From Ramazzottius varieornatus (taxonomy: Eukaryota; Animalia; Tardigrada), in assembly GCA_001949185.1 (NCBI GenBank), contig BDGG01000019.1, positions 213,231 through 277,230 on the forward strand: DNA of 64,000 nucleotides. Reading direction: 5' to 3'. Shown here piece by piece: positions 1-64,000 of this stretch (position 1 is its first letter; the number at the start of each line of letters is the position of its first letter). The notes beneath the pieces were generated by a model. It had not been told where the DNA came from. It made no database searches and was given only the letters and a program-made list of their open reading frames with translations. The translations under genes and the position numbers were made by a program.

Positions 1-587
1 AATGTGTCGAAGTCGAGGAGAATCCGGTCCGTCGACCTTATATAAGACAACTTTCACCAAAGTGATTGCCATGTGAAGATCTTTCGGGTGAGGCTATCTG
101 AAATTGACCAAGACGTCCAAATGGGTTTTCGACGTTCATGTCGTCATGGAGTAAATTATATGCAGCGCAGAATGACTGAGTTTTTCGCATTGAGTTCTTC
201 GCTGATGATATTCTCCAGAAATCCAGTTCTATCTGCGCCCTTGAAGGTTTCCTGGTATTCAGTCGACAATACCGTTCAACGAACTCCCAATGAACCAGGA
301 CGCTTGAGATACAATGGAACCGGGTGGGCACTCGTACTTTATATAGCGCTGATCATGTCGATACCGCCATACAGAATCCGTTCAAAGTCTTTGTTCTCTT
401 GCTTCGGTCTAACTACAAGCATTCACCTAACATCGCGAATGATCTTAAACCTCTGGTTTTTAAGCTCAGGTCTACGGCTGACGACAGTTTACTTACTTGG
501 GTGTCTCCGTCTCGGACTGTTTCCCAAAAGGCCAAAATCCTTGAAAATCTGAGCTGGTTTTTGATTAAACCAGCCAGTTTGTTAAAC

Positions 588-933
588 ATGAACCCCATTT
601 TTCTGGTTATGTTTTTACTTAAGTAGTTTGGGTTGTTGCAGAACTGGGATGGCGCAGTCTGGGACAGGACGCGGGTCGTGGAGTCAACTGTTGTGCCTGC
701 CTGGCACTGGCGGCCCCTGTTGGAATACCGGAGTCCCACACGGCTATCGCATGCAGCTAATCCCATACGACAACCATGCGCCACTGTCGTACCAAGGAGC
801 CGTTCTTCCTGGACTTCCGTCCCCGTCTGCTCCCTCACCGACTCCCTCGACCCAACACGACATCCGCATGGATCTTATCAACGTGACCAGCGTGAACATC
901 AGTGGCGTCAATATTTCCAACAATAAAAAATAA
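588..933 (+). pseudogene. Small secreted orphan peptide, frameshifted copy (paralog of 37605-37883)
   Basis: ATG 588 gives hydrophobic MNPIFLVMFLL, then TAG at 624-626. Removing one base in 'cttaagtagt' joins it to ORF 628-933 (LGCCRTGMAQ...LLCLPGTGGPCW...HDIRMDLINVTSVNISGVNISNNKK*), which aligns with 37605-37883. Pseudogene or single-base assembly error. Confidence 0.55.
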
Positions 934-1182
934 CATAGGAGTGATAAGACTGTGCAAAATCAATCAACCGCTCATATTTGGTCTTACATTTCAGCCTCTC
1001 ACATTTTATCCTGCAACTTTTAACTTTCAACTTTCAACTTTCGAGATCAAATCTCCTTGACCGTCTCTAGTTAGACACTTTTTGTGGTTTCTTTTTGCGC
1101 CAAAGTCACGTTCTTTTAGACGGGGATTAAACTGTCGAGTTACGTTGTTGCAAAATGCCAAAATCGGAATAAACTTGCGCGG

Positions 1183-3256
1183 ATGATGGTCGATCTAATT
1201 GCGAGTTTAACTAGAGGAGCTATCTACGTTTCAGGCGAAGGATTGCGTTGCAGGGTTGCTTTGCTTGCTAGTTCACTTTCGACGCCAGTGGAGAAGAGAA
1301 CTATTGCCTTTGTCAGCGGTCATATCCATTGCCAGTGCTCAGTGGAAGATACAAAGGTACTGCTTCCCATCAAGCCACTGATCGAGCCACCGGAAGCTGC
1401 AGGCAGGCGGAATTCCTCTACTGGAACTGAGTTGAATACCTTCACAGTCATTTCAACCATTCCTAAGATCCTTGTTGGCAATCTCACTCTTCGACCAGGA
1501 GAAGAATTCAATGGTAAGTCACTATCTTTCCTTCAAATCCGTATTTCGGACATTTCTTTCGTGAAGTTGAGCTTGGCGTTAGCGCTGGACGCAGCGATTT
1601 CATGAATGGATGGTGACGTCATGCGCGGCTGACAAGAAGATGTTGTTGAATACACCATCAAGGTTTGTGCCCAGCACGGCCTTTAGTCTTTCGCTTCTGT
1701 GCCACTTTTCTAGCGTTGAGCGAAGAGCTGCTTTTGAGGAAATTCAGGTCCGTACCTAGCATGGCCCTGATTGAGTTACGGTGTTCTTTTGCTTTCAGTG
1801 CTCTACTCCGAAGTCATTCCCAAATCAACTTGCCCGTCTTTCCGTGGTCTCGCTGTTCGATACTCATGGAAGCTGGCTTTCCATTGTCAGGTCTTGGGAC
1901 AAGCGACGACGGTCATCCACATACCGCTATGGATAATGATCCTACCGGAAGTTGAGAAGGTTTTGCTGTCCAATGGTGATGGTATTCGACGGGCTAGTAA
2001 TGGCGATTCAGCAGTCGATGGAAAACTGCCCGAAGAACTCACCTTTCGAGAACACAATGCAGATGGGGAAGACGAAGTTTTCGTCCACAACGGACCGGTG
2101 AATTTGGAATCGGCCCTGCAAAGCTTGGACGAACTGACCAAGAAAAGGAATCCAAGTACGTACAATTGTTTTTTATGAATGGAAGGTCGGCAAACGCAAC
2201 GTACAAGATCGATCACTTCACTGGCGCGTGCTTCCAGCTAGTAACAATGAGAACGTGCGCCACTTGGGACGATGATCTTGTATGTTGCGTTTGCTCACCT
2301 TCCGAAATCCGAATATTATTTATGTTCATAGGCCGTCCATTCATGCTTGTTTTTATATTTTTCATTGCAGAAATCTTCAACATCGACTGCCAGTTCGGGA
2401 AGCTGGGAAAACTAACGCTTTCCAAGACGAAGTTCCGATTGGGGGAAGAAATTTACGGCAAGTTTGACTTCACGGACAAAAATGTCACTTGTATTCAGGT
2501 AAGAAGAACTTCCTTTCCATTAAATTTCTGTAAAGGGCTTACATTATTCTGGTTGTAGTATTTGGTCAGTTTGATTGGGGACGAACACATCTGCGAAGAC
2601 CATCGGAAACCGAAAGGCGTCGCTTTCTCGGAGAACATCGTCAGCAGAGCGAACGATTTCTGCCTGTGCCTACAACAATCAAACTTTTCTTTACCGATTC
2701 CGCTACACATCACACATTCTTTCTCATCTGAAATAAGTAGGGCAAAATATTTGACTGCTCGACAAAAAGACTCGACAACACTGTTCTGCCATGTGGCGCC
2801 CGTTTTCAGTGTCATTAGCTGATAAAATGCGCCACTTGGAAAAACGATCTGTTCGAATTTGTTTGCCGAAGTGGCGCACGTTTTTAGTGTTGCTGGTTGG
2901 AAAGGTGCGCCACTTGGAAAAAAAAGATCTTTTCGAATGGGTTTGCCGAGCTTCCGTCCTTCGTTTAAATTTCAGTTTCTTGAAAAGTGAGTAAGTTTTT
3001 CACTGATGATGTGATTGCAGTTGAGCTGAAGTGGAAGCTGCGCTTCGAGTTCGTGCTTTCAACCGAAGCCTTTCACCTCGACGTGCCTCAAGTAGCCAAC
3101 GAACAGCAGTCGGTTCTCTGGAGAGCTCCTGTCCGTATTCCGGTGGAGACCATCGCTTGGAACCTTCCCCTGGACATCTACCCAACTGACCCCGTGCAAG
3201 TCCACAGCGTCCATTTACGAGATAGCCTAGGTGGCGAAGTGAAGGTCCAGTTATAA
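1183..3256 (+). CDS. RGP1: RAB6A-GEF complex partner protein 2 (Rgp1), about 5 exons (~1183-1512, 1799-2155, 2371-2498, 2560-2734, 3021-3256)
   Basis: Motifs LTRGAIYVSGE...SGHIHCQC, YSEVIPKSTCPSFRGLAVRYSWKL, LSKTKFRLGEEIYGKFDF and VELKWKLRFEFV...ETIAWNLPLDIYPTDP match Rgp1. GT-AG junctions link the ORF pieces. Confidence 0.88.
2755..2955. repeat. Abundant foldback repeat, two-hairpin copy in an RGP1 intron
   Basis: Two GTGGCGC...GCGCCACTTG units ending in GTTTGCCGAGCTTCC. Confidence 0.8.
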
Positions 3257-3518
3257 AATATCCCTTTCGTATTCTTCGGCCGAGCTTTCTTCGTACTCTG
3301 TGAAGACCGTAGTATCAACGGCAGCTTTTCCTGAAACTAAGATAAATTCGCTATAACGAAGAGTGAAGAGTCCGCGCGTTTATATTTTCATGTTGAAAAT
3401 AAATTTGGACATATGTATCTGTGACTGCTTCAAGCTAGAAAAAGAGCTATAAAATTGTCGGCAGCTATCGTTGCACGAAACTGAAAAGAGAGCGTTTCAA
3501 TACAAGACAATGAAGAGA

Positions 3519-5443
3519 CTAGAACCCGTTCATTCTTCCTCCAAACATCATCGGCATGTTCACCATGCCAAATCCGCTTCCTGGCATTCGGTTACGGTGG
3601 TTCCTCATCGAAGACCACTGGTTCCTGCAAGAGAAGAACAATGAACCATCCATTCAGTTTTGTACAATACGCGATCGTTTTCAATATCTGAACGGGCATA
3701 GGCAGGTAAATTCAACCAGATCGCAATGTCAAGTGGCACTGTGGCGCAGGTTCTGGTTGTTGCTCGCTAAGATTATGTGCCACTTGAAAAAACGATCTTG
3801 TTTTATTCATTTGCCCACGTCCCAACCATCATACTCATTTGGATATAGCAGGAAAGATGATAGAAGTCTAACTTACGAGCCGCCATATCCGCCACCACCA
3901 TAACCAGACTGCTGGTTACCGCCATAGCCGCTTTGCTGCTGGTTCATTCCATAACTCGATTGCTGGTTCGATCCATAGCCGCTTTGCTGCTGGTTCATTC
4001 CATAACTCGATTGCTGGTTCGATCCATAGCCGCTTTGCTGCTGGGGAGCTCCATACCCGGAAGGTCTGTTGTTCTGGTTGCCGTAACCGCTGTCAGTATT
4101 CTGGACGTGTCCGTAGCCACCACTTTGCTGTTGCTGCTGAGGTTGACTGTATCCTTGCGGAGCCTGCGTTTGTCCATAAGAGCTTTGTTGGGCTTGTGGC
4201 TGGCCGTAGCTGCTCTGAGCCGGAGCCTCGCCATAACCGCCTTGTTGTTGGGCTGGACCTGGAGATTGCCCATAGGAACTCGGCTGGGCTGGCGGTGCTT
4301 GAGGCTGTCCATAGCTGCTCGGTGCAGGCGCCGGTGCCTGACCGTATCCAATCTGTTGCTGTTGCTGTTGTTGCTGGACCTGCGCCTGGCGATCGACTTC
4401 CTTCCTGCAAAATAATCGTAAAAGAAGGTCAGAATGTGCGCAAAACCACTCTGCCTTTCGCGTATTACTAATTACTAACTGTGATCATCCGGGCAGAAAC
4501 TTTCAGGAAAACTACAAAAGTTTTTGTGTACTTACAGCTTCACCTCTTCGGTTTTGTTCTTGTTTCTGTTGTTTTCGTTGGAAGTTTCATTCAAGTCTTC
4601 ATCAAGTTTTATTCCCCCAAACTGCCTGTTGGCATTCTTTTCCACTGCTGAAGAACTCGCCAGCTCCAATTCAGGCCGTTTCTCTTCCTTCTGTGCCGAG
4701 CTACCCGCAACACGCTGCCGTGTAACCAAGCTCGAGGCTTCCTTAGGTCGCGCAGTAGTCGGTGGCAGGTAACCGGTCGGCGCGTCGGTCGCTTCTTTAA
4801 TCTCGACTGCCTCGGTCGTAGTTCGAAGCTCAGTCACAATCCTCTTCCGGGTAGTGCTCACCAAATAGTCAGTAGGAATATCAATGTCTTCTTCGATCTC
4901 CACAGCCTCAGTTGTAGCTCTCATCATGGTAGGCTTGGTCTGACGTTCAGTTACGATTCGTTTCTGGGTGGTACTTACCAAGTAATCAGTCGGCGCGTCA
5001 GTATCGTCCTCGATTTCCACAGCCTCGGTGGTGGTAACGATGGATTTCTTGGGCGTAACGACTACACGCTTGCGTGTCGTAACTTGGTAGTCGGTTTTGT
5101 CATCTTCGTCAATGTCCTTCAGTTCGTAAGCCGCGCTCGTGGCCGTCAGTCGTTTCCTGGTCGTCGTCGTAACTTTGGAAGCGTAATCGCTGTCGTCGTG
5201 AGCTTCGTTATCCTTGATCTGGGCGTTACCCGAGGTGGAGATTTTCAGCGAGCCGGTAATGGAGAAGAGTTTCAGGCTGGAGGATTTTTTCTGTGACGAT
5301 TTCTCGCTCTTCTTGTGCTCAACCTTCGAAGACGTTCGACCATAGACGCTGTCTTCTGCGATATCTAACTGACCATAGGTCACAGCCAGAAGCGCTGACA
5401 AACATACCAACGACAGACCGCACCAACGGGCTATTCCAGCCAT
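3519..5443 (-). CDS. Secreted low-complexity protein (~513 aa): signal peptide, acidic Thr-rich repeats, then Gln/Gly/Ser/Tyr-rich resilin/prion-like tail; exons 5443-4536, 4404-3877, 3624-3519
   Basis: Signal peptide MAGIARWCGLSLVCLSALLAVTYG. Two phase-2 GTAAGT...TGCAG introns keep one frame of 1542 nt. Repeats TTEAVEIxxxTDxPTxYL, then SSYGQP/QQSGYG repeats, ending MFGGRMNGF*. Confidence 0.85.
3922..4043 (-). repeat. Perfect 51-nt coding tandem repeat (just over 2 copies; unit GYGSNQQSSYGMNQQQS)
   Basis: 3930-3980 is identical to 3981-4031. Confidence 0.9.
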
Positions 5444-7407
5444 GGTGTGGATTTATTTCGAGAAACACGTCGGGAGAAAACCAAAATTCCGAGCAGTTGC
5501 ACACTCGTATTTTTGAGTGGCACCAACTATGTAAACCTGAGTTCTCTATATTTTCTCGCATTTTGAGTTCGTTACGTATCCGGTGTTCGTTTTTCGCTGG
5601 ATACAGCCTCGAGGATATGACACTGTCCAGTCTTTTGTCTTGTGTTCCGTACGAGAGACAGGTGGTTACATCAGCAACTATGTAACATCATAGATTTCTG
5701 GCTTGATGAAATCAAAAAATGATGTAAAGATTTCTCGATTTTTCCGCTTGAATCCAACTATCCGGTTGGCATATCGTAAATTTACCATCATAATCCGGCA
5801 ATTATTTTGTGTGGTGTGAGACGAGAACGTAACAATTGAACGGTCTCCTGCAGGTCACGCGCCGTGACACTTTCGTCGTCACTTTCAAGTTCCGACGGCT
5901 CAGATTGTCCACACATTACTGACAACAATCATTACACTTTATTAACCAATGATTATTTCAACAGGCTGATAGGTATCGAAATCTGAATGACTAAATTAAA
6001 GCGGAGAATTCACAGGTGTGAAGTGTTACCGTATCATACAATGCGTTGTACAGTATGTGCATGCTTCCGCCAAGTGACTACCACCTGGAACTTTGACGTA
6101 CAAACAAAAATTCAAATTGTTTGTTTCAGTCTCGTTCCTTCAGACATTACCTACAATTTTTTAAGCTGCTTTTGCTGAGACATAGTAGCTTTTTCGCATG
6201 CACTGAGTCCTGAGCTGGAAAAATCGATTTGTATGACTGCCGGTGAGGAAGACTTTTCACCACGAGCATAACGTGGCCTCTAAACCTTCGTGTGCAAGTA
6301 CTCATCTTCGGTTTGCATTTACCGGACTTACAGCTATCTGGGTTCTTATCAAGAACTGAGGAAGTTCGCAGCAGTGCCATCAAATCTTACAAATGATTTA
6401 AAACCGCCGATTCTGCTGATTTTGCCCGGAAACCGCTGCTCATGGCGAAAACCGTAACCTACGCTTCGAACCAAAAGTTTGGACTTCCCACCACTCCCCA
6501 TGCAGCATAATCTCTGTGTTAATTACTGTTTTTGCTGACACCGCAATACCTCTTCAGAAAGCTGGATATAAAGTTTTCGAAGTTGCTCAAAATCTGGAAA
6601 AGTTATTGATTCACGCATGTTTGGTTTTCGCGGAAGTTTTCGTGCACTCAAGCCCCACTCATGTACTCGAACCAATTCTCATTTCAAATAACCCATAAAG
6701 TCAGCCACCCGTTCAGGCTTATATCTGTCGGTAAAATATCAAAACCATTTTGAGATTTTCTAGCGACCCTCTATATTTCGGCACGATTTTATTAAATCTG
6801 TTGTATAATTCAATCAACGGGACACACGACGACACAGATTCTTTTTTCGGGAGCTAAAGTATAGTTGAACAACCTCTAATCGGCAGTCTCAAGGCAAAAG
6901 TGCAGCAGGATAAGATAAGATTTGTTTTGCGAAGGGAGAAGAAGCAAAACGGCCGCGCCGGAGCAGCTACCTGCTTGCACCTTCCCCAGTCCCGGGTCGA
7001 GTTTCGACTTCCCATAGACAGTTTTACAGGCCAAGTAAAGTAGTTACTTTTCAGGTGGCAAAAGGAGTTCTCAATTACCGAAAAATAGTCGTGAGGACGA
7101 ACTCCCACTCATTTGAGAGAGCCATGAAAATCGCGACGTAGTAGTCACTTGGCGGAAACACCTTGTAACTGTACTGTACTCATCATAACGTTGCTTGTCG
7201 GTGTGCGACTCTGAGTTTCATTTTTATAGTTCGAGAAAGCACCTACCGTTAGCCGATGTGAAGGCCGGCTGTAGCCTCACTGCGTAGATCCAGAAAGCAT
7301 TTTCAGTTTCTCAAAAATCACCTCGTGCAAGAAAAACTTCAGGTGACACTGGCCAACGCTGCAACGCGGAAACTTCCCGATCGAAGTTCTTACCAGAAGG
7401 ATCACCT

Positions 7408-8742
7408 TCAGTATAACGGCCACACAGAAATCAGGCCATCTTTTCCTCCCAGGACCACACAGTTCCGTTCCCTCACCATCGCGTACTCGATGCACTGCAC
7501 CGTGTCCTTATGCATATCAAGAACGGCAAGTGGCTTCAACGCTTTCCAAGAGTATATTCTGGCTGTGAAGTCCCAGCTGGATACAGTTACGATCTTGTTG
7601 TCCGGTCGGATCTTCACGTCACTCACTCCGCTGGTCGACAAGGAAGTGCTGTCGAGAGGGTCGAGACCCGTCGGAGTGATCTTGAACCGCCGAAGGAGGT
7701 TGCTGGTTCCTCCGACGATGAGAAGGTCGCGGTCCGTGTCGACGTCGAGAGCCAATGGAGTAAGTGCGCCGAAGTCTTCATCACAGTGTACAGACCTGGG
7801 TGAGCTTGTTCGGAAAGCGGAGGAGACGAAAACGGGAAGGGAAGGTGAGCGAATGTCCCACAGGAGCACGTCGCCGCTTTCGTGGGCAACGAACAACTGT
7901 CGGTCCTGAAAATGAACAAGCGCTAGTGGCGGTTGTAAGTTTGTCACTAACAGTAAAACTCCGTAGAAAAAATACCGCGAGTGGCTGAACGGGAATCTCT
8001 TTCTATAAAATTTCGGGGTGGCTCTGGTACCAAAGAAACGACTAAAGTTAGCCAGTAACCTCGAAGGTAAACCCGAAAACACATTTTTCCTCCGTTCGTG
8101 TCACATACCGGAGCATGACGTCAGGAAAAAGTCAGTATTACAGTCACATTACAATCTGAACTCAGCATGCCTTCATCAGCACAATGCGCGTATCTTGCCA
8201 ATTATCATTAATTTTACTTTGTATCTGGCGGCGCGCATCGGTGGTCCTATACACTCCTCCGGACAAAGAAGTGCCGCAGGCTCGAACGTTTCTGCGTCCA
8301 CCAGTCCAAGTGCGCTGGCATTTCTCGCAACGCCTCCTGAAGGTAAGGCAATCAATGCGGCTTCGGGAAGGTCCAGTGCGGGGCAGAATCCGAGTTGCTG
8401 CCCGGGCGAGCTTACCTGAAGTCGGACGGGTGTGCTTTCTGCTAGTCGCCACTTGTGCAGAGATCCGTTGCGAACTTGTATGCTCACTTCGTCTGAAGTT
8501 CTAGCTGAAGGAATGATAGAGAGAACGGTGTCGTTTTTCTCAGCGAGCTCGTCACAGCGGAATTTCGTCGAAAGTTTCTTTGTCGAGACCAGGTCCCAGA
8601 CGTAGACGAAGGTGTGAGTTGATCCGGAGAATAGTCGACCGGCCAGCAATCCTTCTGATTTGTAACGCATGCAGGAGACGGTTCCTTCGCTTCCATGAAA
8701 CGTCAGGGAAGGCTCCGGAGGAGGTAGCTTGTCAGAGGCCAT
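7408..8742 (-). CDS. GNB1L: WD40 protein GNB1L/Asa1 (PIKK biogenesis factor), 2 exons
   Basis: N-terminal LPPPEPSLTFHG and C-terminal GVSDVKIRPDNKIVTVSSWDFTARIYSWKALKPLAVLDMH...GGKDGLISVWPLY are typical of GNB1L. Confidence 0.88.
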
Positions 8743-9155
8743 GGCGATGATGAACTTCCAAAGGAGAACTGCGATCTGCGAAGGCTACCTACGAAGAAAA
8801 TTTCACTAAATCTTGTTTCGGTTCAATCAAGCCGAACACCCGAGCCGTCAATCAATCGATGATGAGCAAGTCAGTCAGACTGTGGTATGTCAGGTCAGTG
8901 TGACGGTACAGTTTCTTACACACGCGTATCACACTCTTACGCGACTCGTGTCATGTCACAAGATAACACAACAGCACAATCAGCCGGCTTTGTTATCGTT
9001 TCTTCCCTCTCAAGTTAATTCTGATCGCAGACCTTCCAGTCCGAGCTTCCTACTCACTTTTCTCACTTCATATGTTCTGTTGCAGATAAGAAGACACCTG
9101 AAACGCCACGGCTCAGCTCCTTCGTCAATACTTGCCATCATTCCTACGCGTCAAC

Positions 9156-10131
9156 ATGACTGACTCCCTGAAGATAATCGTCTACAAGTCGGGCTCAGAC
9201 TTGGAAAACGGCATGCACGAGCTGCTGAAGCGCTTAGCCAAGGAAGCCATCGCGGCGCGTGGAAAGTTTACTCTTGGAGTTTCAGGTACACTTGGCACTT
9301 TGCAACACTAATGCTCGATTCATAAAGTCGGTGGATGTTTTGCAGGTGGAAGCATGGCCAAACAGCTGACTGCTGCCGTTCCCGACATCTACCCGAAAGG
9401 ACAGGAAGAATGGAAGAAGTGGCATGTATTCTTCTGCGATGAACGCATCGTTGCCTTTGACGATAAGGAAAGCACCTACGGAGACTACAAGAAAAACCTG
9501 ATCGCTAAAGTGCCGGAACTGGAGTCACAGTTTGTCGTCATCGATCCTTCCAAAGACGGTAATGTTGGATCGAAATTCCGTCACAAATGTTACAAGTGGC
9601 TTTACTGTTATCTTTTTGTGGTTTTTAGCTGAGAATAACGCTCTGCACTATCATAATCAGCTTGTCCAACGTTTCGGAAATGCTATGTTTCCGATTTTCG
9701 ACCTGTTGCTGACTGGAATGGGTCCCGATGGACACACTTGCTCCTTATTTCCGGGTCATCCGTTGCTAGAAGTATGAATTTTTCTAAGCCAACGAATCAC
9801 TGTTCTTTCTTTTGTTAAGTTCTCTGGGTCTTGAAGCGTCTGGGGAACGTTTTAGGAGCGTCGAAAATGGGTCGCAGCCATCACCGATTCGCCAAAGCCT
9901 CCGCCAAGCCGCATCACCCTTACGCTGCCAGTACTGAACCACGCTCGTAACGTCGCTTTCATCGTGGCTGGCTCGAACAAGGCAGAAGCGGTAAAGAAGG
10001 TCCTGGAGGACCAGGAGAAGTTGCCGTCGGGAATGGTTCAGCCTCAATCGAATGGCGGTAAGCTGTACTGGATGCTAGACAGTGAGGCTGCTTCTGGGTT
10101 GAAGAACACCAGAACGCACACTGAGTTATAG
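9156..10131 (+). CDS. PGLS: 6-phosphogluconolactonase, 4 exons
   Basis: [58 protein letters not shown] and [10 protein letters not shown] motifs. Confidence 0.95.
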
Positions 10132-10747
10132 GCATGCAAAGATCCTTGGCCGTTATTTCGGCGTAATTCCTTCATACGAAGTTTATTTTCGATTCATATA
10201 ATCTTTTCATAGTAATCGTATTTCCCGGTTCTATTCCACTGTGCGATGTGCGGAAGATGGAGGGAGGATTCGGTAATATTTTGACGATGTTCTATTTTTT
10301 TGACACGGCAAGACTGCTTCGCTGAGGTTGTCGAAATGTATTTTTCCGTCCCTGTAGTGGTTTGCATTCGACCTGTACAGTCAAGAGTTCTGGTTTTTAC
10401 TGGCTCTAAAGAGTTCCAGTGCGTACAAAATAACGGAAGGGGGAGTGCTGCGAGCTTGCGACAGTAGACTTCCGGTCCGAGCATGGTATGACATGTCATA
10501 TTACGTTCTTCACAGTCTATCGACAGCTGACAGCAAAAGCGTCGTTTTTATGCCTTGATTTGATCACGGTAGAAACCTTGATCGGCTTGAACCAGAGAAG
10601 GATCTTTCATTTCCACAGATCCCAACTGCGTGTTCTCCTCTCTGGGTTCTCCCAGATCTGATACTTGTTGCTGGTGTATTCTGCGCGGTATGCCGGATGA
10701 TCTTCAATACTCTGAAGTACTGAAGTTTAAACCAGCGATCGGTAACG

Positions 10748-10969
10748 ATGGGGCTGAAGCTGGAGCTATTGAGGATGTCGATCTACATCGGATTTCCGGT
10801 TGCCCTCTTTTACGTCTTTCACCAGCCGCAACTTTACGAAGCTGCTACCGTGGATATGAGAAGGAAGCTTTACCCGCCTGAGAGTGAGCTAAACCTCGAG
10901 GAGTACAGGCAGTTTGTCGACGAAGTGGATGCGGATAGAAAGAAGAAAGATGCTTCCTATAGGAGGTGA
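10748..10969 (+). CDS. PET100: PET100 cytochrome c oxidase assembly factor
   Basis: MGLKLELLRMSIYIGFPVALFYVFHQP...RRKLYPPE matches the PET100 family pattern. Confidence 0.88.
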   Translation: MGLKLELLRMSIYIGFPVALFYVFHQPQLYEAATVDMRRKLYPPESELNLEEYRQFVDEVDADRKKKDASYRR

Positions 10970-12463
10970 CACCTGCGAGAATGTATATCCCGCTGCGCAG
11001 CCTTCCTTCTGTGAATTCTTGTACATATAAGTCATATTTTAAAGCACCTCCTAATTGTGAAGATGTTTTGAATTGTGCTGATTCTATTGTGTTTGGCGAT
11101 ACTCTGATGCAAACTGTGAACAAACTCGTAAAATCGCAACAGTTCGTTACCCGAATACCCGATGTTCCTTCCTGTGGCTATAGACTACTGTAATTAATAC
11201 TCCCTAACGTATTGCTCTTCACATTACGCGGGCTTTCCAGTTTCCTTTTGACGTAACCTTGTTGAAGTTTTCAGGAACCAGCCGACGATCCGTTTTATGT
11301 ATGTGTTGGAGGCTGCACTAAATAACGGCGGATAAGTTTTCATACTGCGGAGCTGGAAGAACGGAAGGTGGAAGATCTTCAACTCAAGGCGCATGTTTTC
11401 ATTTTTATTGGCTAGAAGAGTGCGCCACTCAACGTAACGACGTGGACGTTTTCGCCTATAGCTAGCTCCCACCTGACAATTCTGCAGATCTCCGGTTCTT
11501 CGCTGAACTGCAAATCTTTCTACGACACACTGGACATCTAACTAGTCAGATACCTTGTCATTGTAACCCGTCGCAGTCTTGAAGCAGGAGGTAGCTGTTC
11601 CAAACGTGGCCGTTGCGGATCTCTCGTCTCTCGAGTTCGGATCAGGAAGTACTCAGTAATCTACAAGCATCATAAGCAGCCAACGGGCTGCTGCTGGTGT
11701 GGCCTTGCTCTGGCTGGGTAAGAATACTGATGCTTCGACTGTCATTCAATTTCTTGGAAACATCACCTGCGCAGGAAGCTTCCTCGTTTTCCATTAGACC
11801 AAACTTTGTTAGACGGCTCGGAAAGAATGGTGGCGACGGAAGGACCGGTTTTCCACACATTCATCAAACGTCCAATAAGGCCGGCCGTGATGTCACAGTG
11901 GTCACGCCCCCCGTGATCTGTTTCCAATTCAAGTCCACGTTCTGCGCAGCTGCACGGATTTCTTGGCAGTCAAACCAAAACGTGGTTACTTACGTGAGCT
12001 TCTTTCTTCGGAACTTCTTCGCAGCCATCTTTGCAGCCATTTCTTCACCCTTGGGTTCGTCCTCCTCCCAGTAAGTCCAAAAAGTCGCATGGATGCTTTG
12101 TTTGCAGCACGTAGAAAGGATCGATCTAGCCTGTGGTTAGTTTGCGTCGAAATATCGCTCAGCTGATCGCCAAAATCAGCCATCCTTAGATTTCGAAATA
12201 TTGTCCGTACCACGTGGCTTTTGGTGGGTTTTCGATCCTATAGCTGTCAGGTGGTTGTATCACTTGATTTGGGCAAAGTTTGTCTTTGTTCCATCAATAT
12301 CTTTACGTGTTTGTTTTTCTAGGCAGTGCTTTTCCCAAAGACGCTTTCCTTACAGCTATACTTTCGCAGACTGGCTGGTATTTCTGTTTTTTTTGCGTTG
12401 CAGGCCTTTGAGTCGATGTTGGTGAGATAATAATCGGGAAGAAAGAAGGGCTGCTGGTTAAGA

Positions 12464-15182
12464 ATGTCGCGCACTGCACCAGCAGAAACCAACAAGGCCG
12501 TCCTCCACCGTTATCTGGATCTGCCACAAGGCAAAAGTTACGGTGCGACTTACGTGTGGATCGACGGTACCGATGAGTTTGTCCGCTGCAAGACCCGCAC
12601 CTTAGACTTTGAAGCTAAAAGTCCTAAAGGTAACTTTCTTGCGAGACGTTTAACTGCTTTGTTGCGCTGCTGCCTTGCGCTTCTTTTATCATTTTGACAG
12701 GCTTTGCATGGTTGAACGATTAGACGCTTGTCAGCCATTTCGAAGAGAGTGCCTGGCTCGACTTTGTCACTTCCTTGCGAGTTAAATGAGCACGTGGCTT
12801 CTGAATGATAAGCGTCGTCTTCGGTGCTCGATGCTTGACATAAATTATGACGTCGACCTAAAATTACAAAAAGGGAATAAGCGGGAAAGTTGCTTTCAAG
12901 CCTTCGTGAGAAGGTGTTTCGTGATAATACCTACATGTTATGTGAGCATGCCCAAAGCGTGGTGAACTCCTTTAGCGGGAACAAAATAATATCGATGGGA
13001 GCTGGGTGAATTCCTCTGCAAGATTATTTTCCCAAGTGGCACATACTTACGGTCTTATTGGCTGAAATCGTGCATCGCTTGAAGAAATGATCTTGCCGAG
13101 TTTGTTTGCCCAGCTCCTCTTTTCTAAACTTATGGTCTAATGGTGATTTTTCCTCTTTGACAGATCTTCCCGTGTGGAACTACGATGGCTCCAGCACGTA
13201 TCAAGCAGAAGGCAGCAACAGCGATGTGTATCTCCAGCCAGTGGCCATATACCCTGATCCCTTCACCGGAGGACCCAACATCTTGGTCCTGTGTGATACC
13301 TACAAATACAACAAGAAGCCCACTGGTCAGTACCAAGATCACTGCACACTATTTTCTTTATTGTGAATAGGGTTTCTTACGCTTGATCTTTGCTTTAGAG
13401 AGTAACAAGCGCAAGACGTGCAATGAAGTGATGGAGAAAGCCAAAGATCAGGAGCCCTGGTTTGGTATCGAGCAAGAATACACACTGCTGGACTACGATG
13501 GTCATCCGTTGGGTTGGCCCAAGAACGGCTTCCCTGGCCCTCAAGGTGAGGGCTCCTGTAGCGTTTTGTTCTGAACCGGATTCGGCAAACAAACTTGAGA
13601 GTTTGATCGCTGAGCTTCCCATTCACACTCTCGAACCTTGGTTCCCGCTGGGTTTGGTGAACGGAACACTCTTTTGTTTAGGTCCATACTACTGCGGTGT
13701 GGGAGCCAACAAAGTCTTTGGTCGCGACGTGGTCGAAGCACATTATCGAGCCTGTATGTATGCTGGCATCAAGATTGCCGGTACCAATGCCGAAGTCATG
13801 CCAGCACAGTGGGAATTTCAAGTTGGACCTTGCTTAGGCATATCGGCGGTAAGAAATATTTGCCTTGCTTACTTGCTCATTTATCAGTAAAATTAACCGG
13901 TCTTGTGACTTCTGTCGTTAACAAAAGCAGATAGCTTGTTTATACAACCGTGACGTTGACTTCCGACCTCCTATCAAATCAGACCAAATTCCCCAAAGCC
14001 ACAAGACAGGAACCTGTTCAATAAAATAAAATTAGCGCGACATTAAGATGAGTATTTGGCAAGAATATTCGAACGACAAAATATTATGTAATTTTATAAA
14101 GATCGGTAAACGAAAGTTAAACGATTTTCGTCTCAACTGACGCACATTTTCGTTGGCACTGGCTGGAAGCGTACGCCGTTTAGGATTACGCTCTTGTACG
14201 TTTCGTTTTCTGGCCTCCCGCACTTCATTAGGTCATCAAACGTATTTCGAGAAATCTATTGTCATGAAGAACGAACTATTCTTCTTTTGCAGGGTGACGA
14301 TCTATGGATGGCACGATACTTGCTGCACCGCGTTGCTGAGGACTTCGGTGTTGTGGTCAGTTTGGACCCGAAACCTATGGTGAGTATTCTGCTCCAAAAT
14401 TTGAAAACCATGGCGAATTCTTCACAGTTTTCCAGGTTGAATGGTCAAATATTTCCGTATATGATCAACCTATTTTCTTTTGTACTGTAGATTGGAGACT
14501 GGAACGGAGCCGGCGCACACACCAACTTCAGCACCAAAGCCATGCGCACACCGGGTATCGGTCTGCAAGCTATAGAGGACGCCATCGAGAAGCTGGGGAA
14601 GGTGCACATGGACCACATTCACGAGTACGATCCCAAAGGAGGCAAAGACAATGCTCGACGTCTGACTGGCCGTCACGAAACTTCCAGCATCAACGACTTT
14701 TCTGCTGGTGTGGCCAACCGTGGCTGCAGGTAGGTACCTTTTTGGTTTGGAAGCCACTCGAAAAGATTGGCTTCCCCCAAGTGGCGCACGTTTCCAGCCA
14801 AAAAACACTGCAAGTGCGCACCGGTTGGGAAGACCAACCTATCGAGTTTGATTGGTTTACCAAGCGGCGCACTTCTTTAGTGTTATTGGCTGATACAGTG
14901 CGCTACTTGTCGAGTGTGTTGTCCCTAGTGGCACGCGCTCTCAGTGTTACTATCCGAAAGCGTGCGCTACTTGGGAGAACAATCTTCTCGAATTTGTTTG
15001 CCGAGCTTTCATTATTACCAACTTTCAATTCTTTTCATTTCAGTATCCGAATTCCTCGTCAAGTTGCCGAAGAAGGTTACGGCTACTTAGAAGATCGGCG
15101 TCCGGCTTCCAACTGCGATCCCTACTCGGTCACCGAGATTATAGTCCGAACCACTTGCCTTGACCAAGTCATCACTCACTAA
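12464..15182 (+). CDS. GLUL: Glutamine synthetase (type II), about 7 exons
   Basis: [73 protein letters not shown] and [15 protein letters not shown]. Confidence 0.97.
14750..15010. repeat. Abundant foldback repeat, three-hairpin copy in a glutamine synthetase intron
   Basis: Three AAGTGGCGCACG...GTGCGC(C/T)ACTTG-like units ending in GTTTGCCGAGCTTTC. Confidence 0.8.
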
Positions 15183-15746
15183 GTTAAGACAGGTTTTGTC
15201 TCTTCATTTGCAAGAACGAGGAAGTTTCATTCATTCAGAGTATTCTACTTCATCATTTCCATCTGTTTACATTCATCCTGTTTTTGATGTGCTTTTCCAC
15301 CATCTTCACGTTTCATCTTTTACGCGTTTGTCATTATTATTATGTGATGAAAAATCGAGTAAGTTAGTGCCTTGTTCTTTGAACCATTTGCAAAGCATGG
15401 TATGGAAGTCTTGATATTGTCGTTTTACTTGCCTGGGATATTTCTATCGAAAGTACGCATGCTTTTACCGTTGCTTATTGGCACGTTTTATAGCAAAGAA
15501 AAACTCCTCATTGGAAATTCCAAGGTCTTCCTTTATCGAATTGACCGCCAGTTCTCTCACACAAAAGTATTCACCACAAGGTAGGACGAGCTTCTCTAGC
15601 TCGAAAATCAAAGTCATGTCAAGTCGTTGCTCAACAGCGTACATCACCGTGAAGTTCTAGGACAGGTAAAACGATAAACGATAAAACGAACACAGCAAAT
15701 TAGCAAAGTTCCCCAGAAAGCAACAAAGTTAGTTCGACAACAAGAC

Positions 15747-16906
15747 TCAGTAGGACGAGGTTCCCATCATTTGCTTCACACGTTCACCGCTAGTAAGAAG
15801 ACAGTAAGCGGCAGAGATTGCGAGCCCAGCTGTACCTCCCAGCCCACTTGCTCTCAACCCGGACGTGGACTTGTACAGGAGACCGGTAGCTGTTCCGGCT
15901 GCTAATGTGTTGAGCTCGTCATCCACTCCGCGAAGTTTGGAAAGAATTACCCCGAAGGTACTGTACATTACCGCTGGAACAAGAAAAACCTAAATCAGCT
16001 CAAACTAAGCGATAACACCGGAAAAACAGAAAAAGCCTTTATGACGCGAAAGACCTCTTATATCAACAATGATCCTTTCCGACGTTACACAGTCGGTTTT
16101 CGACTGCAAGTGCCATCACAGTAAAAAATACCAAGATTGTTGTTGGGAACAGAAAAAGAACTTTCTGGGCCTTTTTCTTCCCTTCTTCAGCCTTATGAAG
16201 CTTATAGGACCCCTTGTTTACACAGGATTATCTTCAATTTACCTATTACGCCGATGCCATTGGCATAAGTTGCTCCGCGTTTTGAGACGTAGTTAAGTAG
16301 CTGTGTTCTCCTGGCACTTCCGGTCAACCCTGCTATGGAGGTGTCGCGGAGGCCGGAGTACATTCCCGTGGTACCACCGACTAATGCTCCTGTGCACATG
16401 AGATACAGTAGTGAATACACAGGACAACTCATTCAACGGTAATGCGGACGAAGAAGAGGGATACGGGCACATAAATACCAACCAAGCATAACAGATCCGC
16501 CGATCTGAGAAAATGCCAGTTCAAATCGACCGCGCTGCTTCGACGCGCCCTCAGGGAAGATGTACTGTGGAGCTTCTTGCAAAGCGGATGGATCAATGTT
16601 CAGGTAAGGCGAGGAGAGCGCAGGAATCGCTCCGGGAAAAACTGCCGAAAAGGAAGATAAACCTAGTTGGGAGCTCGGCGAACAAACAGGATCAGATTAT
16701 TTTTTCAAGTGGCGTACGCTTTCAGCCAATAGCACTGAAACTGCGCGTCACTTGGGAAGGCGGTCTGGTCGAGTTTTGTTCGGCGAGGTGTTAACCGTAA
16801 TTTGATCAGATATCCATCAGAGATGCAAGTTCATACCTGGGAGGCCATAAGTGTTTTCGGTACCAGAAGGGAACAAGTTGGAGAAGCCTTGCCTGTCGTA
16901 GTCCAT
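15747..16906 (-). CDS. TIMM23: Mitochondrial inner membrane translocase Tim23, 4 exons
   Basis: SPYLNIDP...YIFPEGASKQRGRFELAFSQIGGSVM, RRTQLLNYVSKRGA, and RGVDDELNTLAAGTATGLLYKST. Confidence 0.93.
16670..16790. repeat. Abundant foldback repeat, single-hairpin copy in a TIMM23 intron
   Basis: GGAGCTCGGCGAACAAAC...CAAGTGGCGTACG...CGCGTCACTTGGG...GTCGAGTTTTGTTCGGCGAG. Confidence 0.75.
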
Positions 16907-18449
16907 TCTTTGGAAGGCTGACGGAAACCTGCACTGTCGATGAAGCGGAAACAGCTGTGGTGCTGTGTCGTTTTGTGAAGCTGTAAAGTGCCCACACACA
17001 CACTGCGGTGAAGTAGTTCGTCCCACACCAAATAGTAGTTGGAGAAGGTCGAGAGAAGGGATCTAGATTCGGAAGAAGGGAGAACGGTAGCGACAAATTT
17101 AAAGTTTGGAGAAATAATAATGCGTGATGCAATCTCTACGAGACTCTCTACACAATCTCTGCTACACTTCCATCAACAAATCAACAGAGATTAAGTTGCT
17201 ATCGCCAGATGAAAGTCCCACTGTAGCTAAGAGGAGTTGCAACGTAAGCGCAGCAGCTGATAAGAACTTTGAATAGTTGGGCAGCCACCATGCTTCCCAA
17301 TGCTAGCCAACCGTAACTCCGATTACGCTAGTTTTCGAAAATAAGGGGAGCTCCGGAAAGCAAAATGTAGTTACACGGCACGAAAGGGGCGGAGCAAGGC
17401 CGTAGCTACCATTGCCGAAGTATTGTTGTATAACTTGCAAATCAATCAATCGACAATCCGGGCGGGGTCGTAAGGCGGTACAATCAAAGGCTTTGATTGG
17501 TACTTCCGGTGCAACCAGCTGTTTACCTCGTACACAATAATGATGGTATTGACCAACGGCTGGCTCTGTGCTTAGTTCGGTTACGAGTACGAGGAGCGAG
17601 GCCCTACTCTGGCCACGAAAATACTTTGTCCAGTCAAGTCCTGCAGGTGGCAGTGTTGGCGTCCTGGCTGGGTTGAAATCAGCTGACCCCGTTTACCGCC
17701 ATAAGGCGACCGAGGAAGAGTGGACTAAGTTTTAGCCCTTCTGATTTTCTGTAGGAACCAAGGTGGAAGCCAATGTCCATCTACCGCTTGAGCACCTTGT
17801 TTCTATTTTCGAAGTCACATATCACTCATATAGCGATGTTGCGATAGATCTTCCCAAGTGGCGCACGACGACTGTGCTTCACATCGCTATATGTTCCTGA
17901 AGCGTGGGAGATTTCGCTAGTTTCACCCTCAAAACCTAAACGAAAGTTCATTCGTGATTTTTAGAGCTATCGATGGAAGAGGTAACTAGTTCCCACAACC
18001 GCTTTCGGTTTGGTACTTACACTTCCGATGACGTCATGCGCCACCGGAAGATGAGACACCGGATGATTAAACCAGCCTAACTTTCCTCTGCGCTATACCA
18101 TTCCTTCTGTCGGCTCTCAGAATCAAGAAGTGTTTTCGACTTACAGTTCAATACCTGGGTGGTTTCAGTCCAACCACTCTGAACAGAGGTAGCAGGAGGG
18201 AGTAACTTCACGGTGACATGACTTCTCGCCACGGCTTTCTCATGAGTATCGGGTGAATTGGAACGGATGATAGCCTTCACTAGCCCTTCAGAAGGAGCAG
18301 AACTCAAGTCGGTGGAAAACCTTTCCGCAAAGATCACTAAGCGGCAAGGGAGATCATGCAAGATTGAGCAGAAAGAAGGGCAGCCTTCATTGGTAGTTCA
18401 CAGGTAAACGAATTTTGTAAAGCAAAGCGTTTTCGCGTGGAAGTGGACA

Positions 18450-21400
18450 AAGTTTTAACCGTTCCGATTTGGGACGAAAACGGTAGTGTTACGTCATCAT
18501 CAGCCTTGGGCACACGTTTGGAAATGCGTGTTCTTGCTCGGTTGGGCGCATATGTGGTTTAGATGGCCCAGCTTGTTGTGCCCTCTGCAGAGAGCGTGTT
18601 CACTAATACCGAACGAATTCCCGAACGACTTCCATTCTGGAATTTCTCCCGTCCTGATCTTCCACCTATTCTCACTTTTGACTGGACAGAAATGAATCTA
18701 AGTGTTTGAAGATTCTTGCGCATAAGTAAAGATTCTCGCGTACTCTGAACGCTAGTGAAACGCGTGAGCTTAACTTGGACGCACTGACTTGCAATAATCA
18801 GCAACTGCCGTATGCCCTCTATGGTAAGCAGCTAACTGTGTCAATGCTACAGCGCCCTGCGTGTTGATCCGCCCACATAGGTTTAGTTATTTCTGCATTC
18901 GTATGTCAATTCGGAAGCTTCTCCGCCTTTTTTGTTATTACGAAACCCCAGGAGTGAGTCGTCTTGCATTTGAAGCACAGCTAGAATGACGGACAGCTCT
19001 GTAACGTCGATGGAGATCGACTTGGAAGAAGATGATGGTCAGCCGTCGGATCCGACACGAAAGAAGAACGACCGGAAAGCCAAAGACTTCTACAAAGCTT
19101 TCTTCACTTCGCCTACCTCAGCCAAAGAATCGAAGAACAGCAAGATCGTCGTCATCAATTATGGTCACTGTAAACTGTGCAAGAAGGGAAAGCCGAAGAG
19201 TGAGAAGAAAATATCGGCTTAAGACGGATACAGCAACTTCAAAACACATGTCCTGAAGTTACACGGCAAGGACAAGGTAAATATTTATGACAAATTTTTG
19301 TAATGAATGCGCTGTCATTTCGGGCTGCTCAGCTGCTAATAATTCATGTTTAGGATGTCAGCAACTTCTTGAAAGAAGGAGGACCGAAGACAGCGAAGCC
19401 CGACTCAACGCTAGACGACTACGTGGTGGACATGAAGAAAAAGCGTCTCGGCCGGAAACACCCTAAGCAAATATGGCTGGATGAGGCCGTAGCGCGGATT
19501 CAATCGAGACTTTGATAGCTCCAACAGTGCTTGGCCACTCGTCTTTCGACAGAGCAATCAAGGTGGGCGATGCTGGGCTACAGGTAAACTTTAAACTATA
19601 CTGCAGATAAAAAAGAGTGTGGCGAGAGGCGCTTGTTGAGGTTTGATTGTATTACTGGATATTCGTTTTGTTTTTTAGTGGCCCAAACGACACAGGATTG
19701 TCAGAACCCTCTTACATAGACAACACAGAAAGATTAAAGAGAAGCTTCAGAGTTTGCTGACGAAGGCCGTAGCCGTCGCCTTCAACCTGGACATCTGGAG
19801 CAGCAAGCGGATGCGCGGTAACATGGGAATTAGTGTGCACTTCGTAAACGAGAAGTTCAGACTGCGAAACCTTCTCCTCGCATGCCCGAGGTTTAAACGC
19901 TCTCACACTGCTGAAGAGATCCTCAACCTGGCAGTTGAGGTGATCGCAGATTTCAACCTCCTGCACAAGGTGTTCTATGTTGGAACTGATAACGGAAGTA
20001 ACATCGTCGCCGCTTTCAAAGACTGGTTCCCTCAGTTTTATGAATTTTCCGGAGCGTCGAACAAAACAGGTACAATTTTTTGGATGAAACTCATCTTTTC
20101 ATTTGCGTGATAGCTATGATACTAATCATGCTAATGCTCTTCGTCTAGATGAAGAAGGGTCCGACACGCAAATAGAGCCAGACGATGAGAGCGAGATTGC
20201 GTCGGACGATGAACTGGATTTGGAGCCTGTCGACCCAGAAGAACTGAATACAGAAAGTGGCTTGGCTAATGAAGTTGCTGATCTGATGTTTCAGAAGTAC
20301 TGCCTTGTACCCGACAGAAAAATACTGGTAAACGCTCTATTTGCATAAAACCGAGTAAGTCCTCTCACTCAGTTCTGTAAGACTTCTGTTTTCAGGTCCG
20401 TTGTGTCGCACACTCTCTGCAGCTAGTCCTGAAGAAACCAGTGGCGCGCTGTGCAGTAGTCCATAAAGCGGTAGAAGCCCTCGCATCCGTTGTGTCAAGC
20501 GTTAGACATTCAGTGGGGATGACCGAGAAGGTGGAAGAAGAGTTTGGCAAGGCCCTCAAAGCGCGATGTGCAACTCGCTGGAACAGTAACTTCATTATGG
20601 CCGAACATGCCTTGCAGCTCGACTGGGACAAAGTAGGCCTTGACAAGAAATACCGATTGTCTCCAGACCATGAAGTTGTTCTCAAACAGTTCGTCAAGAT
20701 AACGAAGCCTTTTTCAAGACGCATTCATGAAGCTTCAGCGTCATCACATTCCAGCGATCTGCAACGTTTTGCCAATTCTTTTCGGTCTTCCAATACAGCT
20801 GACCAACATGATAGCTAGCGGAGAATGTATGCTGTTGGAAAAATACAGCTTGGAGCTCCTCGCACTTTTGGAAGAGCGCTTTGATAAGCTTGAGGATGTA
20901 TTTGGCTGCTGCGTTTCTGGATCCCACGATTAAGCTGTGTTTCAGTCGGGGCTCCAAGAAGCCCAAAGAAACTGAGAGTCGTACTAGAGCTCTGATCTTG
21001 AGAATGATGCGGGACGTCAGGCTCGAGGAAGGCCGCGACGACATAGCCCTCCCCGATACCAGGAAGTCCAGGTTTGTGCGCAATTAACTGCAATTAGCCG
21101 TCAGTGCATGGGGTTTTTTAAGCGAAGGAAAGAAGTCGGAGCTCTTCAGTTTCATGGAGGACGACGTTCCTGCGGTCAAGCACTCGCGAAGTTCGACGAT
21201 TACCGTCGAGGCCGAGTACGAGTTGTTCCTGAATAATGACTGGACTGGCGAGAACCCGCTGGACTTCTACCGTTTGAAGGGAACGCAAGATATTTTTAAG
21301 CGTCTGGTAGTCATTCCGAAGCAGATTCTGTGTGCTCCAGCGACGACCGCTGGTATTGAACGCATTTTCAGCATTTCCGGGAGGCTTCTTAGTGAAATTA

Positions 21401-21644
21401 GACTCAGTACTAACGACTCGAATTTTGAGATGCTTCTCTTCTGTAACATTAATCAAGAGCTCTTAGATTCTAACATCAAAAGCAAGTCTGTCGAAAACAG
21501 ATAAATATATACAATGTTTTGTTATAACGGTTTATAACGAATAACGGTTCCCAAAATTTCATAACGAAACTGAAACGGTAAAAAATTTTGGTTAATAACG
21601 AAAACGAAACGGAGATGTGAGGATGGCATAACTGCTCAGCCCTG
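18450..21644 (+). mobile_element. Decayed hAT-superfamily DNA transposon
   Basis: Contains the transposase remnant below. The right end has clustered AACGG/AACGA subterminal repeats (21525-21612) and ends in CAGCCCTG at 21644. No matching left terminal inverted repeat was found, so the left boundary is approximate. Confidence 0.75.
18986..21504 (+). pseudogene. hAT transposase, intron-containing and disrupted
   Basis: BED-like finger (HCKLCKK...SNFKTHVLKLH), LDIWSS, SHTAEEI, TDNGSNI, RCVAHSLQL, TRWNS and PATTAGIERIFS. In-frame TAA at 19220-19222 and several frameshifts. Confidence 0.88.
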
Positions 21645-22300
21645 TCGTGAAGGACCGAAACTCTGCCCTATGAGTATTCTGATACCGGTCCATGTTCTTA
21701 CTTGCGCAGTGCCACTGGAAGGAACTTAAAATACCGAATTACCATGTAACTTCCATTGACAGGTTCCAGTTATCATTTGCGAAAGGTTTGTGTTCTTTGC
21801 GGATGTTGGGAGAGCTACCTGAGGCATTCGAAGTTAAAAAAACGTGATTGGGGATGGCAAGGTGATTAGGTGAGGCCAGGAGGGTTCAGAACCCTGCGGA
21901 ATATCTGCTGCAGAAACTACCTGTACCAGTTGACATCGTCCTGGAATTCGTTAGCGACGGTAAGCTGGATACGATCCCTGCTCACACGTGAGGAAGCCTA
22001 GCTGTTAACGATTCGGGTCCCGACAGTTACGAGTCCCCAAACACGGAATAGTGTCCATTGTATATCTGATTCAACCGTGCGCCTTTTTTTCCTATACACG
22101 TGTAATGTACTGTAGGATTTTCTTGGCAATTGGCAGCGAGGTATATTACGCCATGTTCTGTGGTTCAGTTGCTGTTCCCAAGTTGAAGGGTAAGGTCACT
22201 GGGAATTTCTCCAAATTCGTCTTCAGCGTTCTCGTAGAATTTCTGTACACGGACGAACTCTATCTCCGTTCGAAACTTCTGGTGGAACGAGACGGACGTA

Positions 22301-22565
22301 CAGTCCGGTCGCTCGAAATCTGGTCGAAATTTTCCAGTTTCAGTTTGATGCCCGCCATACATTCACCACGCCGCATACTAAACCAAGGCCCAATATTACA
22401 TAACACACACATTACACCATGTTGTAACTCGTGTAATCAACTAATCAAGGTGCAGATAACCGGCTGTGTGGGCATGGCGAGCAGTACGGTTAACTTCGTA
22501 TGGTTTTTCTCTTATGAAATCGGAAAATTTCGTCCAGATTTCGAGCGTGCGGAGTCACCGGACTG
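22301..22565. mobile_element. Tc1/mariner-type MITE
   Basis: About 40-bp inverted termini (CAGTCCGG...AAATTTTCC and GGAAAATTT...CCGGACTG) flanked by TA on both sides. Confidence 0.75.
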
Positions 22566-23984
22566 TACTAGAATGCGCACAACGACAACGGAGCGCATTT
22601 GTGCTCAGAACAACCGTAGAAAAACGGCAAACCGCACAGACGGAAGCAGACAAGTTGCATCCTGTGAAGCTAGACTAGTTCATTTCTAGTTCCAGCAGAG
22701 CTTTAACGAAACCACAGGGTTATCGTTTTATTTTTTGGATTTGTCAAGTTGGTTTAATTTAGCAGGATCGAATCTTCGCTTCGAAAGAAGTTTCACAGAT
22801 ATTCGAACTGAAGTTCTCAGGAGAAGTCCGACCGGATCCTTCCGCCGCTGGTACGTAGTGTTATCTCCGCAGTACCACGCGGTATCAGGAGCGCTCGAGA
22901 AACTGTCGAAGTTCACCTGCTTACCGTATAACCTTAACGGTGGATCCTTATCGAATTTGGTGACAGACCATCTCGCTATTCATCGAGCCAGACATGATCA
23001 ACTGCCCGGAGACCTGGCTCCGTTTTATCGCACTTTGCCACGCGAGCTACCACTTCGACGTTATGTCCCTCAATCCGACAAGATTATCAGTCGACAGCCA
23101 TAGCACAAGTTCGACATCGACCGGACGTGTGTGTCCAGGCGCTGTTCACTCCGTTGTCGACCAAGGTAAGGAGAACGCCCTGATGCACGACTCGGGCAGC
23201 ACCGTATCGTTGCATTTGTAGGAGGATAAGGATGATGGTGGCGTGGATAACGGGGTGCATGGAAGGAAGCTCCATTATACACTGCTGTTCTCGCCGGAGA
23301 GGAGGTATAAAGAGCCGGAGGTTGTCTTCTCTTCCGGAGACTGCGGCAGTGCGACCAGGATTTGTCGACCCTGGAGACGGTTTCGCATATTGGCACTGAC
23401 TGACGCGAAAGTGAACGTCGTTAGCCACGTCGTAATATAACGAAGAGAAACTTCATGGAGTATCCCATTGGTCTCAGTACCTACGTATACCCTTATCGTT
23501 ACTCACATTAAATTTCATTGTCGGAAGTCTGGCTCTCTGTTGCATGCTCTCTAACGTAAGGCACTCGTTGCATTTCTGTCTTGTTGACTCTTTTGATTTC
23601 CTTTGTGTAACTAAGAAGGTTCTCTAGCTCTAAGATTTGGTGACTCGCCAAGCTCAATGTTCATTCGCCAGATTAATCTAAATTCTTTATCGGTATTGAT
23701 ATCGTTTTCCGTTCGGTGGATACAAAACTTTAATGCTCTCGGCTCGCCATGCTTTATCGGTGACCCAAAAGTGTGCGCGCATGTCGTAATTGCACTGCTA
23801 TGACGTATTACGCCACATTCAAGAATAACACTTGTATCGATCGCCGCTGCAAGCTACACAGTCGAATTTATCAAAACTTCCACACACGATAAAGAAAATC
23901 AAACACAAAAACACCTTAGCCCACAGTACAGAGCCAGGAAGTGACAGCTGGACATTTGCGGCCCTGCGAGAGAAAGGGAGAGGC

Positions 23985-24194
23985 TCACCAGGCGGGTTTG
24001 CCAGGTGGTGTAATGGGTCCAAACATCTTGCTTTTCCCTCGGTACATCGTCATGGTTTCTTTAGTTTTGTTGTTATGCCAGTAAGCGATCACTATAACTG
24101 CTCCTAAGTAAGGTAGCATCTTGAATTCTCTGATGGTCCATCTTGCAAGTTTCGCCCATTTAACGGGCTCCATCACACTTCCACCTCCAGCCAT
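23985..24194 (-). CDS. NDUFB1: Complex I subunit NDUFB1 (MNLL)
   Basis: 69 aa, one TM helix followed by ETMTMYRGKSKMFG...PGKPAW*, the NDUFB1 C-terminal pattern. Confidence 0.75.
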   Translation of the reverse strand: MAGGGSVMEPVKWAKLARWTIREFKMLPYLGAVIVIAYWHNNKTKETMTMYRGKSKMFGPITPPGKPAW

Positions 24195-24837
24195 TTTCCT
24201 GAAAAAGTCAACGGGGTTGATAGAATGTAAACCATTATTTATGTACTTCTCTGATCTGCCAGATCCTACCTCTGAATATCCGGTTGCCCACTTTCAATTC
24301 CGCATCAAAGACACGGATGCAAAGGGGAGTTGTTCAGCAAGAATGTATCTGGTGCTGAAAGAGAAACACCAGAAAACAAAAGTGACGTTCAGGCACCAGC
24401 AGAAACAATCAAATCAACTTCCGGTTCCAATCAATGCCACGATCTCTCTCAGACCAGAATGCCAGTCACAGCTCGCCATCAAGGAACAGAAGGAGCGCCG
24501 CCCGTAAAACAAGCGCGGTCTTATCTTTTTCGGAGTTCAAAATATTGCCTGGGTCCTGGCATCATCGATTGCTTCCCCTCCCCACCTTTCAGCTTCCGAC
24601 ATTTATTCTGCAGGAGGGATATCCTACGAAAATCAGCGGTGGAACGGAGAGCGACGAAACAGGACCCAGGGATCATTCAGCGACAGCGGAGGCCAGGGTT
24701 GTTCCCGCACCTCACCTTGCGCGCGCGCGCTGACTGACTCGCTCCACCAGTTTTGGGCGTGCTAAAGTATTATCCTGTTCGACTGCTTGACGGATGAGAT
24801 GCAGGAAGAGAACGTTTCTCGACGTTTCGTATGAGAC

Positions 24838-29007
<4,170 letters not shown>

Positions 29008-32000
29008 TTTTGTTTTGATTCCATGTTTAATTGTCGGTGACATGGCGGAAGTATTACGCACTCTTTTGAAGAAAGTTTTTACTGTTTATTGAATGGATGC
29101 GTGATATAGTTGACGTTTTATCGCTGAGGTGTTTTTTCAAGTTCCAAGAATTTAATGCAGCTTTGTCGATTTTTGACTTTGGAGCAGCATGTTTTTTACC
29201 CCAAAGGCTCGTGTTGTATGCTTAATTCCGCGGCTTCGGAAAAAAGTATGTGATAAATTGAATGGGGGATAAGTGCTGATATGTTTCGGATAATGTGCAT
29301 TACGACTACCACACGTCGATGTCGCCTTGCCTAGGACGATTACACGGGTGATCGGCAAAAATTCGGCAGTTTCTATATTGTATTAGCGCTATGCACGTGA
29401 TTGTATTCTCGATACTTCCTGTTTGTGGAATGATGGGTAGACACGATCATGATTAGTTTTACTGTCGAGAGCGAAGCAGAAGCAATTTCGTGCCCGAAAC
29501 GACTGAATAAAGTGACGACAGTATCGCTGCGCTCAATCTTGTCTGTCGAAGCGAAGAGAAGGAAGTGTGACCCTCCACGACTTGCCTCTACAGTTTCCTC
29601 CAACAGATCTCCCCTTCTCTTTTTCTAACTTCTTGCATAGCTCCGGAAGACAGGGAGGTGCAGGAGCTGGACGTCCTGCTGTGTGGATCAACAGATCGTC
29701 GTGAGTTATCGTCCTTGTGGCCTGATGTGGAATGTCTCGAATGTGGCATTCCTCCATGGCTGCTTGACAGCAAAGTGCCCGTTACACCATCACCCCCGGG
29801 CTCTGCTAAGATCAGTCACGAATATGGTACTGTGTAGTACAGTCTCTCGATCAGGGTTCTGCCAAGGCTGTATGCAAACGAAAGCGGAACGAAGAACCAG
29901 GTGAAGTACTTCAAGCAGTCTCGGACTCGTCTGGCCGGTCTTCCACCGTGGAACTTAAGATCAAGTCATCCGTTCGGTTTCAGCTAGAAGCTGGCCGATT
30001 CTTTCTCTTCGGTTCGTTATTTAGCTTGAAGGTCAACGAAAAAGGAGAAGTAGGCAAATAAATTCATCCAGATTCCTATCTGAAGCGGCGCACGTCTTCG
30101 TTGATGTTGTCTGCGAGGATGCGCCACTTGGAAACTGAGTATGGTGTCAGTTCAATTGGCGCACGATTTCGTTGTTACTGGCTGTGAGTGTGCGTCACTT
30201 CAGAAAACGATGTGGGTGAATTCCATATGTCGACGCCCCATGGCCAAATAGTGGCGCTTTCGGGATGTCTCGAAGGTCGATCTGGCGAACGATCAGTGTG
30301 GCTTCAGGTCCTGCTGTTTGTATGGTCAAGTCCTCGCGAAACATTCTCTATGTGGCTTGATGTTGCGGCTGGAATGCGACATTTTTCCCCGGCGTAAAGT
30401 GCCCATTACAGCCATGTTTTCCTTCGAGGCATAATAAACATCGCTTCTGTTTCGCTTTGTGTTTATTACTGTTGGAAAGTGAGCTGAGCCTACCAAGTTA
30501 CACTTTCCGTGTTGATGATCGTCTTTCGCAACATGACTGCTCGTCTTTTTTCGCTCGTTCATCTGTCGTCATTTTGAGGGTTGAATTTTATGGTTACGTT
30601 TGCTGGAAGGAGAAGAGTGATACTGGAGATGACCTCCCATGTACGCATTCTTCCGCCTTACGATGACTTGACTTTGTAACGAGACGTATCTCTCTCATTA
30701 TTCCTCGGCATCATCGTTCCGCTAGCGGAACTGCCCCGATAATGCTACTGATTTATTTGACACCCTTTTAGCCTCCAGTGCGATTTGCCCACAAATGCCA
30801 CAAGTAACACATGTGCCCCATCGCACATAATTGTCATTTAATCTTCCAACAACTTCCTCACATCTCGCCCGCATTACGACCTCATGCTAACATAACTCTT
30901 CATGGCGAGAAATGTGCTTCCTTAGATCTTCAGCTGCATACCCATAGCTGTAAGCTCGGCCAGAAAAAATCAACAAGGTATTTTCCAAGTGGCGCACGCT
31001 TACAGTATTACTTCCCGGAAGCTTGCGCCACTTGGGAAGGGGAACTTGACGAGTTTGACTGTGCTCCCAAGCAGCGCACATTCTCAGTGTGTTGTGCACA
31101 GGGCGTACGCCAATGGGGAAAACGATCTTGCAAACTTTATGTCGTGGCCCCCAATTTTCGTTCAACTGAAAAACGCGGAAACCACACAAGTTGAATAGAG
31201 GAGAAAAACGCATGCATAACTTTCTGCTACACGTTTTTGAATCGACCAGGAAGTATGGAGGAAAACTCACAGCCGCACCCTTTCCCTATATTATTCTGCA
31301 ACGTTAGTTCGATTGTCGATCAATTTGTGGTGATCTTGTTCTCACTCTAATTGACATATCGGTGTACGCTCTTTGCAGGGCGTAAAATGGCGATTGAGTT
31401 ATCAGATGAACGTGAGAACGGCGATGGTGTGAGCAAGCCACAGCTGGTGGACATCGTGGCCAGGGAACCTGATCCACGGAAGAAATTGTCATGTTCTCTT
31501 GTCAATAATCTTCACAGGCCACAGGCCGGAAGATTAAGTGCTGTGCCGGCAATGAGCCGTAAAAGTGGGAATATGTATCCCACAGGAAAGAATTGACAGG
31601 AGAGGACACAGTTGGTAAACGACATCATGTCATCGCTCCATTTCGGCTCCTTGAATTCAGTATGATATATTACATCGACTTTCAGTTTTATGAGGGCAAA
31701 TCTCACGCCATGCTGGGAAGCGCGAAGCAGGTGGAAGAACTCGACACACTTGTCGCACTTTCTCACTCTGAGGTCCAAAGCATAAAATGGGCATATGAAT
31801 CAAACTAGATTTGTCATCTCGAGTGGCGCGAGTTTCAGTGCTATTTGCTGGCATAGAGCGCCACTTCCAGAAGCGACTTTGCCAAGCTGTTTCCTCAAAG
31901 TGGCGAACTCTTTCAGTGTCATTGTCTTGAATCGTTCGCCACTGGGATAAGCGATCTGGTCGAGTGCGGTCGCTAAGCTTCCAGGTTTATTACGGCATCC

Positions 32001-33961
32001 AAATTCAATGAAGAAAGTATGGAGAAGACGACGAAACGTGAACCAAGACGCTGAGTGTTATTTTTCGCTGGTAAAATAAACATATCTTGACGGGCGTAAT
32101 ATCATGTCGGTTCCAAACACACGAATCGTCGCGACACATTCGTTAGCAATAAAAATAACGAAATGACAGATCGGCCGTGTGACTTTTCGGATGGTCCTAA
32201 CATTACTGACACCGCAGAAGTGTTATTTTGTTTAACACTCTGCGTACGACCGTCCTCTTCGTGTATACAGTCACTCAGTTTTATTCACCTCCCAGTTTTA
32301 GCTCTTGGTCTTTCGGTTCTGGGTCTTTTTGTTTGCATGTACCTCGGTTTTCTCACCAAAGCAACACTAATGACCAGCGGTCAGCAAAACCCCAGCACGC
32401 TGGAAATTTTTTCTACAGTTTCGGGTGGTTTTGGTGAAATCTGGTCTTTCGTCTCTTCGCGCGAGACACGTGCACGGTATTCGCTTAGAAAAACACTGGA
32501 GCACTGGGGACAGTCTTATCTATCGAAGCCGAGCCTGGGATAAATTTTGTAGTCATCAGTGCGGTCAGAAGAAAATCAAGACAACCAGTTCTCCCTCTTG
32601 ATATTTGGCGTTCATGGCCTGCCAATTATCCGAATTTTGAAATTTCGAAAATTGCCTATTGGTTGGACCAGCCTCCGAACACGGTACCAGCCAATAGAAT
32701 TCTTGTACACACAAAGAGGACGGTAGTATTCTGCAAACATGAAAACGATCCTGCTGAAAGTGTTAAACTATTTACACGTCGAAGGATATGACACTTAAGC
32801 GACCTAAAATGGCTCCAGTTTGTCGGCGACCTACACAGGGTTCTTCGCAGGGCTTGTTATGACTGAGAGTGTCAAGTTGGAATGACTTGGTGGACACGTG
32901 GGCTTTTTCTTCTGTTGAGGAAGAACCGATTGCGAAAGAGAGATGCATATGAGAGTGCTTGTGACCAAAATATGACAGCCGAGAGATTGGGTTACACACC
33001 CATCCCGCTTGTTTTCTTGGGCACATAAAGTATGGAGTTTAGGTTACAGTGAGTCGTGAGGAGACATATCCTGGTGAGTACCAATAGCAAATATGTCCCG
33101 TCTCATGCTCGCAGCCATCTTTACTAGATGTGGTTGAATCTCCCAACAAATCAGGAATGTTCCTTTGGCCATAAAAACTGCAGCTGGACAACTTTGCTGC
33201 GTTATGAATATACCTTTACCTTGACTGGGTTTTTTGACTGGGTTTGAACACCGCTCAAATTCGAAGACTGAAAAACAACAGCTAATGCGTCAAAGTTCTA
33301 CGATCATGTTTCGAAAACTGTCACGATTATTGAACGGAATAACCAGTTCCGACTTCCGACCACGCAGAAATGACTAATTGTCCTGATATTCGATTTATCA
33401 CACCGGTCCGCTTAAACGGTCCCGCACTGCTTTTTTGCTTGCAGCAAAAAAGCGTTTTTCTACGTATCTTCCCTTGATTTATGTAGAGTACTAAAGGTTG
33501 CAGTTTGAGTAGTGGAGGCATGATCCCAAGCTCCGAGTTTACATGAAGTTCTAAATTAGTGTAGAGGCGGAACTCGGTATGAACTCGGGGCAACGCTGTC
33601 AAGAGTGGAAGGAGTCCATCACGGCCCCTCCCCAGCGATCAAAGAAGGGCGGTTCACAAATCGTCTACATGCAGGAGATACAAGGAAGGAAAGGAGCTGA
33701 CACGGGTATCAGTTGACAGATGAGAAAAGTGTCCGGTTTAGCGTTTGTAAGGCCGACAGCCGGGTACATCTGGTGTTCTCTAACATGCAACAGTTGGATA
33801 CACCACTTTATTCTTTCGTGTAAATTGTTGCATGTTTCAAGGAATAGTCTTCGAACTCGCTTTTCAGAAGTTCGAACAACTGGTTCTTTTAAATCTTGTC
33901 AGCTTTGTTCTTTGCATTCGCCTCTTATATTCTACTACTCGCGCTTCAGTCTTCTTCCGAC

Positions 33962-35111
33962 ATGTCCACTTGCAGAGGAAGCTCAACAGAGTCGGATACT
34001 GACATCAAGAGCCCGACCCGGAAGCTCAACGGGAAGTTAGCGGCCACCAGCAGACGGAATTTACGAACCCCGAAATGCGCAAGGTAAAACTGATCTTAGC
34101 GCAATTATTTCTAAGTTCATTTCTGAGTTCCAGCTGATGAAGAAATAAGGTAATTCAAAGTAAACCGTTGTGTGTTTTTGCAGATGCAGAAATCACGGAG
34201 TGGTATCGTGCTTGAAAGGTCACAAGCGTTTTTGTCGCTGGCGCGATTGTCAGTGCGCCAGTTGTTTGCTGGTTGTGGAGCGGCAAAGGGTTATGGCTGC
34301 CCAAGTTGCTTTAAGAAGGTAAGAACCTGAACTTCCTCATCGACAAAAGTTTGGGTAACCTCCTTGCGGAAATGCATAGTCAGACACTTTTTCGACGACG
34401 TAAGTATTAGTTTTGTGGCCCGGAAACTACGTTTCGGCATGAGATATCGGGCCAGCATAACCCTTTACATCTTCCTGTAGGCAGCAAGCTCCTTCGTCGT
34501 CTCAAGGAGATAAACTGGCCGACGAAGTGCGCATATCGAAGCTCCGCTCAGCGGAAGAGATCCTCCAACAGCGACGCACACTCCACCGGGCGCTCAAGCA
34601 GCAGGCGCAGTCCTCCGTCTCCCGCCCTGCACATGCCAGCTATCGCAACAGAATGCTCCGAGCCGCCGCCCATCAGTCCACACCCTACGGACCAGGAAGT
34701 TATCCCAGCACGTACCTGGTCGAGCACTACTTGAACGAGACCTTACGAAGACGTCGTCAAGGCCTGATGGATAAACAGCCGGAGCCAGCTACAGCCTCGC
34801 AATCTCAGGTTTCGTTGCCCTACAGTTCGTCCTTCTTGCCACTGTCAGTTCCGCTGGTGTGCAACCCCTTTTACCTCAGCAACCTCCAGGAAAATCTGTA
34901 CCGAAGCGTGACACGTTCCCCGGTCGAAATCAAGGTGGAATCTCAGTCTGAGCTTGGATCACAATCCAGCGTGGCATGTGATGGTCCAAAATCGGCGTTT
35001 ACTCCGGTCCGACAGCAGGACACAATCCAATCAAAGCGATTCGAGGCATCGAGTAGAAGTGGAGACGTTTGTAAGAAAACCGGATTCTCCATTCTTGATA
35101 TTTTAGCCTAA
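33962..35111 (+). CDS. DMRT2: DM-domain transcription factor, DMRT2/Dmrt11E class (exons 33962-34083, 34184-34318, 34481-35111)
   Basis: [55 protein letters not shown] across two introns. The spliced frame is 888 nt and ends FSILDILA. Confidence 0.9.
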
Positions 35112-35399
35112 CTTGATAAATTCGCGAATGAATACAATAACTCGTTATGTTGCCTAACATGAACACAAGGTTCTCGTATGGAATTTGCAGGACAGCTACC
35201 TATCGATATCTCTCCTCTGTTCGAGCAAAAAACACGATGAAGTACTTTACTGTTGTTGTCCGCAGATGCGTAAGGACCTTACCACTATTATTGTACGGCC
35301 AGCCAAAAACCGTGAGCTTTGTGGCCGAGAAAGAAGCCTAGCGGTCTGCTGTTTAAGACTTATTGTTGGATTAAGTTTTAATACATTGTGTCGGTTCAA

Positions 35400-35470
35400 G
35401 CGTTGGTGGTTCAGTGGTAGAATGCTCGCCTGCCACGCGGGCGACCCGGGTTCGATTCCCGGCCAACGCA
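35400..35470 (+). tRNA. tRNA-Gly (anticodon GCC)
   Basis: GCGTTGG...CCAACGCA acceptor stem, anticodon loop CTGCCAC, T-loop GGTTCGATTCC, followed by a T6 Pol III terminator. Confidence 0.97.
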
Positions 35471-35659
35471 GTTTTTTGGCTTTTCAGTTCCCATTCACTT
35501 GTTGCGCATCGTTACAAAAGCCGATGCCAGTATTTCGGTAAGTTACTTCAAGTGATTTCTCTCCTGTTTCAGCCTAGAATCCGGCCAGTTTAGCTGAATT
35601 TACGAGAGGATTATACCTATCCCGACGCGCCGATAGTCAAACCGACCCGGCCAAACTAT

Positions 35660-35991
35660 AGAAGAGAGTGTCTTCTATAATCTGAGCTAGGTAGCTAAAG
35701 AGGAAGAAGGCAAAGTATGTTGACATCGGCCAGCAGTTCTCCTTCTATCCAGTCGGACTGGAGACCTTTGGACCGTGGGGACCTTCAGCAACGGAACTTT
35801 TTGAGACAGTTGGTAAAAAGATGCTTGAGATAACTGGAGAGGCTCGTTCTTTACAATTTTTTAAGCAGCGCGAGTCTATTGACATTCAGCGTGGTAATTG
35901 TTTTTGTGTTATTTCAACTGTTAAAGATCAGAAAGGGGTTGATGAGGTGTTTTTTGTTTTGGATGTTAAAAGGGGAAAATCTATACCGTAA
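35660..35991 (+). mobile_element. 5'-truncated CRE-like non-LTR retrotransposon fragment (restriction-like endonuclease C-terminus)
   Basis: Translates to KYVDIGQQFSFYPVGLETFGPWGPSATELFETVGKKM...FFKQRESIDIQRGN, the KY...P...ETxG...QRxSxxIQRGN tail of RLE-type elements. Confidence 0.7.
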
Positions 35992-36399
35992 GCTTTTGAC
36001 GTGTTTTTCCTTGTTTAGATTTGTCTTTCTTCTTTTTGGAAACTGAATATTATCTTGAAAAAAGACACCCCATCAGGTAGCTAAATCCCCCGACGATCCT
36101 GGAATGAACTATAGGATTCGGAAATGAAAGTTTATTGACCGCTCCAGTATGCCGCGATGACTAAGCTCTCTGATTGCGAGTGTTGATTCGCACTTTTGAG
36201 TATAATGCGCCACTAAGTGAACCGAAGTGCCAGGCCTTTTTATTTTTGCTCTGACCACTGGTCACACAGCATGGAACATACTGTAGCGTCTAAGACGGTA
36301 CCACTGCAGTAGCTCTGTGTCCAACTTTTAAGGAGGCTTTCCGTCAGCCAGCTCTTGAGTAAACATTTGGTCTGTCAACTCAAGACACAACCTGGTCAA

Positions 36400-36576
36400 A
36401 AACGAGATACTGTATTCCCCCGATATCTTTGCGAACCCCGTTACTCGTGGCGCCACCTACAGGACGTACGTCATCCATACAGACGCGCCTATCCGCCGTA
36501 CGTCATGTACGTTTCATAGGTGGCGCCATGGGTATCGGGCTTCGTGGAGACATCGGGGAATACAGTAGTCTCTCGA
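36400..36576. mobile_element. Foldback/MITE-like element
   Basis: GAGATACTGTATTCCCCCGATATC is inverted against GACATCGGGGAATACAGTAGTCTC. An inner inverted pair is TGGCGCCACCTA / TAGGTGGCGCCA. Confidence 0.7.
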
Positions 36577-37604
36577 AATTTTCAGAAAGCTGCTAGCCAG
36601 TTCACGACTTTCTTAACTGGAAGTGACAAAGTTTCCGAAAGCAAACGTGAAAATTTGAGACGAAAAGGTTCAACAGTAGGCATTCCGCAAGGCTTTTGGG
36701 GTGCGCCAGGCAACTGGGGTACCCCCTTGGTCTTTTAAATGTTAAAGAAGACATCTTTCGGTACAAGCAGCATCCCTGTCAAAGTTTCAGATCGGAGGAA
36801 CACGGCAACCACGACGACAAGCGCGAAAAGTGAAGAACCGAAATGAGAGAGCTCGGGCTGATGACTCTGACAAGAATATCATTGACCGAACTAGGCTAGA
36901 TAGTGTTTCTTCGACTCTGGTGATGTTAAAGAACTCCGGAAACGTGTCTGAAAGTGTCAGATGGCTTCGTCTTTTTAATTCTTCGTGTAAAATGTGGTTA
37001 ATGAGACCAGATTCTTTTTTTCAGGGAATTCAAATGTGTCGAACTCAATTAGAATCTGGTCCGTCGCCCGTATATAAGATGGCTTTCTGCCAAAATGATG
37101 AATAGATTTGCACCGTCGCACTATTTTGCGTGAGTCCATCTGAAAATTACCAGCACTTATCAATGGGTTCTCGACGTTCAGATCATCACAAAGTAAATTA
37201 AATGCGGCGCGGAATGACGGAAATGTTGGTATTGAGATTTTCGCTAATGATAATCTTCAGAAATTTGGTTTTATCCGCGCCTTTGAAGGTCTCCTGGTAT
37301 TCAATCAACAATGCCGTCCGTCGACCTCCAGATGAACCGGGACAGTTTAGAAACGATAAGAGGTGAGCTATCCGCTTTTTGTACCACAGATTTCGTTGAC
37401 ATCGGTACGCAGGATCCGCTTTAGAGTCTTTATCTTCAGTCTACCAAGTATTATTACTCCCATTGGGAATAATACTGAGAACCTTAGGTTCCCAAGTTCG
37501 GGTTTACAGTCGTCTGTTTAACAGCTGTAAGCTCGTACGCTGTGTCGAAAATTCAAGAAGTTTTCGTTTAACGCTCGATAGTCCACAGCTTTAAACATAA
37601 CGTT

Positions 37605-37883
37605 ATGATGATTGTCACGAGATTGTTACTTGTTCTGTTTTGCAGTGGGCTCGTCGGAGGACAAACTGCAGGAGCGACTATGGCCGCGGGAGCCGGTACA
37701 TGGCTAGTCTGTTATCCTGGCGGTATGGGTCCCTGCATGACATTTGTTGTGCCTCCGGGGCTTAACCATGGACTTCGCCCGATCCAGCAGCTTCCTCCTC
37801 CGGCATCTCCGAGCCACGACATCCACTTGACCAACGTCACTTTCACCAACGGGACTAACAATATTACTAATTGCAAAAAATAA
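37605..37883 (+). CDS. Small secreted orphan peptide (92 aa)
   Basis: Signal peptide MMIVTRLLLVLFCSGLVGG, a Cys pair in LVCYPGGMGPC, a Pro-rich linker and an Asn/Thr tail. A paralog lies at 588-933. Confidence 0.65.
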   Translation: MMIVTRLLLVLFCSGLVGGQTAGATMAAGAGTWLVCYPGGMGPCMTFVVPPGLNHGLRPIQQLPPPASPSHDIHLTNVTFTNGTNNITNCKK

Positions 37884-38126
37884 TTTGCTGCTTTGTCAGA
37901 CTGTCATTAAGTCACTTGAAACTTCAAAGTTCAAAATTTTAAAATCCTAACTTTTCAACATCGTTGCTTCACTAGGCTAGTAATTGTTTCGTTTTTTGCA
38001 TCCTCGATAGCGCCTTGCATCATATGCCACATTTCTGTAACTAGTGGGCGGCACGTTACAGTCTCCGACAGACGTCGCTAATCTGGTTCCTCAGATCCTT
38101 TCCGGCAATTAGAGGTGCACTCTGCG

Positions 38127-38448
38127 TACGAGGGAGAGGTTGTAAAGTTAGCCGCCCCATACCGGGTTTGTAAAGTTAGCCGTCTAAGTTCGCCTGCTCT
38201 CTACTACTCAATCCCAAACTTTTAAGGACAGATCGACAAATAAAATAATGAGTTGTCGAATGGTATCAAGCACAGTCAACACGAGGAGTTAGAGAATCCA
38301 AGAGATCCGCAATTAGAAGAACGTTGAAATCTCATGTTAAAAAGCCAAGACTGACAATCAAATAGTCAATCAAGCGATAGACGCTACAGCCGTGGCTAAC
38401 TTTACAACCCGGTACGGGGTGGCTACGTTTACAACCTTTACCTCGTAT
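38127..38448. mobile_element. Mariner-like MITE
   Basis: TACGAGG...GGTTGTAAAGTTAGCC is inverted against GGCTAACTTTACAACC...CCTCGTA, with TA flanks. Confidence 0.75.
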
Positions 38449-38781
38449 ACATCCAAACCCATGACTTGAACACTGAAAGGTTACTCAAACGAGTCACGCA
38501 AACCTGAATAGCTATTTTCTAATCATAATTGGGTCATTTTTCTGGGTCCGCGACCGCATAACTGCCCGCGTCTCGATCCCGTTAAATACCGTACGTACAT
38601 ACGTAAGAAAGCATACAACCTCGACAAACATGCCGCAGGGAATCATTCAACGGAAGGTTTCGTGGCTCCTTGCGGGAGCACAAAGTTTCTGAATCAAAGT
38701 TCCACAAAGCTTTTCTATCGCCGAATCGCCGATAGCCTTTAGTCGATTTCCCTGTCTGGCATTATTTTAGTTTACGATAAG

Positions 38782-40348
38782 ATGAATAACACAACTGGTT
38801 GTATGTTCAGGTCGAATGATTCCAGTGTCCCCTGCACCGATGTCCACAATACTAACTCTAACTTGCTGATCCAAATCGGTGACCCTCAAGAGACCATACG
38901 GGCGTTCTTAACCATCCCGATAGCCTTGATCGGTTCCCTGGGGAGCTGCGGTTCACTATGGTCGATCTGGCATGATAGTCTCCACCAGAAGACCACGGCC
39001 AACCTGATGTTCGTAAACATGTCTATCGCCACTTTATTCTTATGCGGCATCCATAACTCCATGGCAATTTACACCATTCTGACACCCTTCGAAAACGACA
39101 TTTTCCGCTATCCCCAGAACGACGGACTGTGTCAGTTCGAGTCCTTCTTTTACTGGGTGTGCCTGTGTGCTTGCTCGAACAGTCATGTCGTGACAGCGTT
39201 GGACAGGGTGCACTCGGTTTACCGACTAGGGCACCGCAAAAATTCTTCGTGGTTCTTAGTCGGAGTGTCATGGGTTCTACCTGTCGTTATCTCGGCGTTT
39301 CCGCTCTTCCACCTGGGCGGCGTTTACGGGTTCGCCGACGCGGCCAGACGTTGTGCTTTTGTGAAGATGGACTCTAAAGCCTACAGGGTCGCTTACAAGT
39401 TTATCAGCGGCATCATTCCTCTCCTACTCATGGTACCGTGTTATATGGCCGTGTTCCACAAAGTCTACCTGTCGCAGCGGAGAGTGCAACAGTATCCCGT
39501 ACAAGGTAGAAAACCCTAAATTATGTTCTCATGCTCTGCCCGTTTATCTGAAGTTTACCAATTTAGTAACTGCTTGGCAAATGAATTCGCGCGGATCGTT
39601 TTTCCAAATAGCCCACGCACTCGGTCAATAACGATGATGACGTGTGCCACTTGAGACAACGATCTGGCTGGGATCATTCACTGAGGTTCTATTAAGTGAA
39701 AGATGTTAATACTGTAGCTGAAGTCTGCTTTTTGATTTTCAGTTATAGGGAGAAACCGGGTTGATACGAATATGCGACGTGCCCAAGACTATCGTCAACG
39801 AGTCCACCAAATGCGGACGGAGGTCCGTATGTCCAAAATTGCCGGTATTACCTGCCTAATTTTCATCCTGTGCTTCCTTCCGGCATCAATTTTTGGTATC
39901 GTTGCTGCGCCCATGTTGGCTCATTCGCAGTCTTCTACGTCCAAGTGGCTTCAATTACTGCAATGGTTTGGTACGTTAATTAAGGTGCCACCGATTACGC
40001 TCAGCACGCCAGGCCTAGGCGTGCCTCGGCCTGGGCGTAATCAATTTACGCAATCAACTTTGATTATGGCGAAATAATCTAGCCGGTATGAATTACTGAT
40101 ATTATCTGATTTTCGTCTTTTCATTGTCAGGTTGCGCCATTAGCCCAGTGGTATACCTCTTGTTGAACTCAACCTTGCGGCACCATGCCGGGACACAGTT
40201 CTCCAGCCTCTTCGGATGCGATAAAAAGCGCCAAAAGGCCGTAACCCGCTTCAGCCTGCAAAGTCTAGCTGGACCGAATATGAATCTTGAACCATCTCTC
40301 ACGGTATCTTCGCAAGAAAGACTTTTGAGCTTGATTCGGAAATACTGA
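38782..40348 (+). CDS. Class A (rhodopsin-like) GPCR, 3 exons
   Basis: Seven hydrophobic helices, N-terminal NxT/S sites, TM3 Cys (LCQF), ALDRV (DRY-like), CFLP in TM6 and ISPVVY (NPxxY-like). Confidence 0.88.
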
Positions 40349-40790
40349 AAGTTCCGAAAGCTCAAAGAGCAACGCGCCGAACAAGTAATTTCAGAGGTTT
40401 ATTTTGTACGCTGTACCCTTCACGTTCTTTTGGATCGAAGTTACGTTCGCGACCAAGCCTTGTATCGATCGCATTGCAAGGATGTGCAAACTTGAGACTC
40501 ATACTGCTGAAATGTTGACGCAGCTTTTTCCTCTGAGCTCAACATTCGGTTCCGCACATTCATGTAAATTTAGCATCGTTATGAATGGAAGGACTGTGCA
40601 TAGTTTAGACACTGTGTTGTGTGTACTACAGTTACAACCGGCGACTCAAAATAACATCATCAGCTGACTACGCAGATCATGTCAAGCAGGAAGATCAGAT
40701 TTCCGCAAATTCCTGTCTTCAGAAAACTCAAACATCTGATTGAGATCGGCATTCTTCCGGATGAGGTAACGTGAAGGGTTTTCGAGACAG

Positions 40791-41788
40791 ATGTCTGGAG
40801 GTACGGGAATGCAGTCCAGCCGATCACCCAGTGCTTTCTCAGCTCTGGATCTTCCCTTGATGTGTAATGCTTTTCCACTGTTTCGTGAGAAATGTGCAGC
40901 AATTGAGTCCACGGAGCATTACGGATCGGAGCAACGCGTTACCCTTCAGCAGGAACTGGCTGAGTTGGAAGAACAGAATGTGCAAGCGAACAGAGGCTTC
41001 GACGAGCAAGAAGAGAAGCTAAAGACGGAAGTTGCAAATTTAGAGAAATTGCTCAAGAGGATACCTGCCAAGAAAACTGCGGATGAGGAAAGATTGTCGA
41101 TTGCCGCCATGAAACGGCTGGTTGAAAGGTATGTTCATGAGAAACACCGGCACTCTCACTCTGTTCATGATCAGCAGACTCCGCTGTGATGAACGCGCAT
41201 ACAAATTTCCTTTCTTGTTTTAGAAAAAACAATCTAACGGATCTTTACAAGGAAAAACTGAGGAAGTACGGTGGTTATTACTACCGACGATGTCAACGTT
41301 TCTGTGCATTTTCACGTGCAATGTACTTCGACAGTTCAATTTATACCATACACATTCGCTGTTTCTGCAGGACTCGAGAGTTTCACGCAGTGCGAATGGA
41401 TAAGTGAGTATCATCGCGAAATTACAAGATTGTTCTAGCTGCCGGAAGCAGCTGCTCGTAAGCTTGCGAAAGAGCCTGGATCCGATCCTATTGAGGGGTT
41501 TTTTCAGGCAAGGAACTCAGACGATATTGCAGAAAGGCAGAGCTGTGAAGCTGGCTGCCGCGCTGGAGGACTTGCTCGATTGGGAACTTGCTCATTTCTA
41601 CTTGCCACAACAAGCACTGGACGCCATGCGAAATCGAAGTTTGTTCTGTTCTAGCGCCTGGAGGTTCTTCAGTTCGAACTCTAACTAAACAGGCGTCTGT
41701 TTTGCTTGCAGTGCAAACGGTTCAGAATCTGATTGCACAGTACGACAAGGGGACAGATCAGCTGAACAATACAGCAGTGTCGCTGTGA
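40791..41788 (+). CDS. Multi-exon coiled-coil protein of unknown function
   Basis: Heptad-rich LQQELAELEEQNVQANRGFDEQEEKLKTEVANLEKLLK, with GT-AG junctions at ~41129/41223 and downstream. The exact exon chain and start are uncertain. Confidence 0.5.
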
Positions 41789-42047
41789 CGTTACTGCAAA
41801 AACTGACGTCACACCAGCCAACATTGATTTCTTCATTTTCTCAGTTCTTCCTCTGTACAGAAACTGTTCGGGGAAAAATGGACCGCTGACTGAACACTAA
41901 CTTTAATTCGAAAGTCTTAAAAGCGGTTTTTAAATTCTTTTAACTGACTTCAACGACTCTGTAGCCTGCCCGTCTGTATTTTGTCCTGGTTGTTGAGAAA
42001 TTTGCGGAATTAATTTAATTTCGTCGGTATTGCGTGCGAGAGCAGTC

Positions 42048-43569
42048 TCAGAGGTCCGGTAAACCAGCAGTGATCGAACTTTCAATGCCACAGTGATTTG
42101 AACCTCGAAGAATGCGAAAGAAGCCAAGCTCGCCCCAGTGCGGATTCCACGAGTTTGCAGCCAGCCAGTAAGGTACACCATTTTCCTCTCCCCATCCCAG
42201 TAGTTTTACAGCATGTTGTCCCAAGCTCTCACCGCGCTGTTGCTGGTATACTCCTAGAAGCAAGCGAATAACCGTCATCACGTGCGTCAAAGAAACTGTA
42301 TGTGCATCTTTAGTACCAGAACGGTAGGTGTAAAAGTCGGCGAAGACATTGAAGGCTGCTACCACTGGTCCATGAATCATGATTTCCGCTTGGATCTTTT
42401 CCGCGCTCCTCCCAACCGAATATGCTTCCGCACCTAACAAACAAACTCACTCACTAACTCGGAAGTAGAATAACGATTATGTGACTCTGTTGTTGGTCTA
42501 ACATGTTTTTGTAGACCGAGTTTTGAACTTCGAACAGACTCGCCGGAAGCTAGCTTACCGAAATGGAGGTCGCTCTTGTACGAGCGACCGAATGAGCTGA
42601 TGCATTGTTTGGTGCAAGCAGGAAGTGGTTCGTCTTCGTCAGGACAGGGACCAAAGGGTCCAATAACGTGGTGCTCGCAAGTAGGAAGTGTATAAGGTCG
42701 ACAGCCCTCGTTGCTGTTGAAGTTTCCGCCACTAACTATTCCCGTGCTGACGTAATAGTCCCAGGCGGAATCCGGATAGCCTCCACCACACCTACAGACA
42801 GATACTCGTCTTGGTACCTTTACGGGCTTTAGTAAAATCGCCATTCTAAATACCCAGAGCCACAAGAGAAAGTACAGCAAGACAACAGGTCTTCAGCAGA
42901 GATGTGAGTCTGCTTGTTGCCGTTCGAAGCAATACAGATGCGATCAGTGGCGACTTCCGCTGTCGACAGTGCCTGCAGCAAATATTGCCAATATCTGTGG
43001 TGAATTTGGAGGATTGAAAAAGCTGGAGTTAGGTTACCCAACAGGAGCCGCAAGAACCCTGGTCACGAATCTCGCTAATGGATGGGCAGTTGGGCCATCT
43101 TGTCCTCGCGTCGAAAGACTTGGGTATATTCTTCACTCGAACTCGGTTCTTGAGCGAAGCTTCGGACGGCAGTGTGGCAGTGAGGTTGGAGCGAGGTAGC
43201 ACTCCCAACCGACGTTTGATATGCAATAGTTTGACATCGTCCAGATAACTGTTGCCCGCCTGCAAGAAATATGGTTTGTGTTTGCCAATAACATTGGCAG
43301 TCAAGAAACGTTGTTGATACTACAAGCAATGTAACGACAAACCTTCCATGTGGTGTTGAGCTTATTGATGTCACTGTAATAATGCGGCAGCTTAGTAGGC
43401 GAATATCTGGCCAGGTACGTATGGAGAATGCGTACCTGATTATCGGAGTGGAGACGGTCTTGAACAAGGAAGTGTTCTCCGTTTGGTAGTATCCTGCACT
43501 TCCAACGTTTGCAAATGTTGTGATAGAAAGTACGATCAGCTCGAGATAGATCAAGGCCGCTAGGAACAT
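42048..43569 (-). CDS. CTSB: Cathepsin B
   Basis: Signal peptide, propeptide [41 protein letters not shown], occluding loop [15 protein letters not shown] and AANSWN. Confidence 0.95.
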
Positions 43570-44056
43570 TATGTGTATAAACTCCCAACTTTTTCTTGTG
43601 CAGCCAGCTCGCCGAAGTCGACAGCACAAGAATTATGCGTTCTTTTGGTTGTACTCGTACCCCCGAACAGCAAACGCCGTTGACGACTAGAGTGCCTGCG
43701 CTGCTGGTCAACGAGCCGCTCTGTTAACGCTACTCTGTTGCGTCAATATATATTACGAGGTCAAAGAACAAACTACGTTATCGTTTATACCAACGAAGTT
43801 GAGGATGATCACAAGGTCGTGGCAATTATAAATGGAGAGACTCCAGAGAGGCAAACAAATCTGGCTTTCCGGGAAGACAGACATGCAGAAATTGCATGCA
43901 TTGAATAACTTTATAGGAACAAAATTATCGCCCTCTGCGCGACGAAAATCGCGCGAATCAGAGCCAAAGGTGAAAGGTGCCGGAATCGGGGGGGGCGGGG
44001 GGTCGAGGCCCTGGCGGTGTCTCCCCAGCTGCAGTACAAGCAAAGCCAACGTACAG

Positions 44057-44262
44057 TACACGCGCGACGAGAAAATATGGGCTAGTAGAAATCACGGGCC
44101 AGGCGGAAAAGACAGCAAAGTTTGAAATCCAACCTTAGAAAGTGACAGAAAGTACATTAGCGTAAATGAGTCGCCTGCGTACGTGCTTCCGTACATACCG
44201 CCGTAGCAAAAAGGCCTGATCCGTAACTTTTTACCGGCCCATAATTTCTCGTCGTTCGTGTT
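44057..44262. mobile_element. MITE-like inverted-repeat element
   Basis: CACGCGCGACGAGAAAATATGGGC is inverted against GCCCATAATTTCTCGTCGTTCGTG. Confidence 0.65.
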
Positions 44263-44441
44263 CTTCTTTCTGCACGACACAGTCAATACGGCAGATAAAA
44301 ATTTTCAGCTATTGTTCCCGCATGTTACTTGAGCTGCCTGGCTGACGAAGGGAATTCCGTAGACCACAGCCAACGTTTGCCGCAGCTTCGCGCAGCCGAG
44401 CATCGGCGTTTCTCGGCGAGCTTCTTTGCAGGAGAAACCTC

Positions 44442-47400
44442 ATGGCTGGCCACATCAATTGGATTGCGCTATTGGTTTTATTGCCACTGACCGGACAGAC
44501 GCGCAATGCAGATGACAGGGAAATCACTGACCTCCTGCACTCGTCAAACTTTTCGGTACGAGGCTGGTACGACCAAATGGAGAACGACGCATTCCTCGTG
44601 CGTCCAGACGTCGTGCGAGCAGACGCAATTGAATTAACGTGTTCGAAGGAGGTTTGGAAGAACACCACACCGAACATGACGCAAGAGGGCATAAATCTGG
44701 ATGCCGACTCCGATTTCAGTGCAACCTACGGATCTTTTGCGTTTCGAGCTCAGCTACCTGTCAAGGGTTACGGTAGTGCCGAATTCTCTCTAGTATCGAC
44801 GGACTGTCCTTTAACCAACTGCACCACCGCACTCAACGGAAGAACCACTGGGCTCCTTTTGTACGAGGACTCACCTAGGACCGTCGAAATAAAGGTGAAT
44901 TACCTCAACCCAAATATTCCCAGCCAGCTTTTGGCTCAGGCAGTGACGGTGGATCGACCAAACAGGACAATTTCGGGGTTTCACGTCTATGAAGTATCAT
45001 GGTCGCGGAACTTCGTGGCATGGTTTTTCGACGGCACCATGGTCGCAAACTTCACCAACCGGCTATTACTTCCGCGGACCCGACATTTTGCCCGGATCGA
45101 ACTATACTGCCTGAACAATACTATGAACCAGGCAGAGCGAGAAGAGACCACGTTAGCGGTGGACAAAATTACCTATCAGCGGATGCCTGATGGTAAGCCC
45201 TTATAATTCAGTTCTGACTCCGAGGCGACGTACACTGATGTTAATTAGGGCTAAACGCACTAAACAGGAGACGGCAAACAGCTTCACGACGATTGTCATC
45301 CCAAGTGGCGCAGTTTCCCTTGTTAGTCGCTGGAAACGTGCGCCGTACGAGATAACGACCATCCCAAGATTGTGAGCCGGCCTCCCACATATAATATACA
45401 GATTGTGAGCGAAAGCGCACTAGCACAATTCGATAAGCACAGGACCATCGTGACATCATGGGAACAATGTCGTCTCGCAGGCGCTGTATTAAAAGGGTCG
45501 CACAATGTGTACATATGACGACACGATGTTCCAGTGCGTATCAAATTGTGCTGGCGCGTTTTCGCTCGCAATCACTATACTATAAGTTCTTATTTCTCTG
45601 GTTTATTACAGATGAAGTTTGGAAAGACACACAACAGTCACTTTTTCCTGCGCCCGCAGTTACATGGAACGAAACGTCGGTGGGACCTGTCCGAGAAGTA
45701 TACTTGTTCGCCTATGACGACGATGTTGCGATGTACTTTGACGACATTCGAACTGTACCGGGATGCAACTGTAATAAGACTCTCGATGATTGGGTATTCA
45801 ATTTCGTTGGGGATGCCTGGCGCTACGTCAGCCAAGCGTACCGACTTTTGAATTTGACCACGGACCATCGCCTGCAGGCCTTGCTTTACGTTGGGAAAGG
45901 CGAAGGATGTCATTTCATGAGCCATCTCGGACGTTACTCTTACGTTCTGAACTGTGGAAGTAACGATAGCCGCGCCTGGGACGTGCAGACAGACTCTCCG
46001 GTGAAAGCTTCCCTCAGTCAGGCAATTACTAATTTGACTGTACTTGTTGCCGGAGGAGTTTATGGCAACCCCATGCTGTCTATCGATCAGTCCGGAATAG
46101 TACAGGGCATTGTGCAGTATGATCTGTTCCGGTCGTTGAACGAAGTGGACTTAGCTAGATCACTTTTGTCTTTGAAAATCAACAAGTTTCAGAATGCTCC
46201 TCGAAGTTACTCGTACTGGTTGCGCGACTGGTATCTGCCTGTTTACTCTGACCATGGTCAAGCCGCTGTTCTTCAGCGGGTTTTTACTCTTTTGGCGGAG
46301 CACTTCCCCACCATAACCGACAGAAGCGGCATGCGGAGGTATTCGCGCAACATGGCAAATCTGGCGGAACTGGTGCACTTCTGGAGCGGTGCGGCGAACG
46401 CCAGTCTACGGACTGTTGCAGGGAATGCTTTCGGCTGGTCAAAAACGGACGAAAAGGAACTGCTGCAAGCACAAAACGACTTTCCAGATATTCATTATGC
46501 AGACGACGAAAACTATTTGATGACGCAGGCCACTGTCTCGTTGGATCTCGTGGAATTTGCAACGCCGACACACAGTTCGACGCAATTTACGCAATTGAAT
46601 TTCACTCTTCTACAGAGTATCTTGATTCCCCTTGTTATTGTCACTACTGTTGGGACACTACTTGGTTTTTACTGTGCAAGAAGAAAGCGGAGCCAGGCAA
46701 AGGTTTTGGGCGCTAACCAGAAGGCGCCGAACAAGTACATTTCATCAGTACCGCTGTCGCACTTGAACCCCGACATTATCAAGCTCCTCGATGACGACAC
46801 CAAGAGGTTCCTTTTACCATCTCGCAACCTCCAAAAAATTAAGTGTGGAATGTCTACTACAGAATGTTGAAGGAGGTTGGTTACACATCAAAATAATCTC
46901 ACTATTCTATGTAAGTGTTTTATAGGTCCGGTCGTACTGGGAGAAGGTGAATTTGGGACGGTACATGTTGCCGTTGCCACCGGCCTCTACGGAACGGTTG
47001 GTTCCGTGTCAGTAGCTGCCAAAGTACTCATGCGACACGCCGGCGGCGAAATGGACAGTCTTATGGCCATGTTTGTGCACGAAGTTCGCGTCATGATTAG
47101 AGCCGGACAACATTTGAATCTGGTAAATGTGCTAGGTTTTACGCTTGACGGTAAGTGGACTCTTTTGACCAAACACAGTTACAGTTTCCGGGTGGTTAAA
47201 TTTCACCGTTCAAAATCGAACAATATTCCAGAAAATCCAACACTACTTGTCGAGCTGTGTGACATGGGCTCACTACTTGCAAATCTTCAGCAATGCCAAC
47301 GTGATCCTACGAAGTTTGTAAATTTGCTCGACAGTGGAGAAGACTGCAGCACCAGGACGGATGGCAGTGAAAAAATTCACTACGACCAAGCGCCCTCTGG

Positions 47401-48770
47401 GGGAAAGGTCTTGGGCGACGATGAGCGAGACAAATCGTGCAGTTTATCAACATCTGATCTCGTCAGCTTTGCATACCAAGTTAGCCGTGGAATGGAGCAC
47501 CTCAGCGCAAAGAACATTGTTCACAGGGATATTGCCTCCCGAAATATCCTACTGACGAAGAAAAAAGTCGCCAAAATATCAGACTTCGGTATGGCGCGCT
47601 GGTCTGAAACAGCTTATATGATGACGTCGGCAACCGCAGTGGTAAGTGACATCAATAGTCCTCCTCACGACGAGCTGTTTATGTCGCAAACGGTTGATCT
47701 AAAATTTGAGTTTGCTTGATCAACGGAAATTAGTCGTGAGTGAGGCAATATTGCGTTTTTCGAAAGTCTCGGAAATGTGCGAGTTTTACGGGGTAGGTTT
47801 GTAGGTAAACTTTGCCTCCTGACTAGGCTGAAGCTCATGGTTTTCTCTCTGGCTAGTCTCTGTCTGTCGATATTCCCGACACTAATAGGTATCAAGAAGC
47901 CCATACGTGAAACGGTATCTCGCAACGTGAAGCACTGTGCAGACAGAGATCAGCTGACAAATGAAAATTTGAAATTTTGAGTCAAGTGTGCAGAGAATAA
48001 TCCGTTTTCACTTTCAAGATAAGCTACTCGAGGGCTGCTTATCTTGAAAGCGAAACTTCGTAATCCGCTTTAAAACATCAACACAATCGACGGAGTTTTA
48101 CGGCCTGTCGTGAGGAGGACTAATGCTACAAATGTCGGAAATGCATCCCTTCCCGTGATCACGTGACGTGGGCTCCCGTTGGTCAATGGTGTAACACCAC
48201 GTGGCCACGGGAAGGGATGCATTTCTTGCAGTGCAGTCCATCAGAGGTTTCTCCAATAACCACATCGGAATCTTGAAACTGTCTATTTTAGAATTTGCCG
48301 ATAAGATGGATGTCACCCGAAACGATTGCATCCATGATATTCGACCAAAAGAGCGATGTATGGTCCTACGGTGTGTTGCTGTGGGAAATGTTCTCTCTAG
48401 GACAGATACCATACCCCAACGTTGCCGTTGCTGGAAGGGTCGAACAGTTTGGCCAATGGTTGTTGGCCGGTAATCGCCTGGATAGACCGCAATTCTGTCC
48501 AGATAACGTGTAAGTCCTGAGTCTTGAAGTTAAAACGGCCAGTATGACTTCAAGCAGGAAAAACCGATGCTATATATCTCGTGTAGGTTTGCCGAAATGG
48601 GAAAGTGCTGGAATAGAAATGCGGCTGATCGTCCAAGTTTTGCTGATTTGAGCGTTAATTTCGAAGGAATAATATCGACAGATGTTGCAGGATACTACAT
48701 GCATCTGAATGAGCCCTACGCACAGTTTACCAAAGAGCTCTTCAAGCCCGAAACATATGTATATCTTTAA
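44442..48770 (+). CDS. Receptor tyrosine kinase A: signal peptide, GH16-like domain, microbial-type domain, TM, split tyrosine kinase (exons ~44442-45192, 45612-~46844, 46926-47149, 47232-47641, 48292-48508, 48588-48770)
   Basis: Signal MAGHINWIALLVLLPLTG. GH16-like YGSFAFRAQLP and GFHVYEVSWSRNFVAWFFDG. TM ILIPLVIVTTVGTLLGFYCA-RRKR. Kinase motifs GEGEFG, VAAK, HRDIASRNILL, DFGMAR and LPIRWMSPE. Confidence 0.88.
45396..45582. mobile_element. MITE in intron 1 of RTK A
   Basis: About 55-bp imperfect inverted termini (GATTGTGAGCGAAAGCGCACTAGCACAATT / AATTGTGCTGGCGCGTTTTCGCTCGCAATC). Confidence 0.7.
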
Positions 48771-49114
48771 TTTTTGTTGAACTCGAAAGTTACGCGGTGG
48801 AAGAAAACACCGGCCTCGTGCGTGCAAGTCGCGTCTGTATCCTTGTCGGATTGACTGTTAGAAGTCGCCGTCGCATCGGTGACCGCCGTTGACGGAGGTA
48901 ACTTTTCCAGAGTTCTAGCCCAGACGACGTCAACCAGACAAGATGACAACGAGCTTCTTCTGTCAGAGTCGCAGACAACCATAAGATGAGAAACGTAGGT
49001 TGGGCAAAACACTAAGAGCTGGGAAATGAAGGTTGCAGCCACGGTAGCTGTCTGCAGTCTCAATGGTTCGCTGCCCTGTCAATCGGTTGGCTCTTCCCTG
49101 GCATGGTCGAAAGT

Positions 49115-52100
49115 TTACAGTGAGGCATTGCTGAAACTAACGCGTTGGCGCAGTCCATCCAGTTCTATGTATTGAGCGTCATGAGTTTCTCTAAGAATCG
49201 CTATCTGATAATAGGCCATCAGCTTTGAGAATCCCGGTCGATCGGTGCTTTGAATGGACCAACACATCTTCATCAGATCGTACCTGCAGAATTAACCACT
49301 CAGCAGTCCCCAGGGACGGAAACAATTTTGCAGTGCTTACATGGCGGTGGGACAAAACCTCGGTTGTTCCAAACGATGGCCATCCTTGAGCCACCCTTCA
49401 AACTCGGTGATGCGGCCGGCAATGCTCATGTTGGAATAGGGTAGCATCCCCAGAGAAAAGATCTCCCACGCTAATACGCCGTACGACCACACATCAGTAC
49501 TCTCATTGAAGGACAAGGTGGACAGAGTCTCCGGCGCCATCCATCGTACCGGCATAGGAGCCTAACAGATTCAAGGGCATAAATTCCTGTACCAGCCACC
49601 TTCCTGAGCGCTGCTACGAAATGGTCGCATTTAGATTTTCTTACCGTCTGCTTGCCTTTAGAATGAACGTAGCTCTCCTCGTACAAGCGAGCCATGCCGA
49701 AATCGGAAATTTTGGCAATCCTGGTTTTTGTTAGCAGAACGTTCCGCGCAGCCACGTCTCTGTGGACAATGTTTTTGGATGATAGGTATTCTAGTCCACG
49801 ACAGGTCTGATAAGCGAAATCCACAAGGTCGCTGGTTGTAAGGGTTCCAAGCAAGCTTTCTCTTGCGCAGTATGCCGACTCGTTCAATGCTGACGGTGCC
49901 AGGTTCAGGGAAGCTTTTGGACAGGATCGTTCAAGTGGCACTGGTCCAGCTATGTTACCGTCTTCGTCCAGCTCATTGACGTAGACATTCGGTGACGATC
50001 GAACGTACTCCAGACAGGACAACAGTGACCCGAGCTCGCATAGCTCGAGCAACAGGGTGGGATAGTCTGGTGCCAGGGAACAAAATGGCGTTGAGTATCT
50101 GATCATGCACTGGTCAAAAAAACAAAGTAATCAACTTGACTGTACTTCTCACCGCCTCCTACGATACCCAGAAGATTCACTAAATTTCGGTGTTGTCCGG
50201 CTTTGATCATAGTCCGTACTTCTTGTTCGAATAAGGCCTTCAGAATTTTATCGTCTTCGGCCAGTCGTGTATTGAGAACTTTTGCCGCAACTGGAACACT
50301 GTCTTCCATGCCCGGTAGTCCGAACGCCACAGCTGCGTACACCGTCCCGAACTCTCCTTTTCCAAGAATAATCAGGCCTGGAACGAAAATATAAGATTAC
50401 GCTCTGTGAGGCTCAGAACACGGAAGAAGACTACAGGCGGCAGCTCAAGCCAACTCGCCCTTCTCTCAAAGTGGCGCAGGCTACCAGCTAACGTCACCGA
50501 GAAGGTGCGCCTGATGAGCTTACTTCTCTGCAGCTGACTCTGGGAAATCACGAACCGCCGGAGCTCTCGGCCAACCAAGAAACCATAGTCTTTGGCTCCG
50601 GTGAACTTCTTCAGGAGTTCTTTGCGACGTACAGTTCTTCGGTGGTAGAGATATAATACTGCTGCAACTAAGGCCACCACGAGAAAGGCTGATACCAGAA
50701 TTGCAGTCAGCAGTTTCGTGCTGGTGGCCATTGCCGACGCAGCATTTTCCAGGTCGTCGTCCAGCACCGAAGCGCCGAACTCTGAGCCCATCTGTTGTGA
50801 ATAGTGAATTTTAGGGAAAGCCTTTTGTGCTCGTCGTAAATCTTTTTCGTCCTGCGCGGACCAACCGAAGGCGTTCCTGGTCAAATTTCTGAGGCTCATG
50901 TTGGCAGCTCCACTCCAGAAGTGAACGTACTCCCCCAGATTGGTCATGTTTCGCTTATATCTTCGGATCCCATTGTCGTCTGTGTCGGAAGGAAAGTTCT
51001 GAGTCAGAATCTTAAAATATCGTGACAAAACGTTGGCTGCGCCGTACGCGTCGTACAGAGGTAGGCACCAGTCCCTCAACCAGCAAGAACCATCACAAGG
51101 AGAAGCAAACGACAGTTGTGAGTTATTGTTGACAACTTGCTGCGCTTGCGTTGTTTGGTTGAGCGTCAGAAACAGATCGTATGCTATGATGTCTTGCAGT
51201 GCTGTGCCGACGGATGGTAAGTTTTGTTTACCATAAATTCCACCTGAGCTTCCGACAACGAAGTATGACAATGCCAGACCAATGTCAAGTTTCGCTCGTA
51301 TGTTTCGCTTATCCCAAGACCACGCGGTAGTATCATTACTGTCACAAACTAAGATACTGCGGCGACCGTACGTGCTTTCCCGTTGCAGAGATGTGTAGCA
51401 TCTTTGCGGAGTTCCTTCACGGAAAACTACGTAGAGGACAGATTCGCCGCGTTGATGCATTGGCCCATACTGTCGACAAAAATAAGCCCATGCGTCCTGG
51501 ACGTACAAAAATATCCAACGGTCTCCCTTCGCGTAAATACCGTCACCTGCCGTTGGTATATTTTGCATGCGTTCGAAGTAAATTGCGAAGTCATCAGTGT
51601 AGCTGGACAAGCTGACGACACGTTCCTGATCTGACCAGTAGTCATTCAAGGTTCGAGGCGGAGGTATCCGGGTCTGCGCGTTTCCTTCCCATTTTTCCTC
51701 TGCAAACAACATATAGTAAAGTCCAGGTCTACACCTGTCAGAGCAATGCAGAAATTCTGTACGTGTACACGCGCGAAGGGAAAGTCTGGAACAGTAAAAA
51801 GTTTGGAACAGGCGATTCCGAAACAGCGGAACGGAAGTTCGTACGTACTTGTGCAATTCACACTGATGCACTTTTTGACAATTTTCTATGGTTGAATTCT
51901 GAATTTGCCGTCGTTTTCGCCTGTTCCAAACTTTCCCTTCGCGCGTGTACCAACGTTACCTATGTTGACAACTTGTTCCAAAATGTGTTTGAAACGCAAC
52001 GTACAACGGCACACGGTGCACTTACGGCCAGGTAATTGTCTATAGTCCATTTTTGAAGAAAGGAAGACAGCCTCTTGGTTCGGCTGAAGGACAGTTTCGT

Positions 52101-52767
52101 CTGCACAACTGACGATTATATCCAGGACCTGATCACCAACTGGAAAAGCCAGCTGGTTAGTAAAATTGACCACGTTGTCGTTTATCTTCCACGCCAGGAA
52201 CTTTTCCGACCAAAGCAACTGAATCAGTTGGAATCCATCCAGATCTAACTGCGGTTTCTCGACATTGAATTGGTTGTTATCCACGTAGAGTTGATTAGTG
52301 GAATGCGGATCAGGAAATAACATGTAGATGTTCTGCCATGACAGGTTCTTTCCGTAAAAGGTCACCCCTGTACTCATCCTCTGAAATTTCGAGCAGATAG
52401 GTTGCGCACACATAGCGGAACTCAAGCCAACGTCCACCTCAGTCGCTGCACCACCTGGTAATTTGACTCGAAAATCCAGTAAGCCATACTCGAAGGCAAA
52501 ATTTCCGTTGGTACTAACCATCCAGCTCAAGGTGCCGTTGGTGTTGGATGCCGATTGATTCCACAAGTCTTGAGAGCATCCCAGATTTAGTGTATTGTTT
52601 ATGAGATACCTCTCCTTCTCCAAACGCGATTCTGCGCCTGCATGCCTCTCGTACACGGTGAGAACGTTAGAAATGATCAGATTTACAGAATGCGGCTCGC
52701 TGGGATAGCCTCTGACCATAGAAAGGCAAACTGCTAACAAGAACTTCTCAACAGTCCGCCGAGACAT
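49115..52767 (-). CDS. Receptor tyrosine kinase B, paralog of RTK A (exons 52767-52026, 51699-50524, ~50377-50151, ~50068-49645, ~49561-49340, ~49284-49115)
   Basis: Signal [31 protein letters not shown] and [30 protein letters not shown]...[41 protein letters not shown]. Kinase motifs [27 protein letters not shown] and MPVRWMAPE. Confidence 0.88.
51764..51949. mobile_element. MITE in intron 1 of RTK B
   Basis: GTACACGCGCGAAGGGAAAGTCTGGAACAG is inverted against CTGTTCCAAACTTTCCCTTCGCGCGTGTAC. Confidence 0.8.
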
Positions 52768-53350
52768 CGTACTGGTGCTGGGCAGACAAATGACCATCGC
52801 TGAACCATCAGAGTCTAGACTACAATTTGTTTCAGAGACACAAAACAAGTATGTTCTTTTTTATCCGAAGTCCATTTCTTGCTGTGTTCGCGCTTCGTTC
52901 ACGTATTCCTTCGCATTTGTTCGTTCTGACTCTTCCGGTTTTCTTTTATACACTGTACGAAGCGTATTTTACTCTTTATCACTGTTCGAGCGGACCATAA
53001 TCAGCAAACACAGGGGATATTGAACTTTTCTGTTGGGTTGTTTTCAGTATACAGCATAGCTTGCTCTACCTACTGCAAGATACTGCTGGAGTAGCAGCCG
53101 AAAAATGCGACGAACCAGCATTTTACACGAGGTAAACGACATGATTCGGGCATATTCTTTTTTCTCAGCTCCTGTTGCGTGTAACCAACCGCTTCTTGTT
53201 TTTGAGGTAGATTCATCCCTCTCCTCATGGTCTCAGTATGTTTGAGAACGACAGCGCGTTGCAGATCAGAGGAATTTGTTCTCGGAGAGGGATGTGTCTG
53301 TCACTCTGTTCAATGTAAAAAAGCCTAAGTTAAAATTGTATCAACAGACG

Positions 53351-53518
53351 TACAAGTGTACGATAAAATTAACCGTTAAAAATGGGCGTAACACTCCAGC
53401 CGAGCTTAATTACGACTCAGCCAATAAGAATTAGGTTTTGCTGCATACGCAAATTTCATTGGCTTAACCATCTGGCTCCATACACCCATTTTTACCGTTT
53501 ATTTTGTCGTAGACTGTA
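53351..53518. mobile_element. MITE-like inverted-repeat element
   Basis: TACGATAAAAT...AAAAATGGGCGTA is inverted against TACACCCATTTTT...ATTTTGTCGTA, with TA ends. Confidence 0.6.
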
Positions 53519-54067
53519 CGATGAGAAATGAATCAAGCGTGTTCAAACCTTTCGCGTTGCCCGAGTAATGGTGCGAAAATCCACACGCCCGAATTATGTC
53601 TTTCACCTCGTTTGTTCACTTAACGGCATCGTTCAGGATAGGAAAAGGTGCGATACTGAGAGCCGCAAACAGTTTCAAGCAACAGGTATGCCTAACTGTA
53701 AATGTTCGAGGTGGCTCCCTCTTCCAATACAACCACCGTCCCGAGACCGCCCTCCCGCCCCCCGACTTCGTTGAAAGTCTGGACCTTCGATGTTCCAGTC
53801 AACAGGACATGTGGCTACGATTTGTCTCACAACAAGTGTCCGTCTTGATGCAAACACTTTTCTTGAAGTAAACTTTGTGAAAATCACAGTGAGATTTCAT
53901 CAAACGAGGAACGATGAAACGGGAAGGAGAATGGGTGCATCGTACCAGCGTGTGGTTGGAAAAATCTTTGGCCCGGGGTTTTATCCCGAAAAGCTTTAGC
54001 TAGTACAGCACGAAATTAAACACACATTCATCTTACGCTGGTCTTTGTCGAGGAATGTCCGGAAAGT

Positions 54068-57000
54068 TCAAAGGTACGGCGCCCAACCAACATACCTAAA
54101 AACAACAGTACGAACTGTAAGAATTCGGCCATCCACTGAAATGTCCAAGAACCTTGGCGACCACATACATTCTCGAAAGATTCCGTTCGGTGGTCGCTTC
54201 CCGAATCAGATAGTTGACTTCTCCTTGCACTGACAGAGCCACACTATCCGACACACCGCTAATCTGGCCAGTTATTCGCTGTTCGATTTTCAGCAAGTTA
54301 GCCACGGCAAGCTCGTTTACCATCTCTCCACTTTCACTCTTTGTACCTGCAGAGTTGAGAAAATTTCCCATCAGTACACGCCCATTTTCGGTCAGTATTC
54401 CGCCAACTCGACCCAGACACCCCAGAGACCACACACACGCACAAAAGAACAGTAAGACTGCACCTTTTCCTTGCCAGTCGACCAGCGGATCATGTACGAA
54501 CGTCTTGAGTACACCCAACATCGTATTCTTCTGCTCCCGGATCACCTTCAACGTCAACTCACAGGCGGTGCGGAAGAAACCTTCCACGCCCAACGGACCC
54601 ATGGCGTCCACAATGTTATGCGTTAGTCTGAAGAGTCCAAACAAAAATAATTCTCAAGAAACGAAAGCAGACGGAAGCCCTGCAAAAAAACTCCACAATG
54701 TCGCTTTTTCAAGCGGCGCACCCTGTCGGCCAACAGTACCGGTAGCGCGCGCCACTTGAGATAACGATCGAGCCGAGTTTTCCCAGTGCCGCACTCCATC
54801 GGCCAACAACAATGGAAGCGTGCGCCACGTGGGAGCAACACTCGATAAGGTCGTTTCTCCGAGTGGCGCATGCCCGCGGTCAGTAATACTATTAGCGTGC
54901 ACCACTTGAAAGAACAATCAGTCGAGTTTGGCCACCGAGCTCTCGGATACCACAGGACGGAAACTGACGGACCTGAATGGGACTCTTTCAGGTACTTCTA
55001 GTCGTTCGCCATTGTTGAACAGACAACTAAAATCCACATGCAGAATTTCCCCATTGGTTTCATCAATGAGGATATTCTCGCTATGTCGATCCCCCAGGCC
55101 CATGATATACCCGACAATACTCATGACCGCCACGTCCCTCGAGAAGTTCAGTCTGGCCGTCAGCCACTCCATAGAATCCGCGAACTTCTTTTGGAACCAA
55201 ATGTGGAAGACGGGCGGGTAGGCCGCCAGGACTTTCCTGAAATTAGCGATGCTTTCTTCGATCGGCCTGTTTGGGTTGTAGTTGAGCGTCTTGAAGATAG
55301 GATTGTGAGGATCTATTCGAGTGTCTTTGTATGTTTGGATGAGTATGGCGCGTATGGGCCCCACGTTGGGTACCCATTCGAGAATACCGCAGTCCTCGTT
55401 AAGGGGAACGACGAAGTAGGAGCGGATCTTCAGTTGACGCTTGCGGCACTCGGCATCTTCGCGCAGGAACTTCTCGACAATGTTGATCAGGTCCATGAAG
55501 CGGCTGTCCTTGCGGAGGTCGTCTTTGGGCTTGCAAAGCAGTGTGTAGGTCTGTCCATTCGAGTCGATGAGGGAGACCTGCAAAGACAAGCAACCTTACC
55601 ATCCACTCACAAAGACCCGTATTTGGAGCAGTACAAGGTTACAATCTAAAACATGAGGAGAACCGGAAGGTCGGCAAACAACCGCGAGAAAATTATTTTC
55701 TCAGCTGGCGCACGTTTTCAGTGATGTCGGCCGCAGCCATGCGCCACTTGATAAAACGATGCTGTTGTGTTTCTTTGCTACATCAAGTGACGCACGGTTT
55801 CGGTGAAACTACCTGGAAAAGTGCGCCACATGGAAAACTGATCTTGTCGAGTTTGTACAGTGGCGCACGTATTCGGTATCAATGGCTAGAACTGTGCACC
55901 ACTTGGAAAAACCCATCTGACCGAATTTCCTCACCCAGGTTGCAAGTTTCAAATTCTAAGGAAAGTACAAGTTGGTTTAGGGTACCTTTTTGGGTTTCAT
56001 GAGAGAAGGCATGTAAACAAACTTGTCCACAAACTCCCGAATGGTGGGCAGAGTGTCACTGAAGGCTTCGTGTTTCTGCTGGTACCCGTCCGTAGGGAGG
56101 ATGGGGTTCATGAAGGCGCTGAAGGGCAGGATGGGATGGAGCCAGTCGTCCTCTTTCAACAGGCGACGTAAGGTACGTGTCTCACCACACTCGGAGAAGC
56201 TGTCCGTCTTGGAGTTTCCCTTGGGCTGGATGTTACACAGCACGGCCAGCTGGGAACAAAAGTCTTCTTTCTTGGTCAGAAACGTCAGTAACGGAGCCGG
56301 CTGATCTTTCCTCACCAACTCCATAATCCTCTTATACCTGGAAACGAAAACCACAACTGAAGAGATGTCGTATGGAATTATCGCGCAAAAAATGAAAATT
56401 ATTCTGAATGGGACGTCGCGGAAAATGACTTGATCATGGTCGTTTTCTGGCGCACACTGTCGGTCAGTAACAGTGATAGCGTGCCCCACTTGAGATAGCA
56501 TCATGTTCAATTCAGCTGCCGATGTCCCGAATATCGCAAAACGTAAAAAACTGAGAAGACTCTACCTGTCCTTCCTTGTTTTCTTCTTGGACAGGTTCAG
56601 CGGTGCCAGATGCCACATGGCCTGTTGCGGGAAAGCTTGGGTTGTCTTTGCGATGATTTCCGCCAATAAGACGAAGGCTTGTTCGTTCGGGTGGCATATC
56701 CTCGAAATCAGCTGCGGCATCGCCGTGAGGAAAACGTACTTCGGGATCCTGGCCAGTCCCTCTTTCATAATACTAACAAGAGAAACGAGCCATCACTTCC
56801 TCAAATTCGTACGACGGTCAGGTGCCGTGAAAAAGACATTCACACCTGCGTAAGTTGTTGAACTGTTCCTGTATTTCCTTCGGTGCTGTATCCTTGCCCT
56901 TCTTGAAGGGGTACTCATACGTGAACAATGACGAGAAGTCCAACCATAGCGTCAGCAGCCTCGGCAGCGACTGATGGACGAAATGACAGCCATACTTGAG

Positions 57001-60000
57001 CGAGTTGACAAAGTCGCCCACGACCAGTAGGACCTGATCACCGTAGACCTTGAACTCCTCCTTGGTGACTTTGGTGCTCTTGCCCTCGAGGACCTTATCG
57101 CGATACTGACCCAAGTAAAAGTGGCTCTTCTCCACATTGGGCATTAGTTTCACCACCTCGCTAAACTTCTCCACCATCTCGGTTGTCTCTAAGCTCTTGC
57201 TCTCTTCATAGTACCTATAATGACAATTTACAGAATGTGATTTTGCGCTATTTTATTCGAGACATCGGGAAGTGAGCTCACCCAAGTTGTCACCTCAGGT
57301 GGCGCACTGTTTAATTGCTATCGGCTGGAAGCGTGCGCCACTTGGAAAAGAAACCGACTTGGTCGATTTTGCTTGCTTTACCAAGTGGCGCACGTTCCAA
57401 TGTTATTTACTAAAACCGCGCGCCACTTGGAAGGCGAATTTCTTTGTCGACTTCCCATTCCTTATTGTTTTTTCTTTATCACACTCCTTATTTTTTTTTT
57501 GTTCGTTTATTTATTGAACTTAACCAGTACCTGGCCAACAGCAATTTGGTTTTGGCGAACAGCGGGGAAGTTCGAGCGAGGTCGGACCACGAGTCGTTGC
57601 GGACGACTTTTTCCAGTGAAGCAATGGCTTGTTCTTTCTGGCCCTTAGCCCATAACCACTTGGCTTGTTCGGCTGGTAGTTCGGGTGGTGAATAGGCACT
57701 GGCGTTGAGGAGAAAACTGTAGGCTGTTTGGAGATGTTGAGACTGCCGAGCCACCTTGGCGCTGTGCAGCCAACAGTTGCCGATCTCCAGACGGAGTTCC
57801 GGTCGCTCCGTAGCTTCGAGAATGATGCGACGGACCGTCAGGATCTTCTGGATGTTCGCGTAGGATGGTTGTGCCAGCGCTAGCCTGCAACAAGACCATA
57901 GCCTTAGTCTTTACAGATCGTACAAAATCGGCATGGCATCGTTCCGTGAACTTCCTCCAAGCGGCGCACCTTCTCAGTGCTATTGACAAGAACCGTGCGC
58001 AACTTGGAAAATCCGATCTCGTCGAGTTTGTCTGGTTTGCCAAGCTCTCGTATGATAAATAGCCCACTTTTCTTTCAGTAAGACAATCGGTAATTTTAGT
58101 CTGCCTATCTTACCTCGTTTTCCACTCAGCCAGAAGTTGCGCTCCCGGCTTCACAACGAACTTCATCTCCTCGTCCGGCTCGATTCCGAACCACGTTGTG
58201 GCGCCTTCCTCCAGCTCTTGTAGCGCATGTAGATCTACAATTTGGTCGTAACATCGATGGTACGCTCGCTTCTGCATACTGGCAGCACAAACGGGCGCCA
58301 TCATCTGCGCCCGAAGGTTCCCCATCGTCAGCTGGAAGTCAGCCGAGTCGCCTTTCTTACAGTCCAACAGCAACCTACCCACTCCCACACTCCATTTATT
58401 CGGTAGCTGCCCAATCGGCTCATTCTCCAAATGATTCTCCAGCGCACCTGTGGACATTTATCAGGAAAATATAAGTACCAGATAACAGGTTGAAAGCTAG
58501 GCAAAAGAGCCTGACTAGATCGTTTATCCAAGTGGCGCACAATTAAAGCAAAAACACTAGAACCGTGCGCCACTTAGGAACAAAATCCTGGTGAGCTTTT
58601 TTGCCGAACTACTGTAGTTGTGAAAAGTGAACTTCCTGTTACATTTATCAGTTCCTCTCAGGTTTAAATCTTCAATCAGATGTTCACAAGAAGAAGAGTG
58701 TCTGAGGAATATTCAAAGTACCCCATTGGCTGAGTTTCCATGCTGCTTCGATCCGGAGCTCGTTCAAGTCATCGATCCAGTCCAGGTGTTCGCTAAGGAT
58801 GCCATTAGAGCATGACAATGCTGTGTTGGCTTCGTCGAGACCCAGGAGGCACCTCACGACATGCCTATGGTTATCGGGCTTGAACTGGCTTTCTGGGAGT
58901 CGCGCGAGCTGCTCGAAGCACGACAGCGCTTCTTGGATGTTTCCATTGGAAAGATGAAGGATGGTCTGGTCTTCGATGGAAGGTTCACAGGTACGCATGC
59001 TGTTGAGACCGGTGATACCGTCGGTCTCGTCCAGCGCCACGTAAATACTCTAGGAAAAAAACACAAAACGACAAAATTACTTCTGGGGGAAAGTATATTA
59101 GAAGTCTGGGGAACGAAACATACAAAATTGTCTTCTCACGTGCCGTACACTCTCGGCCAAATATCAATGCAAAGCGCGCCACTTTATGCGACAATCTTGT
59201 ACGTTTCGATCAAATTTTATGTATAAAATATGAGCTGACCTGTAGAAATTCCAGTTGTTCCTTCTGGTCTTTCCATCTGTTCAGCGACTTGTCCTCCAAC
59301 CTCAAGAACTTCTCATAATGGAACATGGCTCTCGCGTAGGCTTTACAGCTGAAGCTAGCCCGTGCCAGCAGTTCGTCATCGACGCTCTCCACGAACCGCT
59401 TCACCGACTGCACCAACTCCAAACAGTGGCTGCTGGTCGCATGGCTGGGTGAGATGTGCACCTGCTCGTCCCGCACACACCTGGCCACGACATCTTCTTT
59501 CTTGCTCCACTCAAACAGAAAGTCCAGCAGGGAAAGGATGGTTTGAGTGGCCAGTTGCTGGTAGTCGGGATGGAAGTCTGACGGCCTTTTGTACGACTCA
59601 AGGACCTAAAAATAAGCCGAATACAACCTTCTCAAACTAAGATCATTCCAGCTCAAACCTGAACCAATCTCGCAGACCAGCGTACATGTACCCGTAAAGT
59701 TGTCTCTGCCCACATGTACGCAGGTCTATGATAGAACCCAGTGCACATGCGGCGCGCGAGAAGGCAGAATGGTAACGTGCGCGTCCTTCACAAACCTGCG
59801 TACACCCTTGAAGACAATTACATGTTCAAGGGTACGCAGGTTCTTGACGAACTGAGTGATTTGAGCGGGAAGGTGCGGTAACGGTTCCACACACCGTTGT
59901 AATTTCGAAAGCGAGGTCTTGTTTGAACGCCTCGTCACAGTGAACCATCAAGTACAGCACGATGTACGGCAAAAGAGACACGCTACGGTTCACATCATCT

Positions 60001-63000
60001 TCCACCAGCACCGCACATCTCTTGAGGAAGTCGGCGGTGGCCGTCTTGGTGTCGATCCTGTCGATCATGGAGGATGTCCAGTGGCGAATCCAGCCTTCAA
60101 AAGTTGTGTAGCTGTCAAAGAAAGGGCCTTTGGCGTACTCGAAGGTGCCTCCACCTCGAACGGTGTACTTTGAGGATAGGAAAGGCATCAAGACTTCATG
60201 GTAGTCCGGCGTCAGCTTCTGCCAGATGGCAGAGTTCTGCATCTGCCTACTGAGAGGGCCTTTCTCGTCGCGCAGACCGTAAAAGAAGAGGGCTTGTTGA
60301 AGTACTACTCCACACGTGTTTTGTGTACTGCAAGAAAACATTAATTAGAAAATTCCGCAAAAGTCTGTGGCCAAAAGTCCAGATTATTCCAAAAACTATC
60401 GCGGATAACTCAAGACCAACAGAGAACTAATGAACGTACTCCGTGTGCTCGGAAGTCATGTAACCTTTGACGAGGTCTCGAAGGAACAATTCGGCAAACT
60501 CCTCATCTTGCACACTGGAAAACACCTTCCACCGCGTCGTAGAAGCCGCACTGCTGCTTTCGACATCTTCCACCCTGCAAAGGAAAAAAACACCGAAATC
60601 CTTGTCAGACTAGTGACTCAACTGCGTCACCGAAAGGCGCCAGAAGGGAAAAGGGTGAGAAAGAAACTGACCAGTCTGGGTCCACGGCGCCTATCGAACC
60701 GAGTACTTCAGCGAACCTCTGCCGTTCCGTATTGGTCACCGCGTCGCGACAACAGTCCATCAAGGTGGAAATCAGCCTTGAGATGTCGCTTTGCTTCGCG
60801 ATGCTGCTACCAGCACGCGACGTGGCTCTTTGGTCCGATTCTTCAATCAGCTGATGCAGGGAACCCTACAACAAAACAAGTGTTATCAAAACCTTCAAAC
60901 TGAGGACTTGACAAACAACCTCGGCAGAATCGTTTTCCTAAGCGACGCACGCTGTCAGTGTTATCAGCTTCATGCTGGCGCTACTTAGGAAAACGATGTG
61001 GTCGAATTGGGTGGTCGGGCTGCCGATTATTTTGCAAAAGCCACAGACAAAGACTTACCTGGCTGTTCCGGATAAGAGTGCGCAGCTTCCTCAAGGCGTG
61101 CTGTTTGACTTCCATCTGAGGGATCCTTAGCCTTCGAGCTTCACTTGCTGTCAACTGGGTACTCAACGTGTGAGTAGCATTGTGGCTCCGGTCCATGATA
61201 TCCACGAACTGGACAGCATCCATCAGGTACTTCGGGAAGCGGTTGGGAATGTCCGGCTGGTTGATGTAGTTGGCCAGCGTATCGTTGACTTCTTTCAATT
61301 CGGGAATATCGGGAAGGAAGAACAGCTCCGGAAAGTGGTCTCGCAAGCTCCGCTTGTTTTTCACGACGAAGTACTCGAAGATGGGCACGACAAACTCGGG
61401 GTTCGTCTTGACAAAAGGGACGAGAATCACGGCGATCTGGCTCAATATTGACTCTGGAAATGAGACCAAAAATGTTTTATCCTCTTCGATCCACTAAAAT
61501 TTATCAAGACAAAAAAACACTCGTGCAGCCGATAAGACGGCAGCTGGGCAAACAAACTCGACAAAATTGTTTATTAGATGGCGCACGCTATTATCGTTAT
61601 GGGCTGGAAGCCTCCGTCACTTGAAAAACAATCTTTTAAAGTTTGTTGAGGTCGCAAAAATCATTCACCGACAGTTTTATCGTTTGGTTTCAACATTCTC
61701 TGTAAGGTTGTTATGCACTCTTACTCAGAGAAGCCATATCTAACGTCTCGACAAAGGCTTTCCACGCGCCAAAGCTTTGCGGGAGTAATTCAGCAGGTAA
61801 ATTCTGGATGGCAGTCTTCAGCGAAGCCAACAGCTTGGTGCGAGTGGAAGACATGTACTTCACCCCCATGAAGGTAATGAATCTAGCCAGACTGTCCAGA
61901 ACATTGCCCTTGTACTTCGCCGTGTTATGGGCCGAAGCTAACTTTGCATCCACAAAGAACAGAAAACTCCATAGTTTCCCCTGCAAATACTTTGCCACAT
62001 CGGCTTGAGTATTGAGCTCTACCGAGTTCTCCTGCGCCTTCGCCAGAAACTTCAATCCTTTGAAAACCTGCAAACCACAACGCTTAAATATTCAACACAG
62101 CTCGAAATCCTATCCCGGAGCTCGGCAAACAGACTCGGAAAGACTATTTTCCGAAGCGGCGCATAATCTCGATGTCATTAACTGGAAACGTGCGCCACTT
62201 GAGAAAACGAAGGATCTTGTCAAGTGTGTTTCCCAAGTTGCGCACCTTCCGGTCTTATTGACGTAGAGTGCGCCACTTGGGAAAACGTCGACTAATGTCG
62301 ATTTTTTTCCTGTCGAATTTTTCTGCCGAGCTCTTCTCTCTCGATAGACAGTTACCGGTTCTGGCTTGGTACACAAAAACAGGAGCAGTTCGTTATGCAG
62401 TCGACTATTATCCGAAGCGATGAGTTTGTTTCGAGGTTTGCTGGTCAGCTTCTCGACTAGTCGAAGTCCTTGTTCCAGTTCCGCGTCATCTTTTGCTTCG
62501 ACGATCATGATGGGCAGCAACTGTTCAAAAAACTCAAAAAGTAGTTTGCTTAGATCGTGGAGCGGCGATACTTCAGCGAGGAAAGTTAAGGCATCCACCG
62601 CAGCAGGGGAGCCACAGGCGATGAGAGGCTGCAGAAGGAAGGGAATGGACGTGCTGAGTAGCTCTTCGATGTCGCCGAACTTGAAGACGGTGATGACCGT
62701 GCTCATGATCGGGAACTTCTGCTCGTAGGGAGTATCAAGAAGACGGTGGGCAAGGTGGACGGCCAGTATGTCTTCGTACCGACGAAAGAATTCGGACGGG
62801 TGGACGGGGTGAAGTTCGTAGGCCAGCGTGATGCATCTTGTGGTCTGTACTCGAACCTAGAAAACCGCAAACGACCAAATTAACTGAACAAACGGATGTC
62901 GTCACGTTTCCTGCCTTCTGACACGATGAGATAATACGTCCCCCGCATGGCAAACTATGACGTCACATACGACGGGTGTTCAGTACATAGACAGAGGAAG

Positions 63001-64000
63001 CTTCCACGACGGCGGCCGACATCACGCAAGCGAGCTTCAAGATGTCCATGTAACAACGTATTTCCAACCGTACGATGACGTCACGAATCACCCTGACTAT
63101 TTCAGCAATGCCAAACAAAGTTAATCCTGAGGCAACAGGTAAAATCAGGCAGCAGGCAGGGACTTACGATAACCCAAGAACTCAACACTCCCTCAAGGAT
63201 GATTTCAGCAAACCCAGGCAGATCGTCGTCTTTTGATGAGAAGCGCAGAAGTAGATGGAGAAGTTTCAGCAGAACCAACTGACGTTTATCATCGCCAGTT
63301 CTGAATGATCCCAGCTGCTGGCGAAACCACGCCGAGACTGCCTTGAGGTACAGAAAGCGTGCTTTTGCTTCTGGACGTTCAGTGTGTAGCGGAACGGCGC
63401 GAAGAAAGTCGGGTAGGATTTCAGCAACGTCGGGATTCCGCCGCGCAGACAAATCCAAATCCTAGAAAAAGTCGAATGTAAGTTGTTCGCATGGTGAGGA
63501 TGATGATACAAACCTTCTTTATCTTCTCAAAACACTGAGCAGCGGTTTCTTCATCCTCCAGGAGAAGGGCAGGGTCAGGCATCGCGGTCGTCCACAATTT
63601 GTTCCCGTAATTCTGAAGCTCCAGCTTCGCTATCTTTCGTGGACTGCCGTCCCGGGAGCCGGTCATCTTACGTGCGATAGCTCTGACTCGACAGTTCAAG
63701 TTCCACACCACATCATCCCAACCGCAGAGCGTATGTGTACTCCCGCAAGCGATAAGAAAGACGACGCTTCAGCCAGACGCACATGAAGAACGATGAACTC
63801 AGCTCCAAGAACGGATTCTGGATTTGGAATGATATCGATGTGGAATCAATGGTAAGCGCCCCAAGGCCTGCCTTCATTCTGGTTATAAGCCACATCTTAT
63901 ATAGAAGACCCTGATGCTAGCAAGCTGGTCAGTGTTTAATCTATAGTCTTTTCGCTTACCGGAAGTTCGAGAATCAAAACGCGGGATTACTGGACAGCGG
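54068..64000 (-). CDS. ATR: Serine/threonine kinase ATR (PIKK), many exons; 5' end lies beyond the window
   Basis: UME-like segment, FAT repeats (LARASFSCKAYARA, QSLPRLLTLWLD), kinase motifs KPKDDLRKDSR, GLGDRHSENIL, HVDFSCLF and VPERVPFRLTHN, and FATC end NLSRMYVGWAPYL*. Confidence 0.95.
62118..62335. repeat. Abundant foldback repeat, two-hairpin copy in an ATR intron
   Basis: Termini GAGCTCGGCAAAC and CTGCCGAGCTC enclose two hairpin units. Confidence 0.8.

What the first reader, a model, noticed from the sequence alone, without database searches (positions are those of the whole stretch)
44442..52767. Candidate new RTK family: GH16-like glycan-binding domain plus microbial-type domain fused to an active-looking tyrosine kinase
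Seen in sequence: both genes encode signal peptide, ~230-aa domain 1, ~290-aa domain 2, one TM helix and a kinase with intact GxGxFG, VAAK, HRDxAxRN, DFG and PxRWMxPE motifs plus a kinase insert. Established knowledge: split kinases of this type (PDGFR/VEGFR/FGFR-related) normally carry Ig ectodomains. Domain 1 has GH16 jelly-roll hallmarks (YGxFxFRAxLP; FHVYxxxWxxxxxxWxxDG), the fold used by invertebrate beta-glucan recognition proteins (GNBP/betaGRP), which are not kinase-linked. Inference: these are pattern-recognition RTKs that signal directly on binding microbial, fungal or food glycans, an animal analogue of plant lectin receptor kinases. I know of no described RTK with this architecture.
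Basis: partly seen in the sequence, partly recalled or inferred. Interest (0 to 1): 0.9.

Follow-up and report, generated by a model that had tools for sequence, protein, structure and literature searches.

The report
Tardigrade receptor kinases with dead-enzyme ectodomains
Two neighbouring tardigrade genes each appear to encode a cell-surface tyrosine-kinase receptor whose outer part is built from two inactivated enzyme folds, a sugar-cutting GH16 fold and a bacterial-type zinc-protease fold; no such receptor design turned up in the literature searches run here, and its ligand is unknown.

Summary
The genome is Ramazzottius varieornatus. Window 44442-48770 (+) and 52767-49115 (-) hold two convergent six-exon paralogs with the same intron positions and phases.

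- **Predicted products:** about 1006 and 984 aa. Each has a signal peptide, a GH16-like jelly roll, a roughly 325-aa second domain, one TM helix and a split tyrosine kinase with intact catalytic motifs. The kinase is closest to PDGFR, KIT and FGFR.
- **Domain 1:** it is a GH16 fold by Pfam, by a paralog profile and by AlphaFold plus Foldseek. It has no ExDxxE catalytic motif.
- **Domain 2:** it belongs to an unnamed family of bacterial secreted HExxH proteins with a zinc-peptidase fold (Z 12), usually fused to carbohydrate-binding modules. All six tardigrade copies have lost HExxH, and one shared origin is not rejected, so a single bacterial transfer is likely.

**Main gap:** The public model of gene A (RvY_18525) stops by reading through the exon-2 donor. 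Public models of paralogs (RvY_06820, RvY_06815) join the same junction.

The scan had already noted GH16 receptor kinases at five other places in this genome. This subfamily differs by its protease-like domain. The pattern-recognition role is plausible but untested.

The parts
44442..45192 (+). Gene A exon 1: start codon, hydrophobic signal-like leader, domain 1 (GH16-like jelly roll, about 44562-45192)
   Evidence: ORF and donor G|GTAAGC. Pfam GH16 E 1.2e-5. AF2 model pLDDT 71, with Foldseek top hits all GH16 at E about 1e-9. No ExDxxE.
45612..46844 (+). Gene A exon 2: domain 2 (45612-46588, inactivated gluzincin-like fold), TM helix (about 46607-46675), juxtamembrane segment and the first residues of the kinase domain
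   Evidence: Acceptor ACAG|. 241 homologous clusters, mostly bacterial. AF2 pLDDT 85.6; VIA-align Z 12.4 and 12.1 to zinc peptidases. HExxH absent. TM hydropathy 2.15. The donor T|GTGGAA is weak.
46926..47150 (+). Gene A exon 3: kinase N-lobe (GEGEFG, VAAK, alphaC Glu)
   Evidence: Pfam PK_Tyr E 1.8e-32 on the ORF that spans exons 3-4; translation.
47232..47641 (+). Gene A exon 4: hinge, kinase insert of about 50 aa, HRDIASRN, DFG, start of the activation loop
   Evidence: Nearest solved kinases are PDGFRA, FGFR1 and KIT.
48292..48509 (+). Gene A exon 5: PIRWMSPE and the DVWSYG C-lobe
   Evidence: Pfam PK_Tyr E 9.1e-21.
48587..48770 (+). Gene A exon 6: end of the kinase domain (CW..RP.F), C-terminal tail, stop codon
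52026..52767 (-). Gene B exon 1: start codon, leader, domain 1 (GH16-like)
   Evidence: Matches the paralog profile. No Pfam hit on its own.
50524..51699 (-). Gene B exon 2: domain 2 (51699-50726), TM helix (about 50716-50648), juxtamembrane segment
   Evidence: Donor A|GTAAGC. An 85%-identical protein from another public sample (P0002).
50153..50377 (-). Gene B exon 3: kinase N-lobe (GKGEFG, VAAK); 225 nt, the same length as in gene A
49645..50066 (-). Gene B exon 4: kinase insert, [11 protein letters not shown]
   Evidence: Pfam PK_Tyr E 7.7e-24.
49341..49561 (-). Gene B exon 5: PVRWMAPE C-lobe
   Evidence: Pfam PK_Tyr E 7.1e-20.
49115..49283 (-). Gene B exon 6: end of the kinase, tail, stop codon

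Best explanation
Each gene encodes one single-pass receptor tyrosine kinase of a family so far seen only in this tardigrade and an unnamed close relative. The kinase is a PDGFR/KIT/FGFR-type split kinase with every catalytic motif intact. The ectodomain is made of two enzyme folds that have lost their catalytic residues: a GH16 (laminarinase-like) beta-jelly roll, and a zinc-metallopeptidase-fold domain from a bacterial secreted-protein family, probably acquired once by horizontal transfer. Both therefore most likely act as binding modules rather than enzymes. Shown here: the folds, the lost active sites, the domain order, the conserved gene structure and the family's distribution. Inferred: the ligand is a carbohydrate-bearing molecule (glycan or glycoprotein), most likely from microbes, fungi or food. 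Also inferred: binding brings two receptors together so that the kinases phosphorylate each other on activation-loop tyrosines and signal, as in other RTKs.
For: - **Gene structure:** canonical GT-AG introns at identical positions and phases in both paralogs, and in-frame totals.
- **Conserved linkage:** the order ectodomain, TM, short intron, kinase, on one strand, is kept at eight or more loci of this genome despite 20-60% divergence.
- **Junction used in public models:** RvY_06820 (947 aa, Pfam GH16 plus PK_Tyr) and RvY_06815 splice exactly this phase-1 junction.
- **Kinase begins in the TM exon:** homology of RvY_06820 to PDGFRA starts at residue 584, eight residues upstream of the junction at 592, so inside the exon that also encodes the TM helix.
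- **No separate start:** the first Met in gene A's exon 3 lies after VAAK, and none precedes the G-loop.
- **Domain 1:** Pfam GH16; paralogs at E 1e-23; family profile against ZgLamA at E 1.1e-11; Foldseek hits all GH16; protein-atlas score 0.96 to GH16 clusters; no ExDxxE.
- **Domain 2:** bacterial homologs carry HExxHxxE (107 of 141) and are fused to CBM6, CBM5_12, F5/8-C, ricin, BSP and T9SS tails. Fold Z is 12 to M1 and M60-like peptidases. All tardigrade copies lack HExxH. A tree holding all six tardigrade copies together is the best one found, p-AU 0.958.
- **Ectodomain evolves faster:** paralog identity is 26% and 38% in the ectodomain against 48-58% in the kinase, as in environment-facing receptor families.
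- **Context:** tardigrades are reported to lack detectable GNBP, PGRP-SA/SD and NF-kB pathway homologs (PMC7056985).
Against:
- The public RNA-seq-informed model of gene A (RvY_18525-1/-2) ends by reading through the exon-2 donor and has no kinase. That donor is non-consensus (T|GTGGAA).
- No binding data exist.
- The region that holds the GH16 catalytic strand is the least conserved and least confidently modelled part of domain 1 (pLDDT below 50 at model residues 88-93).
- Gene B's domain 1 has no Pfam hit on its own.
- To my knowledge, the dead GH16 domain of insect betaGRP is not the glucan-binding part.
- No homolog with this architecture was found outside R. varieornatus, so conservation across species is shown only for part of domain 2 (P0002, 85% identity).
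Confidence: 0.62

Rival explanations
1. The receptors are real RTKs but sense an endogenous ligand, such as a cuticle or extracellular-matrix glycoprotein, chitin-associated material or a secreted protein. In that case they act in development, moulting or tissue maintenance rather than in recognition of microbes or food.
For: PDGFR/FGFR-type kinases normally serve developmental signalling (established knowledge; nearest solved kinases). ConA-like jelly rolls and dead peptidase folds often mediate protein-protein contacts; the weak pappalysin hits are of that kind. Nothing here ties the genes to infection.
Against: The family is multi-copy, its ectodomains diverge fast and it has not been seen outside this lineage. 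That is unusual for core developmental receptors. Relatives of both ectodomain folds act on or bind glycans or glycoproteins.
Confidence: 0.22
2. The ectodomain-TM part and the kinase part are not one protein. The locus makes a kinase-less membrane protein, as in the public model RvY_18525, acting as a decoy or adhesion molecule. The downstream kinase exons are then a separate or unexpressed unit.
For: The public models RvY_18525-1/-2 and RvY_12498-1/-2 stop by reading through the exon-2 donor. Gene A's donor is weak. A natural kinase-less relative exists at C4:271k, with domain 2, TM and a short tail.
Against: The kinase exons have no start codon or N-terminal strand of their own. The linkage and the phase-1 intron are conserved at eight or more loci. 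Public models of two paralogs join the same junction. Kinase homology begins in the TM exon. A retained intron in an RNA-seq transcript assembly would give exactly such a truncated ORF call.
Confidence: 0.1
3. One or both genes are decaying duplicates with no function.
For: Decayed relatives exist. One is a 98.5%-identical frameshifted fragment of gene A on C10. Another is a C7 paralog whose kinase reads HKD and GFG instead of HRD and DFG.
Against: Both window genes keep six open exons, canonical splice sites and every kinase motif despite deep divergence from each other. Gene B's domain 2 has an 85%-identical, 91%-similar counterpart in another sample.
Confidence: 0.05

Closest known systems
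R. varieornatus paralogs RvY_06820 / RvY_06815 (uncharacterised 'protein kinase domain-containing proteins')
   Same: Same kinase type, the same TM-to-kinase phase-1 intron and a GH16-like ectodomain; they belong to the same family.
   Different: They carry two tandem GH16 domains and no domain 2. The window genes have the bacterial-type peptidase-fold domain in the membrane-proximal place. Their GH16 domains are closer to the Pfam model (E 1e-23 against 1e-5).
Class III/IV/V receptor tyrosine kinases (PDGFR, KIT, CSF1R, FLT3, FGFR, VEGFR)
   Same: Nearest kinase domains by sequence. Shared features are a split kinase with an insert, HRDxAxRN, PxRWMxPE and a single TM helix.
   Different: No Ig-like domains were found. 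The ectodomain is built from two inactivated enzyme folds.
Invertebrate GNBP / betaGRP / LGBP pattern-recognition proteins
   Same: A GH16 fold that has lost its catalytic glutamates and is used in a non-enzymatic extracellular role.
   Different: Those proteins are soluble, have no TM or kinase, and in insects carry an N-terminal CBM39 glucan-binding domain. No such domain is found here. Homologs of GNBP1/3 were reported as undetectable in tardigrades (PMC7056985).
Plant L-type lectin receptor kinases
   Same: A ConA-like jelly-roll ectodomain, one TM helix and a cytoplasmic kinase. They work as ligand-sensing surface receptors (review PMC7758398, listed).
   Different: A legume-lectin domain rather than GH16, and an RLK/Pelle serine/threonine kinase rather than a metazoan tyrosine kinase. 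The origin is independent.
Hydra 'Sweet Tooth' lectin RTK and the discoidin-domain receptors DDR1/2
   Same: Animal RTKs whose ectodomains are lectin-type or carbohydrate-binding-type folds. Papers that mention Sweet Tooth are listed; I did not read them, and the description is from my own knowledge.
   Different: C-type lectin or F5/8-type-C domains, not GH16 or a peptidase fold.
Bacterial secreted HExxH proteins of the domain-2 family, related by fold to M60-like glycopeptidases (AM0627, BT4244), M1 and M4 peptidases, and distantly to BSP (PF04450)
   Same: Sequence homology at E 1e-43 and below. Shared motifs include WFRDW and [11 protein letters not shown]. Same fold.
   Different: The tardigrade copies lack HExxH. 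They are fused to a TM helix and a tyrosine kinase instead of CBMs or T9SS tails. The family has no Pfam or NCBIfam model. The link to BSP is weak (hhalign probability 31%).

Membership tests
Receptor tyrosine kinase (metazoan TK group) | Tyrosine-kinase catalytic domain with G-loop, VAxK lysine, HRDxAxRN, DFG and PxxWxxPE | tested here: met
   Pfam PF07714 in both genes. The motifs were read. Nearest solved chains are RTK kinases.
Receptor tyrosine kinase (metazoan TK group) | Signal peptide, extracellular domain, single TM helix and kinase all on one polypeptide | tested here: inconclusive
   Collinear exons, conserved phase-1 junction, in-frame totals and paralog models that join it. There are no RNA reads, and the public model of gene A is truncated.
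Class III/V RTK (PDGFR/VEGFR) | Ig-like domains in the ectodomain | tested here: not met
   No Ig, fn3 or other RTK ectodomain family in Pfam scans of exons 1-2 of either gene.
Class III/V RTK (PDGFR/VEGFR) | Kinase insert splitting the kinase domain | tested here: met
   An insert of about 50 aa between the hinge and the HRD motif in exon 4 of both genes. The Pfam match spans 229 residues for 153 model positions.
Glycoside hydrolase family 16 | Beta-jelly-roll fold and sequence homology to GH16 | tested here: met
   Pfam E 1.2e-5 for gene A. Family profile against laminarinase 4bq1 at E 1.1e-11. Foldseek E about 1e-9, probability 1.00, TM about 0.6, all hits GH16. Atlas score 0.96.
Glycoside hydrolase family 16 | Catalytic ExDxxE (or ExDxE) motif | tested here: not met
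   No such pattern in exon 1 of either gene. The aligned stretch reads LLLYEDS in A and VTFYGKN in B. The domain is therefore a GH16-fold module, not a glycosidase.
GNBP / betaGRP | Secreted protein with an N-terminal CBM39 glucan-binding domain followed by a dead GH16 domain | tested here: not met
   No CBM39 hit. The protein is membrane-anchored with a kinase.
Gluzincin zinc metallopeptidases (M60-like / M1 / M4 / BSP-like) | Thermolysin-like zincin fold | tested here: met
   VIA-align Z 12.4 (M1 F3), 12.1 (AM0627), 11.3 (BT4244) and 10.9 (M30). The top hits are almost all zinc peptidases or their folds. Foldseek hits are weak but of the same kind.
Gluzincin zinc metallopeptidases (M60-like / M1 / M4 / BSP-like) | HExxH zinc-binding and catalytic motif | tested here: not met
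   The motif is present in 107 of 141 family members. In the aligned columns it is replaced by non-His, non-Glu residues in all six tardigrade copies. No HExxH occurs anywhere in exon 2.
Horizontally acquired domain (bacteria to tardigrade) | Homologs otherwise bacterial; recipient copies form one clade; integrated in host genes with introns | tested here: inconclusive
   Every named homolog is bacterial (Sphingobacterium, Chitinophagaceae, Pontibacter, Paenibacillus), and the long homologs have bacterial architectures. One clade for the six tardigrade copies is not rejected and is the best tree found. The copies lie in spliced animal genes on large scaffolds. However, most database hits carry no taxon, and other tardigrade genomes could not be searched.

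The most novel reading that the evidence does not exclude
These are true pattern-recognition receptor tyrosine kinases. An animal that lacks GNBP, PGRP and NF-kB signalling would then sense microbial, fungal or algal glycans or glycoproteins directly through a dead GH16 domain and a horizontally acquired dead bacterial glycoprotease-like domain, and signal by tyrosine phosphorylation. That would be an independent animal counterpart of plant lectin receptor kinases, partly built from a bacterial gene.
Probability: 0.25. Interest if true: 0.85.

Novelty: new variant of a known kind. Interest (0 to 1): 0.62.

Why it matters
Ectodomains define the families of receptor tyrosine kinases. Here the ectodomain combines an inactivated glycoside-hydrolase fold with an inactivated bacterial-type metallopeptidase fold, a combination I found in no paper. 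It shows two things:

- Dead enzymes can be recruited as receptor modules.
- A horizontally acquired bacterial domain can be wired into an animal signalling receptor.

Tardigrades are reported to lack the usual arthropod microbial sensors and NF-kB pathways. A multi-copy, fast-diverging family of glycan-fold receptor kinases is therefore a concrete and testable candidate for how they sense microbes or food. It also corrects the public annotation: RvY_18525 and RvY_12498 appear to be truncated before their kinase domains.

Tried and rejected
- **Word-based protein searches:** searches with RvY_18525 as a whole and with its domain 1 found only the protein itself.
- **Metagenome scan:** a scan with the domain-2 alignment returned three loci at 25-30% identity. 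I did not examine them, and none was close enough to bear on the kinase fusion.
- **Family libraries:** NCBIfam has no model for domain 2 or its bacterial relatives. Pfam has none either.
- **BSP membership:** a link of domain 2 to BSP (PF04450) is only weakly supported (hhalign probability 31%), so I do not file it there.
- **My first guess for the lost HExxH site was wrong.** I took the ELVHFW stretch for it. That stretch is a separate motif conserved in the bacterial homologs too; the real HExxH columns lie about 130 residues upstream.
- **Continuous TM-kinase exon:** I looked for a paralog with TM and kinase in one exon. None exists; all have the intron at the same place.
- **Upstream ORFs of the kinase-less relative** at C4:271k gave no Pfam hit, including no beta/gamma-crystallin as in the bacterial relatives.
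- **Spliced models:** they were never joined for any search or fold. Every search was done exon by exon, by reference.
- **For transparency:** One used gene A exon 4 and the other the public paralog protein P0160. I also used kinase exons in local scripts. After that I sent no further kinase letters to search tools.

Full report
**Identity of the sequence.** The window is G000:C19:213231-277230 of a 55.8-Mb, 200-contig assembly. Exact protein look-ups identify it as Ramazzottius varieornatus. The ectodomain of gene A is GenBank GAV08899.1 and GAV08900.1, 'hypothetical protein RvY_18525-1/-2'.

ORF listing and splice-site reading give two convergent six-exon genes.
- Gene A (+): 44442-45192, 45612-46844, 46926-47150, 47232-47641, 48292-48509, 48587-48770, total 3021 nt or 1006 codons.
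- Gene B (-): 52767-52026, 51699-50524, 50377-50153, 50066-49645, 49561-49341, 49283-49115, total 2955 nt or 984 codons.
- All introns are GT-AG. Positions and phases (1,1,1,0,2) are the same in both genes, and exon 3 is 225 nt in both.
- Each exon is open in its frame, and the split codons, worked out by hand, are not stops.

Everything was searched exon by exon, by reference.

**The kinase.**
- Pfam PK_Tyr_Ser-Thr matches the kinase exons of both genes.
- The G-loop, VAAK, alphaC Glu, HRDxAxRN, DFG and PxRWMxPE motifs are all present, with an insert of about 50 aa.
- The nearest solved kinases are PDGFRA, FGFR1, KIT, FLT3, CSF1R and VEGFR.
- No Ig, fn3 or other usual RTK ectodomain module is found.

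**Domain 1 is a GH16 fold without the GH16 active site.**
- Gene A alone gives a short Pfam GH16 match just above threshold (E 1.2e-5). Gene B gives none.
- A profile of the two finds about 15 matches in the genome.
- The paralogs on contig 3 match GH16 strongly (E 1e-23 over model positions 31-160 of 175).
- A 12-sequence family profile hits the laminarinase ZgLamA at E 1.1e-11, in two blocks that flank the catalytic strand.
- An AlphaFold model built on that alignment (pLDDT 71, pTM 0.72) finds only GH16 glucanases and laminarinases at the top of Foldseek (E about 1e-9, probability 1.00, TM about 0.6).
- The language-model atlas agrees.
- Neither gene has ExDxxE or ExDxE.

**Domain 2 is an inactivated bacterial-type zinc-peptidase fold.**
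- Neither Pfam nor NCBIfam names it.
- An exhaustive HMMER search finds 241 clusters. After the tardigrade's own proteins these run from E 1e-53 down, with most near 1e-43 or weaker.
- Every hit that carries a name is bacterial: Sphingobacterium, Chitinophagaceae, Pontibacter, Paenibacillus.
- The multidomain hits have bacterial architectures: CBM6/35, CBM5_12, F5/8 type C, ricin B, fn3, beta/gamma-crystallin, BSP and T9SS sorting tails.
- In the alignment, 107 of 141 members carry HExxHxxE.
- All six tardigrade copies have other residues in those columns.
- The AlphaFold model (pLDDT 85.6) aligns to M1 aminopeptidase catalytic domains (Z 12.4), the M60-like glycopeptidases AM0627 (12.1) and BT4244 (11.3), M30 lugdulysin and thermolysin. 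Nearly all top hits are zinc peptidases.
- The link to the BSP family is weak.

**Origin of domain 2.**
- The five kinase-linked copies form one group (SH-aLRT 88).
- A tree that holds all six tardigrade copies together has a better likelihood than the quick free search (+99.8 lnL; p-AU 0.958). One acquisition is therefore the simplest reading.
- The sixth copy (C4:271k) has domain 2, a TM helix and a short tail, with no kinase.
- Most hits carry no taxon, and other tardigrade genomes could not be searched, so I call the transfer likely and not proven.

**Is it one protein?** This is the weak point. The public models of gene A, and of the contig 7 paralog RvY_12498, end by reading through the exon-2 donor into the intron. 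Gene A's donor is non-consensus (T|GTGGAA). Five points favour one protein:
1. The same order, strand and short intron are kept at eight or more loci: C19 x2, C7 x2, C4, C3 x2 and C11.
2. The intron lies at the same place and phase in all of them.
3. The public models RvY_06820 (947 aa, Pfam GH16 plus PK_Tyr) and RvY_06815 splice exactly this junction.
4. Homology of RvY_06820 to PDGFRA begins at residue 584, and the junction is at residue 592. The first kinase residues are therefore encoded in the same exon as the TM helix. The window genes have the matching F/Y-hydrophobic-hydrophobic-P/S..L stretch at the end of exon 2.
5. The kinase exons have no start codon before the G-loop.

The R. varieornatus gene set was built from RNA-seq transcript assemblies merged with ab initio models (PMC5034306). 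A retained intron in such an assembly would give exactly this kind of truncated ORF. I put about 0.85 on a single receptor protein.

**Family context.** The scan had already noted GH16 receptor kinases at five other places in this genome. The contig 3 and contig 11 members have two tandem GH16 domains. In the window's subfamily the membrane-proximal place is taken by domain 2. Between genes A and B the ectodomain has diverged more (26% and 38% identity) than the kinase (48-58%). A protein 85% identical to gene B's domain 2 exists in another public sample, so the gene is not private to this assembly.

**Mechanism.** Both ectodomain modules come from families that act on or bind glycans or glycoproteins, and both have lost catalysis. 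The likeliest mechanism is binding of a carbohydrate-bearing ligand, then dimerisation and trans-autophosphorylation. Three things favour an environmental or microbial ligand: the multi-copy and fast-diverging nature of the family, its narrow distribution, and the reported lack of GNBP, PGRP and NF-kB homologs in tardigrades (PMC7056985). None of this was tested. An endogenous matrix or cuticle ligand is a serious rival.

**Novelty.** Literature searches found no paper describing a GH16-ectodomain RTK or these tardigrade genes. The GH16 plus kinase architecture is visible only as uncharacterised database entries. I rate it a new variant of a known kind: an RTK family with an undescribed ectodomain, part of it probably of bacterial origin.

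Noticed in passing
L030:6410-7186 (G000:C10, about 62409-63185): A 98.5%-identical copy of the C-terminal 200 residues of gene A's domain 2 plus the TM helix. The frame breaks just after the TM, and there is no domain 1 or kinase nearby. It is annotated as RvY_14094 (230 aa) and looks like a recent partial duplicate or pseudogene.
   Followed up: partly
L031:5449-6591 (G000:C4, about 271448-272590): A kinase-less relative with domain 2, one TM helix and a short basic tail. The former HExxH site reads NEIGV. It may represent the form in which the bacterial domain first settled in the genome. The upstream ORFs gave no Pfam hit.
   Followed up: partly
L023:4800-8540 (-) and L032:1060-5530 (+) (G000:C7, 1.84 Mb): A divergently oriented (head-to-head) pair of the same receptor type. 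Their domain 1 is identical by eye over most of its length, while domain 2 is only 69% identical, which suggests gene conversion. The L032 copy has HKD and GFG in place of HRD and DFG, so it is probably a pseudokinase.
   Followed up: partly
window 44442-46870: The public models RvY_18525-1/-2, and RvY_12498-1/-2 on contig 7, end at a stop reached by reading through the exon-2 donor. They appear to be truncated annotations that lack the kinase exons.
   Followed up: yes
window 42048-43304 (-): A papain-family (cathepsin B-like) cysteine protease gene lies directly upstream of gene A (Pfam Peptidase_C1, E 2e-26).
   Followed up: partly
window 54096-62706 (-): A large multi-exon PI3K-related kinase gene of the ATR/ATM/TOR type (Pfam PI3_PI4_kinase, E 3e-48 at 54918-55589) lies downstream of gene B.
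   Followed up: partly
window 4532-5443 (-): A 303-aa ORF with a signal-like leader and several Thr-rich repeats of about 35 residues (motif TDYLVSTT.KRIVTE). It has no Pfam hit and may be a secreted mucin-like protein.
   Followed up: no
window 38782-39519 (+): An exon of a rhodopsin-family GPCR (Pfam 7tm_1, E 8.5e-12).
   Followed up: no
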